Source: Hypanus sabinus (Eukaryota). Taken from it: 64,000 bases of DNA. The stretch covers positions 23,002,001 through 23,066,000 of the forward strand of contig NC_082731.1 of assembly GCF_030144855.1 (NCBI RefSeq). The letters are read 5' to 3'. The notes beneath the pieces were generated by a model. The model made no database searches and had not been told where the DNA came from. It saw only the letters and a list, made by a program, of their open reading frames with translations. A program made the translations under genes and the position numbers. This document shows positions 1-64,000 of the stretch, piece by piece (within the stretch, counting starts at the first letter, position 1; each line of letters starts with the position of its first letter).

Positions 1-189
1 TCGGGAACCAACAGACGTCTGTGTTTTGCCCTTGTATTTATCGCTGCCTTGCAGAAAGTCAGCATGAGGTCTCAGTTAGTATTTCCACCGTATATCTCTT
101 TTGCATGTCGATAGACTGTACAATGGGAAAAAAAAAATGTCATTTTTAAAGCTGCAGGCTCATGTCGTCAGAGGGCTGTCTCAGACAGC

Positions 190-330
190 GGGGATGGTGA
201 CGCTCATTCCTACAGGAACCTGGAACTGTCGCTTTTGTGACAATAGGCGGAGCATGTCTCATGAGGCTGCGTTCCCATTGGGCGCTTTTCACTTCCTGCT
301 CATTGTAGTACTTAAACAGGAGAATAGAAA
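190..330 (+). promoter_or_regulatory. Putative V-gene promoter (CRE-like, GC box, inverted CCAAT, ETS, TATA-like)
   Basis: TGACGCTCA (198), AGGCGGAG (245), CCATTGG (275), CACTTCCTG (290) and CTTAAA (311) lie upstream of ATG 395. All are retained upstream of the second V (~41063-41180). Confidence 0.5.
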
Positions 331-394
331 TGTCCTGAATCCTGGTGATAATTTGTTGATGAGAAAATTATTCAACACATTCTTCATAAAAATA

Positions 395-843
395 ATGTGG
401 AGATTCGGCATCTGGATCGTGTGCGGTGCCTTGTTAACTGGTTTGTACGCAGCAGACGATTCAAAAGCATTCTCGAAACTGAATTCTGAAAAAAAACCGG
501 TAATATTACATTTTATGTTTTGACTTTATTTTTTAGATACGAGTCATGGAAACTCTGTCACTCAGACATTGCCACCGCAAATGAAGACAGAAGAAGAAAC
601 TGTGACTTTCAGCTGCACCTATGATACTACATGGGATAGTTATTATTTATATTTGTACCGACAAAGGCCAATGCAAAGTCTCGAATACGTACTGTACAAA
701 GATCATGATGAATACGAACAAAAAGCCGAATTTGCTAACAGACGCTTCAAATCCACTCTGGAGAAGGGAAGGAAATTATTTAGTGTTACCATCTCAAAGC
801 TGCAAATGAGCGACTCCGCAGTTTATTACTGTGCCCTAAGACG
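395..843 (+). CDS. TRAV/TRDV: T-cell receptor alpha/delta V segment (V1): leader exon 395-440, intron 441-536, V exon 537-843
   Basis: 46-nt leader MWRFGIWIVCGALLT(G), GT..AG phase-1 intron, then an open V exon DTSHG|NSVTQTLPPQMKTEEETVTFSC...YLYRQ...DSAVYYCALR. Cys23 at 614, Cys104 at 830, followed directly by an RSS. Trp41 is Leu (TTG). Alpha versus delta cannot be decided from this window. Confidence 0.93.
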
Positions 844-882
844 CACAGTGATGCATTGTAGTTGAAAGCTCGCACAAAAATT
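844..882 (+). other. Recombination signal sequence, 23-bp spacer (V1)
   Basis: CACAGTG (844-850) + 23 nt (851-873) + ACAAAAATT (874-882). Confidence 0.95.
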
Positions 883-1144
883 AACTTACTGTTCAATACA
901 TGCTTTGATCGCTGCAGTTTGATATATTTGTGCACTGCTTTTCTCACTGTGGTTTCACGCCACTAAGTGTATCTGTTGAAGTTTCGCTCGCTTTCGTCTG
1001 TGAAGACGCAGCAATGGTGTAACCGCACCGCTCCTTCCAATGATGCAATGAGATCAAGTGCCTCTGCCATCTTATTTAATTTGTGAAATATACGTTAACG
1101 CGACAAGAGAGTTATGAGCGGTAAAATTCAGACCGCCATCACTC

Positions 1145-1146
<2 letters not shown>

Positions 1147-1175
<29 letters not shown>
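1147..1175. repeat. (GT)n microsatellite
   Basis: Direct reading. The longer paralog is at ~42032-42096. Confidence 0.95.
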
Positions 1176-4100
1176 ATGTCGTTCAAAATAATAGTTACTG
1201 TCCAGTGTGCCAAAGCAATTCATGGCGACTGGATTCAATTCTATCTGGCTGCAGTTGTTTAGTCGTTTAAATCAAAGATTTTTAGCTATTTGTTACAGCT
1301 ATGATGAATGATTCACCGGAATCTGAATAATTGAAGTTTTGAAGAAGTTTGTAAAGATATCAGTGAGCAGGTGCGCACATCCTGACTACATGACCTGAGA
1401 TGTGTTCTTGCCACGTCTCATAACTGAGTGCGAGTGATAACTGTGAGTTTCCTTCTGATGTTTGCTGATGCTACAGAAGTGACGGCAGCGCTGTGGGCTT
1501 TTAATGCGGAGCGTACATCCATGTCCACCTACATAGATTAGCGTGATAAGTAAGTCAGCAGAAGAAAAGGGACCCTGAATTGGAGAATGGATTTGGAGTA
1601 AGTGGAACCTGAGCAAATTACGGGAGCTTGGAAAAATACCTGTTCATGCCATCATGTTATTCGATACCCAAATAGATGTTGTCTCAGGATAGCAGAATAA
1701 GAGGTCATGGACGCCATGTTGCAGTGGATTTGATAATTAAATTAAAATGGTTGGGATTCTTTGAAATCCTTCCTGCTGCAGGATTCGCAATGATTCACAA
1801 CGATTAGTACGATTACATGGATCCCACGACCTCCGTCGGTTCACTCCGACGTTGTGCACATCGGATTATAAACACTGCATGTAGTGAATACGACAAAAAG
1901 GTGAAAGAAAAAAGGAGGAAATTTACAAGATTTCAGCCCACAGAGGTTGCTCCCTATTTCAAGATAGCGGATCTATTTCTCTTTTCATTCCCAGCCACCG
2001 TTCTTCATCCCCTATGCACTTTACACTAACTAATCGAAATTCATCAACATCTGTCTTAAACATAGGTACAGATTTGACCTAAGTAGATATCAGTGGCCAA
2101 GAATTCCGCATGGTCCCCACTCTCCGGCAAAAAAAGAAGAAAAAATCCTCATCTCCGTTCAAAAATGACGCCCATGTATTTGAGCCTCTTTGTCTTTTAA
2201 ACAGCTGTTCAATAATCTCATTTTATGATCAGGTCCAGCCTACTGTAGGGAAACCAATTCTGTATCGAAATAGCCAAGTTTCACTCTTTGCATGTCCTTG
2301 CAGATGAGGATACATTTGTGAACTTATTTAAGAGAATCCATTCACATCGACACGCCTCGTGCACAGCTCACACTGTGAAACTAAAACAATTTGCATACCC
2401 ACAGTTTGAACACGGGAGATTGGAATTATGAGATTGTCTTCTGAGTGGGATCGTGTAATTGTCTATTGAACTTAAGAGGTTTTGGGGTTGTGATGTCACG
2501 TGATGACATATTCCAAACCAAACTTAAAACAACACGCGGCTTATGACTCAGTTATCATTTTTCTATCCGATGCAACATTGTTCTTACTGGAAGGAGGTCT
2601 AAGCCTCCACTGGTTTTGTTTATTGCACGTTCATTTTTCCTTCCACTCCAGTATCAGAGAGTGAAGACATTTTCGCAGTTATCAGTGGTCAAATGACTGG
2701 ATAAATTTCATGGCGTTCAGCATTTTAGGCAATGGTAGACCATGGACTTCCTTCAGAAATTGTGGCATGCACTTTTGAGTTGAGCCTCTGGAAAGTCAGG
2801 AAAGTTTGTGCAGTGATCAACCTCCAGTCAAAAGGTCGATACTGAGAAGGAATTGTTTTTTTTTTTGGGGGGGGGGTGAAGTCACGTCGTACAGAGCGTA
2901 TAAATCACATGGACTTTTGACTTTATCACTTTAAGTCTGTGCAGATGAAAACTCGTGAAAAACAGTTTCTAAGTTTGAATGCTTTTGCCACCAGTCTGAT
3001 AACTTCCGGATAAATTAATCGTTTGTTTGCTTTTCTAAGAACGAGCAGAGGTTAATAAATCTCGGGTTTTTTTAACCCTGTCTCAGTTCCATATTCATTG
3101 CTGCTGCATTCGTAACATTCCGCCTGAATTTGTTTGAATTTCCAAAAGTCCAGCCACCAGCATTGTAGACCTGAACCTATCCAGTCTCTGCTGATAAAGC
3201 AGAATTTGAAAATCTTTGTAAATCTCTCATGCACCCTTTTCACCCAACTGATGCCTTCTGCACTACGGTGACTAGAACTTTAGGAATTACTGTTGGTGCT
3301 GTCGCGCAGTGAAAACAGTAGTATCATACCTTGATCTCATTATCGAATTCGCTGCTCGTAAGCAAGACATTCTTTTCAGTCCACTTACACATCAAAGAAA
3401 ACATGCATTTCTGCCCAAATGCCGCTGCTGTATGAGCTCAACCTACCACGTACTGAATAATTACTATCCTGAGATATCGTATTGAAATGCATCACATCCC
3501 GCTGACCTATAATGCAATCGAAATGTGTTTCTTGTTTGCCCAGGAAAAGCAGGGAACTGTCGATTTCGGAATTGACGATAGGAGTGAACTATCAACAGTT
3601 TCCAACAAGATACATTACATTTACCTTGATTACTTGCCCTATTAAGTACCTGATCTCTCTTTATTTGCGGCACATCGGGGTTGATATTCTGCGCTGTATT
3701 TGTAAAATGTCGTATACTTTTATATCGTCTCGATTTTTTCTTCCACTGATATATAGAAGCACTAGTAGGTTATTTGACGCATCGAGTGTGCTGCCCCATT
3801 TCATAAAGGCAAATTCAAATTTCCTCTCACCCCCAGTGTTCTTTTTTCTGTCCATTTACCTGAAATCCTGATAAGTCTATTACATATAAAAAATTGCCTT
3901 CAATAGGCATAACGTCTTGCCCTCCACTGCTGCTAATGACTTTGATTCACAGAGAGTCATCTTTCTCTGCAGAAAGAAATTCCTCCTCACCTTTTTTTTT
4001 CTAAAAGGACACCGTTTATTCTGAGGTGGCGTCTTCTGGTCTTAGATTCTCTCTCTGTCATGAAGGGAAGAATATTCCCTATACCCGCTCTATGAAGGTT

Positions 4101-4379
4101 TTCGCCATTAGATAGTTTTCACTGACATCACCCCTCGTCTTTCCGAATTCCTGTAAGTCGGCAGACAGAATCATTAAAAGTATATTTGATCTGTATTACT
4201 CCCATTCATTTTAAATCGATTATTTTATACTTGTTCATGAAATTATTCTTAAATATCTTATATAACTTGTTAAGAGTGTTATATATATATATATATATAT
4301 ATTTATATTTCTCACTACAACTGTTCCATACATTCACCCCATGACTGAAACAGTATTTATTTTTAACATTTTTTCTTAT

Positions 4380-4660
4380 CCTCTAGTTTTGAATTATACA
4401 TATTCCTCTCAAATCATGATGGCTATCTTTCATTTTAAACAATCTTTGGATACTTTGTAGTAACTGACCACTTTTTTACTTTATACATAATTTGCATTAT
4501 TCTAGAATCTACGAAATCTATGAAATTTAACGTGTTTAATCGAATAAATAGTGGATTGTTTGGCTCATAATAGCTTGGCTTATGTCCAGTTCTCATGAAT
4601 TTATTTTGGAGTGGAAAAAATCGAGTTTGTAATTCTTTTGACTGTATTTCCCCATGCCTC
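4380..4660 (-). mobile_element. Decayed LINE ORF2 C-terminal fragment (L2/Crack-like)
   Basis: The minus strand reads YYEPNNPLFIRLNTLNFIDFVDSRIMQIMYKV-like. The paralog ORF 45708-45977 reads LQNKFIRTIHKTSYYEPNNPLFIQINKLKFRDFLDFRIIQIMYKVK. Confidence 0.5.
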
Positions 4661-4689
4661 TACACAGTAAGTCGTGTAAGGGACTAAGG

Positions 4690-5170
4690 GAATAGAACAT
4701 AGATTTCAGCCCATGCTTTGCTCTCATATTACTCAAAATGAGGCTTCAGCTATGTTTTATAAACTCTCAACATAAAATCCTTGTTTTTATATACTAGACC
4801 AATTGAATTGGATGTTATCATCGCACTTGCTTTCCTCAACGCAGAATCCACCTGCATATTAAACTTCGGGAAGCGTGCACATAAAATCCCTATTTTCTTT
4901 GTCTGACTGTTTGAATTATTTAGTCTATCCATTCATTAAATTGTCAAAAATTTCATTTCCCTTACGATTTCCCACAGTGTATTCCATTTGCAACTTTTTT
5001 GCACTTTCTTCTAATCTGGGTAAGTCCCTCCGTAGCCTATCTACGTTCTCAAACTGTCTCACCTTCTTATCCAGTAAAGGCAATAATTCCTTAATCTAAG
5101 TGATTAACAGTTAATGTGTAAATAATCGGTCATAACACTCCACTGTGTAACACGACCAGTCAGTAGCTGT
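4690..5170 (-). mobile_element. Decayed CR1 LINE RT fragment
   Basis: ORF 4750-4932 (IGILCARFPKFNMQVDSALRKASAMI...VYKNKDFMLRVYKT) matches the CR1 post-RT motif (DLG..V...LK...QV...V.KA...L.FI.RG..YK....L.LYK). Confidence 0.65.
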
Positions 5171-5229
5171 CAATCAGAAAATGATGCCGTTACTTTCATT
5201 CTTTGAAGTATCGGAGAATTGTGTTTAAG

Positions 5230-6110
5230 TAACCTTATGGTGGTCCTGGATATTCTAAAGTTGAAAAGACCTATGGCTTACTCAGGGAACGGTTTTATTG
5301 GCCCCGAATTAGCCCGAGGTCAAGGAATACTACAAATCTTGTACTCGATGCACTGGGAGGAAATACGCTGCCAACAAGGGCCACGACAATGTCCCACTTA
5401 TTAAAAGCGGGGCCCTTTGAGTCGGGGGTGTCAAAGTATTTGACATCTGATCCACAGCTACAACTGCAAACTAAATGAAGATACCAGGTATTTGCCACAT
5501 CATCTGATGTTCGAGCACGAGGCGTAGTTGCCCATCGCCCTTTGTTTTAGGGCCGGTGAGGAAGACCTACTACCGAACATTTATTTTAAGTATGTTTCCA
5601 TTAAGAGAAGGGAGCTTAAAAGGGCACATGAAAGAGCTGAAATCGTTGATGCAAAACAGAAACAAGGAAATAAGAGAAAGTTTGATTTAAAGTTTAGTTA
5701 GTTCCAAGTCAATCCGGGAGACCGAGGAAATTTGGGGCTTCTTGGGAAGCATCAGTTGGCTAAACCATGGGTGGGCTTCGGCCTATGAAGTGAAGATTAA
5801 CATGCCAGAGATACTAATTTTCCTGGTAAAACCGGAATGTGAAAGGGTCTGTCAGGATTCTCGATCGGAACCACCTTCTGCCTCCGGGACAAGAGGAGCG
5901 GATTAACCCATAGCCTGAACTGGAGATGAAACCTGGATTGCATGGCGGCGCTGGTGTCTGATCGAGCAAAAGCATGAGAGATTTGACCGGCCACCGCACC
6001 CTGAATCGGATAATAATTGGGAGAATGAGTAAATGGGCGTGTGCTATATTCTGCCTTTTGCCAGTTCTCCACTGATTCTCCATGAGGACTTGACTAAATT
6101 TGGTGCAGAA
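5230..6110 (+). mobile_element. Decayed Gypsy LTR-retrotransposon integrase and C-terminal tail
   Basis: VEKTYGLLRERFYWPR...VKEYYKSCTRC (zinc-binding region), then HSYNC...HHLMF.HEA.LPI.LCF and YEVKINMPEILIFLVKP. A degenerate PPT-like motif (atgaggact..tttggtg) lies near 6080-6105. Confidence 0.7.
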
Positions 6111-6629
6111 TGTTTCAACACCTTTGGAAGCGTGTCACTGCTTATATTTACTCTTAAATTGAACAGGAATAGGAATGTCGGCGAGGCCATGAGGGCGAGC
6201 AGCAACAGTTTCCCGGGCCGAATGTACTGAGAAGGTTGGAACAACGGCATTGAATTGCTCTCACCGGATATGCAACTTCCAGGCTGCATCGCAGCTGAGT
6301 AGTGCTCATAGTTCTCACGTTCACCACCCACCGCTGGCGAAATCGAGAGTTGAATGAGGACGTACGTACCTGGCAGAATACAGACTCTCCAACAGCAATC
6401 CTCCAAAAGTTTTCTAGTTACACACGAAAACTGAATTCCCTTCGGACTGCGACTTAGTAATAGAGGACAGGGAGGAGATCTGGCCCTTGAACACCTATCA
6501 TGGAGGATGACAGGCCTGTGGTCACGTGCAGGTGCTGGTGAACCAAACTGTTCAACGAGATTGCTTTGCTGTCCTTTGAAGGAAGAAGTCTATCACAGAG
6601 GCAAAATGGTTTCGCATAATTCGCAGCAT

Positions 6630-6760
6630 GGTATGCCCAGACGGTGCAAGAACATTGCTCTAGCTATGCTACTCGCAAGAAGAGTGGAAATTTTTTCTGT
6701 GATTCGTCAAGAATGCTGTGACTACATTTCTGACAAGTGGAGCTACTTTTGGGATCTCTG
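6630..6760 (+). mobile_element. Retroviral env transmembrane-subunit relic (immunosuppressive domain to CX6CC region)
   Basis: NIALAMLLARRVEIFSVIRQECCDYISD resembles the ERV consensus NR.ALD.LLA..GG.C..IG..CC.YIPD. The paralog at ~48185-48270 reads ...AMLLARR...VIGQECCDYISD. Confidence 0.6.
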
Positions 6761-7265
6761 CTGAAGAACCGTTGGGGATGTATGCTGGATATAGAATATT
6801 AACCTATACGCACGTTTAAATGGGTTACTGCTGAATTTCCTTTTGAACTGGAGTGAACTGTCGAGACGTAATGAAGGAACAACTGAAAGAATTGATTATC
6901 AACGAATACTGTCGAATGTTTTTTGAACAGGCTGGCTTTGAGAAGACTCATTTGCTGAAAGATGATTAACTGAACGCTATTTTTTTTATGGCTTTCTCCA
7001 AGTCAGTGGTTAACGAGCTGATATGTAGTCAGTATATTATGAATAACATGAAAAAACCTGTGAACTTCCCCTTAAAAACTAATGTGCTGAAGAGCGGGAA
7101 ATTAAAAAAAAATCATGGTAAGTGCAATGGGGACCAGGCAGAACTGTAAGATCAGGCAAACACAGTGAAAATCAATCTAAGATACCCATTCTCTCTCGCC
7201 AACAGCATGCACGTGCGTATCTTTGCATTCTACTTCTTCCAACTGTCTCCTTCTCTCTCTCACCC

Positions 7266-7454
7266 NNNNNNNNNNNNNNNNNNNNNNNNNNNNNNNNNNN
7301 NNNNNNNNNNNNNNNNNNNNNNNNNNNNNNNNNNNNNNNNNNNNNNNNNNNNNNNNNNNNNNNNNNNNNNNNNNNNNNNNNNNNNNNNNNNNNNNNNNNN
7401 NNNNNNNNNNNNNNNNNNNNNNNNNNNNNNNNNNNNNNNNNNNNNNNNNNNNNN
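7266..7454. other. Run of N (gap or masked low-complexity tract)
   Basis: N bases flanked by pyrimidine-rich sequence. The paralogous N run is at 48774-48936. Confidence 0.95.
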
Positions 7455-9192
7455 ACTGTCTCTTGTTTTTTTTTTCTTGTTTTTTTTTTCCTCCGGTCAA
7501 ACGCTCCATCTATGTATCGATCTACCAAGTTCTCGGTGTTCTTTCTCTTGTTTCCATCATTGTTTCTTGTTTTAGTCGATTTAGCAAGCCTGTTTCTTTC
7601 TACAATTTAGTCTTTATTAAAGCTGGTAGTTTCTATCTCTATGATGTTGTTCATTTGCTTTGTTTATCTACCTTCCTGGATTGGCAATTAAAGTATGCTT
7701 CACCAAATTATCACCTTGGGATAGTATGGATATGAACTGCACAAACAATTCGAAAATTCTGTTTAATCGTCCATATCAGTGGGATTGCGGGGATTTCAAC
7801 ATCGGTTGACCATGACACTGTGAACTATACTTGCAAACAGGAAACCAAAGAAACGTTGTGTTCTGGCGCAAGGTTAAAAAGAATGTGGGCATATCGCAGC
7901 TGATCAGTTTATTATTTATCTACCTTTGAGTTGTTATCTTGTTTCTCATTTAGTTGTGTCTCCATTCATTGCAATTTGATCTCTGTCACAATCATGTTCC
8001 CCGTCAATCGACGGTTGAGTTCCGGGACACTGCTGGTGTTATCTACAAAGCTGAAAACGGATTTAAAGCAGACGAAATCCAGGAAAAATAAAGGGTACGA
8101 GAACGCAGTACTATTGGCAATCGATGGTGATAATGTGCATTAGGCGCTCCAGTATATTGCTTAATTATCTTCGTCCTCATGTCAGTTGCTGGGAGGGAAG
8201 CTGCCCGTCATTGAAGTTTAATTCTAGGAGCTGATAGACGATCCTGTTCAGATATATGACTTTGAAGTGCAAGCTTTAGTCAGCAATCTAATGTCTGATT
8301 TTTTTTTTTTTATGCCCACTTTCCAGGGATGAGGGTATGCAAATATGACGCCATGACTCGCAACTCAGTTTCAACAGTAGAGAACTGCGTTGGCTCCTGG
8401 CTGTACTGAAGCTACCACTGTGTCTATTAATTCACAAAGGTTGACGTCAGAGACACTATAACTTGTTTACCTTGATGGTACTGGTCTTACTTGTATAGAA
8501 GGAACCCTGAGATTGGACTACGAAGTTAATTACGATTCATCACATGCAGACCCCCCACACGTTGTTCTGTGCATTTGCTGAATAATCGGCCTGGGATTTC
8601 ATATTTATTATTTCTGCGATATCCATTGGAGAATGAACCGAAAGTGAAGAGAAGCCAATACGAAGAATCTCGATTGCAATATGTCACGTACAAACGTGTC
8701 TCCCAAGGGTGCATGAGTCCCTCTCTCTTGAAGTTTTCGTCTGCACAAAGCACCTTGTGAAGCAGGGACGGCATCCTCAGACATCTTTCATACTGGCATT
8801 TCCCAGCTTCCGACAAATACAAACTCCACTACCACTAGAGTCCCTCAGAAAACATCGTTTCTCGTGTTCTGTTGAATTTTTTCCCAATTACACCATCGTG
8901 GTTGGGTGACACCACGTTCATAAGTTGAACAACAAAGCTTCATCTTTTTAGTTCAAACCCAAAATGAAATACCTACGAGACGGAAATAAAAATCTTCACA
9001 AGGGTGTTACAATTTTCCCCACATAGTCATTTCCTCATGACTTTGAAACATATTAATTCATTTATTAACAGAGTCTTTAAAGAACTTTGTCATATTCGGT
9101 CATCCAATGCATTGGTGAATGGTAGTGACAGACCTCAAAAGGATAAACGCAGCACTCTATTCCCGCATTGCGTCATATGCCAGACTATCCAG

Positions 9193-9501
9193 GGGCCTCT
9201 GGATTCGTCGGGACCTCAGTATTCCAATCCCTAGTTCCAACTTTCATAGTTATCGAAGGACACAATATAGAAGTTAACTTTAATTATTAGTCAATGCCTA
9301 ATGTAGATGTAGCTTCCTAGTATCCACAGTGTACCAGGGAAACGCTGAGATATCTACTGAAGATATTAAGTCCTTGTTAAGTTTCAGTCGCACTATTTTA
9401 AGGATTGATATTCCGCAGTGCATGATAGAGACAGTTATGTGTTCACTTTAAGTACTCTGGAGATGTTTGCACCACATCGGTCATGTGTCACTGCAACACG
9501 A
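9193..9501 (+). pseudogene. Decayed TCR V segment, second family (psiV-B1)
   Basis: Acceptor ccag|GG GCC TCT GGA, then ...SVFQSLVPTFIVIEGHNIEVN[F=Cys23, TTT]NY*...S[TAG=Trp41]YPQCTRETLRYLLK...FKD*YSAVHDRDSYVFTL...TCG GTC ATG TGT CAC TGC (decayed SAMYYC). Cys-to-Cys distance is 213 nt versus 216 in V1. Contains stops and frameshifts. Confidence 0.72.
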
Positions 9502-11279
9502 CTAACCGATGATACAGTAGAATTAAGGAAATCGATAAACTGTATTACGGTTGTTTGTGAGATAAACAAAACAATAAATTCATCATGGTCAAAATGCAAA
9601 TTCTGGATTATTCTGGGCAATGTGAACTACAGCCGTATTTGGAAAAAAAAAACCGAGAAGGTGCACAAGAAGAAATTAAAGCAAGAGGGGTAAGTAAAAA
9701 AGACAGAAGATGATAGAGAGGCAGGAACTGCATAAATCGTAGTCTGGTGCCATGTATTGCATTAGGAAGATAATCCTGACTCGTTCATAGATCCTGGGAG
9801 TTGTCACTTCGCAATCGAGCTATTTCGGCAATAGTAAAATGCAGTTTTGACATATGATGGACGTCTGGAAAAGATGGGCGCCATAATCGTCTAAGCCAGA
9901 GATAATGATGGTTCTTATAACACCATGTTCTCATATTCTTTTTGATATCAGTCTTCGTAAAATAGGTGGAGAATTCGAAGTTTTTAGTCTTATGGAAATT
10001 TATTCTCAAAGCACGTTCGTGTCACCGCATATAATACTGTGATTCGCTTTACTATGCGGATACGTAGCTAGTATATAGAATAGTAACAACAACATAACCA
10101 ATAAAGTTCAACCAGAGGGAAGAACATGACGAACGGCAACGTAAATAGAGGGCGAAAACCTAATCATAGATTAACAGTAAATATCGAGAACATAAGATGA
10201 TATTCTGGTTGTTCTTGTTAGTTTTCGTGTATGAAACAAAAAGAGGTTGATTTAAGCGCATCCAACTGAAAGTAATCATAATCTATCCATTGTCTATCCG
10301 TCCACAGGATCTCTTTTTTGGCACCTTTACCTCTGCAACATCTAGTACGTCTTCTGCCCTTTCACTCTGTCTTCTGTTCCAGTGTGGAACTCATTTAACC
10401 ACTCCAGCTGCATAATTTATCTGATTGTAAGGATATTGGTGCGACTTGAGTTCAGTTGTAACTTCTCCCTTCTGTACAAGGTCCATCGTCAATATTCTAG
10501 CTACATCGAGTTACTTTTACCCAAATACTTTAACATAGGTATTTATATTCACTACCCAGTGCCACAGCGTTATCGCTAATTATCTGTTCCGTTGTGGTAT
10601 ACCTGCACTGCAAACCTAAATTACTAAGCAGTATCCAGTTGCAATTACCGTAAAAACGTCGAGTTCTACAATATACTGAAACTGGGCTTTTTCGACAACA
10701 GGAAACAATATGTGGTTTACCTTGACAGCATGAAATCATAAAGAAGTACTGCCGGACTTAATTCCCGAAGTGGAAAGAATGTCACATGAACACAATAGCT
10801 CTTTGAAATAGATCGTGATAACGCATTCCTTTTCAGTAGCCTGTCGCCAGAGTCACAGGATCATATTACTTGCACATGTGAAGCAGATGTTGCATCTTTA
10901 CTAGATTGCCTCAGGAAAATATGCATAGCCCTACAGTATATCTTGGTCGGAAAGCGTGAAACAACAGGAAATATGTTCGCTAGTCTGATCTAAACATAGT
11001 AAAATAAATCGATGGCATTCTGCTAAGAGTTTCCACTCTTTGGAAGGAATCAGCAGATTGATGGAAAATTTGGCGCACATAGCTATGCATAGCATATGTA
11101 CAGAAGCTGCCGACCCTTCCACACCAGAGTCTCCCTCTCCGATTATTCGAGGTTTACTGGATGAACAGTTCTCTGCAGCAATCAAACTTCACACCCGAAT
11201 TATGTACGCCTTGAGTGCATCGAAGCCCGATGCCATAGGTTGTGAGCTGCCTCTCTGATTCCATTCTGAGGTGTAGTAA

Positions 11280-11460
11280 TGCATCAGCACGGAAAGAGCA
11301 GTTACAGCCAAAGAGCTGAACTGCTAGCAGTTACCTTACCATTGCAACAAGAATCGAGTGAGAAGCAGAAAAGCACAGACTCATTCGTTGTTATGTATGG
11401 AATGGTTATGTGCATGACAAGGTGGCGGCAGCAAATGCAACAGGCTGGGAAAATTTTCGG
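11280..11460 (+). mobile_element. Retroviral/LTR-element RNase H relic
   Basis: ORF 11279-11527: SQRAELLAVTLPLQ...STDSFVVMYGM...MTRW, matching the RNase H motifs Q.AEL.A and TDS. Confidence 0.55.
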
Positions 11461-12540
11461 GGGAACAGGAAGTTTTGGATCAGGTTTCGGAAGAGTCAAA
11501 CTGAATGAAGACAACTGTTTTGAATAGAAACGATTCGCAGAAAGATAACTCTTTATCTATCTTCTTTAATTATGACGTTAACTGTGAATTCAGGAATGCC
11601 CTGTTAAAACGCCCGAACTCCGTGCGATGAAGCAAGCGCCACGTAAGATGTAAGATCTTTTAGAAATGTGTATCACAAATAAGGTGTACGTCTACCAGTC
11701 TACATGATGAAAAAAGTTATCATTGCATATGCTGTGTTTTGACATGTTAAAAGACCAGTAGTGTCTGTCACGTCGACTGTCTAGATTAACCAGGGGAAGG
11801 GAGAATTTTGTCCAGCACAGGTATAGGAAGATTGATTTTATCTGATACCAGTCACAGCAGCAACGATTTAAGTATTTGCTTCTTATGGCTTGCTCATCCG
11901 AATCTATTATTGCCTATTCTTTGCACAAAGCTGATTGGATCGCACATTGAATGGAATTTCAGATGTTAATTCTTTTAATGGGCCATACAAAAATACAGTT
12001 AACAACGGATATCACGTCACGCAGCAAACCGTGGCAGTTATGGCTTCTAATGGAGGAATTAATAGTCCACATTCTTTCTAACCCTCATGCATCAGTGCTA
12101 ACTGAAACGGTGAAACGATATTGTAGATAACAGATTTGTTTATTGACACCAGCTCACAACTGACTTAGGTGTTTGACTGTACTGTCGCAAGACTTGTACA
12201 ATGTAAAGAACAGCACAATACTCCATAGATCAATTATGGGAAAACATAATCAAATGTGCCACAGAAGCCAAGGAGAAAATAGTTACCGAAGGAATGGCTC
12301 CCGCATATTCTAAATTCACCGGTTTGAATTGCCAGCTTGTCGTGATGGGACTGTTAAGCTACTGCAGTGTCTCCTTCGCCCTTTGTTACAACAGAATTCA
12401 GTTGTTGTAATCCATACATCAATTAATTTAAAGACCACTTTTGGCGAATGCCATATATTTATTAGCGAGTTCTGTGTCAAACAAGGACTGAAGTGAATAA
12501 TTGAATTCGTTCGACAACAAAAACAGCTGACATCTCGCAG

Positions 12541-12895
12541 CAGTGATCTCCAAATACTGCGGTCCAACCGCCGGGTCGCGAAGAATGCCGCGGTGCAGCA
12601 GTAGCCGGGACGCAGCCAGCACGGCGTTATAAAAAAAAAAACAGAAATAAACAAGCTAATTAATCAGGTGACCCCCGTAATCAGAAATGATTGACGATGG
12701 CGGAGAACAAGTGAAATCTGCTATCGCCTCTGATCTGGGCCGACATTAACATTCCGGGCGGCACCTAATTCATTAGGTTGTTTATTTCAGCTTTCTTTTT
12801 CTTAATGATTTGCAGGGTGCGTCCCGGATATTCCTACACCCTTGCATGCTCCGCTGTCTGGTATTGGTCCACGGCCCGGAGTTTGGGGACCACTG
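12541..12895. mobile_element. Non-autonomous hAT-like element (MITE)
   Basis: Left CAGTGATCTCCAAA versus the reverse complement of the right end CAGTGGTCCCCAAA (12/14). No recognisable 8-bp TSD remains. Confidence 0.55.
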
Positions 12896-14499
12896 CCTAA
12901 TAATCATAACCATTGTTCATTCTGGTACGATGCAGCTACGTTGTTTATGTTGAGTTCACTCTGGACATCCGAATTGGTATTTTACATCATTTAAAATGAG
13001 CTTTAAAGCAATCATCCGAAACGTTTTAGTCGTTGTCAATACCTGTATAATCAGATGCAACTGGCTGCACTGTCGTTGGTATTACAGATATTAATATTTC
13101 CCTTCTCCTTTTTATCAGAATACGTCTAAAGTTAGTCATTTAGTATTGGGAAAGAAATATTACAAGATGGACGTTTAAAACATTAGTTTGAATGAAATTT
13201 CGAGAAAGTTGACAGCAGACCCACTTGATATTAACGTTCAAAATTTCACCAGGGTTTTCCAAATGAACAAAACTCTCATTTTATTTCTCAGTGAGTTATT
13301 GGTATAGTCTCTGCTCAACCAGTAGTGGACAAGCTCTTGTTTGTGCCAGTGGTCCTACTGCGATGGTGGGCAAGCGTATATTTCAGCAAAAGAGAACGTC
13401 CAGTTTCATTATTTCACAAATTACCGCCAGCTATTACCCCGTTGGGCCATGATCTGTGTTTTTCAAGCAGAATCGTTCCGGCTGCAAATTTCTGAAAGAA
13501 GAAACGCTTGGAATCTTCACAGCTATTAGCCAGTTAATTCTGTTGAAGTCGAGACATGAGGCGCTTGAAGCAATACGTTCAAACATGGTTTACACGTCCA
13601 CTCCATACTTCTCTTCCTGGTAGGATTAAAATATTTTACGAACGGATCGATGTGGGGAGCGACTTGTTGCCGAGGACGGAATCAATCACCATTGTCACGT
13701 CAGAGCAAAATGTCTAGACGCTGCTGAAGTAAGGAAAGTCCTAAACAGCAGAGTTTGTTAACGTACGTAGTCGCGTGCTGAGTGTAAGGGCGGTTATTCT
13801 ATATCTTATATATATTTTAATCTTTAAAAGTCTTCTGTTCCCTTAGGATTCCTGTGGTCAACCATCTTACAGATGCCCGAGCTGGCGACAGCAAATTGGT
13901 TGAACCCCTACGTTTAGTGGCATTCTATTCACATTACTTTTAGTGGTAGTTTATGGATCGCATTAAAACACTTCTTCCGCAACTTTGGAAATTTTACAAC
14001 TTGCCTTTCGCTTAAATCGGTCCAATAATAATTTCATAAACTCTGGACCGCACTCCGTAGTGTCCGCAATGTAATTTTTTGTCTCACATGCTAGGATGTT
14101 GTTTGTCGTGATAATTTCAGTTATAATACAAATATACTTCAGAAGATGGTAGGAACATTGCCCTTGTATTTCCTTAGAACTCTGCTCTTTAACGAGTTGA
14201 TTGATTGAAGACTAAACGGACTTCGACTGATTTCAAAATGGGCTAGGAGAAGCCAGAGCAATACAGTGTCTGGAAGTGCATCGTCAAAAAATTCTGTACA
14301 CTGAGTAATGGTGCAGACTATTTCGGAGATAATGGACAAATCTGTAGTGTGTGGGAGTTCAGTGTCCGAGCGTAGGATTTCCTAAAGTGTAACTTGCCTT
14401 TCCGGGTGACGTAAGAAAATCAGGTTGAATCTCAGAATTGTCTTCTGGAACAACGATGTGACCGTTAGTTTCGTGTGAGTGTGGGGACCTCATGGAACG

Positions 14500-14850
14500 G
14501 ATCGAAATTTGAAAGGCCTAGAGAGAGAACACCTGGAAGGTATGCATCCAATATTGATATCTTCTCGGAGCGTAGGAAGGCAAGACGTCTCTGTAGGCAG
14601 ACAAGAGATAAAATTTATTTTGCCAGAGGGAAATGAATCCGTGTAATTTATTGACGCAGACGGCTGCAGGGACAAATACTTTGCACATAATTAAAGCGGC
14701 GATAAGTTCTTGATTATAACTGGATTCAAATGCTTGGAGAAGAAAGTAGGAGAATGGAGCTGAGAAGAAAGGTCATTCATCATGATCGATGTCGGATCAG
14801 GCCTGATGGGCTCAATGGACTAAATCTGCTCTTAGGTCTATAGTCTTTTG
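14500..14850 (+). mobile_element. CR1 LINE 3' end
   Basis: ggggacctcatggaacggatcgaaatttgaaaggcctag...gatgggctcaatggactaaatctgctc...tagtctt is the typical CR1 3' region and tail. Confidence 0.65.
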
Positions 14851-17119
14851 ATAATAGGACAAAACATCATGTTCCTATTCTCAACAACCTCACTGATGAA
14901 AGGCATGGCGATCAAGCAGCTGGCGTGAAGTCAGATTTCAACCCGCTTCTATAGAATACATTGGATAATTGGAATAAAGAATTTTTTCTTGTTTTTACCT
15001 CAATATCGCATGTTGAAACATTCATTTTAAATTAATACCTGCAACGCATTTCTGAGAAAATGTAACATCGTATTTTTGATTCCGCCATTGCTTTCACTTG
15101 AGCTGCTTTAATCTACTCACATAACGAAACGTCTTCGAGGTCTAACGTGCAATTCATGGTTTCTTTACGTAGTAATTTGTTATATTTGATGATAATAAAC
15201 TAATTCCAATCTAACCTCCTCGGAGTAGTAACAATGATACTACCGTCTTACAGCTGCAGAAAGAACAGCTAAACAGGATTTGAGATGAAATCAGGTGACA
15301 TTATTATGTTGTCAATTTAAATTTTATATGGCGCAAAACATTCATGCCCATAGATTATCCTTTATGTTCTGTAGGCATTCATTATACTCTGAGTATGGCT
15401 GTGATAATGCAGAACTCATTCTATTTCAGTTCATTCTTATTCCGACTGGCATTACTTTTTCATTTATGTTTTATATGTAAGATTAGCTTACAGTCTGAGG
15501 ATTATTTGGAATATGTACACGTTACACTGTTGTTGTATTCAATTGTTCTCTGATTTTCATTTGTCACCCGAAATAAATGCATGTGCTGGCTGATCATAAG
15601 AAACTCCAGCACATATACGCTAGCTAGAAAAATAAATTCTGGGTCTTTAGATTGCAAGGAATATATATGAAGGTAATTCAATAGTTGCAAATATAGAAGC
15701 TACACATCATATGGTAACAACAACTAAAGGAAACTACAGAGTTTTAGGTAAATTGAAGTACTTGATTCCACTCTCGATCGCGCGATCTCTTTCTAGGTTT
15801 TACCAAGTCTCCTGAAGACTCTGCATGAGGGCAGAAGGGTAGCACAGTCAAATAGTTGAACAAGAATACAATGCAGGAATTTAAAATTTGCACTAAACTA
15901 TCACAATAATTCATTTCATTAAAAACGTTTTATTGCTTATATTGCTTTTTCTGAAGGTGTCGTCTATAATTGTCATATAAACAAAAAAAAAAAAAAGATA
16001 TAAACGTACGTTTCTCGTCGTTTGTGTCCAAACGAAAATCTACGTTACGTGATGCTGGGAGGATTGTTCTCTCGATAAAATATCTTTGTTTCTGTTGCTG
16101 GCTGTAGATGGCGATGTAAACGTCGAATGTGAATGTGATCGTTCACCAGACGGACATTTCTTCAAATGGACACAGCAACATGATAATGAGATTGCAGATC
16201 GGAGTGGTGTACAGGATAATCATTTGGAACGAAATACATATATCTCGCAAAAAGTTTATTAATTTCCGGGTGAGTGTACCAGGAAATATATCACTGCAGG
16301 AGCTCTGGGTGCCTAGTGATGCATTTCGTTACGATGTCGGATGTAGAAATGAGGCGCCAATAAGACTGAGCGTCTAATTAGAAGCATGCAATTAAATTCG
16401 ATTATCTATCTATTACACCGGCAAATGAAAGTCATATATTAACCGAAAGATACTTGTGTATTCACTCGCAATACTATGAACTTTAGTGGAGAATAGCCAA
16501 TCAAAACTAATATATGACATTTAGCACACCAATGGATCATGGGCATTCATAATTTAATTGGACTCCATTAAACAGAAAACAAAAAAATGGTATTCGCTTA
16601 GGGTGGAATGCAATCATAAATGGGAAAAGGAAGAACAATCAGCCACAATAAACTAAAAGCTCGATCAAATATCAGAGGTGATCAAAAGCCAGCAATGCAT
16701 GGATGCCCGTTTACTTTAAAAGTTTTTTTGGTAATTTCTATCCCCGTGATTATTCCTCCAATTCCACTATGGTTTTCATACATACAGAGCAACAAAGAAT
16801 TAAAGTACATTCACGCTGCTCTTCTCCATTCGATCATTGAAGTGGATGATTTATTTTATTATTACTATTTAGCTGACAGTTTGTGAATGTGTTTGTTTGC
16901 AAATGCAGCAAATATGCACGTACAACAGTCGTCCATTGTTGATATAGGAGCTTCTACATTTCCTCTGGGACACTTTGAATTAATTCCTCATTCGTCAGAC
17001 CATAAGGTACAGGAACAGAAATATGGTATTCGACCATCCAGTCTACGTTCTGTCGATATGAATTTAAATGTATTGTCTAAGTGCTCCTATATTCTATGTT
17101 TTTTTTCTGACTTTACCGT

Positions 17120-17403
17120 GAAGAATTAAACCCATAACTAATGATCCATCTGTGCTGCTGGTTGAAGAACGACAGAGGTTAAGCCTGCATTCTCCTAATT
17201 AAGCAGCATTTTGTGATATTTTATGCTGTAGTTTACATTCAAAATTACATCCAGACTTGTTTGTCAAATGAGAATCATTTGATCCCAATGGCTTCAACTG
17301 TAGGAAAAGCCGATTCCATTTTCTGATTGCCAATGGTGATCCATATTTGAACTGTGCTTCTTCGCACATCTTGCCGAATCCGTAATCTGTCCGAACATCA
17401 ATA
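17120..17403 (+). pseudogene. V-like relic, third family (psiV-C1), tentative
   Basis: ITNDPSVLLVEERQRLSLH[S=Cys23?]...NGFNCRKSRFHFLI...NCASS, then cacatct + 23 nt + acatcaata. DNA-level homology to 50730-51028 and 55150-55429. The Cys-Cys spacing is short (54 codons). Confidence 0.4.
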
Positions 17404-17689
17404 AAATAGGCGCTCTTCATTTCCGGTGTTGACAAACTCCTATGATTCCAAGCTGGCTTTAGTTTAGTTTGGGGATTTCATTTGACCCTGTTCGTCCTTT
17501 TGTAATGACTTTCTGCAACAGTCTGAGGAGCCAAGCCGTAATTCAGGAAAATGCTTCAGCCTTCAATTGAATAGATCAAACCTGAACACTTAACAAAACT
17601 TGCTCTGCAGCCTATGATAAAGAAACGTTCTACTGGAACGTTCAGTTATACCGTGATTTCGTCCTGTATTTCACAGCAGCCAGATCATG

Positions 17690-18460
17690 GTATACAGCGG
17701 ATTCAATGACGTAGAACTAAAACGCGAGGATGTCCTGAAGAGTGGGTATAGAGAGCTTTGCAGGAAGTTAAAAAGCAGAGCGGTTTTGTCAGGATTGCTG
17801 CCTGTGCCACGTGCTAGTCAGGAGAAGAGTATAATGCTCTGGCGGATTATCACGTGGCTGAGGAAGTGGTGTAGCGGGCAGTGTTTCTGATTTCCGGAAC
17901 ATTGGAATCTCTTCTGCAGAGGGTTATACATGTATAAGACAGACGGAATACACATTAACTGCAGGGCAGCCAAAATCATTGCAGTGAGGACTTTATTGCT
18001 ATTGAGGAGGGTTCAAACCACATTTTCATGGGGATGGGAAACAGGGCAGATAGTGGGGTGAGAGTGAAAATAAATAATGTTAAAAGTTCATGCAGTGTCA
18101 GAAATAGAAGGCCTGTGTGAGGTTGAAATAATCTTCTGAAGTGTATCTATTTCAATGCGAGAAGTATTGTGGGAAAGGCAGACGTACTGAGAAGTTGGTT
18201 GACATGTGGAAATATGACATTATAGCCATCAGTGAATCTTGACTACAGGGAAAGTCAGGACGGACAGCTTAATGTTCCAAGCGGAGAAATAGGAAATGTG
18301 TGTCCACATTGTTGGGGTTGTATTACAGACCGCCCAATAGTCAGAGGAGACAATCTGCAGAGAGATAGCAGACAACTGCAGGAAACATAAAGTTGTGATA
18401 GTACGGAATTTTAATTTTCCACATATTGATTGGGACAACCATACTGTTAAGGGTCTAGAC
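17690..18460 (+). mobile_element. CR1 LINE 5' part (ORF1 esterase-like region and start of ORF2 endonuclease), interrupted at 18460
   Basis: FNDVELKREDVLKSGYRELCRKLKS...SGLLPVPRAS...WLRKWC, then KCIYFNARSIVGKA...KYDIIAISES. Confidence 0.85.
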
Positions 18461-19165
18461 CAGGGGTCGGCAACCCGCAGCTCCGGAACCGCATGTGGAT
18501 TCTTTCATCTCTGTGCTGCGGCTCCCTGTGGCTTTGGAAAATAAATGAACAGTATTTAATTAAAATGTATTTTATGTTAGTTTGTTATTTTTTGAAATGT
18601 AATTCTAAATTTGAAGATTATGGTGATCTTGTACAATCAAAATAAAACGTTGTGGCGACCCATTTCCTGACACATCCGAACCTGCTCACAATTAGACAGC
18701 GTTCAGGCTAAGGGGAGGTAACCTACGGAGGTTTCTGAGTACGTGTCTTTTGGAGCATTCGCGCCCACGGGGGGTGGGGGGAGTGGGGGTGGGGGGTGTG
18801 TTGAGGGAGGCCTTAAAGCAAGGCTGTTTAATTCGAATAAAGTTATCTTTGACTGCAGATTACCGACTCCATGTCGTTATTTTAGCGCTGCGTGTAGCAC
18901 ACCGCGACAACGTGTTTTTATCGCTATTAATATACGTCACCACCTCCAATGCCTGACACCCATCAGTGAGCGATTTATTTTAATTTTTTGATCCAAGGTA
19001 GGCTAACTATGGAGTAACCTTCAACCCAACGTCTTTTTTTCGGAGTTCAATATGTCTTTGTTGCATGCAGGAATGTAATTTCGTTTTCTCTGCTGGAGTT
19101 CATCGTTTTCATAAATGAAACACATTATAGTTTGTTTATACATAGCATAAAGGCAAACAAAAGTT

Positions 19166-22100
19166 GAATTTGATGAAACATAGGTAAAAAATTCAATGTA
19201 AATAAATCTTTATATTTCTGGGTAATTTTTATACCTAAATAAATAAAGTTATCATTAACAACTTTAAATGGTATCCTTTCATCCAATAAAGTTTGCGCGT
19301 TTGAAGGGAATAAATCACTCTTATCCAAGTTTAGTTTAAAACCAGAAAAACTACCAAATTGAGCCAACAAAGATAAATTAGCGGGAATAGACCTGCCAGG
19401 ATCAGAAAGCTATAACAACAGGTCATCAGCATAAAGTGATAACCTGTATAATTTCTCATTACGGTTAATACCAAAAATATTAGGAGATTCACGAATAGCA
19501 ATGGCTAAAGGTTCTGATGCAATATTAAACAATAAAGGACTTAAGGGCAACCTTGTCTCGTACCACGAGATAATTGAAAAAAAAGAGGATCTATAATAAT
19601 TTGTAAGAACAGAAGCAACAGGTTTATAATATATTAGTTTGATCCATGATATAAAATAAGGACTAAAATTAAAATATCTCAGAGCGTTAAATAAGTATAC
19701 CCATTCAACTCTATCAAAAGCTTTTTCAGCATCTAATGAAATAACACATTCTGGAATTGTGGGTGATGAAGTATAAATTATATTAATCAATTTTCTAATA
19801 TTAAAAAAGGAATACCGATTCTTAATAAAGCCAGTTTGGTCTTCTGAAATAATCTGTGATAGTACCTTTTCTAACCTAATAGCTAAAATTTTTGTAAGAA
19901 TCTTAGAGTCTACATTTAATAGCGATATAGGGCGATAAGATGCACATAAAGTGGGATCCTTATCTTTTTTGAGAATTAAAGAGATAGTAGCTTCATAAAA
20001 AGACTGAGGTAATCTCTTCTTAACAAATGCATCATTAAAGATTTCACATAACCAAGGGGAAAGCAAAGAAGAAAAACTTTTTAAAAATTCTATAGTATAA
20101 CCATCAGGACCAGGAGCTTTTCCCTGAATTCATTAATGAGATAGCCTCTCCTATTTCGGCCAAAGAGATAGGAGCGTCAAACAAGCTGTCAGTTTGGGTA
20201 TATTCAAATTGTTAAAAAACTTATCCATCATGGACAGATCACCATCAAATTCTGATTGATGTAAAGATTTATAAAAATCTTGAAAAATGTTATTGATTTC
20301 TTTATCATCAGTAGTTAGATTGCCATCTTGTTGACGATTTTTTTTAAAATTTGTCGCTTAGTCGAGATTGCTTTTAATTGTTTAGCTAACAGTTTACCAG
20401 TTCGATCACTACGGATATAAAATTGAACCCTGGTCCTAATTAATTGATTCTCAATTGAAGAATATAGTAACAAGCTATGCTCCATTTGAAGCTCAACTCT
20501 CTTCTTATAAAGTTCTTTAGTCGGAGTAACGGAATAAATCTTATCAATTTCTTTAATTTTATCCACTAATAGAGCAATATCAAAATATCTTTGTTTTCTT
20601 TTACCAACGGAATATGAGATAATTTGTCCACGGATAAAAGCCTTAAAAGAGTCCCAAAGTGTTCCTCTCTCTGTCAATCTCTTCAGTATAGTTTGTTGAG
20701 AAAAACTAGTCAATTTGCTGTTTTATGTTGGTGATGAATTCTGGATCTTGAAGCAAAGTAGCGTTAAGTCTCCAAGATCTAGTATAATTGGAAAAGTCCG
20801 AACTCTTGATAGATAACTTCAAAGGTGCATGATCCGAAAGAGCAATAGAATCATATTTACAGTCAATGACATCTGTTAATAAACGATGATCAATAAGAAA
20901 ATAATCAATTCTAGAATAACTGTGATATACATGTGGAAAAAACGAAAATTCTTTATCTTTAGGTTCATAAACCGCCATATTTCAGTAATTTCCGAATCAA
21001 CCATAAAAGAATTAATAAGTAAGGCTGATCTATTCGGAAGAATTCGAATAGGTTTAGATCTATCCATCGAAGGATTCAAACAACAATTGAAATCTGCACC
21101 CATTATCAACATATATTCATATAGATTAGGAAGCGAGGTAAATAAACGTTTAAAAAATTCAGGGCAGTCAAAGTTTGGAGCATAAATATTAACTACAACC
21201 ACTTTTCGATTAAAAAGTGAACCAGTTATCAACAAAAATCTACCCTGTGGATCAGAAATAATTTCATAATGTGTAAACGAGATTGAGGGGTCTATAAAAA
21301 TAGACACACCTCTAATTTTGGCCGTACAATTCGATTGAAATTGTTGTTCTTTCCAGATCCGAAGAAAGCTTTGATTATCCTCCCTCCTAATATGGGTCTC
21401 CTGTGCAAAAATAATATTAGTATTTAGTCTCTGGAATACTTTAAATATATTTTTTACGTTTAATCGTTTAAACCATTAGTATTCCAAGAGATAAAGTTAA
21501 TAGACTTGTCGATCATGCCAATATTAGTTGTGTATATCATAAAAGGTTAAAAAGACACATAACCCATAATTCATGAAGAAGGAGAAATGATTCAGGAGCA
21601 ACCGGAGAACATGACACCTTAACAATATTAATAATTTAAAGTCGGCCCATAAACTAAAAGCAAAAAAGTAAAAAGCAAAAGCGTGAAAAATTATCCCTAC
21701 CCCCTCCCCCAACCCCACGAAAGAAAGCCAAGCGGCAGGCGCACAAACTAACACTAATTTTACCCCCATTTTCAAGATGGCGACTTCATGAAAAGAAAGA
21801 AAAGAGAAACTATATAACACCCAGATATAAATACAGGGTTGTAAACAGAAAGAATATATATCAATCAAAATGAAAAAAAGTATAAAAAAGCAAAAAATCA
21901 TTAATAAAAAAAGGATAACCATTGAAGTTTAAAATAGTGTAATATGCCTTTAAAAAAAGGTTCCATATTCAAATATAAGGAAATGACGTATCAAAAACAG
22001 AGACTTATGTGAAAAAGAAACGACATTTTGAAAGGACCATATTACAAAAAAATAAATGTAAATTCACCAATCTTTTTTTTAAAAAGGGTTGTCAAAATAA

Positions 22101-23443
22101 AATTAAGAAAGGGTTCAACAATCACTACACCATAGTTAAAAAAAAGGTTCAAAAATTCAAAAGGATCGTCCCATTTTCAAATACAGGCAAAAAAGCGCAT
22201 ACGGAAAGCAAAGTCTTATGGTAAGAAGAAACGACACCTTAAAAAAAATAAATCATTATTACAAAGTCTTAACATGTATATCTAATCCAGAGGAAAAAAG
22301 GTTAATTAAGAAAAAATACATTATAGTAAAGTTAAAAGTGCATCTGTAAATCATGATCATGAAAAAAAACAGGTCTACAGACCAAAAAGCTATGTTACAG
22401 CTTCATAATTTAAAGCCTAAAACGGAATGGCGTCTTCTCTCCAAAAGTTCTTCCACATAACCCATAGTTCAAGTTGTACTAGAAGAGCGATATTCTTCAA
22501 CGAATTTCTTTGCTTCTTCCGGAGTATTAAAGAAACGCTGACTGTTATCGCTCAACGTAATTCTGAGATTCGCAGGATATCTTAAAGCTTGTTTAAGTCC
22601 AATCGAAAGGACCTCCGCCATCACCGGTTTAAAAGCGATTCTCGCCCTTATTACCTCGAATGAATAATCTTCAACAGTTCAAAACTCGTTGTATCTGTGA
22701 GAAATCATATCATTCGGACGAGCTAATCGAATTAAAAGCTCTTTCTCCGGAGTATAATGGAGACGGACAATCACAGCTCGTGGCTTGTCTTTCGCAGCCG
22801 AAAATCTCGAAACTCTGTGGGCACGATCAATAGTAGGTTTAACCCGCAAAGCGTCCTCGCCAAAAATTTCCCATAATAAATTAGAGAAATATTCGGTTAA
22901 GTCACCAGACTCAACATTTTCAGGAAATCCAATAATGCGCAAATTCTTTCTACGAGTCCGGTTTTCAAGATCGGTGATTTTGAACTTATACTGCTCCACT
23001 ATTTTAGCGGTCGACCGTACCTTCTCCTCCAAAGTTTCGATTGTACGCATTTTTTCACAATTTACCTTGTCAAGAGCCGCAAACTTTTCTTCATGCCGTT
23101 CAATATCTGCTGCCTGCGATTGAAGCTTGATATCAAATGATTTAACGACTTCTTCAAGCTCCGACATTTTCGCAGAAATTTTGTTTTCCAGACTTGCAAG
23201 TTTAGTATCCAAAAGACTGGAGATTGCATCGAGAGTTATAGGGTCCTTAGACGATTTCTTAGATACAGATATTTTAAGTTTGAAAAAATTAAATCCAGTG
23301 TTATTTTTAAAAAGAGAAATAAATCGTAAATATCAACCCATGTGATTAAGTACGCAAAGATTTGATTAAAGGGTGCTTATAGCTTAAAAAATGAAGAGCG
23401 CCTAAAGGCAGATGTTTACGTCGTCATCTTGAAACTACACCCC
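19166..23443 (-). mobile_element. L1 LINE, inverted 5' segment (5'UTR, ORF1 ~23270-22465, ORF2 EN-RT from 21516); disrupted
   Basis: ORF1: LENRTRRKNLRIIGFPE...IDRAHRV...PRAVIVRLH. ORF2: MIDKSINFISWNTNGLN, VVNIYAPN, YSRIDYF, SDHAP, YRPISLLNVDSKILTK, SLDAEKAFDRVEW, SLYADDLLL. The 5' end reads GGGGTGTAGTTTCAAGATG at 23443. Multiple frameshifts and stops. Confidence 0.95.
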
Positions 23444-25241
23444 TTATGGTCTCCCTTATACTTATCATTAGTTGGTCGGATTAATGCTATTAAAATGATG
23501 ATTCTACCAAAAATTTTATATTTATTTCAAGCTTTACAAATTTTTATTCCTAAATCTTTTTTTGATAACATTGACTCAAAAAGTTCTTCATTCCTGTGGC
23601 AAAAGAAAAATCCTAGGTTAAGTAAAAGACAATTACAAAAATCCAAAAATGTTGGTGGTTTAGCCTTACCTAACGTAAGATTTTACTATTGGGCGAATAA
23701 TATTCGTAACTTAATTTATTGGTAATCAGATTTGGATTCACCATTGTGCCCACAGTGGGTAAATTTAGAATGCAATGAGGCACAGGGATATTCTCTATTC
23801 TCCACTTTGGGTTCTTCTCTTACTGCCCATTTAGTTAAATTCAATAAACAGATATCCAACACTGTTGCCAAACATACATTACGAATTTGATTTCAATTTC
23901 GTAAATTTTTACTCTGAAAAACTTTGCTCTTGATAGCCCTGTTTTACTTTTTTTTTTTTTCAAACCTTCTTTGACAGATCAAGCTTTTAGGAATATGGAA
24001 AAGGAAAGGTATAAAATGCTTTCGTGATCTCTTTTTTGAAGGTAGTTTGATGTCGTTCGACCAACGTTCCAACAAATTTGAGTTACCTAAATCTAACTTT
24101 TTTTAGATCTCGACAAATCAGATATTTTTTACATAAAATTCTACTGTCCTTTCCCAATTCAACTTCAATGGACTTTTTAGGTTTGATTTTTACCATTAAT
24201 CCATATCAGAAAGGATAAGTGCCTTTCATTTATAATATGATTATGAAGATACAACCTGAAATATCAGGTAGAATTAAACAAGAATGGGAAAAAAGAACTC
24301 CAATATAATATATCAATAGAAAAATGGGGAAAAATACAAATGGTTAATTCTTCTTCTCTATGTGCTAAACATGCTCTAATACAATTTAAAGATGAACTTA
24401 GAGCTCATATGTCTAAAGATAAACTTGCTCGATTCTACTCTCATATTAACCCTCAATGTGACAGATGTCATTCAGATGTGGCTACATTGACCCATATGTT
24501 TTGGTCATGTCCCAACTTATATATCTATTGGAAGGACATATTTGCTACCATTTACTCAATTTGGAATATCGATTTACAACCTCATTTTATTACTGCAATT
24601 TTTGGTATACCAAATGAGGATGGTATTCAGTTTTCCCCTTCAATTAGACGAGGGATTGCTTTTGTAACAATAATGGCTAGAAGGTCTATATTACAAAATT
24701 GAAAAGAAATAAATCCTCCTACCACGTCTCAGTGACTCTTTAAAACTATTTCTTGTTTGAGCTTAGAAAAAAATTAGAAGCACTATTTTTGACTCATCAG
24801 TTAAATTTGAAGAAACTTGGGGACCGTTCATTCGACATTTTCATATGAATTAATTTGACCTCTCCCAGACCTTCTCCCTATTTATTCTTGCTGTGGTATG
24901 GAGTTCCGGAGTTTTTGACACTATCACATACAAATAAAATGTTATTATTGCCCATGTTAGTTTAGTTTAGTATTTATTTTTCAATATACATTTTTATTGT
25001 TTGTATTTTCACATTTTTTTCTTTTTCTTTGTCGATTATTCTTATTTTTTCATATAATCATTATAGGCTTGATTGATAATGTACTATGTTTTTCTGTTGA
25101 TATTTTAATGGGATATTGTTATCATATTATTAATCTAATTTCAAGTCTAATGTATTTATAACCTATTCATTATTATGTTATGTTTATATATATATATAAT
25201 TCAATAAAAGGATTGAAAAAAGAAAAAAAGAGAAAAAAAAA
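23444..25241 (+). mobile_element. L1 LINE 3' segment (ORF2 C-terminus, 3'UTR, polyA)
   Basis: WSPLYLSLVGRINAIKMMILPKILYLFQ...CDRCHSDVATLTHMFWSC (CCHC). Stop at 24851-24853, AATAAA at 25203, A-tail 25216-25241. Candidate TSD AAAAGTT at 19159-19165 and 25238-25244. Confidence 0.93.
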
Positions 25242-25349
25242 GTTTTATGCAGTTTTATTTCATTTTAAATGTCAAACGGGTTTTTTGGCTCCCAGTGTTT
25301 TATGTTCTGTGGGAACAGGATCCATCAGGCTCTTTCAGTGGTAAAGGTT

Positions 25350-27230
25350 TCTAAATCAAAATACAGAGGTACCAACAAGAGGGGATACACTATTAGATCT
25401 CCTATTTAGAAACGAGTTAAGACAGGTTACGAAAGTGTGTGTAGGGGAAAACATTGATTCCAGTGATCATAACTGCATTAGTTTCAACTTGCTCATGGAC
25501 AAAAATAGATCTGGTCCGCGGGTTGACGTTTTAAACTGGAAAAAAGACAAATTTGAAGAAATAAGATAGGAAGCAAAGAGAATGGATTCGGACAGTTCGT
25601 TATCTGGGAAGGATTTGATTGGTAAGTGGGAGGCATTCAAAGGGAAATTTTGAGAGGGCAGACATTGTATTTTCCTGTCAGGATTAAAGGCTAAGTGAAT
25701 TATAATAAGAAACGAAGGTTCTTGAGGGATATTTCAACTCAGATAAAGAGGAGGATAGGGTGTTAAAAACATGTGTAGGAAACGTGAATAAATAGGTGCT
25801 TGCGGAGTATAAAATTTGCAAAAAAATTTAAGACACTTATCAGGAGGGCTAACATGAGACATGTGGTTGTTTTGGCAGTCAAGGTAATGGATAATACTAA
25901 GAGCTTCTATAGATATATTAAGAACAAAAGGATAGTTAGTGATGAAATTAGTCCTCTTGAAGATCAGAGTGGTCGGCCATACACGGAAGCAAAAGCAATG
26001 TGGGACATCTTATATGACTTTTCTTGCGTCTCTGTTTACTATGGAAACTGGTATGGAGTCTATGTAAATAAGACAAACAGTTAGTGAGGTCATGCAACCT
26101 ATACAGATTAACGAAAAGGAGCTCCTTGCTGTCTTCAGGCACATCAGAATAGATATATTCGCAAGACCTGACAGGATATTCCCTCGGAACTCGAAGGAGA
26201 ATAGTCTTAATATGGCAGGGTCCCTGGCAGATATATTTTAAATGTCGGTATCTACCGGTGAGGTGATTGGAGGATATCTCATGTTGTTCCGTTGTTTAGA
26301 GAAGGCACTATATGTCTACCGGGGAATTGTTAGCCTGTACTTTTGTAGTCATTGATAGGTAAGTTATTGGAAGGCGTACTAAGAGATAATATCTACAATT
26401 ATTGAGGTAGACGGGACTTATTAGGGACAGTCAACATGGCTTTGCGCGTGGCAGGACCTGTTTAATCAATCTATCATAGTTTTTCGAGGAAGTTATCAAG
26501 AATGTGCATGAAGGGAAGGCAGTGGATATAGACTGCATGGACTTCAGTAAGGCCTTTGACAAGCTCCCGCATGGGAGGATAGTTAGGAAGACTGAGTACC
26601 TTGGTGTGCATAGTGAGTTAGTGAATTAGATTAGATATTGGCTCAGTGGGAAAAGCCAGAAAGTAGTACTGGAGGATTGTTTCTCTGAGTGGTGACCTGC
26701 GACTAGTTGTGTATCAGATGGATCAGTGCTGGGCCATTATTATCTGTCATCTACATCAATGATCTGGATGATAAATTACGAAACTGGATCAGCAAATCTG
26801 CTGATGACACAAAGATTGGAGTTGTAGCGGACAGTGAGGACGGCTTGCAAAGCTTGTAGAGGAATTTGGACCACCTGGAAAAATGGGCTGTAAAATTGAG
26901 TTTAATGCAGGCAAATGTAAGGTATTGCACTTTTGGAAGTGCAAACCACGGTAGAATATACCAGGTAAATGTTAGGATACTGAGGAGTGCTGAACAAAAG
27001 AGGGATCTGAGAATAAATATACTTAATTCGCCAAAAGTGGCGTCAAATATAGATACGGTCGTTAAGAGAGCTCTTGGCACAATGCCCTTTATGAATCAAA
27101 GTACTGAGTATTATAGTTTGAATGTTTTGCATAAGTCATTGCTGAGGCCGAATGTGGAATATTCTGTGATGTTTTCTTTTCACCTAATTACAGGAATGTT
27201 ACTAATAAGATTAGAAGAGAGCACGAGAGA
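25350..27230 (+). mobile_element. CR1 LINE continuation (endonuclease end, RT), decayed
   Basis: LDLL..N...SDHN, QHGFARGRTCLINL..FFEEV, MDFSKAFDKLPHGRIV, SVIYINDLDD..ISKSADDTKIG. Colinear with 56685-58460. Confidence 0.88.
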
Positions 27231-29869
27231 GAGTTAGAAAGACAGGGATACAGATGCTTAAACTGAGACATAACCACTGGAGAATATTCTTCCTTTCTCA
27301 TACTCATTCCCAAGCACTAATGATGATCACTGAAGATGATACCTGCACTTGACAGTGAGTCTGTATTTTGTCCTGCCAGGTTGGCGTTTGGATCTCAACT
27401 TTATTGTCGGCCTGTCCACACATTTTGCTCATATCGTTCAGAACTTCGGATAAATATTTTGGCACCCAGCAACTCTCGGAGATAATAGTTTAGAAAGGAC
27501 AGAGTATAATAATGAACTTTAATTATGGTGCAATGTTTGATGCAGATACTGTTCTTAGTACCTACAGTATCCCGGAGATTCGTCGATAAATCCACTGAAG
27601 AGACTAAGCCTTGGTTACGCACATCATACGCCCGATTTGCAAGATAGGTATTCCGGATTGCACGAGAGAGACTGCTTCAGGTTAATTTAAGTAAATCTGG
27701 AGTAATTTTCTCTACGTCAGTCTTGTTTCTTATATTATCATGCTTAAACTGCTTTCGGCAAAAAAGCAGGTGTACAACCATGCTGAATAAGAAACCTCGA
27801 GATCCCACGAGGGTGCATTCTTAACGGGGTGAGATAAAACGTTGTTTCAGCAATTCAAGAAGACAGATCAGAAAGACCATGCTGGTATATGAGGCGGAAT
27901 AGGGTTTGGCAAGTCCAGGTGGTGAAAGCAGCGGTTGGTGAAATACGGTGTGTAAACCATAAGATACCTCCAGATGTGTTACTAGATTCGCTTTTCACTC
28001 AGCAATCTTCTTTTCTTTGCACCCAAGACTTCGGGGCAACTTATCTGCAAAAAAATCAAGTTCAATGAGAAAAAAGAAACAAAACAAAGTTCAGCATACT
28101 AAAAGAAACATTTCTTGTGTATTATTTTCTCCCAACTCAATACCAAGAGCAATCTTGCATGAGGTCGTGAAGGGCATAGATTGTGCGGATATACAGAGGC
28201 GTATTGCCAAGGCTGATGTAGCTAACACGAGGGGTGGCATAGTTTTCATATGCTACAAAATAAGTGCAGATGGGATGTCAGGGGAGGATTTTCACACATG
28301 GAGTGGCGAGTGCATGGATTGCACTAACGGCGGCCGTGGTGGGAGCATATACCTTATATGCATATATCTTTTAAAAGCCTCTAAGATCGTAGTATAGAGG
28401 TTAGGCAAATAGAGGGTAATGCATTAGCGAACTTCTAGTCGGTTTCTAGGGTAGACTGCATGGTCGTAAAACATTCGCCTGTAATGTGTTGTAGATTTCC
28501 ATTTTTACTTTCTATTTTCCTGCTGTTATATAGAATATAGGAAATTATATAGAATATAGGAATATAGGAAATTATTCACTTGTGTTGAATGCATCCCCTT
28601 TGACCTAAATTACCTCTTTCAGATAGCCTCAGTACTTATATCTTCAGGTGCGTCTCATCAGCAGGCAGAACACAGGTCGAGTCATGATGTTGATTCAACT
28701 GTTACTTGGAACAGTACATACATTTTGGTGTATAATATTGCAGGTCGCATTTCTCATTGCAGAGAAGGAGGACTTGTAATCCAGGAGTTAAGTGAAACAT
28801 CGTAATAAGAAATTATAACAACAGTTAGAAGAACCCAAAGTTGTTAATGAGTATTCGCAATATTTCACGCAGTTCACCTTTTCCAATCGCATTTTTAAGC
28901 ATTAGTGGTCTCTCCTCTCTTTGTATTTGTTTTTTTTTTAAAGCAAGAATAATTTTTTTGCAGAGTTCATTGTGAACATTCATTTGAATATTTTTTTGAA
29001 TTCGCACTCATCTCTTGAGGTTGTTTTGTATTTCCTGATGTATGATGGCCGGATAAATTTAGCCCATCCACATTTAGACTCAAAGATCTTCTTGAATGAA
29101 TCAAATCCCGTTGCTTGACACGGTGGAAGAATAATTATTGCGAAACAGACGAGTTCCTTTCATTCCAATCAATGCATTTTACAGTTGTTCATTCAGATTT
29201 TCCACTCCAAATGACCAAAATATTCAAATTTCATAAAATTGCTATTATACAACAATGTTCTTAAAACTTCTTTGTTGGACTGTCTCAAAAATGTGTCTTA
29301 ATTTAAATGCACTTGAAATGAATATTGATGGAAATGTTTATCGAATGATATTGTCACATCTGCTCTATTCTTAAATAAAATTTCGGCCCATGCAATCTTA
29401 TCAATAAATCCCTCGCTACTTTTGACCCATACCGCTTGACCGATTTGAAGCTTCAATTAATATCCAAATTAAGTTCTGAATATATATTATTAACGACTGT
29501 GCCTCCACAAGTCTCTGTCGTAAATAGTCAGAGGCCAATGGGAAAGTAACTTCTTGGTCAATAAAGTTTTCGAAACAAAACTTCTACCCTGTGTTATAAG
29601 TAATATTTCCCCCAGAGCAAGATGCCACAATGAGGACAAACCCAGCAAACCCACCGTCCAGAAAAACGCAAACACGCAAATCAGTATGTTTCAGCAATTT
29701 CTTGTTAAATATATTTATCTTTTTTTCGGATAATGTTGATGTTTCTCTATTTTCTCGGAACTTAGATCAATGCTTCAACTGTTTTTTCCTTAATTGTTTT
29801 TTTTTTTTTGTTTCTGATTGAGTAATCCTGCTTTGATATCCAAATGTGAGCCTAGAAGCAAACACAGAA

Positions 29870-30170
29870 ACATGGAAACTTAGAAAGCCTGCAGAACAAT
29901 ACAGGCTATCCGGCCCACAAATTTGTGCTGAACTTGTACCTGCCATAGACATTACTAGCGTTACCGATAGCCCTCTATTTTTCTCAGTCCCGTGTAGCTA
30001 TCCAAAAGCCTCTTAAAAGACCGTATCCTATCCGCCTTCACTATCGTTGCCGAATGCCCATTCCACACACTTACGAATCTCCAAGTAAGAAACTTACCGC
30101 TGATGTCAATTCTGAACCTACTGACAAGCACCTTAAACCTATGCCCTCTTGTGGCCTCTCAAGTCCGTGT
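29870..30170 (-). mobile_element. CR1-type LINE 3' end
   Basis: catggaaacttagaaagcctgcagaacaatacaggc...ccctctattttt...atccaaaagcctcttaaaagacc...aaacctatgccctcttgtg. The paralog is at ~62670-62960. Confidence 0.65.
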
Positions 30171-30336
30171 CCTTGCTTCTGCAACGGACATTGAAACATT
30201 CAACGACTGTGTGTTATACACTACATTTTAGCAATGCTAAAAAAAAAACACTCAACAGGCTGGCATGGATATTTGAAGAAGATGTCAATTTAAGATGTGT
30301 ATTTTATTTCACATTTGATTTTACGGTTGCTGCGCT

Positions 30337-30338
<2 letters not shown>

Positions 30339-30409
<71 letters not shown>
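30339..30409. repeat. (TC)n microsatellite
   Basis: Direct reading. Only a short degenerate version exists at the paralogous site (~63129-63145). Confidence 0.95.
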
Positions 30410-30412
<3 letters not shown>

Positions 30413-31529
30413 CCCACACCTACCCCCCGGACTTTTCTCGCGGTTCTTTTCCCTCCACCTTTAGTTCGGTATCGCTCTTTGTCTTAGTTACTCACTCGGT
30501 AACTAACACATTACAATTTCCCAGAAGGATCCATTAACTGATTTTTTTTTTCTCTGCATAGCACGTTTTTCACAGATGCCGGCAATCCACTTTTACTTGC
30601 ATATAAACATAGAAATCCTACAACAAAATGCAAGCCTTTCGACCCGTAAAGGAGTGCGGAGCAGGTCGTACCTCACAAATGAGCTGGGGGATTCCATCGC
30701 CCTCTATTATTCGAAGCTCCTTATACCTATACAGGAGCCTCTTAAAAGACAGAGGCAGCAACTCCATTTCCATTTCTCGCATTAAATTGCAAGAGTTATT
30801 AAATTACCTTATTCGCTGTTCCTTCCACATAGTTTCCTTTACAGGAAAACATATTTTATGCCACCATTGACAAAACTTCCAGCAAAACAGATTCAGGGCA
30901 TAATGTTTTAGACATGAAAATACTTTACTTTTACCTCCTTCACATGCATGAGGAGTAAACATCTATATTTCATATCTTTGTCTCAATGTGCAATCTGCAA
31001 TCATAGCAATTTATAATAATTTATAATCAATAGGACTGTGAAGGTGAGATGTTAATGCGCCCCTCATCGTGAGTTAATCAGTCTGATTGGCTGTTGGAAG
31101 AAGCTGCCGCTGTGCATGTTGGTCCTGTATTTTATGCCGAATGATTTCAGCTGTAATAGATTACTTTTGGGGTGAATAGGGCCCGATGATCTTTCGGGCC
31201 CTTTAACACATCTGTCTTTTTAAATGTCCGGAATTATGGGTTCACAGCTGCTGATTCTCTGGGTTTTCCTCTGCAACTCACCGCAGAATCATGCGATTAA
31301 GGGAAGGACAGTTCCTCTGCTAGGCAGTGATACAGCCAAGAAGGATGCTCTCAAATGTGGCCCTGTAGAAAATTCGTCGTATTTGGTGCCCATACAAAAC
31401 AAACTCCACCGTCTGAAGGGACGGTGACTTCTTCCCTCTATGACGCCAAATTATTTATTGAGATTGGGATAGACAGTGCAGTATCGTCCGCAAATTTATA
31501 TAGCAGATTAGAGCTCTGGGTGGCGACAA

Positions 31530-33070
31530 ATTGATGGTTACACAGGGATTAAAGGGGGACACTTACTATACAGCTCTAAAGGGCTCCTGTGTGATGTGCT
31601 CCGGGGTGGATGTGACAGATAACACTCTTATCATCTCCGTGGAGTGCGTCTCTGGGTGCATGATCTCTTATGCCGAACCAATACTGCTCCTCCCCACCCC
31701 AAAAAAAAAAATGTTCCAGGATCGCCCCGCACTGAGCGAACCCGGGCTTGTGTTTCCGTGGCGGAGGTAGTAACTGTCGAAGAGGAGCCCGTGAGACAGG
31801 TGCAACCAGCGCCGCGCCGACCCCGACTTTGTCCACGAAAGGATCATTGCTACCGGTGTGGCTTAGCAGGTCATTTCGCCCGGGAATGCTCCGCACCGGC
31901 ACAACGCTACAGCTCAGAGCAGCCATTGGGAAATGGCGAGTGGGAGCGCAGCCCGAGACCTCCAGTAGAACCACTCCGTATTTTCCGTTTGGGTGAGGAG
32001 CAAGGATTATACGTGGACTGCATGGTATAGGGCATCAAATGGTGTGCGTTGGTGGACACCGGGACAACCATCAGCATCATTTGTTCAAGTACAAGCCATT
32101 CTCGCCTGGCAGTCCAGCTGGTGCGGCCATCGGAAAGAGTGCGTCAATTCGAAAGAAGAGCGGTTTTCGCATCAGAGTGGAGAAAAACGCAGTCGTGCAC
32201 GAGGTGTGGCTCGCCGACATTAAACAGTCCTGAACCCAAGGCCTGGACCTGCTGCACAGCTGGGCGACCCATGTGGATGCCACACTCTCCCTGGTACTAA
32301 AAAGTGTGGTGGTGCAGCAACCAGAGCCAGTTTCATAGCAGCCCGTGGTAGTGCAGCACACCCGGCCGCGGCACAGTGCAACACAGCTGAAACACGGGCA
32401 AAAAGCGTTTATATCGTATCAGGAGACAACCCGCGACAACTTCGATATCATGGACCAGCAGTTGTGCAGCGAACAGGTGGGCAATCCACTGTTGGCCCAG
32501 GTGAGGGAATGGCAGAGTGTAGTACAGCCTGGATACAGAAACCAAAGCCCTATATTGTACTCGCTGTAGGGAATGCTGGAGGTCCACAACGGGCTTCTCT
32601 TCAGGCGGTAACATGTCCGATGGTGACAGACCCTTACAGCAGAAGACCTGCCGGGGTCTCTATGCCACAGTGCTGTGTTCGTTCCTTGGGTTGGTGGCGG
32701 CAGTCCGTATAGGGGTTGCAAAGTTGCTGGGTAGGATGGCTGAACGTTTTTATTGGCTTGGGTAATGCTTGTGCACTGCCGCGGCTCTTGCAAGACCCCG
32801 AAAGGGCTGGCCGCCAGTGTAGTGTCTCAATACATTAGTACATGTTCGAGGTCCCAGTATGGGTGTACAGACCCTTTCGGAAGAAGTGACTATCGGTCAG
32901 GCTTGAAAGCAATTGGAAGTGAACGGGAGAGGTACTCCACAGCATGTATAACGTGTTTAATAGGGTGCGGTTGCCTGAGTTGCGGAAGGCAGTCTGGTTG
33001 CACCGGGTCTGTCCGGCATAGTGTCAGACTTTGGCCACCACTAATCCCGCGACGCTGAAGGACGGAAGTG
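31530..33070 (+). mobile_element. Internally deleted Gypsy element: gag zinc knuckle, protease, integrase fragments
   Basis: CYRCGLAGHFAREC (CCHC; ORF 31644-32030), then LVDTGTTISII (aspartic protease; ORF 32049-32300), followed by decayed pol/int-like sequence. Confidence 0.8.
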
Positions 33071-34399
33071 ACACTCGGAATGTACTGGCTCCTGCCTCAC
33101 ACAAACAGGCAGCAGTGTCACCGCCCTTCAGACTTTTAATCCTTGCTATTAACTCTGCGCTTGCCGGGGATAGTTGACCGCTTGGGTGCGAGCAGTGTGA
33201 CTTTCCGGATGAAAGCGCGGTGGACAGCCTGCCTCTGCATTTTAATGACCAGTACTGTTTATTCTTCTTCTGTTAAGGAGATGGTGGAACAGTTTGTTTA
33301 TTACATTTTAGCTGGAGTTATACTGTTACTTGCTTGTGTATTTCTGGGCCATCCTAACTTCAAACGGAGTTAATGATGGTCCCCTCCCCCGTCGGTGTGA
33401 GACGGTGGGTACTCTGTGTCTATTACAATAAAACTTTTTTTGAGATTTCGAGCTTCCTTGTCTGTCATCGTGGACCAAATGCTGGCCACAGTATTATATT
33501 TTGAATATGGAAACCAGTATGCAGTTTGTTTTTTTTTTAAATATATGACCTCGGCTTTCAGCGGACTCGAATCTTCGAATGAATACTTGTAATTGCTTAT
33601 CTTGTAAGAATTAGATCCAAGGACACGAGCCATGTTGTTTCATAATACAATATTGTGCAGAAACACAATTTTCAATATCGGACTGGTTATATTTTATCAC
33701 AAATAATCTGGATGTTTATGTTGGCTATATTCTTTTTCTTTTTTCTCAATTCATAAGGCTACAAGAGCATTCTTTGCTTCGGAAATCGATTTGTACAGCC
33801 ATAATATTAAATGTGCTCACTGTGTTAATTGGAGTTTGAAAACCATTGTCGGAGCCTCCGTTGAATAAAGCGCACTCCACCTCGATATTCCTGTCTATTT
33901 GTATTGCATTTAAATAGCATCAAATTTCCTCAGCAGGTTAATGTCCCAAACAATTGGGTGACGATGTGACATCCCTTTAGATGCGGGATACTAACGAATT
34001 TCGGAGAAAATGACCTTCTTTGACAATATGAGTTTTGACATGTATTTTGAATTAAATTATTAGTTTTTTTTTCATAAAATTGGGAAAATGGCCAAAATGC
34101 AAAGCCACCAAAACCTAAACCTGAAATAGAAAATTAAATACGCAAAAATAGTGTAGGAATGCAACTGGAACAGTTGGACGTTTTTTCGTGACACAAACAT
34201 TTATTTTCTTTATCAATGACCCTAAGAAGCACACTGATTTATATTAATTTTGAAAACCAGGAAAAGCCAAATAACTTTTTAAATCTTTGCTTTCAGTGAT
34301 TTACTTTAAATTTGAAGGGATAGCCGCGGATATGCAGGTTTTCATTTCTCGATTATTTCCCAGAGCAGCACTACACCGGATCCCATGTATCCCTGGGAA

Positions 34400-35300
34400 T
34401 TACGAGCACTCTGACAAGTATTTGAGTCAGGTACTGAGACGGTTGAAATATCAAATTCCATGCACCGTTCTAATTGGCGATCTTGGTCCCTACGCAGGTG
34501 GACAGTCAACAGCTGTGCACCTTTACGTATAATGAACAATAATATTCCTGGACCAGCGTGCCTCAGGGCTATACTGAACGTCCTGCGAAATATGTAGCTA
34601 ACGTATACTTCACAGCTGCAGGCTACACGTGTCATTTTATAATATGTTTCTAACTATACGACGCGACCAGTCCTCTACTCATCCATCCATGAGCCGAAAC
34701 TTCAGTATGAATGATAAATCGTCTCAAGAATATTTGTTTTAGACACAATATTTCCCATTCCAAATGAAGGCATTCCGGATAGCTGGTGGTCTGTGCAAGA
34801 TGCGCGAGATTTCAGCTAGATAGCACAGCCCATTCCTCGGGTGAATAGCGAACATAAATTCTACTTTGGCCGTTCTGCTCACTGATTCTCAATGATGCAC
34901 GGTGAATCATCTCTACTCCAACTTTTTCTAAGACCTTTCACACAAGAATAGTTAGTACCAATGCGCCTTTACGTATTATGAACAATTATATATCTGGCCG
35001 AAATTGTCTCAGAGAAACACTCACCCGCCAGCGATGTGTGCAGCTGGCATACACTTCACTTCTGCCATTCACCCGTATTATTTTACACTACTGCTCTACG
35101 TAAATGACGAACCATGTCTTTTTCTAATCCATTCCTACAGAGGAGGATCAACCTACTGCTTTTTTACACAAGGTACTCTCTTCAGTTAAGTGATGATGTA
35201 ACTGTAGCCATTGATCAGAAGAAAATGTCGTCAGGTGGAGCTCAGCTTTCATGGAGTGTTTCAGCGCTAACTACTCCACTCTCTAGTTGGCGGGTCACCA
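34400..35300 (+). mobile_element. Decayed ERV-type pol (RT to RNase H)
   Basis: CTFTYNEQ*YSWTSVPQGYTERPA (~34516-34590) resembles FAFT..GQQYTWT.LPQG...SP. A possible AQ..L.ALT RNase H trace lies near 35240. Confidence 0.55.
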
Positions 35301-35859
35301 AGACACTGCCCAGGAAGTCCTGACTTCCAGATTCACAACTCTCGGCTGCACTATTTCCAGAAAGTGGCGCTATCTGCTTCCTGCCCCAGTAACGTGAGCA
35401 ACTGGTTCTTGGTCTGTTCGTTAAGGTCCAGCTCAGAGAGAAACTTCCGAGCTGATTTGTCGTGGAAACTCTATAGCTAATACCCACGGGGAATAACCAT
35501 CTCTGACAACCTTTGTCGGTACGCTCACGCACTGGTACTTCATGGCCTTCCACGTTTAACCCTCCCCTCATCACACCACCCGTTGTACTATGATCTCTAA
35601 CAGGATGATTTTCTTTTGCCTTTGTTTTTGTTGCATTTTGTAGTCGATCGTAAGATATTTTTTTTGTATTAACTCAGTTAAATGCAGGTTCCTCGCCACA
35701 TCAACCTTCATTTACTGTCATTTGGCAGTTTGCAACAGATTGGAATTAAGCATTTTTGATGGCAAAGGCGTTGACTTTCATTTAAGAAAATGAGTGCGTT
35801 GTTTCCCGTTTACGTCATCTGGTCTCTGTTTAGACCCCTGTCGTTCCAGTGTGTCAGGA

Positions 35860-37650
35860 TGGGACTGCAGGAATTTGTCCTTGTGCGACCGATACTGTCT
35901 TGTGTTAAAGTTGTTTTGCATCTTCAGAAACCTTGCGTCCATGTATCCCGCAGACTACAAAATTGGCAGTAATGGTTCTGTCTCATTAACTTGCGGTAAT
36001 CTGAATAGTGTAGGGAGACTGTTAGAAACTGACACCATGCCTGAAAATAAAGGCGAAGGTTCCGGTTGGCTAACTCAGTCCACGTAATCAAGTTTTTCGT
36101 TCTAGCAGTTTCTTACCTCTGCCTGAGCCATGCCACACCTACTCCGTCTATACAGGAATTTATGGGTAGTCGGGGTCTTGTCGTATCTGGAATATTTGCT
36201 AATGATGCATCCCAATTACTGAACTGTCACTGACTTTCCTATAGTTGAGTTGACGGTACCCTATCGGCCCGATCTTTTTGTAACTCTCGCTTGGTTTATT
36301 TGCTTGTCGTTGGAGTTACCTACTGCTAACACAACTCTACAAGTTGCTACCTTAAACTCCTGCTCTACCGTTGATAACCGGATCTGTAATTGACCTGTTC
36401 ATATGTGGCGACCCGCTGAAGAACAATGTTAGGAGAATCTCCAGCCTGCTCCTCAAGTGCCTGCTGACTATCCCCTTGATGCATTCTACAGGTACTCCGG
36501 GGATCTCGTACAACTATAAAAGCCAGAGCAGACATCTACTCCATCATGGAGTTACGGCATGTTTTAAGTTTATCTGTCAGTCCAGTTCTGTCGTTCTTCT
36601 GCAGCAACTCATTGGTCTGCATTAGTGTGTCAGTGATGGTGACACTGAATAGGAATGCTGAATTAAACCGATATCCAAGAGATATCACTGATTGTCCTCA
36701 GTCGACGAAACGTCATCTCTTCGTACTTGAAGACTCAACAAACTAGTAGCCTAGACGTGTTTTATCACCATATATCTGGACTTCTTGGCTAAGCAGGTAG
36801 CTACCTGGTCACCACAGCTCAACTAGCTACGTTGTCCAGGGTTTTCAATATCTATTTTGCGTGGACATATTTTGCTATAGTTATTGTGATGTCATCTGTA
36901 AACCCCCATATGCTGGGCTCCAAGAGCTAGCCAAATGTTATGTCTGTTGCTGCTAATATGAAGAGATACAAATCAATTAAAATGAAGCTTGCGATGGTGG
37001 TGCAGCCATTGGAGTCCATTTTAGAGGTCTTCCCACTTGAACGTGAGGTGGGCTGAAGTAAAGTTGAATTCTCCTAGGTAACTGATAATCATGACTTGCT
37101 TTACTGGTATGATATTGTAGTGGGAAAGACCAGTCCAGAAGGGGATTTGTCGTGCTGAACTGCCGGCTTTGCAAGGTGTAACGAGGTAACTACTAGGTTA
37201 CCTTTCATTTGCCTAGCTTGGCGAAGCAATTGGTTGATCGTCGAGATGTCTTCAAGAAGGGCTGAAAACAATCAAGATGTCACCTTTCTGGGTGGAGGTG
37301 CTGAAATGGTGCGTCTCTCGTGAGGGAATTTCGTTACAGGAAAAATGAGACCAAAAGAAATTGTCGGGACACGAAATTACGTTTGGAATGCAGCATCTAG
37401 TGTTTAAATAAATGAAAACAAGTGGCCAAAATGCACTGGCCAGCAAATCTAATCCAGAGACGGAGAAGTCAAAATACCGAATTAGAAGAAAGATGCAAAC
37501 CTTCTGGCAGTCATCGAGAAGAAGATCCTGAGGAGGAGGATTGTTATAAACATGCTGATGGCAGAGGAATACTTTTCCTAGGGGACAAGGCATCCTTTTA
37601 GCAATTTTACAGCTTAGTACGATAGAGCCTTTCGTTCACACTTTCTCCAC
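35860..37650 (-). mobile_element. Decayed NeSL/Hero-type (R2-group) LINE
   Basis: Minus-strand traces: RIFFSMTARRF, WGFTDDITIT (RT motif), LWLL.LYEIP.VPVECIKGIVSRHLR and LERK.ITWTEL. These appear in the order expected for Hero/NeSL ORFs. Confidence 0.6.
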
Positions 37651-39597
37651 TATCCTCAACAAACTCCGAAGGCGATTTTAAATGTTCTTATATATCATAG
37701 CGTCTGCCGCTCGGTCGACAGGCGGCTGATGAGTTTGCTGTCTTGCTGATATACTGGACCGCCTTTCTCGTTGGCTCAGTGCCACTCAGCACTGTTGCTA
37801 GCATTTTTGTTTGCAGGATTTCTGGATTGAAATCTCGTCCATGATTCCTACGGCAATCGTTGCTTGATATCGGCTTTAAAATTTAAACAACAAACTGCTG
37901 GCAGCCCTTTGCTTTCATCGGAAGTTATTCATTCCACACTTTCTGCAAGCACAGTCCTGCCTAATGTAGGTCGACAGCGAAGGAGTTTAGTAAAAATGGC
38001 ATGAAACGAGTTTCTCCAGTTGTCAAGAAAACATTCTGCAAAAGACACACAAAAGATCAATTCACAAAACTGAATAGAAGTAGTGATGTTACGGGGATGT
38101 GGTAGGAAAATGAACCCAAGTGCAGGTCTCCAACGCGGAGGCAGGATCAGGAGGCAAAATATCCGAGGCGGGTGTAGAATCGGGACTAGGTTGGGTCAGG
38201 ACCTGAGAGTTTTGTTTTACGAAGAAATACGGTGTCGAAGATTAACAGGAAGAGTCAGCTTCCTCATAGATTTCAGCTATCTGCCCGGACTCCTGTTTCA
38301 TCAATCCCGTCCTCCTGCGTATGGAGGGTGATTGCACGTATATGGGGCAAATTCTGTTCCAGAAGACAGAAGACCATTCGAAGTTTTGCAGACTGCAGTC
38401 TATTGAGTTCTCCATTTTAGCAAAAATGAGAGTCCCTCTTAAGTTTGAAAACGTTAACAATTGCTTAGAACAGACTTTCCCTTCAATGTATCGTGATAAT
38501 GCAAAAATGAGAGGGAAAATGGGATGGAGAGACAAGAGCAGGCAGATTCTTGGAATGAGGAGCGAGAAAATTGATCATCGTATTCACGGTCATAACAGTA
38601 CTCCTGCCCCTATGTATCTGCCAATCCATTTTCTATGCAAACAATTGTATTTAGTGTGCCATATTCTCGAAAGATCCAGGAAAGAAGTGGGAAGAAAAAA
38701 ACAAATAAATAAAACGGCAACTCTGGGAAAGCAGATTTGAGATGGAATGTATTACTTTAGTGGGCCTTCACTGAAAAAAAAAACTTTCGGTATATTTTAA
38801 TAGGCTTGTTTTATTGTATTAAATAGTTGTGATGCATTGCGGAGGCGGCCTAACAAGCCTTGTGCTACTCTATCCCTGCAAAGACAGTCAAAAAAATTAT
38901 TATCTCGTGGTGATCAAGGAATAATTTACATTTTCCAATTAACGCACCCCATACATATTCTTTGAATTGCGAAGTTAACCAGTTTCTCTGGGGATCCTCC
39001 ACGAACTCGACCATGTGTACGTACAGAGTCTCTTCACAACACCGCGCCACAAATGAACTACCAACTTCAAAATAACTCAAACTATAGCAGAGCTGTGCTA
39101 GCCAAAAAACCACGTGGCTTCCTACTGGAGTGACCGAAAGATAATTAGTGCAAGAGAGAAAAGAGAAGCTTTTTTTTAAAAGAAGAAAACACAGAATCAG
39201 ACTGTAGTAGGCAAGTATGTCGACTCCTTGTGGGTTAACGAGTCAGTTTAATGTCATATCGTTAGGGAACTCTCTGAGAGCGAATATCTATAGGGAGGTA
39301 ATAATACATGGAAATAATGCCGCAGTAGCATGCTCGAAGGGAAAGAGACAGATACGAGACTATGTATGAGAGCTGATAATACAATTAGCAGGCGTACAAA
39401 AACAAAGAATACAGAAGTCAAGAGGAAGAGAGAGGGTAAATAATGGATCGAAGAAATGACAGACAGCTATATATAAGACAAGCAGCGAGACAAACGAAAA
39501 ATAAAACGACAGGTAGATAGAGTATCAGGACACAGGTGCTGAGAGAATAACAGACTGCAAGGGAGAAGAGAGAGGGTGACTGGTGATTGGCGAAAGT

Positions 39598-39945
39598 GAC
39601 CATCGGTATTATTATCAGAAGAGATAAAATTAGCAGAACGACACATATATCAAGGAGCCAGAAAGAGTCAAAAGAAAATTGGGAGATATTAATGGCTAGA
39701 GTAAGGCAGAGACTTGGAAGTAAAAAGATAACGTAAAACTTGAGTACATACTGTACAAAGATAATGATGGAGTAGAAGATAAAGCCGAATTTGCCAAAGG
39801 ACCATCGGTATTATTATCAGAAGAGAAAAAAAATTAACAGAACGACACATATATCAAGGAAACAGAAAGGGACAAATGAATAATTGCGAGATATTAATGG
39901 CTAGAGTATGATAGAGACCTGGAAGTAAAAAGACAACGAAAGTGA
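39598..39945 (+). repeat. ~140-bp tandem duplication with a 60-bp V-gene CDR2 insert at the junction
   Basis: The arms 39598-39738 and 39800-~39945 both start gaccatcggtattattatcagaagaga. The insert 39739-39798 matches 41543-41602 at 57/60. Confidence 0.92.
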
Positions 39946-41258
39946 GAGAGAAACAAAGGGAGTAGAAATAAACAAAGATATTGACGTAGGTAGAAATTGA
40001 GAGAGGGAGAGAGAGTTTGAGCGAGATGCAGATAAAGTGAAGGAGGAAAACCTGTATCCTACACAGCATTCATTATTTGTGCTCCTTGCAGATTACTTTG
40101 GTTGCGCTGCCCACTGAGACTCTGTAAAAATGGACAATCTTTTTACCGTAGAACTCATGTACTCCTGGGTTGTCGAAGGCTCTGGTATCTTTCATCAGGA
40201 AGGAGACAGAATTGTATCCGCCGCGAAAAGATGTTTCCGTCAAGTGTCTGCTAAATTAATGATTGAAAACGGACAGACAAAACATTAAAATTATACATAA
40301 ATAAAAGGGCAGTCTACATTTCTTCCAGCATCCTGAGATATGCCCGACATATCGGTTGCAATATGTCCAAAGTTCACCAGAAGAATGACGGGGCAAGTTT
40401 TATGCTGAGTTGTAGAACTATTGAAGGATTACATGTAAATATTTTCGGAGGCCCTATGTCGTATTGTGCCGTGTATCTTTACGCTGTTGAGCTCAATCTA
40501 TCGTGGCGGTGCAGCCGAAATGCTACTCTGGTTGTTGCTAATCTCAATTGGCACTAAATGATGAACCGATAGCGAATGACGGAATGACAAGATGTGAGCA
40601 AACACACAAAGAGACACAAACACACACACGCGCATGTGCGAGCGCAAGCTCTTTCCGTCAGACTTACAGATACAGACACCGATGCGCAGAAAATAAAGCA
40701 ACAATGGCAAGCGTATAAGGATAGAAACCGCGAAGCAGAGAAATGTATTTTCTATTATACGGAGAATAGCTCCATCATATTTAACTGCAGTTTCTCTGTG
40801 ACTTTGTCAAATTATTTTAGCATTGTTTTTTTCTGTAAAATCCCGAGATATGTGTATAAACATATGTCTCAGGAACCGACAGACGTCTGATATTTGCCGT
40901 TATATTTATCGGTGCTTTGCGGAAAGTCGGCATGAAGGTCTGTGTTAGTATTTCCACCGTATATCTCTTTGGCATTTCGATCGACTGAGCAATGGAAAAA
41001 AAAATGTAATTTCGAGAACTGCAGGCTTATGTCGGCAGATGGCTGTCTCAGTCAGCGGGGTGTGACGCTCATTCCTTGAGGTACATGGCGCTGTCGCATT
41101 TGGTACAATAGGCGGAGCATGTCTCATGAGGGTGCGTTTCCATTGGGCGCGTTCACTTCCTGCCCATTATAGTACTTAAACAGTAGAATCGGAAAGTGCT
41201 GAATCCTGATGATAATTTGTTGATGAGAATAACATTCAACCCATTTTTCATAAAAATA

Positions 41259-41706
41259 ATGTGGAGATTCGTCATCTGGATCGTCTGCGGAGCTTGGTTT
41301 ACTGGTCTGTACGCTGCAGAAAATTCAAAAGCTTTCTCGAAACCGAATTCTGAAAAAAAATGTTAATATAAAATTTCATGTTCTGACATTATTTTTTAGA
41401 TACGAGTCATGGAAACTCTGTCACTCAGACAATGTCACCGCAGATGAAGACAGAAGAAGAGACTGTGACTTTCAGCTGCACCTATGATACTACATGGAGC
41501 TACTATACTTTATATTTGTACCGACAAAGGCCAAAGCTAAGTCTCGAGTACATACTGTACAAAGATAATGTTGGAGAAGAAGATAAAGCCGAATTTGCCA
41601 AAAGACGCTTCACATCCACTCTGGACGAGGAAAGGAAATTATTTAGTGTCACCATCTCAAAGCTGCAAATGGGCGACTCCGCAGTTTATTACTGTGCCCT
41701 AAGGCG
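41259..41706 (+). CDS. TRAV/TRDV: T-cell receptor alpha/delta V segment (V2): leader exon 41259-41304, intron 41305-41399, V exon 41400-41706
   Basis: 46-nt leader MWRFVIWIVCGAWFT(G), then an open V exon DTSHG|NSVTQTMSPQMKTEEETVTFSCTYDTTWSYYTLYLYRQRPKLSLEYILYKDNVGEEDKAEFAKRRF...DSAVYYCALR. Trp41 is Leu (TTG). Confidence 0.93.
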
Positions 41707-41745
41707 CACAGTGATGCATTGTAGTCAAATGCTCGTACAAAAATT
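41707..41745 (+). other. Recombination signal sequence, 23-bp spacer (V2)
   Basis: CACAGTG (41707-41713) + 23 nt + ACAAAAATT (41737-41745). Confidence 0.95.
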
Positions 41746-42030
41746 CACTTACTGTAGAATCCATGCTTTGATAGCTGCAGCTTGATATATTTGTAAACTC
41801 CTTTGTTATTGTGGTTTCACGCCACTAAGAGTAGCTGTTGAAGTTTCCCTCGCCTTCGTCTGTGAAAGCTCAGCAATGGTCTAACCGCTCCGGTTTTTCC
41901 AAAGACGCAGTGACATCTAGAGCCTCTGCCAAATCAGTTAATTTGTGAAATATACGTTAATGCCACAAGAGAATTACGAGCGGTAAAATTGAGACTGCCA
42001 TCACTCGGGGGGTGGGGGTTGGTGGTGGTG

Positions 42031-42031
<1 letters not shown>

Positions 42032-42096
<65 letters not shown>
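42032..42096. repeat. (GT)n microsatellite
   Basis: Direct reading. Confidence 0.95.
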
Positions 42097-42097
<1 letters not shown>

Positions 42098-45000
42098 TGT
42101 TTGTGTGTGATTTCGTTCAAAATAATGATTACTGTACCGTGTGCCAATACAATTCATGGGGACTGGATTCAATGCTATCTGGCTGTAGTTGTTTAGTCGA
42201 TTAAATCAAAGATTCTTAGCTGCTTGTTACTGGGATGATGAATGATTGTCCGGAATCTGAAAAATTGAAGCTTTGAAGAAGATTGTAAATATTTCAGTGA
42301 GCAGGTGCGCACAACCTGACCACATGACCTGAGATGTGTTCCTGCCAGGTCTCATAACTGAGAGAGAGAGATATCTGTTAGTGTCATTCTGATGTTTGCT
42401 GATGGAACAGAAGTGAAGGCAAAGCTGTGGGCTTTTAATACAGATCGTACATCTATGTTCACCTACATAGTTTAGCGTGATAAGTAAGTCAGCAGAAGAA
42501 AAGTGACCCTAAATTGGGGAATGGATTTGGAGTAAACGGTACCTGAGCAAATTACGGGAGCTTGGAGACACCCAAAGTATATGTGGCATGTTGGCTCATG
42601 ATATCAGAATAAGAGGACATAGACGCCATGTTGGAATGGATTTGGTAATTAGATTAAAAAGATTGGGATGCATTGAAACCCTTCCTTCTGCAGGATCCTC
42701 AATGATTTGCAATGATTCGTACGATAACATGGACCCACAACCTCCGTCGAGTTTTCCGATGTTGTGCACACCGGATTATAAACACTGCATATAGAGAATA
42801 AGACAAAAAGGTGAAATAAAAAAGGAGGAAATTTACACCATGTTAGCACACAGAGGATGCTTCGCTATTTCATGATAGCTGATCTATTACAATTCTCATT
42901 CCCAACAACCGTGTTTTTTTTCCCGTATACACTTTACACTAACCAATCGAAATCCACCAACCTCTGTCTTCTGTCTTAAATGTAGGTACAGATTTGTCCT
43001 GTGTATGTATCTGTGGCAAAGAATTCCACATGGTCCCCACTCTCCGGCCAGAAAAAATACAAAAAAAAAAAATCCTCATCTCCGTTCAAAAAGGACGCCC
43101 ATGTATTTGAGCCTCTTTCTCATGTCAACATCTGCTCAATAATCTAATCAGGCCTAGCCTCCTGTAGGGAAGCCAGTTCTGTATCGAAATAGCCAAGTTT
43201 CATTCTTTGCATGTCTTTCCAGATGAGGATACATTTGTGAACGTATTTAAAAGAATCGATTCACATCGACACTCCTCGTGCACAGCTCACACTGAAAAAC
43301 TAAAACAATTTGCTGCTGCATACCCACAGATTGAACTCGGGAGATTGGAATGACGTGACGGTCTTGTGAGTGGGATGATGTAATTTTCTATTGACCTTAG
43401 GAAGTGGTGGGGAAGTGACGTCACGTGATGACATATTCTAAGCTGAATTTAAACCAACCCGCGGTTTGTGATGCAGTTCGCATTTTTACTTTTGATGAAA
43501 CATTGTTTTTACTGGACGGAGGTCTGAGACTCCATTGGTTTTGTTTATTGCACCTTCATTTTTTTCCCTTGCAGTCCAGTATCAGAGAGTGAAGGAATTT
43601 TCGAATGTATTCGAGTTTAAATGACTGGATAACGTTTATGTCGTTCAGCATTTTAGGCAATGGTAGACCATGGACTTCCTTCAGAAATTGTGGCATGCAG
43701 TTTTGAGTTGAGCATCTGGAAAGTCAGGAAGGTTTGTGTAGTGTCCACCCTCCAGTCAAAAGGTCGGAACTTAGGAGGAATTGCTTTTTTTTCAGTGAAG
43801 TCTCTTTGTATGACCGTATAAATCACATGGAGATTTGAATTTATCACTTTAAGTCTGTGCGGGTATGAAAACTCGTGAAAAACAGTTTCTCAAGTTTGAA
43901 TGATTTGCCACCAGACCGATAACTTCCGGTTAAGTTAGTCGTTTGTTTACTTTACTAAGAAAAAGCAGAGTTTAATAAATCTCGTGATTTTTTTAAACCC
44001 TGTCTTAGTTTCATATTCATTGCTGCTGCATTCGTAACATTGTGCCTGAATTTGTTTGAATTACAAAAAGTCCAGCCACCAGCATTTTTCACCTGAACCC
44101 ATGCAATCTCTCCTGATAAGGCAGTCTTTGAACATCTTTGTAAATCTCTCAAGCACACTTTTCACCCAACTGCCGCCATCTGCACTACGGCTACTCGAAC
44201 ATTTGGAATTACTGTTGGTGCTGTCGCGCAGTTATAACAGTAGTACCATAAGTTGATCTCAGTATCGTATTCGCTGGTGGTAAGCAAGACATTCGTTTCA
44301 GTCCATTTACATATCTAAGAAAACATGCACTTAGGCCGTAATGCTAGGGCTGTATGCGCTCAACCTAACACGTACTGAGTAATTCCTAGCCTGTGATATC
44401 TTATTGAAATGCATTACATCCCGCTTAACTATATTGCAATCGAAATGTGTTTCTTGTTTGCTACGCAAAAGCAGGGAACTTCGATTTCGCAATAGCCAAT
44501 AGGAGTGAACTATCAACAGTTTCTAACATGATACATGTCAGTTATCTTGATGACTTACCCGATTAAGTACCGGATCTCTCTTTATTTGCGGCTCTTCGGG
44601 GTTGATCTTTTGCGCTTTATTTGTAGAAAATCGTATATTGTAATATTGTCTCGACTTTTTCTTCAGTTGATGTATAGAAGCAGTATAAGGCTATATGACG
44701 CATCGAGCTTGTTGCCCAATTTCATAACGGCAGACTCAAATTTCCTCTCAACCCCAGTGTTCTGTCTTCTGCCCATTTCCCCTCAAATGCTGAACAATCT
44801 GTTACATATAAAGGTTTGCCTTCAATATGCATAACGTCTTGCCCTGCACACCTTCGTATGGCTATGATTCACAGAGAGTCAGCGCTGTCTGCTGAAAGAA
44901 ATTCCTCCTCATTCTTTTTTTTTCTATAAGGACTTCGTTTATTCTGAGGTGGCGTCTTCTGCTCTTAGATTCTCTCTCTCTCATGAAGGGAAGAATCTTC

Positions 45001-45649
45001 TCTTTTCACACTCTATGAAGGCTTTCGCCATTAGACATATTTCGCTGTCATCACCCCTGGTCCTTCTGACTTCCTGTGACCATGCCTACAGAATCATTAA
45101 ACGTTCCTGATAAGCAATCCTTTCAAAGCTGAAATGGTTTTCGTGAAAGTCGTCGGAATCCGTTCCAGTTTGAATGAATGAATAACATTTAATTTCGGTC
45201 AGTACAAACAAACAAAAAAGTATAAATGTTAACGATTATTTCGTTACGATGATTTCATTAAACAATATTAAATATTTTTTAAAAAATCTTCAAAACGACT
45301 GAAAGTGTGCAGACTGAAGTTACAGCTTATTGAGCCTACCTCTCTTTTTGTGGTGATTAATTAGCTTGTGGCCTAATGTAGAAGGAGTCAAGTTTAAAAA
45401 ACATAGCACATTTATTTTTCAACATAGTTCCCGCCTAACGAAGTACAGTTCAATGTATAATTTATCTGCATTACTCCCATTCATTTTAAATCGATTATTT
45501 CATATTTGTTCATGAAATGATTCTTAAATAAATAGTTAAATCTGTTTAGAGTGGTATATGTATATATATATATATGTTTACTTCTTACTGCAACTGTTCC
45601 AGCCAATCACCCATTAACTTAAATAAAATGATTTTTTTTCATTTGTTCT

Positions 45650-46470
45650 TATCCGCTAGTTTTGAAATATACATATTCCTCACAAATCATGTTGACTTTC
45701 TTTCATTTTAAACACTCTTTGGATACTTTGTGGTAACTGACCTTTGTTTTACTTTATACATAATTTGGATTATTCTAAAATCTAAGAAGTCTCTGAATTT
45801 TAACTTGTTTATTTGAATAAATAGTGGATTATTTGGCTCATAATAACTAGTCTTATGTATAGTTCTTATGAATTTATTTTGGAGTAGTAAAAAATGAGAT
45901 TTTAATTGTATTGAATATATTTCCCCATACCTGTACATGTAAGGGAATAAGGGAATGGAATGTAGATTAAAGTCCATGCTTTGTTTTCTAAGGTACGGGG
46001 TCTAACGCTGCTCATATTACTCCAATTGAGGCTTTAGCAATGTTGTATACAACTCGCAACACAAAATCGTTGTTTTTATCTACTGGACCTATTGAATTGA
46101 ATGTTAACATCGCACTTACCTTCCTCAACTCAGAATCAGCCTGCATATTAAACATCGAGAAGCGTGCACAAACAATCCCTATTTACTGTGTCTGACTGTT
46201 TGAATTATTTTGTCTATCCATTGACTAAATTGTAAAAACTTTCATTTCCAATACGATTCCCCACACTGCATTCCATTCGCCCCTTTTTTGTACTTTCTAC
46301 TAACTGAGCTAAGTACATCCGTAGCCTACCTAAGTTCTCATACTGTCTTGTCACTCTACCCACCTTCATATCCAGTAAAGGCAATAATTCCATGATCTAA
46401 GTGATTACCAGTTAATGTGTAAACAATCGGTTATAACACTCCACTGTGTAACACCACCAGTCACTAGCTG
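45650..46470 (-). mobile_element. Decayed L2-like and CR1 LINE fragments (paralogs of 4380-5170)
   Basis: ORF 45708-45977 and colinearity with unit 1. Confidence 0.55.
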
Positions 46471-46534
46471 TAAATCAGAAAAAAAGCTCCCGTTACTTTC
46501 ATTCTTTGAAGTAACGGAGAATTGAGATTAAGTC

Positions 46535-47620
46535 AGTTCATGGTGGTCCTGGATATTCTGGAGATGAACATACCTACGGCTCTCTCAGGGAACGGTTTTA
46601 TTGCCCCCGAATTAGCCGTAGGTCAAGGAATACTACAAATCTTGCATTCGATGGACTAGGAGGAAGACGCTGCCAACGAGGGCCACGACAATGTCCCACT
46701 TATAGAATGTGGGGTCCTTTGACCTGGTGGGGTCAACGTTTTTAACATCTGGTCCACAGCTACAACTGCAAACGAAATGAGGATTCCAGGTACTTGCCAC
46801 ATTATCTGATGTTCGGGCACGAGGCGAGGTTGTCCATCGACCTTTGTCTTAGGGCCGACGAGGAAGACCTACTACTGAAGTTTTATTTTAACTATGTTTC
46901 CATTATGAAAAGGGAGCTTAAAAGTGCACATGAACGAGATGAAAACGTAGATGCGAAACAGAAAGTAGGAAATAAGAGAAGGCTTCATCGAAATTTTAGT
47001 TGATCCCAAGTCAAGCAGGGAGACCAAGTCGTCTGACGAAGTTGGTGGCTACTTGGGAAGAATATGTTGTCTGAACGGTGGGTGGCTCCGTCCTATGAAG
47101 TTAATATTAATATGCCAGAGATACTAATTTTCCGGGTGAATCTAGGATGGGAATGGGTCTGTCATGATTCACTATCGGAACCACCTTCTGCCTCTGGGAC
47201 AACAGCAGCGGTTCGACCCAGAACCCAACTGGAGTTTAAACCTTGTAAGTAGATTGTGCGGCGGCGCGGGTGTCTGATTGAACAGATGCATGAGAGATTA
47301 GATCGTTCCCCCTCCCCACTCCGAATCGGATACTAATTGGGAGAATGAGTAAATGGGCGTGTGTTATATTCTGCCTTTTGCTAATTCCCTACTGATTGAG
47401 GAAGGGATTCCCAATCATTCTCACGTTGTCAATTGGTTTCCGGGTGGGGGCGTGGTGAATGGGTGCTCTCTGAGGACAGCTGGATTCAGCGGGACCCTGC
47501 ACGGGTTGGAGCGGGGCTCCGCCATGCGTTCCGAGTTTCAGGAGGACTCGCGTTTGTGGCTTTGCATGTAGGATTGGCAATTTCTCACAATTCCATGAGG
47601 ACTTCACTAAATTTGGTGGA
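46535..47620 (+). mobile_element. Decayed Gypsy integrase and tail (paralog of 5230-6110; retains ~190 bp missing from unit 1)
   Basis: ORF 46794-47003 HYLMFGHEARLSIDLCL and ORF 47064-47252 WVAPSYEVNINMPEILIFRV...SEPPSASG. Confidence 0.7.
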
Positions 47621-48169
47621 GCAGATTTTAAAACCCTCGGAAGGGTATCACTGCTTATATTTATTCTTAAATTAAGCAATATGAATATCGGCGAGACAAT
47701 GAGTACAATCAGCAACAGTTTTCTGGGCCGCAGGTACTGGGAAGGTTGGCACACCGATAGTGAATTGTTCTTACTAGAAATGCAGCTTCCGGGCTACATC
47801 GTGTTGTGTAGTGCTGAAAGTTCACACTTTCAGCCCACCGCGGACGAAAACAAGACCTTAATGTGTACGTACTTACCTGCCAGAATACAGCCTCTCCAAC
47901 AGGAAGCCTCCAGAAGTGCCTCCTTTCTAGTTTCACACGAACACTGAACTCCCTTCGGAATGCGACTTAGTAATAATGGACGTGGAGGTGATCTGCCCCG
48001 TGAACACCTATCATGTAGGATGACAGGCGCTGAAGGTCAAGCTGAAGGATGACAGGTCAAGTACAGGTGCTGGTGAAACAAATTATTCAACAAGATGACT
48101 TTGCTGTCCTTTGAACGAAAAAGGCTATCACAGAAACAAAATGGTTTCGCATAATTCGCAGCATGGTAT

Positions 48170-48275
48170 GGCCAAACGGTACGATGGAATTGCTCCAGCT
48201 ATGCTACTCGCAAGAAGAGTGAAAATTTTGCTGTGATTGGTCAAGAATGCTGTGACTACATTTCTGACAAGTAGG
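48170..48275 (+). mobile_element. Env TM relic (paralog of 6630-6760)
   Basis: ...AMLLARR...VIGQECCDYISD. Confidence 0.55.
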
Positions 48276-48773
48276 GCTGCAGTTGGGATCTGTGCTGAAG
48301 AAGCGTTAGGGATGTGTGCTAGATATGGAATATTGACCTATGCGGACGTTTAGATGGTTTTCTGGTGAGTTTCCTTTTGAATTTGAGTGATCTGTCGAGA
48401 AGTAATTAAGTAACAGCTGAAAGAATTGTTTATCAACGAATACTGTCGAAAAATTGTTGAAAAGGGTGCCTTTGAGAAGTCTCATTTGCTGGTAGAAGAT
48501 TTATTGAATGCTAATTTTATGGCTTTCTCCACGTCAGTGGTTATCAAGCTTATTCGTAGTCATTACAGTATGAATAACATGAAAACCCGTGAACTTTCCC
48601 GTAACAACCAATATGCTGAAAATGAGTGGGGAATAAAACAAAGACCATGGTGAGTGCAAAAGGGACCAGGCAGAATTGTAAGATCGGGCAAACATAATGA
48701 AAATCAAACTAAGACATCCCCATTCTCTCTCACCAAAAACATGAAAGCTTGTATCTTTGCATTTTTACTTATT

Positions 48774-48936
48774 NNNNNNNNNNNNNNNNNNNNNNNNNNN
48801 NNNNNNNNNNNNNNNNNNNNNNNNNNNNNNNNNNNNNNNNNNNNNNNNNNNNNNNNNNNNNNNNNNNNNNNNNNNNNNNNNNNNNNNNNNNNNNNNNNNN
48901 NNNNNNNNNNNNNNNNNNNNNNNNNNNNNNNNNNNN
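48774..48936. other. Run of N
   Basis: Direct reading. Paralogous to 7266-7454. Confidence 0.95.
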
Positions 48937-50729
48937 CTTTCACTCTGTTTCCATCTCTCTGGCCATTTTCCCCACACTGTCTCTTTCTTTCTATCCGTCT
49001 AACGCTCTATGTATCGATTGACCGAGCTCTCTGTTTCCTTCTCTTGTTTTCTTCATTCTTTCTTGTTTTCCTCGATTTAGTAAGCCTGTCTCTTTCTGTA
49101 ATTTAGTCTATATCAAAGCTGGTAGTTTCTATCTCCCTGCTGTTGGTCATTTGATGTGTTCATCTACCTTCCTGGATTGACAATTAAAGCATGCTTTACC
49201 CGATGATCATCTTGGGGTAGTATGGATCTGTACTGCTCCAACAATTCAAAATTTCTGTTTAATCGTCCATATCTGTGCGACAGCAGGAATTTAAACATCG
49301 GTTGACCATGACACTGTGAACTATACTTGCAAACAGGAAACGGAAGAATGTATGTGTTTGTGCGCATGCTTTAAAAGATGTGGGCATATCGCAGCTGATC
49401 AGTTTCTTATTTATCTACCTTCGAGTTGTTATCTTGTTTGTTATTTGGTTGTTATCTCCATTCAGTGCAACTTGATCTCTGTCTCCATCATGTTCCCCGT
49501 CAATCGACGATTGAGTTCCGCAATACTGCTGGTGTTATCTGCAAAGCTGAAATCTGATTTAAAGCAGACGAAATTCAGGAAAAATAGAAAAGGGTCCGAG
49601 AACGCAATACCTTTGCCAATCGATGGTGAAGATGAGCATTAGGCTCTTCAGCTTATTGCTTAATTACCTTCGTCCTCATGTCATTTGCTGGGAGGGAAGC
49701 CGCCCGTCATTGAAGTTTAATTCTAGGGGCTGATAGACGATTCAATCCAGATTCATGACTTAGAAGTGCAAGCTTTCGTCAGCAGTCTGTCTGAGGAATT
49801 ATTATCCACATTTTCCATGGATGAGTGTATGCAAATATGACGCCCTGAGTCGCTGTTCAGCTTCAACAGTAGAGAACTGCGTTGACTCCAAGCTGTACTG
49901 AAGCTACCACTGATCTATTAATTTACGAAAGTTGACGTCAGAGGCTCTATAACTTGTTTACCTTGATGTTACTGGACTTCCCGGCACAGAAGGAACCCTG
50001 AGATTGGACTACGAAATTAATTATTCATCACATGCAGATCCCACACACGTTACTCTGTGCATTTGCTGAATAATCGGCTGGCGATTTCATAATTACTATT
50101 TCTGCGACTTCATTGGAGAAAGATCGGAACACAAAGACAAGCCAAATGCGAAGAATTTCGCTTGCAATCTATCACCTGCAAACGGGTACCCCAAGGGAGT
50201 ATGGATCCGTCTCTCTTGAAGTTTTTGTCTGCACAAAGCACCTTGTGAAGCAAAGACGGCATACCGAGCCATCTTTCGTCCTGCCTTCTGCCAGCTTCCG
50301 ACAAATACAACATTCAATCCCACTAGAGTCCCTCAGAAGCATCTATTTATCGTGTTCTGTAGAACCTTCTCCCAATTACACTATCGTGGTAGGGTGACAC
50401 CACGTTACTAAGTTGAACAACTAAGCTTCCTATCTTTAGTTCAAATCCAAAATGAAATACCTATGAGACGGCAGTAAAAATCTTAACCAGGGTGTCACAC
50501 ACTTCCCCACATAGTCAATTCTCGTGACTTTGAAACATATTAATTAATTTATTAACACAGTCTTTAAAGAAAATTGAGATATCCGGACATCCAATGCATT
50601 TGTGAATGGTAGTAACATACCTCACACGGATACCCCACGTCCCACCAGTCGGTCTGACCTCCTATCAGCCGTGCCAGTCTTATTGACAAGTGCCTCTTGT
50701 ATTACTTTTGATTCTGACGTATCGGTGCA

Positions 50730-51028
50730 GGAGTGAATGTATCACGCGGGATACGACTGCGTTTCTGACTGAGGAACGACAGGCAGTGAGATTGAATTGC
50801 CGTGACTCAGCAACATGCTGTTATATTTTATGCTGCAGTTCACGTGCAGAATTACTTCAGAACTATGTTTGAGAAATGAGAATCATTTGTTACCAACTGG
50901 CATCAAATGCTTAAATAGTAAATCGCGATTTCAACTAACGTTCACTGATCAATATTCACAGTTGATCAATATTTCAACCGTCGTTTTTCACATAGCTGTT
51001 AAGATTATTTTTAGTCTGAGTAGAAACC
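50730..51028 (+). pseudogene. V-like relic, third family (psiV-C2), tentative
   Basis: ECITRDTTAFLTEERQAVRLNC places Cys at IMGT-like position 23 (TGC 50798), with TGC 12 codons later at the Trp41 position. Ends with cacatag (50989) + 23-24 nt + gtagaaacc. Confidence 0.45.
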
Positions 51029-51139
51029 TCTGCTGATCAGTTTGCCTCCCAGAAACTATCAGAGATAATAACCAGATAACAATTACAGCACGGAAACAAG
51101 CCATCTTGGTCCGTTTAGTCCGTGTTAAAAGTTGTGGAA

Positions 51140-51408
51140 GTTCCAACTTCCATAGTTATGGAGGGACATATGATAAAATTGAATTTTAATTATTGGCCAA
51201 TGCTTAATGCAAATGTTGCTTCCTATTACCCACAGTGTACCAGAGAAACGCTGCGGTATCTAGTGAGGAGAATAAGTGCTTCTTATGCACTTCAGTCGCC
51301 CAATTTAAAGATTGATATTCCGCAGTGCATGATAGAGACAGTTCTCTGTTTACTTTAAGTACTCCGGAGCTGTTTTCTCCACCTCGGTCATGTGTCACTG
51401 CATTACTA
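51140..51408 (+). pseudogene. Decayed TCR V segment, second family (psiV-B2), 5'-truncated
   Basis: ORF 51122-51358 VPTSIVMEGHMIKLN[F]NY...SYYPQCTRETLRYLVRRISASYALQSP, then, after frameshifts, FKD*YSAVHDRDSSLFTL..SGAVFSTSVMCHC (decayed ISGAVLSDSAMYYC; Cys104 TGC at 51399). Confidence 0.72.
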
Positions 51409-54400
51409 CTAACCGATGATGCAGTAGAATTAAGAGAATCAATGAAATGTATTACGGTTGTTTCTGAGATAAACAGAAAATTTAATTCATCATAACCAAG
51501 ATGCAATTTTTGGATTATTCTGCACAATAAGAATTACAGGCCGTGTTTGGTAAAAAAAAAAACCGTGAAGATGCACAAGAGGAAAATAAAACAAGAGGCG
51601 TAAGCAAAACGACAGAAGATGAAAGAGAGGCAGGAACACGAAGGACTGCATAAATCGGAGTCTGGTGCCATGGATTGCATTAGGAAGTTAATCCAGACAC
51701 GTTCATATATCCAGGTAGTTGTCATTTGGCATTCGAGCTATTTCGGCAATAGTAAAATGCAGTGTTGACATTTCATGCGCGGCTGGAAAAGATGGGCCAC
51801 ATAATCGTGTTTCATAGAGATAATGATGGGTCTTAGAACATCATGTTCTTTTATTCTTTATGATACCAGTCTTCGTAAAATAGATAGAAAATCCGAAGAA
51901 TTATCGAAATTTTTTATGAAAGTATGTTCGTCACCGTATCATATCAAATCATATCATATCACTGTATCATATCATAACTGTGATACAGTTTCCTCTGTGG
52001 ATACATAGCAAGTGTATAGAATATTAACAACAACATAATCAATAACATTCAGCCAGAGGGAAGATGATGATGAACGGCAACGTAAAAAAAACGAAAACGT
52101 AATCATCAGGTAGCAATACATATCAGGAACATAAGATGATACTCTGGTTGTTCTTGTTAGTTTTCGTGTTTGAAACAAAAAGAGTTTGATTTAAGAGCAT
52201 CGAACTGAAAATAATCATAATCTATCCAATGTCTATACGTCCACAGGATCTGTTTTCCGGCACATTTACCTTTACAACAGCTAGTACGTCCTCTGCTCTT
52301 TCACTCTGTTTTCTGTTCCAGTGTGTATCTAATGTAACCACTCCAGCTGCTTAATTTATCTGATTGTAAGGATATTTGTGCGACTTGAATTCAGTTGGAA
52401 CTTCTTCCTTCTGTACAGGGTCCATCGCCAATATTGTTCAGGATCGTATTGTTTCATTTCCAGTACAGCAGTACAGAAATGTGAAGAAAGAAACTCCTTC
52501 CAAAAGGACTGCCCGAACCATGAGACGCACATTTAACTGAAGTGACATTCTACTCTTATCTTCAGCTGAAGATCAGCAACTTTGCATTCTGGCTTTCCAA
52601 CCTCGTCATTAGGTACACTGAGTTTCTCTTACTCAAATACTTTAACATAGGTATTTACATTCACTATCCAAATGCCACCTCTTTTTCGCTAATTATCTGT
52701 TCCCTTGTGGTATACCTGCAGTGTAAACCTAAATTACTAAGCAGAAGGTAATGATATCCAGTTCCAATTACTATAAAATGTCGAGTTCTACATTATACTG
52801 AAACTGGTCTTTTTCGACGAGAGCAAACCATACGTGGTTTAAGTTGACACCAAATACATGGACAGAAAGCCAAAAGAAGGATTGCAATGAAACTCAGGAG
52901 ATTTAGGAAAGAGTCCGAAGAGCAGGCCATCCAAAGTAGCCATCGCTGGTTTTCACCCTGTGCCACATGATAGTCATAAAAAGGAATTGAATGACGGTAG
53001 AGTTAGATGCGTGGTTGACTATCTGGCGTTACAGACATCTGGAAACAAACGACAGGCTCAAGCTGCATTAGACAATGGCTGCCGACTAGTCGGTTGCCAG
53101 CGGAAACACTGACTGGTTTCAGGGGTTTGTGATGCGACTGGACAGATTACTAGGTAAGATAATATATGCAGTTCAAACACCCAAACTATTGGCTACTTAG
53201 GTGAAACCTCCCAAGAAAGTGTGCGTGCTGATAGCCACGCTATGTGACCATATGTTCTGCTGTGACGGACAGTGTAATAATTTGTAGAATTTTACACTTG
53301 GCAGCTCAAATTAAATTGTTTTACTGGGGCTAGCGTAATGGAGACCTTACAGTAGTGCTACCAAATTCCATAGTCTCTTGCTGCTCCGTTTATTGCTGCT
53401 CTCCCGAACTAATTCACTAAGTGGAAAGAATGTCACATGGACAGAACAATAGTACTTTGTAATGGATCGTGATTTAGCATCACTTTTTATTAACCTGTCG
53501 CCAGAGTCACAGGATCATATTACTTGCACATGAGAAGCAGATGGTACATCTTTACCAGATTGCCTCAGGAAAATATGCATAGCCTTACACTATATCTTGG
53601 ACTGAAAGCGTGAAACAACAGGGAATATGTTCATTGGGAAAAATACAACTCGCAAAAAGGTACCAGGAAACCTATCACCGCCAGGATTTTCGGGTGCCCA
53701 GTGCTGCATTTCGTTGCGATGGGAGATATATAAAGGGGTCGCCGATCTGAATCAGCATCTAATTAGAAGCATGAAATTAAATTCGATAATCTATCTGTTA
53801 CATCGGCAAATGAAATTCATGTATTAACTGAAAGATATTTACGTATTCTTCCGCAATATCATGAATGTTAGTGGAGAATAGCCAATCAGAAATAATATAT
53901 GATATTTAGCACACCAATTGTTCATGGGCATTGCTAATTCAATGGTACTCCTTTAAACTGCAAAAAAAAAGTATTCGTTTCAGGTGGAAGGCAATCATAA
54001 ATGGGAATAGGAAGAAAAATCAGCCACAATAAAATAAAAGTTGGATCAATATCAGAGGTGATCTAAAGCCAGCAATACACGGATGCCCGTTTACTTTAAA
54101 AGTTTTTTTGGTAATTTCTATCCCCGAGATAATTCCTGCAATTCCACCGTGGTTTTCATACATACAGAGCAACAAAGCATTAAAGTGCATTCACGCAGCT
54201 ATACAGGAACACAGCGAGAAAGGCGAACGGAAAAACCGAAAGGCCAGTCTGTGATGTGCCATAGCATGAACATGTTTTGCAAGCACAATTTTAATTACAG
54301 CAAAATGTCCTATAAAAAGTGTGTTTTATCTTTCTGGATCTAAGATTCAGTTTCCTATTATGGATCACTGCAGTAGTGAAAATAGATTCAAAGAGAAAGA

Positions 54401-55149
54401 GAGAAGCAAAATGTATCAGGGTCTGATAGTCTCTATAATAGAGATAAAAAAGTCTTTTGCTGGATCCTTCTATTTTCGGACACATGCGTACGAATCATAA
54501 ACACAGTGAATTAGTTCCAAAAGTTGTGTCTGTTTTTAACAATGATCCTTAATGTTCTGTTGTTTTTTTGCTTCATTGTTACTTACTCGAGGAGCAATTT
54601 TTGATTATTTAATGTCCACTGTACGTCCGTTGAACAAGTTGTAACCAGTTGCCGCTGTTACCCTGTATTTCATGATGGTTATGCCGCCTTCAGCCTCATA
54701 AAGGTAGCGGAAGAAGCGCCGACATATCTCCGAAAACAGTTTCGTTGTGCCTATCCAGAATGTTCACCATATCATACAGACAGGGTTCTAGCGAAGGAAA
54801 CATAATGTTCATTGTGAAATGAAGCAAAAAAAAAAGAAGTGTGCATAGTTTCTGCGTTCGATCACTGATGTGATTGTTTTAATTTCTTTTTACTACTACG
54901 TTGGCAGTTAGTGAATGTGTTTCTTCGCAAACGCAACAAATATGCTCGTAACGAAGTCGTCCATTATTGAACTTGGAGCTGCCATATTTCCTCCGTGACA
55001 CTTTGATTGAATTCCACATTCGTCAGGCCACAGGGTATAGGAGCAGATTTATGGTATTCGACCATCCAGTCTACCTTCTGCCAAAATGAATTTAAATGTA
55101 TTGGCAAAGTGGTCCTCTGTTCTATGTTTCTTTTTCTGACGTTACCGTG

Positions 55150-55429
55150 AAGGGAAAACGTCACCAAGTATTCGTCTGTGCTGCTGGTTGAAGAACGACA
55201 GACATTAAGCCTGCATTCTCGTAATTAACCAGCATTTTGTTACATTTTCTCCTGTATTTTACATTCAAAATTACATCCAGACATGTTTGTCAGATGAGAA
55301 CAATTTGATCACAATGGCTTCAACTGCCGGAACAGCAGATTCAATTTTATGATTACAAATTGTGATCGATATTTGAACTGTGCTTCTTCACGTATCTTGC
55401 CTAATGTGTAATCTGCCCGAACATCAATA
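55150..55429 (+). pseudogene. V-like relic, third family (psiV-C3), paralog of 17120-17403, tentative
   Basis: ENVTKYSSVLLVEERQTLSLH[S]...NCASS + cgtatct + 23 nt + acatcaata (55421). Confidence 0.4.
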
Positions 55430-55724
55430 AAACAGGCGCTCTTCATTTCCGGTGTTGACAAACTCTCATGATTGCAAGCTGGCTTTAGTTTATGAAGCCG
55501 ATGTTAACGTTAGGGATTTCATTTGTCCCTGTTCATCCTTTTATAAAGACATTTTGCAGGAGTCTGAGGAGACAAGACTTAATCCAGGAAAATGCTTCAA
55601 CTTACAATTGAATAGCTCAAACCTGAACTCTCAACAAAACTTGCTCCGCAGCATATGATAAAGAAACTTTCTTTGGAACTTTCAGTTATACTATGACTTT
55701 GTCCTATATTTCACAGCAGTCGAA

Positions 55725-58700
55725 TCATGGGATACAACGGTAGCAATGAAGTAGGAATAAAAAAGCGAGGATGTCCTGACGAGTGAGCATAGATAGTTTT
55801 GTAGGAAGTTCAAAAGCAGGATCCTGAGGGTGGTAATGTCAGGATTTCTACCTGTGCCACTTGCGAGTGAGGCGAAGAGCAGGATGCTCTGGCTGAGGAA
55901 CTGGTGTAGGGAGCGGTGTTTCAGATATCAGGCACTTTGGGATCTCTTCTGGGGCAGGTGAAAACTGTACAAGGGAGACGGGATACACCTTAACTACAGG
56001 GGAAACAAAATCCTTGCAGTGAGGACATTAGTGCTCTTGCGGAGGGTTTAAACCAGATTTTCATGGGGATGAGAACCAGGATGACGTAGCAGATAGTGAG
56101 GCGGGAGTGAAAACAAATTATGTTAAAAGATCATGCAGAGTCAGACATAGTAGGCTTGTGTGTGGTGGTAATAATCTCCTGAGGTGTACCTATTTGAATG
56201 CGAGAAGTATTGTGAGGAAGGCAGACAAACTGAGAAGTGGATTGACACGTGGAATTATGACATTATAGCCATCAGTGATTCTTGGCTATAGGAAAGGCAG
56301 GACTGGCAGCTTAATGTTCCAGAGTTTAGATGTTTCAGACGTGAGAGAGGCAGAAGGATGAAGGGTGGTGGTGTGTTGGTATTGCGAGTCATGGAAAACG
56401 TGACAGCAGTGCTCAGGCTAGACTGATTAGGCTGCTTCTCTACTGAGACCATATGGGGGATGCTGAGAAACAGGAAATGTATGACCACATTGATGGGGTT
56501 ATATTACATACCACCCAATATTCAGAAAGAATTGGAGGAGAAAATCCGCAGAGAGATAGTAGACAACTGCAGGAAATATAAAGTTGTGATAGCAGGGGAT
56601 TTTAATGTTTCACATATTGATTGGGACACCCATACTGTTAAGGGTCTAGACGGGTTACAGTTGTAAAATTTGTTCAGGAAAGTCCTCTAAATCAATATAT
56701 AGAGCTACCAACTAGAGAGGATGCAATATTAGATCTCCTATACAGAAACGAGTTCGGACATATGACGGAAGAGTGTATAGGGAAAACGTTAGTTCAAGTG
56801 ATAATAACAGCTTTAGTTTGAACTTCATCATGGATAAAGATAGGTCTGTTCCGCGGGTTGAGGTTCTAGACTGGTAAAAGGACAAACTTGAAAAAAGGAG
56901 AAAGGCTCTAAAGAGCGTGGATTGGGAAAGTTTGTTACCAGGGAAGTATTTGCTTGGTAAGTGCGAGGCATTTAAAGGAGAAATTTTGAGAGTGCAGAGT
57001 TTGTATTTTCCTGTCAGGATTAAAGGCAAAGAGAATAACGATAAGCAACGTTGGTTCTTGAGAGATTTTGGAACTCTGATAGCGAAGAAGAGAGGGAGAT
57101 ATATAATATGTATAGGAAACATGAGCAAATAATGTTCTTGCAGAGTAAAAAAAAAGTGCAAAACAACTTAAGAAAGAAGTCCGGAGGGCTAAAATGTGGC
57201 ATGAGGTTGTTCTGGCAGTCAAGGTAAACGAGAATCCTGAGAGATTCCACAGCTGTATTAAGAGTATAAGGATATTAATTGATCAAATTGGTCCCCTGAA
57301 GATCAGAGTGGTCGGCCATGTATGGAAGCAAAGGAAATGGGGGAGATCTTAAATGAATTTCTGCGACTGTGTTTACTAATGAAATTGGTATGGAGTCTAT
57401 GGAAATTAGACAAACAGATAGTGAGGTGATGGAACCTATACAGATTAACGAGAAGGAGTTGCTTGCTGTCTTCAGTCTCGTCAGAGTAGATAAGTTCCCA
57501 GGACCTGACAGGATATCCCTCGGACCTGGAAGGAGACTAGTTCTTAATATTGCAGGGGCCCTGGCAGAAATATTTAAAAAGTCGGTATCTACCGGTTAAG
57601 TGATTGGAGGATATCGCATGTTGTTCCGTTGTTTAAAAAAGGCTCTGAATGTAATCCGAGAAATTATAGGCCGGTACGTTTGATGTCATTAGTAGGTAAA
57701 TTATTGAAGGGAGTACTAAGAGATAGTATCTACAAGTATTGAGATAGACGGGACTTATTAGGAAGAGTCAACATGGCTTTGCGCGTGGTCGAACATGTTT
57801 AAGCAATCTATCAGAGATTTTCGAGGAAGTTATCAAGGAAGTGGATGGAGTGAAGGCAGTGGATGGAGTGAAGGCAGTAGATGTTGTCTGCATGGACGTC
57901 AGTAAGGCCTTTGACAAGTTCCCGCATGGGAGGATAGTTAGTAAGATTGAGTACCTAGGTATACGTAGTGAGTTAGTGAATTGGATTAGATATTGGCTCA
58001 GCGGGAAAAGCAAGAATGTAGTACTGGAGGATTGCTTCTCTGAGTGTTGTCCTGTGACTAATAGTGTACCAGAGGGATCAGTGCTGTGCCCATCGTTATC
58101 TGTCATCTACATCAATTATCTGGATGATAAAATGGGAAAATGGATCAGCAAATCTGCTGAAGATACACAGATTTGAGATGTAGCGGACAGTGAGGAAGGC
58201 TTGCAAATATTGTAGAGGGATTTGTACCACCAGGAAAAATGGACTGGAAAATTGAGTTTAATGCAGACAAATGTGAGGTATTGCACATTTGAAAGTACAA
58301 ACCACGGTAGGAGATACCAGGTAAATGGTAGGTTGCTGAAGATTGCTGAAGAAGAGAGGGATCTGTGAATACAGATACATAATTCGCTAAACGTGGCGTC
58401 AAATGTAGATACGGTCGTCAAGAGAGCTTTTGGCACAATAACCTTTATGAATCAAAGTACTAAGTAAGGAGAAGCGCTGTCGACGTTTCGGCCCGAAACG
58501 TCGACAACGCTTTTCCCTATAGCTGCTGCTTAGCCTGAAGTGTTCTACCTGCAGTTTGTGTTGTTGTTGTTGTTGTTGTTGTTGTTTGAATTTCCAGCAT
58601 CTGCAGATTTCCTCGTGTTTACGAAGAGTTGGAATGTTATGGTGAGATTACATAAGGATTGGCTGAGGCTGAATTTGGAATATTGTGTGAAGTTGTTTTT

Positions 58701-59240
58701 TTTTACCTAATTACAGGAAGGATATTAATAACGTTGAAAGATTGCAGAAAAGGTCTACAGGGATGATGCCGGAACTTGAGAAACTGAGTTACAGAGAAAG
58801 GTTGAATAGTTTAGGACATTTTTCCCTGGAGTGGAGAAGAATGAAGGGAGATTTGATAGAGATATATAACATTATGATGGGTATATATAGAGTGAACTCA
58901 AGCAAGCTTCTTCCACTGAGGCTAGGGGAAAAAGAAAATAAAAATCAGAGGACATGTATTAAAGCTGAAGGGGGAAATCTTTATAGGGAACATGGCGGGG
59001 GGGGGATTGATTATTTTCACACACAGTGTGCTGGGAGTGTGGAATGAGCTGCGAGATGAAGTTCTAAATGCAGGCTCACCTTGAACATTTAATAAAAACT
59101 TGGACAGGTAAATGGATGAGAGCGGTATGCAGGGATATAATCCAGGCGCAGGTCAGTGGGACGAGGCAGAAAAATGATTCGACATATTCATGAAGGTGCG
59201 AAGTGCCTGTTTCGGTGCTGTAGTATTCACTGGTTCTTAT
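55725..59240 (+). mobile_element. CR1 LINE, largely complete 3' 3.5 kb (ORF1 esterase end, EN, RT, 3' tail), decayed
   Basis: ORF 57841-58176 VDVVCMDVSKAFDKFPHGRIV...SVIYINYLDD...SKSAEDTQI and ORF 58742-59047 LSYRERLNSLGHFSLEWRRMKGDLIEIYNIM. Confidence 0.9.
58467..58622 (+). mobile_element. Penelope-like element 3' end with an inverted duplicate (palindrome) and (GTT)n, inserted into CR1
   Basis: ccgaaacgtcgac..cgcttttccctatagctgctgc...tttgaatttccagcatctgcagatttcctcgtgttt. Absent from the unit-1 CR1 at ~27105-27115. Confidence 0.7.
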
Positions 59241-59844
59241 CAGGATCCTGTCAGACTTAAGCTGGACGGCACGATCAAAGAACTAGGTAATAGATCCTCC
59301 AATGTTGTTTCTGTAAAGTCAAAGATTATGTTGTTGACAAATGAATTATAAAGTTAAGTGCAGTTCATTTGAAAACCAGCAACAGTATCACATTTACATT
59401 GCATCATGGAAGCACAATAAAAAAAAATACAAATGTAAGCAGTGATTACGCACATCTGTACACGACTGAACGCGATTAAACTTGGAATAAAAAGACAATT
59501 CTGCTATTACAGTAATAAAATTGTTTAAACTATCGTAACACTGTAGATATGATATATTTACCGATCTGAAATCCATTTTCTGGACACAGATTGCCTCTGG
59601 AATTTATTTAAAGTAGTGTCATAATCAGAATATCGCATGGAATCAGGTCGATGACGCTGCGAAACGGGATGACATCCTTCAAACACTAAATACTTTCACC
59701 ACACAGCAGGCGCAGGAGTCGGCAGAGCGGTGTGGAAGTATCAAAGATAACAGCTTTCGGCTATGACAAACACGTTAGGCGCCCGTACAGAACACGAATT
59801 ACACACTGAGAGTTATTTAGTTAGCCTGTGTTATCTCTGGGATA

Positions 59845-59996
59845 NNNNNNNNNNNNNNNNNNNNNNNNNNNNNNNNNNNNNNNNNNNNNNNNNNNNNNNN
59901 NNNNNNNNNNNNNNNNNNNNNNNNNNNNNNNNNNNNNNNNNNNNNNNNNNNNNNNNNNNNNNNNNNNNNNNNNNNNNNNNNNNNNNNNNNNNNNNN
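59845..59996. other. Run of N
   Basis: Direct reading. Confidence 0.95.
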
Positions 59997-62669
59997 AAAA
60001 GGGAGAGACAGACATCCAGATGATCGAACTGAGACATAACCACCGGAGAATATAAATCCTTTCTCATGCTCACTCCCAAGCACCTCAAATCCTGCACTGA
60101 TAATGATACCTCCACTTGACAGTGAGTCTGTATTTTTTTCCGGTCAGCTTGGCGTTTGCATCCCATCTTTGTTGTTGGCCTTTCCACACATGTTGCCCCT
60201 ATCGTTCACAACTTCTGATATATATTCTGGCATCCTGTGACTCTCGGAGATAATATTTAGCACCTTGATTTTCACGGAGATTCGCCGACAGATGAACTGA
60301 AGAGACGAAGCCTTGGTTACAAACATCAACCACCCGATTTGCCAGATTGGTTTTCCGGATTGCACGAGCGAGACTGCTTCAGGTTAAGAAAAGTTGATGT
60401 TGCGTTATTTTCTCTACGTTAGTCTTGTGTTTCTATATTATAATGCTAAAAACTGATTTCGGCAAAAATGCAGGTGTACAACAACGCTGAATAAGAACTC
60501 TCAAGATCCCACGAGTGTGCATTCTCAATTGGGTGAGATAAAACGTTGTTCCAGCAATTGAAGAAGACAGATCAGACAGACCATGCTGGTAAATGAAGCG
60601 GAATAGGTTTCGGCAAGTACAGGTTGTGAAAACTGAGTTTGGTGAAATACGGTGTGTAAACGATAAGTTGCCTCCAGATGTGTTATTTGATTCGCTCCTA
60701 ACACAGCAATCTGCTTTTCTTTGCACCCAAGACTTCAGAGTAACTTATCTGCAAAAATATCAAGGTCAATGAGAAAATTAAAACAAACTGAAAACAAAGT
60801 ACACAATACGAAACGAAACAATCCTCGTGTATCATTTTCTCCCAACTCAATACTTCCTGTAAATATTTGACGTGCGGGGATTAGTTGTGAGTGCCAAATA
60901 GTAAAAGTTCTCCAAAATGTTCTACAGTTTTTGGACAGGAAAGGATGTAAAACAGTAATGTCAGAGCAATCTTGCATGAGTTGGTGAAGGGCATTGATGG
61001 TGCGGATATTCAGAGGCTTTTTTTCCAAGGCAGAAGTCGCTAACACGAGGGGTGGCATAGTTTTAATATGCTTGAGAATAAGTGCAGACCGGATGTCAGG
61101 AGTAGGATTTTCACAAATAGATTGGCGAGTGCGTGGAATGCAATAACGGCGGCGATGGTGCAAGCATCTAACATGGCGTCTTTTGAAAGCTTCTTATACC
61201 GGAATATGGTGCTTAGACAAATAGAGGTCAATGCATTTGGGAAATTCTATGCAGTTTCTGGGGTAGACTGCATGGTCGCCAAAACATTGACCTGTAATAT
61301 GCTGTAGATTTCCATGTTTTACTATCTATTTTCTCTGGAGTTGTACATGCGGATATATAGAAAATAAAAAAAAAATATTCACTTGTGTTGAATGTATCAC
61401 CTTGAGCTAAATTAACACTTTCAAGTAGCCTCAGCACTTACATCTTCAGGTTCCTCTCCTCAGCAGGCAGAACACCGGTGGAGTGATGATATTGTTTCAC
61501 CTATCACTTGGAACAATGCATGCATCTTGATGTATACCATTGCAGGTTGCATTTCCCATTGGTGAGAAGGAGTACTTGTAATCCAGGAGTTAAGTGAAAC
61601 ATCGTAATAAGAAATTATAACAACAGATAGAAGATCCCAACGTAGTTAATGCCGATTCGCAATATTTAACGCAGAGTTCACCTTTTTCATTTGCATTTTT
61701 AAGCATTTGGGGTCTCTACACTGTTTGTATTGGTTGTTTTAAAGCAGGAAGTAATTTATTTTGCAGTGTTATTTATGTACATTCATTTGAACATTTTTTT
61801 TCAATTCGCACTCATCTCTTGTAGTTGTTCTCTATCTCTTGGTGCATGATGGCCGGATAAATTTGGACCTTCCACATTTATACTCAAAGATCATCTTGAA
61901 TGAATCAAATCCCTTTGCTTGTCAGGGTGAAAAAGTCATTATTGCGATGCAAGTGAGTTCCATTTCATCCAAACATTACATTATAGCTGTAAATTCCGAT
62001 GTTTCACTCCAAATGACCAAAACACTCACATTTCATAAAATTCCAGTTATACAGCAATGTTCTTAAAACTTCTTTGTTGGAGTGTCTCAAAAATGTGTTT
62101 TAGTTTAAATACACTTGAAATGAAGTTTGACAGAAATCTTCAGCGAATGGCAGTGTCACATATGCTCGATTCTTAAATAAAATTACGGCCCATGCAATCT
62201 TATCACTAAATCCCTCTCCACTTCTAAGCCATGCCGGTTGACCGATTTGAAGCTTAAATGAATATCCAAAGTACGCTCTGAATATATATTATTAACGACA
62301 GTGTCTCCAGAGGTCTGTGTCGTAAATAGTCACAGGCCAATGGAAGAGTAAGTTCTGGCTCATTAATGCTTTCGAAACAAAACCTCTACCCTTTGTTAAA
62401 AGTAGTATTTAAATCAGAGTAAGATGCCACAATGAGGACAAACACTTTCCAGCAAACTCACCGACAAGAACAACGCAAAAAATCAAATCTGTATGTTTCA
62501 GCAAATTCTTGTTATATTCATATATTTTTATTTTCCAGGCGATGTCGAAGTTTCTCCATTTTCTTCCAATTCAGATCAATGCTTCATTATTATTCCTTAA
62601 TTGGTATTTGTTTCTGTTTGAGTAATTCTGTTTTGAAGTCCAAATCTGAGCCGAAAAGCAAACACCGAA

Positions 62670-62960
62670 GCATGGAATCTCAGAAAACCTGCAGCACTAT
62701 ACAGCCCATTCGGCGCCAAAATTTGTGCTGAACATGTACCTACCTTAGAAATTACTGGCGTTACCCATAGCCCTCTATTTTTCTTGTACCTATCCAAAAG
62801 CCTCTTACACGACCTTATCCTATCCGCCTTCACTACCGTTGCCGGCAGCCCATTCCACACACTCACCAATCTCTCCGTAAGAAACCTACCACTGATATCT
62901 CTTCTGAACCTACTGACAAGCACCTTAAACCTGTGCCCTCTTGTGGCCTCACAAGTCCGT
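62670..62960 (-). mobile_element. CR1-type LINE 3' end (paralog of 29870-30170)
   Basis: ORFs 62597-63013 and 62784-63086 (TRGHRFKVLVSRF..DISGRFLTERLVSVWNGLP.TVV.AD). Confidence 0.7.
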
Positions 62961-63911
62961 GCCCCTGCTTCTGCAATGAACATTGAAACATACAACGACT
63001 GTGTGTTATACACTACATATTCAGCAATAAAAAGAAAACACTCAGCAGACTGGCAGGGATATCAGAAGCAAGATGTCATTTTATGATGTGTATTGTACTT
63101 AACATTTGATTTTACTGTTGTCGAGTTGCTCTCTTTCTCTCTCTGTCCGCCCCTTTCTCGCCGTCCTTTCCGCTCCCTCTCTCGTTCTGTATATCTCTTT
63201 ATCTTAGTTACTCACTTAGTCAATTACTCATTATAAATTCCAACAGTGGTCCATTAACTGATTTATTTTGGTTCTCTTACAGCACGTTTGTCACAGATGG
63301 ACGCAATCCACTTGTACTTGCAGATAAACATAGAAGGATGGAAATCCAACAGCAAAATGCAAACCCTTCGACCATCAAAGCAGTGCCGAACAGGTCGTAC
63401 CTTACAAGTTATCTAGTGTAATTCACAGCCCTCTATTTTTCGAAGCTCCATATACCTATACAGGAACCTCTTAAAAGACCCCATCGTTTATTGCTTCCAG
63501 CAGCAACCCTATTTCCGTAGCTGGCATTAAAGTGCAAGAAGATTTTGAATTACCTTATTCGTTATTCCTGCCCCATTCTTCCTTTACAGGAAACCATATT
63601 TTATGTCAGCGTTGGCAAAACATCCAGGAAAACAGATTCAGATCATTATGTTGTTGATTTGAAATGACTTTCCTTTTAGCTTCTTCACATGCATGAGGAG
63701 TAAACAACGTTACTTGATGTCATTGTTTCAATGTGCAATGACCAGTCATAGCAATTTAAAATAATTCATCATCAATAGAACAGTGAACGTGAGATGTTAA
63801 TACGCTCGTCATCGTGAGTTAACCAGTCTGATGGGTAAGTGGAAGAAGCTGTCCCTGAGCCTGTTTGTCCTGGATTTTATGCCGGATGGTAGCAGCTGTA
63901 ATAGATTGGCT

Positions 63912-63950
63912 AGTCCTGACGAAGTGTCGCGGCCCGAAACGTCGACAGCG
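63912..63950 (+). ncRNA. Minimal type I hammerhead ribozyme motif at a Penelope-like element end (element runs off the window)
   Basis: GTC-CTGACGA-A-GTGTC-GC-GGCCC-GAAAC-GTC-GAC. Core CUGANGA at 63916-63922, GAAAC at 63936-63940, GUC triplet at 63941-63943. Stem II has one mismatch. Confidence 0.65.
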
Positions 63951-64000
63951 CTTCTCACTGTAGATACTGCCTGGCCTGCTGTGTTCCACCAGCATTTTGT

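What the first reader, a model, noticed from the sequence alone, without database searches (positions are those of the whole stretch)
39739..39798. An isolated 60-bp copy of the V2 CDR2 region is parked 1.8 kb upstream of V2
Seen: CTTGAGTACATACTGTACAAAGATAATGATGGAGTAGAAGATAAAGCCGAATTTGCCAAA (LEYILYKDNDGVEDKAEFAK) matches V2 41543-41602 at 57/60 and V1 at 48/60. It sits exactly between two arms of a ~140-bp tandem duplication, with GAC shared at the return junction. Both amino-acid-changing differences fall inside CDR2 (V->D, which is the V1 residue, and E->V). Inferred: it arose by replication or repair template switching (FoSTeS/MMBIR-like) into the V gene. Speculative: a mini-donor with conserved flanks and a variant CDR2 could template gene conversion of V2 in the germline or in lymphocytes, analogous to avian pseudo-V donors.
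Basis: partly seen in the sequence, partly recalled or inferred. Interest (0 to 1): 0.8.

Follow-up and report, generated by a model that had tools for sequence, protein, structure and literature searches.

The report
Stray V-gene fragment: old repair scar
A 60-base piece of a T-cell-receptor V gene really does sit 1.8 kb upstream of that gene, at the joint of a small tandem duplication, but it looks like an old, neutral scar of a DNA copying or repair slip and not a working template for diversifying the receptor.

Summary
Window 39739-39798 matches the end-of-FR2/CDR2/start-of-FR3 part of V2 (41543-41602) at 57/60 and V1 at 48/60. It lies exactly between two direct arms (39598-39737 and 39800-39941, 90.6% identical), and GAC is shared at the return joint.

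It is the only stray V fragment in the 64 kb. Homology to V2 stops abruptly, so it is not a decayed V gene.

With V1 as outgroup, two of the three differences arose in the fragment. One (D to V) arose later in V2, so the "variant CDR2" is ordinary drift. The fragment carries 2 changes against 3.0 expected if it is neutral and as old as the arms.

Distances order the events: unit duplication (0.159), then small duplication plus insert (0.100). The structure is therefore old, not a chimera of identical reads.

Best reading: one template-switch event (replicative FoSTeS/MMBIR, or polymerase-theta end joining of a failed repair intermediate) copied 60 bases from V2 and re-copied about 142 bases. 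This is a known kind of mutation.

Nothing supports the gene-conversion donor idea. It is a single copy with 25-26-base perfect flanks and no sign of constraint.

I could not test read support, other units or other species. Low interest.

The parts
39585..39600 (+). Return site: sequence just before arm 1 (ATTGGCGAAAGTGAC) that resembles the exit point in V2 (ATTTGCCAAAAGAC). The exact shared GAC is 39598-39600.
   Evidence: The homeology is not above chance: P=0.18, a test whose 20-mers were mis-registered by 1-3 nt and not anchored at the joints.
39598..39737 (+). Arm 1 of the tandem duplication (140 nt).
   Evidence: 126/139 aligned bases identical to arm 2. No other copy in the window.
39739..39798 (+). 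60-bp templated insert copied from the V2 lineage: last 6 codons of FR2, CDR2, first 7 codons of FR3. It has no leader, splice site or RSS, and a stop codon lies in frame 6 codons upstream.
   Evidence: 57/60 to V2, 48/60 to V1, E 6e-23. Homology ends abruptly on both sides.
39800..39941 (+). Arm 2 of the tandem duplication (142 nt). It is followed by (G)TGAG at 39942-39947, which arm 1 also has as TTGAG at the V2 entry point.
41543..41602 (+). Template segment inside the V2 exon, intact at the donor site.
41259..41745 (+). V2 gene segment: L-part1 41259-41304, intron, V-exon 41400-41706, heptamer 41707-41713, 23-nt spacer, nonamer 41737-41745.
   Evidence: (V-set, E 1e-13).
680..739 (+). Homologous 60 bp of the paralogue V1 (unit 1), used as outgroup to polarise the three differences.
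39559..39576 (+). 18-nt homopurine run 22 nt upstream of arm 1. Together with 39999-40015 it brackets the duplicated segment. Possible polymerase-stalling sequence (inference only).
   Evidence: The tract 39300-40020 is 71% purine.
39999..40015 (+). 17-nt homopurine run about 55 nt downstream of arm 2.
39972..39995 (+). Unexplained 24-nt stretch, 20/24 identical to the centre of the insert.
   Evidence: Smith-Waterman 26, P about 0.01 by shuffling, second-best locus in the window. Post hoc.

Best explanation
A single, old germline mutational event made this structure. A growing DNA end in a purine-rich tract 1.8 kb upstream of V2 left its template near the end of what is now arm 1. It paired by a few bases (GAG) with the V2 exon on the same chromosome and copied about 60 bases across FR2-CDR2-FR3. 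It then left again and re-paired by a few bases (GAC) about 142 bases behind its starting point, so that stretch was copied twice. The product is arm, V fragment, arm. The event could have been replicative template switching (FoSTeS/MMBIR). It could equally have been polymerase-theta-mediated end joining of an over-extended break end, with a templated filler. The two give the same product and cannot be separated here. Since then the fragment has drifted as neutral DNA and has no role in the receptor. Shown: the anatomy, the relative ages and the polarity of the differences. Inferred: the single-event origin and the enzymology.
For: The insert lies exactly at the joint of two direct arms that are otherwise unique in the window. 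The donor V2 is intact, in cis, in the same orientation and 1804 bp away. GAC is shared at the right joint and GAG at the left. Homology to V2 and V1 does not extend beyond about 60-69 bp, so this is not a decayed V gene. The arms differ by JC 0.100 and the two 40.9-kb units by JC 0.159 over 18.2 kb. The insert is far closer to V2 (3 differences) than to V1 (12). The order of events is therefore unit duplication, then small duplication plus insert. Fisher's test shows no age difference between arms and insert (P=0.40). About 3.0 neutral changes are expected on the insert lineage and 2 are seen when polarised with V1. Small tandem duplications of about 100 bp to 10 kb with microhomology and occasional templated insertions at the joint are a documented outcome of TMEJ on failed SDSA intermediates (PMC8654963).
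Against: Microhomology is only 3 nt per joint, and the longer imperfect homeology is not above chance in this composition (P 0.18 and 0.77; the 20-mers in that test were mis-registered by 1-3 nt and not anchored at the joints, and it was not rerun). The left joint is not clean: TAAAACTTGAG fits neither the arm-2 continuation nor V2 exactly. That needs later point changes, a small extra filler, or a different donor paralogue. No empty site, other unit, other species or raw reads could be examined. The single-event claim therefore rests on parsimony. A nearby 24-nt similarity to the insert is not explained by the simple model.
Confidence: 0.8

Rival explanations
1. Gene-conversion mini-donor. 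The fragment is kept as a template that can overwrite CDR2 of V2, in the germline or in lymphocytes, like avian pseudo-V donors.
For: It lies upstream of a functional V, in the same orientation, without an RSS. Conserved flanks surround two CDR2 differences. According to earlier, unchecked notes the genome is a stingray. Shark thymocytes mutate TCR alpha V genes, probably through AID (PMC5931798), so the initiating lesion could exist in T cells of this group.
Against: It is the only such fragment in 64 kb. Chicken donors form arrays of dozens of near-full-length pseudogenes (49 light-chain and 120 heavy-chain; PMC10917233). Its perfect flanks are only 26 and 25 nt. It offers only two amino-acid alternatives, and one is simply the ancestral residue that V2 later lost. 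There is no sign of constraint: 2 changes against 3.0 expected under neutrality. The reference V2 carries neither variant. The shark TCR study describes point and tandem mutations, not templated tracts.
Confidence: 0.02
2. Assembly artefact: a chimeric read or mis-join placed V sequence in a collapsed or expanded repeat.
For: Read support could not be checked, and no independent assembly was found.
Against: The insert differs from V2 at 3 of 60 bases and the arms differ at 13 of 139 aligned bases, plus 4 gap columns. A recent chimera would be made of identical sequence. The divergences fit a coherent time order with the unit duplication.
Confidence: 0.04
3. Two independent events: a plain tandem duplication first, and later a separate capture of a V2-derived patch at a break. 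The patch could be DNA or a reverse-transcribed V2 transcript, as in class 2 templated sequence insertions.
For: Templated patches from transcribed regions are captured at double-strand breaks (PMC5110952). The fragment lies within one exon, so an RNA template cannot be excluded. The insert-V2 distance (0.05) is nominally lower than the arm distance (0.10).
Against: A second event landing within a few bases of the earlier joint is improbable: roughly 12 of 290 positions, my estimate. The distance difference is not significant (Fisher P=0.40) and is expected because the V2 side is under constraint. The donor is 1.8 kb away in cis and in the same orientation, which favours local template switching. 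Germline transcription of an unrearranged V segment is not expected to be high (general knowledge).
Confidence: 0.08
4. Same mechanism but a different donor: the template was another member of this V family elsewhere in the locus, not V2 itself, and the three differences are inherited from that donor.
For: The locus is built of repeated units, and only two family members are visible in the window. The left joint fits V2 imperfectly.
Against: V2 is the nearest V, 1.8 kb away. Three differences are what drift predicts. One of them is the ancestral state shared with V1.
Confidence: 0.15

Closest known systems
Small tandem duplications with templated insertions at the joint (polymerase-theta-mediated end joining of failed SDSA intermediates; Kamp et al. 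2021, PMC8654963)
   Same: A head-to-tail duplication in the 100 bp-10 kb size class, short microhomology at the joints, and a filler copied from an intact template nearby.
   Different: Those events were seen in C. elegans repair mutants over a few generations, and the fillers usually come from sequence right next to the break. Here the filler is 60 bp from 1.8 kb away, the event is old, it sits in a vertebrate reference assembly, and the enzyme is unknown.
FoSTeS/MMBIR complex rearrangements (replicative template switching; general knowledge, with related examples in PMC5120786 and PMC6258378 listed)
   Same: Serial template switches guided by 2-5 nt of microhomology, producing a duplication with an inserted segment from a nearby locus in the same orientation.
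   Different: The described human cases are usually kilobases to megabases long. This one is 142 + 60 bp.
Class 2 templated sequence insertions (Onozawa and Aplan, PMC5110952)
   Same: A short patch copied from elsewhere, with the donor left intact and end-joining features at the joints.
   Different: Those patches come from distant, transcribed regions, probably through RNA, and lack flanking duplication. Here the donor is local and the insert is flanked by a 142-bp duplication.
Avian pseudo-V gene-conversion donors (PMC10917233, PMC449846)
   Same: V-derived sequence upstream of a functional V, without an RSS or leader, that differs from the functional V in a CDR.
   Different: The avian donors are arrays of dozens of near-full-length pseudogenes serving one rearranged Ig V in AID-expressing B cells, with donor tracts seen in transcripts. 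Here there is one 60-bp piece at one of many TCR V segments, no evidence of use and no evidence of constraint.

Membership tests
Tandem duplication with templated junction insertion (template switching / TMEJ) | Head-to-tail direct duplication of otherwise unique sequence | tested here: met
   Arms 39598-39737 and 39800-39941 are 90.6% identical and have no other copy in the window.
Tandem duplication with templated junction insertion (template switching / TMEJ) | The extra sequence lies exactly at the joint and has an intact template elsewhere | tested here: met
   The insert at 39739-39798 fills the gap between the arms. Its template at 41543-41602 is intact inside a complete V2.
Tandem duplication with templated junction insertion (template switching / TMEJ) | Microhomology at each switch point, above chance | tested here: inconclusive
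   GAC (right) and GAG (left) are shared, 3 nt each. Longer homeology is not above random pairs from the same regions (P 0.18 and 0.77; that test was mis-registered by 1-3 nt, not anchored at the joints, and not rerun).
Tandem duplication with templated junction insertion (template switching / TMEJ) | Duplication and insertion arose in one event (an empty site exists, and no intermediate allele does) | not testable with these tools
   No other unit, species or assembly could be retrieved. The ages are compatible.
Pseudo-V gene-conversion donor system | Donor lies upstream of the functional V and lacks an RSS and leader | tested here: met
   It lies 1.8 kb upstream with no RSS or leader, and a stop codon lies in frame 6 codons upstream. 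This is a trivial property of any stray internal fragment.
Pseudo-V gene-conversion donor system | Multiple diverse donors per acceptor | tested here: not met
   This is the only V1/V2-derived fragment in 64 kb. The rest of the locus was not visible.
Pseudo-V gene-conversion donor system | Homology long enough on both sides of the variable patch | tested here: not met
   The fragment is 60 bp in total, with perfect blocks of 25, 5 and 25 nt after the first mismatch. Chicken donors are V-gene-length (PMC10917233).
Pseudo-V gene-conversion donor system | Donor kept by selection | tested here: inconclusive
   There are 2 lineage-specific changes against 3.0 expected under neutrality, P(<=2)=0.42. 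This gives no evidence of constraint, but the test has low power.
Pseudo-V gene-conversion donor system | Donor-templated tracts in rearranged transcripts | not testable with these tools
   No repertoire data are available here.
Decayed V pseudogene (relic of a whole V segment) | Residual homology across the V exon, leader or RSS beyond the fragment | tested here: not met
   BLAST of the full V1 and V2 (487-488 bp) with word size 7 hits only 39739-39802. The flanks are the duplicated arms.

The most novel reading that the evidence does not exclude
The fragment is a working, or at least occasionally used, short-patch donor. In ray germ cells, or in thymocytes where AID-type mutation acts on TCR V genes, lesions in CDR2 of V2 would sometimes be repaired from this 60-bp copy. 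That would write the linked D and V residues into V2. It would be the first templated (conversion-type) diversification of a TCR V gene, and the seed of a pseudo-V donor system caught at its start.
Probability: 0.02. Interest if true: 0.75.

Novelty: new member of a known kind. Interest (0 to 1): 0.15.

Why it matters
As it stands this is a tidy natural example of a known mutational scar: a small tandem duplication with a templated filler. It is preserved long enough in a slowly evolving genome to be dated against a neighbouring segmental duplication. It also freezes an earlier state of V2's CDR2, showing that V2 changed Asp to Val after the copy was made. It would matter for immunology only if the fragment were used as a conversion donor, and nothing here supports that.

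Tried and rejected
1. Decayed V pseudogene. Rejected because homology to V1 and V2 is confined to 60-69 bp.

2. A 203-bp duplicated unit that already held the fragment. Rejected because the 60 nt after arm 2 are at chance-level identity to the insert in register (about 17/60 by eye), while the arms are 90.6% identical. Only a 24-nt local similarity exists.

3. An older tandem periodicity of the purine-rich tract. Arm 1 against the upstream and downstream tract, and pre-arm against post-arm, give no significant similarity (P 0.45, 0.69, 0.10). TRF finds no array.

4. A transposable element carrying the fragment. There are no other copies of the arms in the window. Only two weak, short inverted repeats lie in or around the tract, 11-12 nt long and 83-91% complementary.

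5. A known RNA family. There is no Rfam hit in the whole window at gathering score.

6. Extended junction homeology as proof of microhomology-mediated switching. It is not above chance. In that test the 20-mers were mis-registered by 1-3 nt and the alignment was local, not anchored at the joints. I did not rerun it with corrected coordinates.

7. Orthologous or independent copies of the locus. The V2 ORF finds only one distant V-set protein (38%, a teleost). Exact look-ups of two local ORFs find nothing. Earlier-findings look-ups by sequence were blank.

Full report
**What is there**

Window 39739-39798 is a 60-base stretch that matches 41543-41602 at 57/60 without gaps. The BLAST E-value within the window is 6e-23. 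It matches 680-739 at 48/60.

The two matching sites lie inside two intact V gene segments. V2 has a leader part at 41259-41304, an intron, a V-exon at 41400-41706, a CACAGTG heptamer at 41707-41713, a 23-nt spacer and an ACAAAAATT nonamer. V1 has the same layout at 395-882. Both exons score as Pfam V-set domains, E 1e-13 and 6e-15.

The 60 bases cover the last six codons of FR2 (LEYILY), CDR2 (KDNVGEE in V2) and the first seven codons of FR3 (DKAEFAK). The fragment has no leader, splice site or RSS. An in-frame stop lies six codons upstream. A search with the full 487-488-bp V1 and V2 sequences, word size 7, finds nothing else in the window. It is therefore a single isolated fragment, not the remains of a whole V gene.

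**The setting**

The fragment lies exactly between two direct arms, 39598-39737 and 39800-39941. They share 126 matches, 13 mismatches and 4 gap columns, which is 90.6% identity. The arms have no other copy in the window.

The surrounding tract, 39300-40020, is 71% purine on the + strand. It shows no significant older periodicity. Homopurine runs of 17-18 nt lie at 39559-39576 and 39999-40015 and bracket the duplicated segment.

The window as a whole holds two copies of a unit of about 40.87 kb: 1-31162 against 40869-63907, at 79-87% identity. The spot homologous to the fragment, upstream of V1, would lie about 1.1 kb to the left of the window and cannot be seen.

**The joints**

At the right joint the observed sequence is TTTGCCAAAG-GAC-CATCGG. 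V2 reads TTTGCCAAAA-GAC-GCTTC. The sequence before arm 1 reads GGCGAAAGT-GAC-CATCGG. The arm-to-arm alignment also runs about 12 nt into the end of the insert.

At the left joint GAG is common to V2 (CTCGAG) and to the continuation of arm 2 (GTGAG). The bases just before it (TAAAAC) fit neither template exactly, so this border is blurred over 39733-39745.

I tested whether the longer imperfect homeology at the joints exceeds chance. I compared the two junction pairs with 20,000 random pairs of 20-mers from the V exon and the purine-rich tract. It does not: P is 0.18 for the right joint and 0.77 for the left. That test has two weaknesses. The 20-mers I used were mis-registered by 1-3 nt, and the alignment was local, not anchored at the joints. 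I did not rerun it with corrected coordinates, so the P values are approximate. What can be claimed is 3 nt of microhomology at each joint, typical of such events but weak as evidence on its own.

**Age and polarity**

With V1 as outgroup, the three differences between fragment and V2 resolve as follows.
- The T at 39741 (CTT against CTC, silent) is a change on the fragment's lineage.
- The T at 39773 (GTA against GAA) is also a change on the fragment's lineage.
- The A at 39767 (GAT, Asp) is shared with V1 and is therefore ancestral. V2 changed Asp to Val after the copy was made.

The "variant CDR2" is thus one ordinary substitution on each side. The fragment is in effect a fossil of an earlier V2.

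The Jukes-Cantor distance between the arms is 0.100. If the fragment is as old as the arms and neutral, 3.0 changes are expected on its 60 bases. Two are seen, P(<=2)=0.42. The arm divergence and the fragment-V2 divergence do not differ significantly (Fisher P=0.40).

The two 40.9-kb units differ by JC 0.159 over 18.2 kb. The order of events is therefore unit duplication, then small duplication plus insertion. This agrees with the fragment being much closer to V2 (3 differences) than to V1 (12).

These divergences also argue against a recent assembly chimera, which would be built of identical sequence.

**Mechanism**

The simplest history is one event. A growing 3' end left its template at the end of the arm and paired with V2, 1.8 kb downstream on the same chromosome. 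It copied about 60 bases, then re-paired about 142 bases behind where it had started, so that stretch was copied twice.

This is the product expected from replicative template switching (FoSTeS/MMBIR, general knowledge). It is equally expected from polymerase-theta end joining of break ends that were extended but failed to anneal. In C. elegans that route gives tandem duplications of about 100 bp to 10 kb whose joints show microhomology and occasional templated insertions (PMC8654963).

I cannot tell these two routes apart from sequence. An RNA or cDNA patch of the kind described for class 2 templated insertions (PMC5110952) cannot be excluded, because the fragment lies within one exon. It is less likely given the local, same-orientation donor and the flanking duplication.

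The homopurine runs beside the duplicated segment could have stalled a polymerase. That is inference only.

**The donor idea**

Earlier notes of this scan say the genome is a stingray and that this region is the TCR alpha/delta locus. I did not verify this. If it is so, the idea is slightly less far-fetched than in a mammal, because shark thymocytes mutate TCR alpha V genes, probably through AID (PMC5931798).

The sequence gives the idea no support.
- The fragment is a single copy.
- It has perfect flanks of only 25-26 nt.
- It offers only two alternative residues, one of them the ancestral one.
- It has drifted at the neutral rate.
- Its variants are absent from the reference V2.

Chicken donors, by contrast, are arrays of dozens of V-length pseudogenes within about 20 kb upstream of the functional V (PMC10917233). 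The shark study reports point and tandem changes, not templated tracts.

**Left unexplained**

A 24-nt stretch 30 nt past arm 2 (39972-39995) matches the centre of the fragment at 20/24. Its Smith-Waterman score is 26, against a shuffle null of 16.5 +/- 3.0 (P about 0.01). Only one other locus in the whole window scores as high. Both CDR2 bases at which the fragment differs from V2 add to this match. I noticed this by eye in a purine-rich tract, so it may be chance. The simple model does not need it, and I could not fit it into a cleaner one.

**What could not be done**

The V2 ORF finds only one distant relative, a 38% identical teleost V-set protein. Exact look-ups of two local ORFs find no contig. 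No other assembly, unit or species was therefore available. Read support, the empty site and the identity of the donor all remain untested.

**Verdict**

The inferred origin by template switching is well supported as a class of event. The functional speculation is unsupported. This is a new instance of a known kind of mutation, of low general interest.

Noticed in passing
window 1-31162 and 40869-63907: The window holds two copies of a unit of about 40.87 kb, at 79-87% identity (JC 0.159 over 18.2 kb), each carrying a V of the V1/V2 family. Unit 1 has large extra blocks at about 10978-16276 and 18460-25350 that are absent from unit 2.
   Followed up: partly
window 9233-9586, 51139-51506 and 27485-27726: A second V-like family pair (83-84% identical between units) has a more distant third relative at 27485-27726 (71-72% identity) that was not in the notes I saw.
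   Followed up: no
window 31644-32030: An ORF with a CCHC zinc knuckle (Pfam PF00098, E 4e-5), surrounded by overlapping ORFs on both strands. It is probably a decayed retroelement gag inside the unit.
   Followed up: no
No Rfam family reached its gathering score anywhere in the window. The site touches the window end, so a truncated match could have been missed.
   Followed up: no
window 39972-39995: A 24-nt stretch just past arm 2 is 20/24 identical to the centre of the V-derived insert. It matches the insert better than it matches V2 itself.
   Followed up: partly
window 41990-42050: A (CA)n microsatellite lies about 250 bp downstream of the V2 RSS. It shows up as poly-His/Thr and poly-Cys/Val ORFs.
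   Followed up: no
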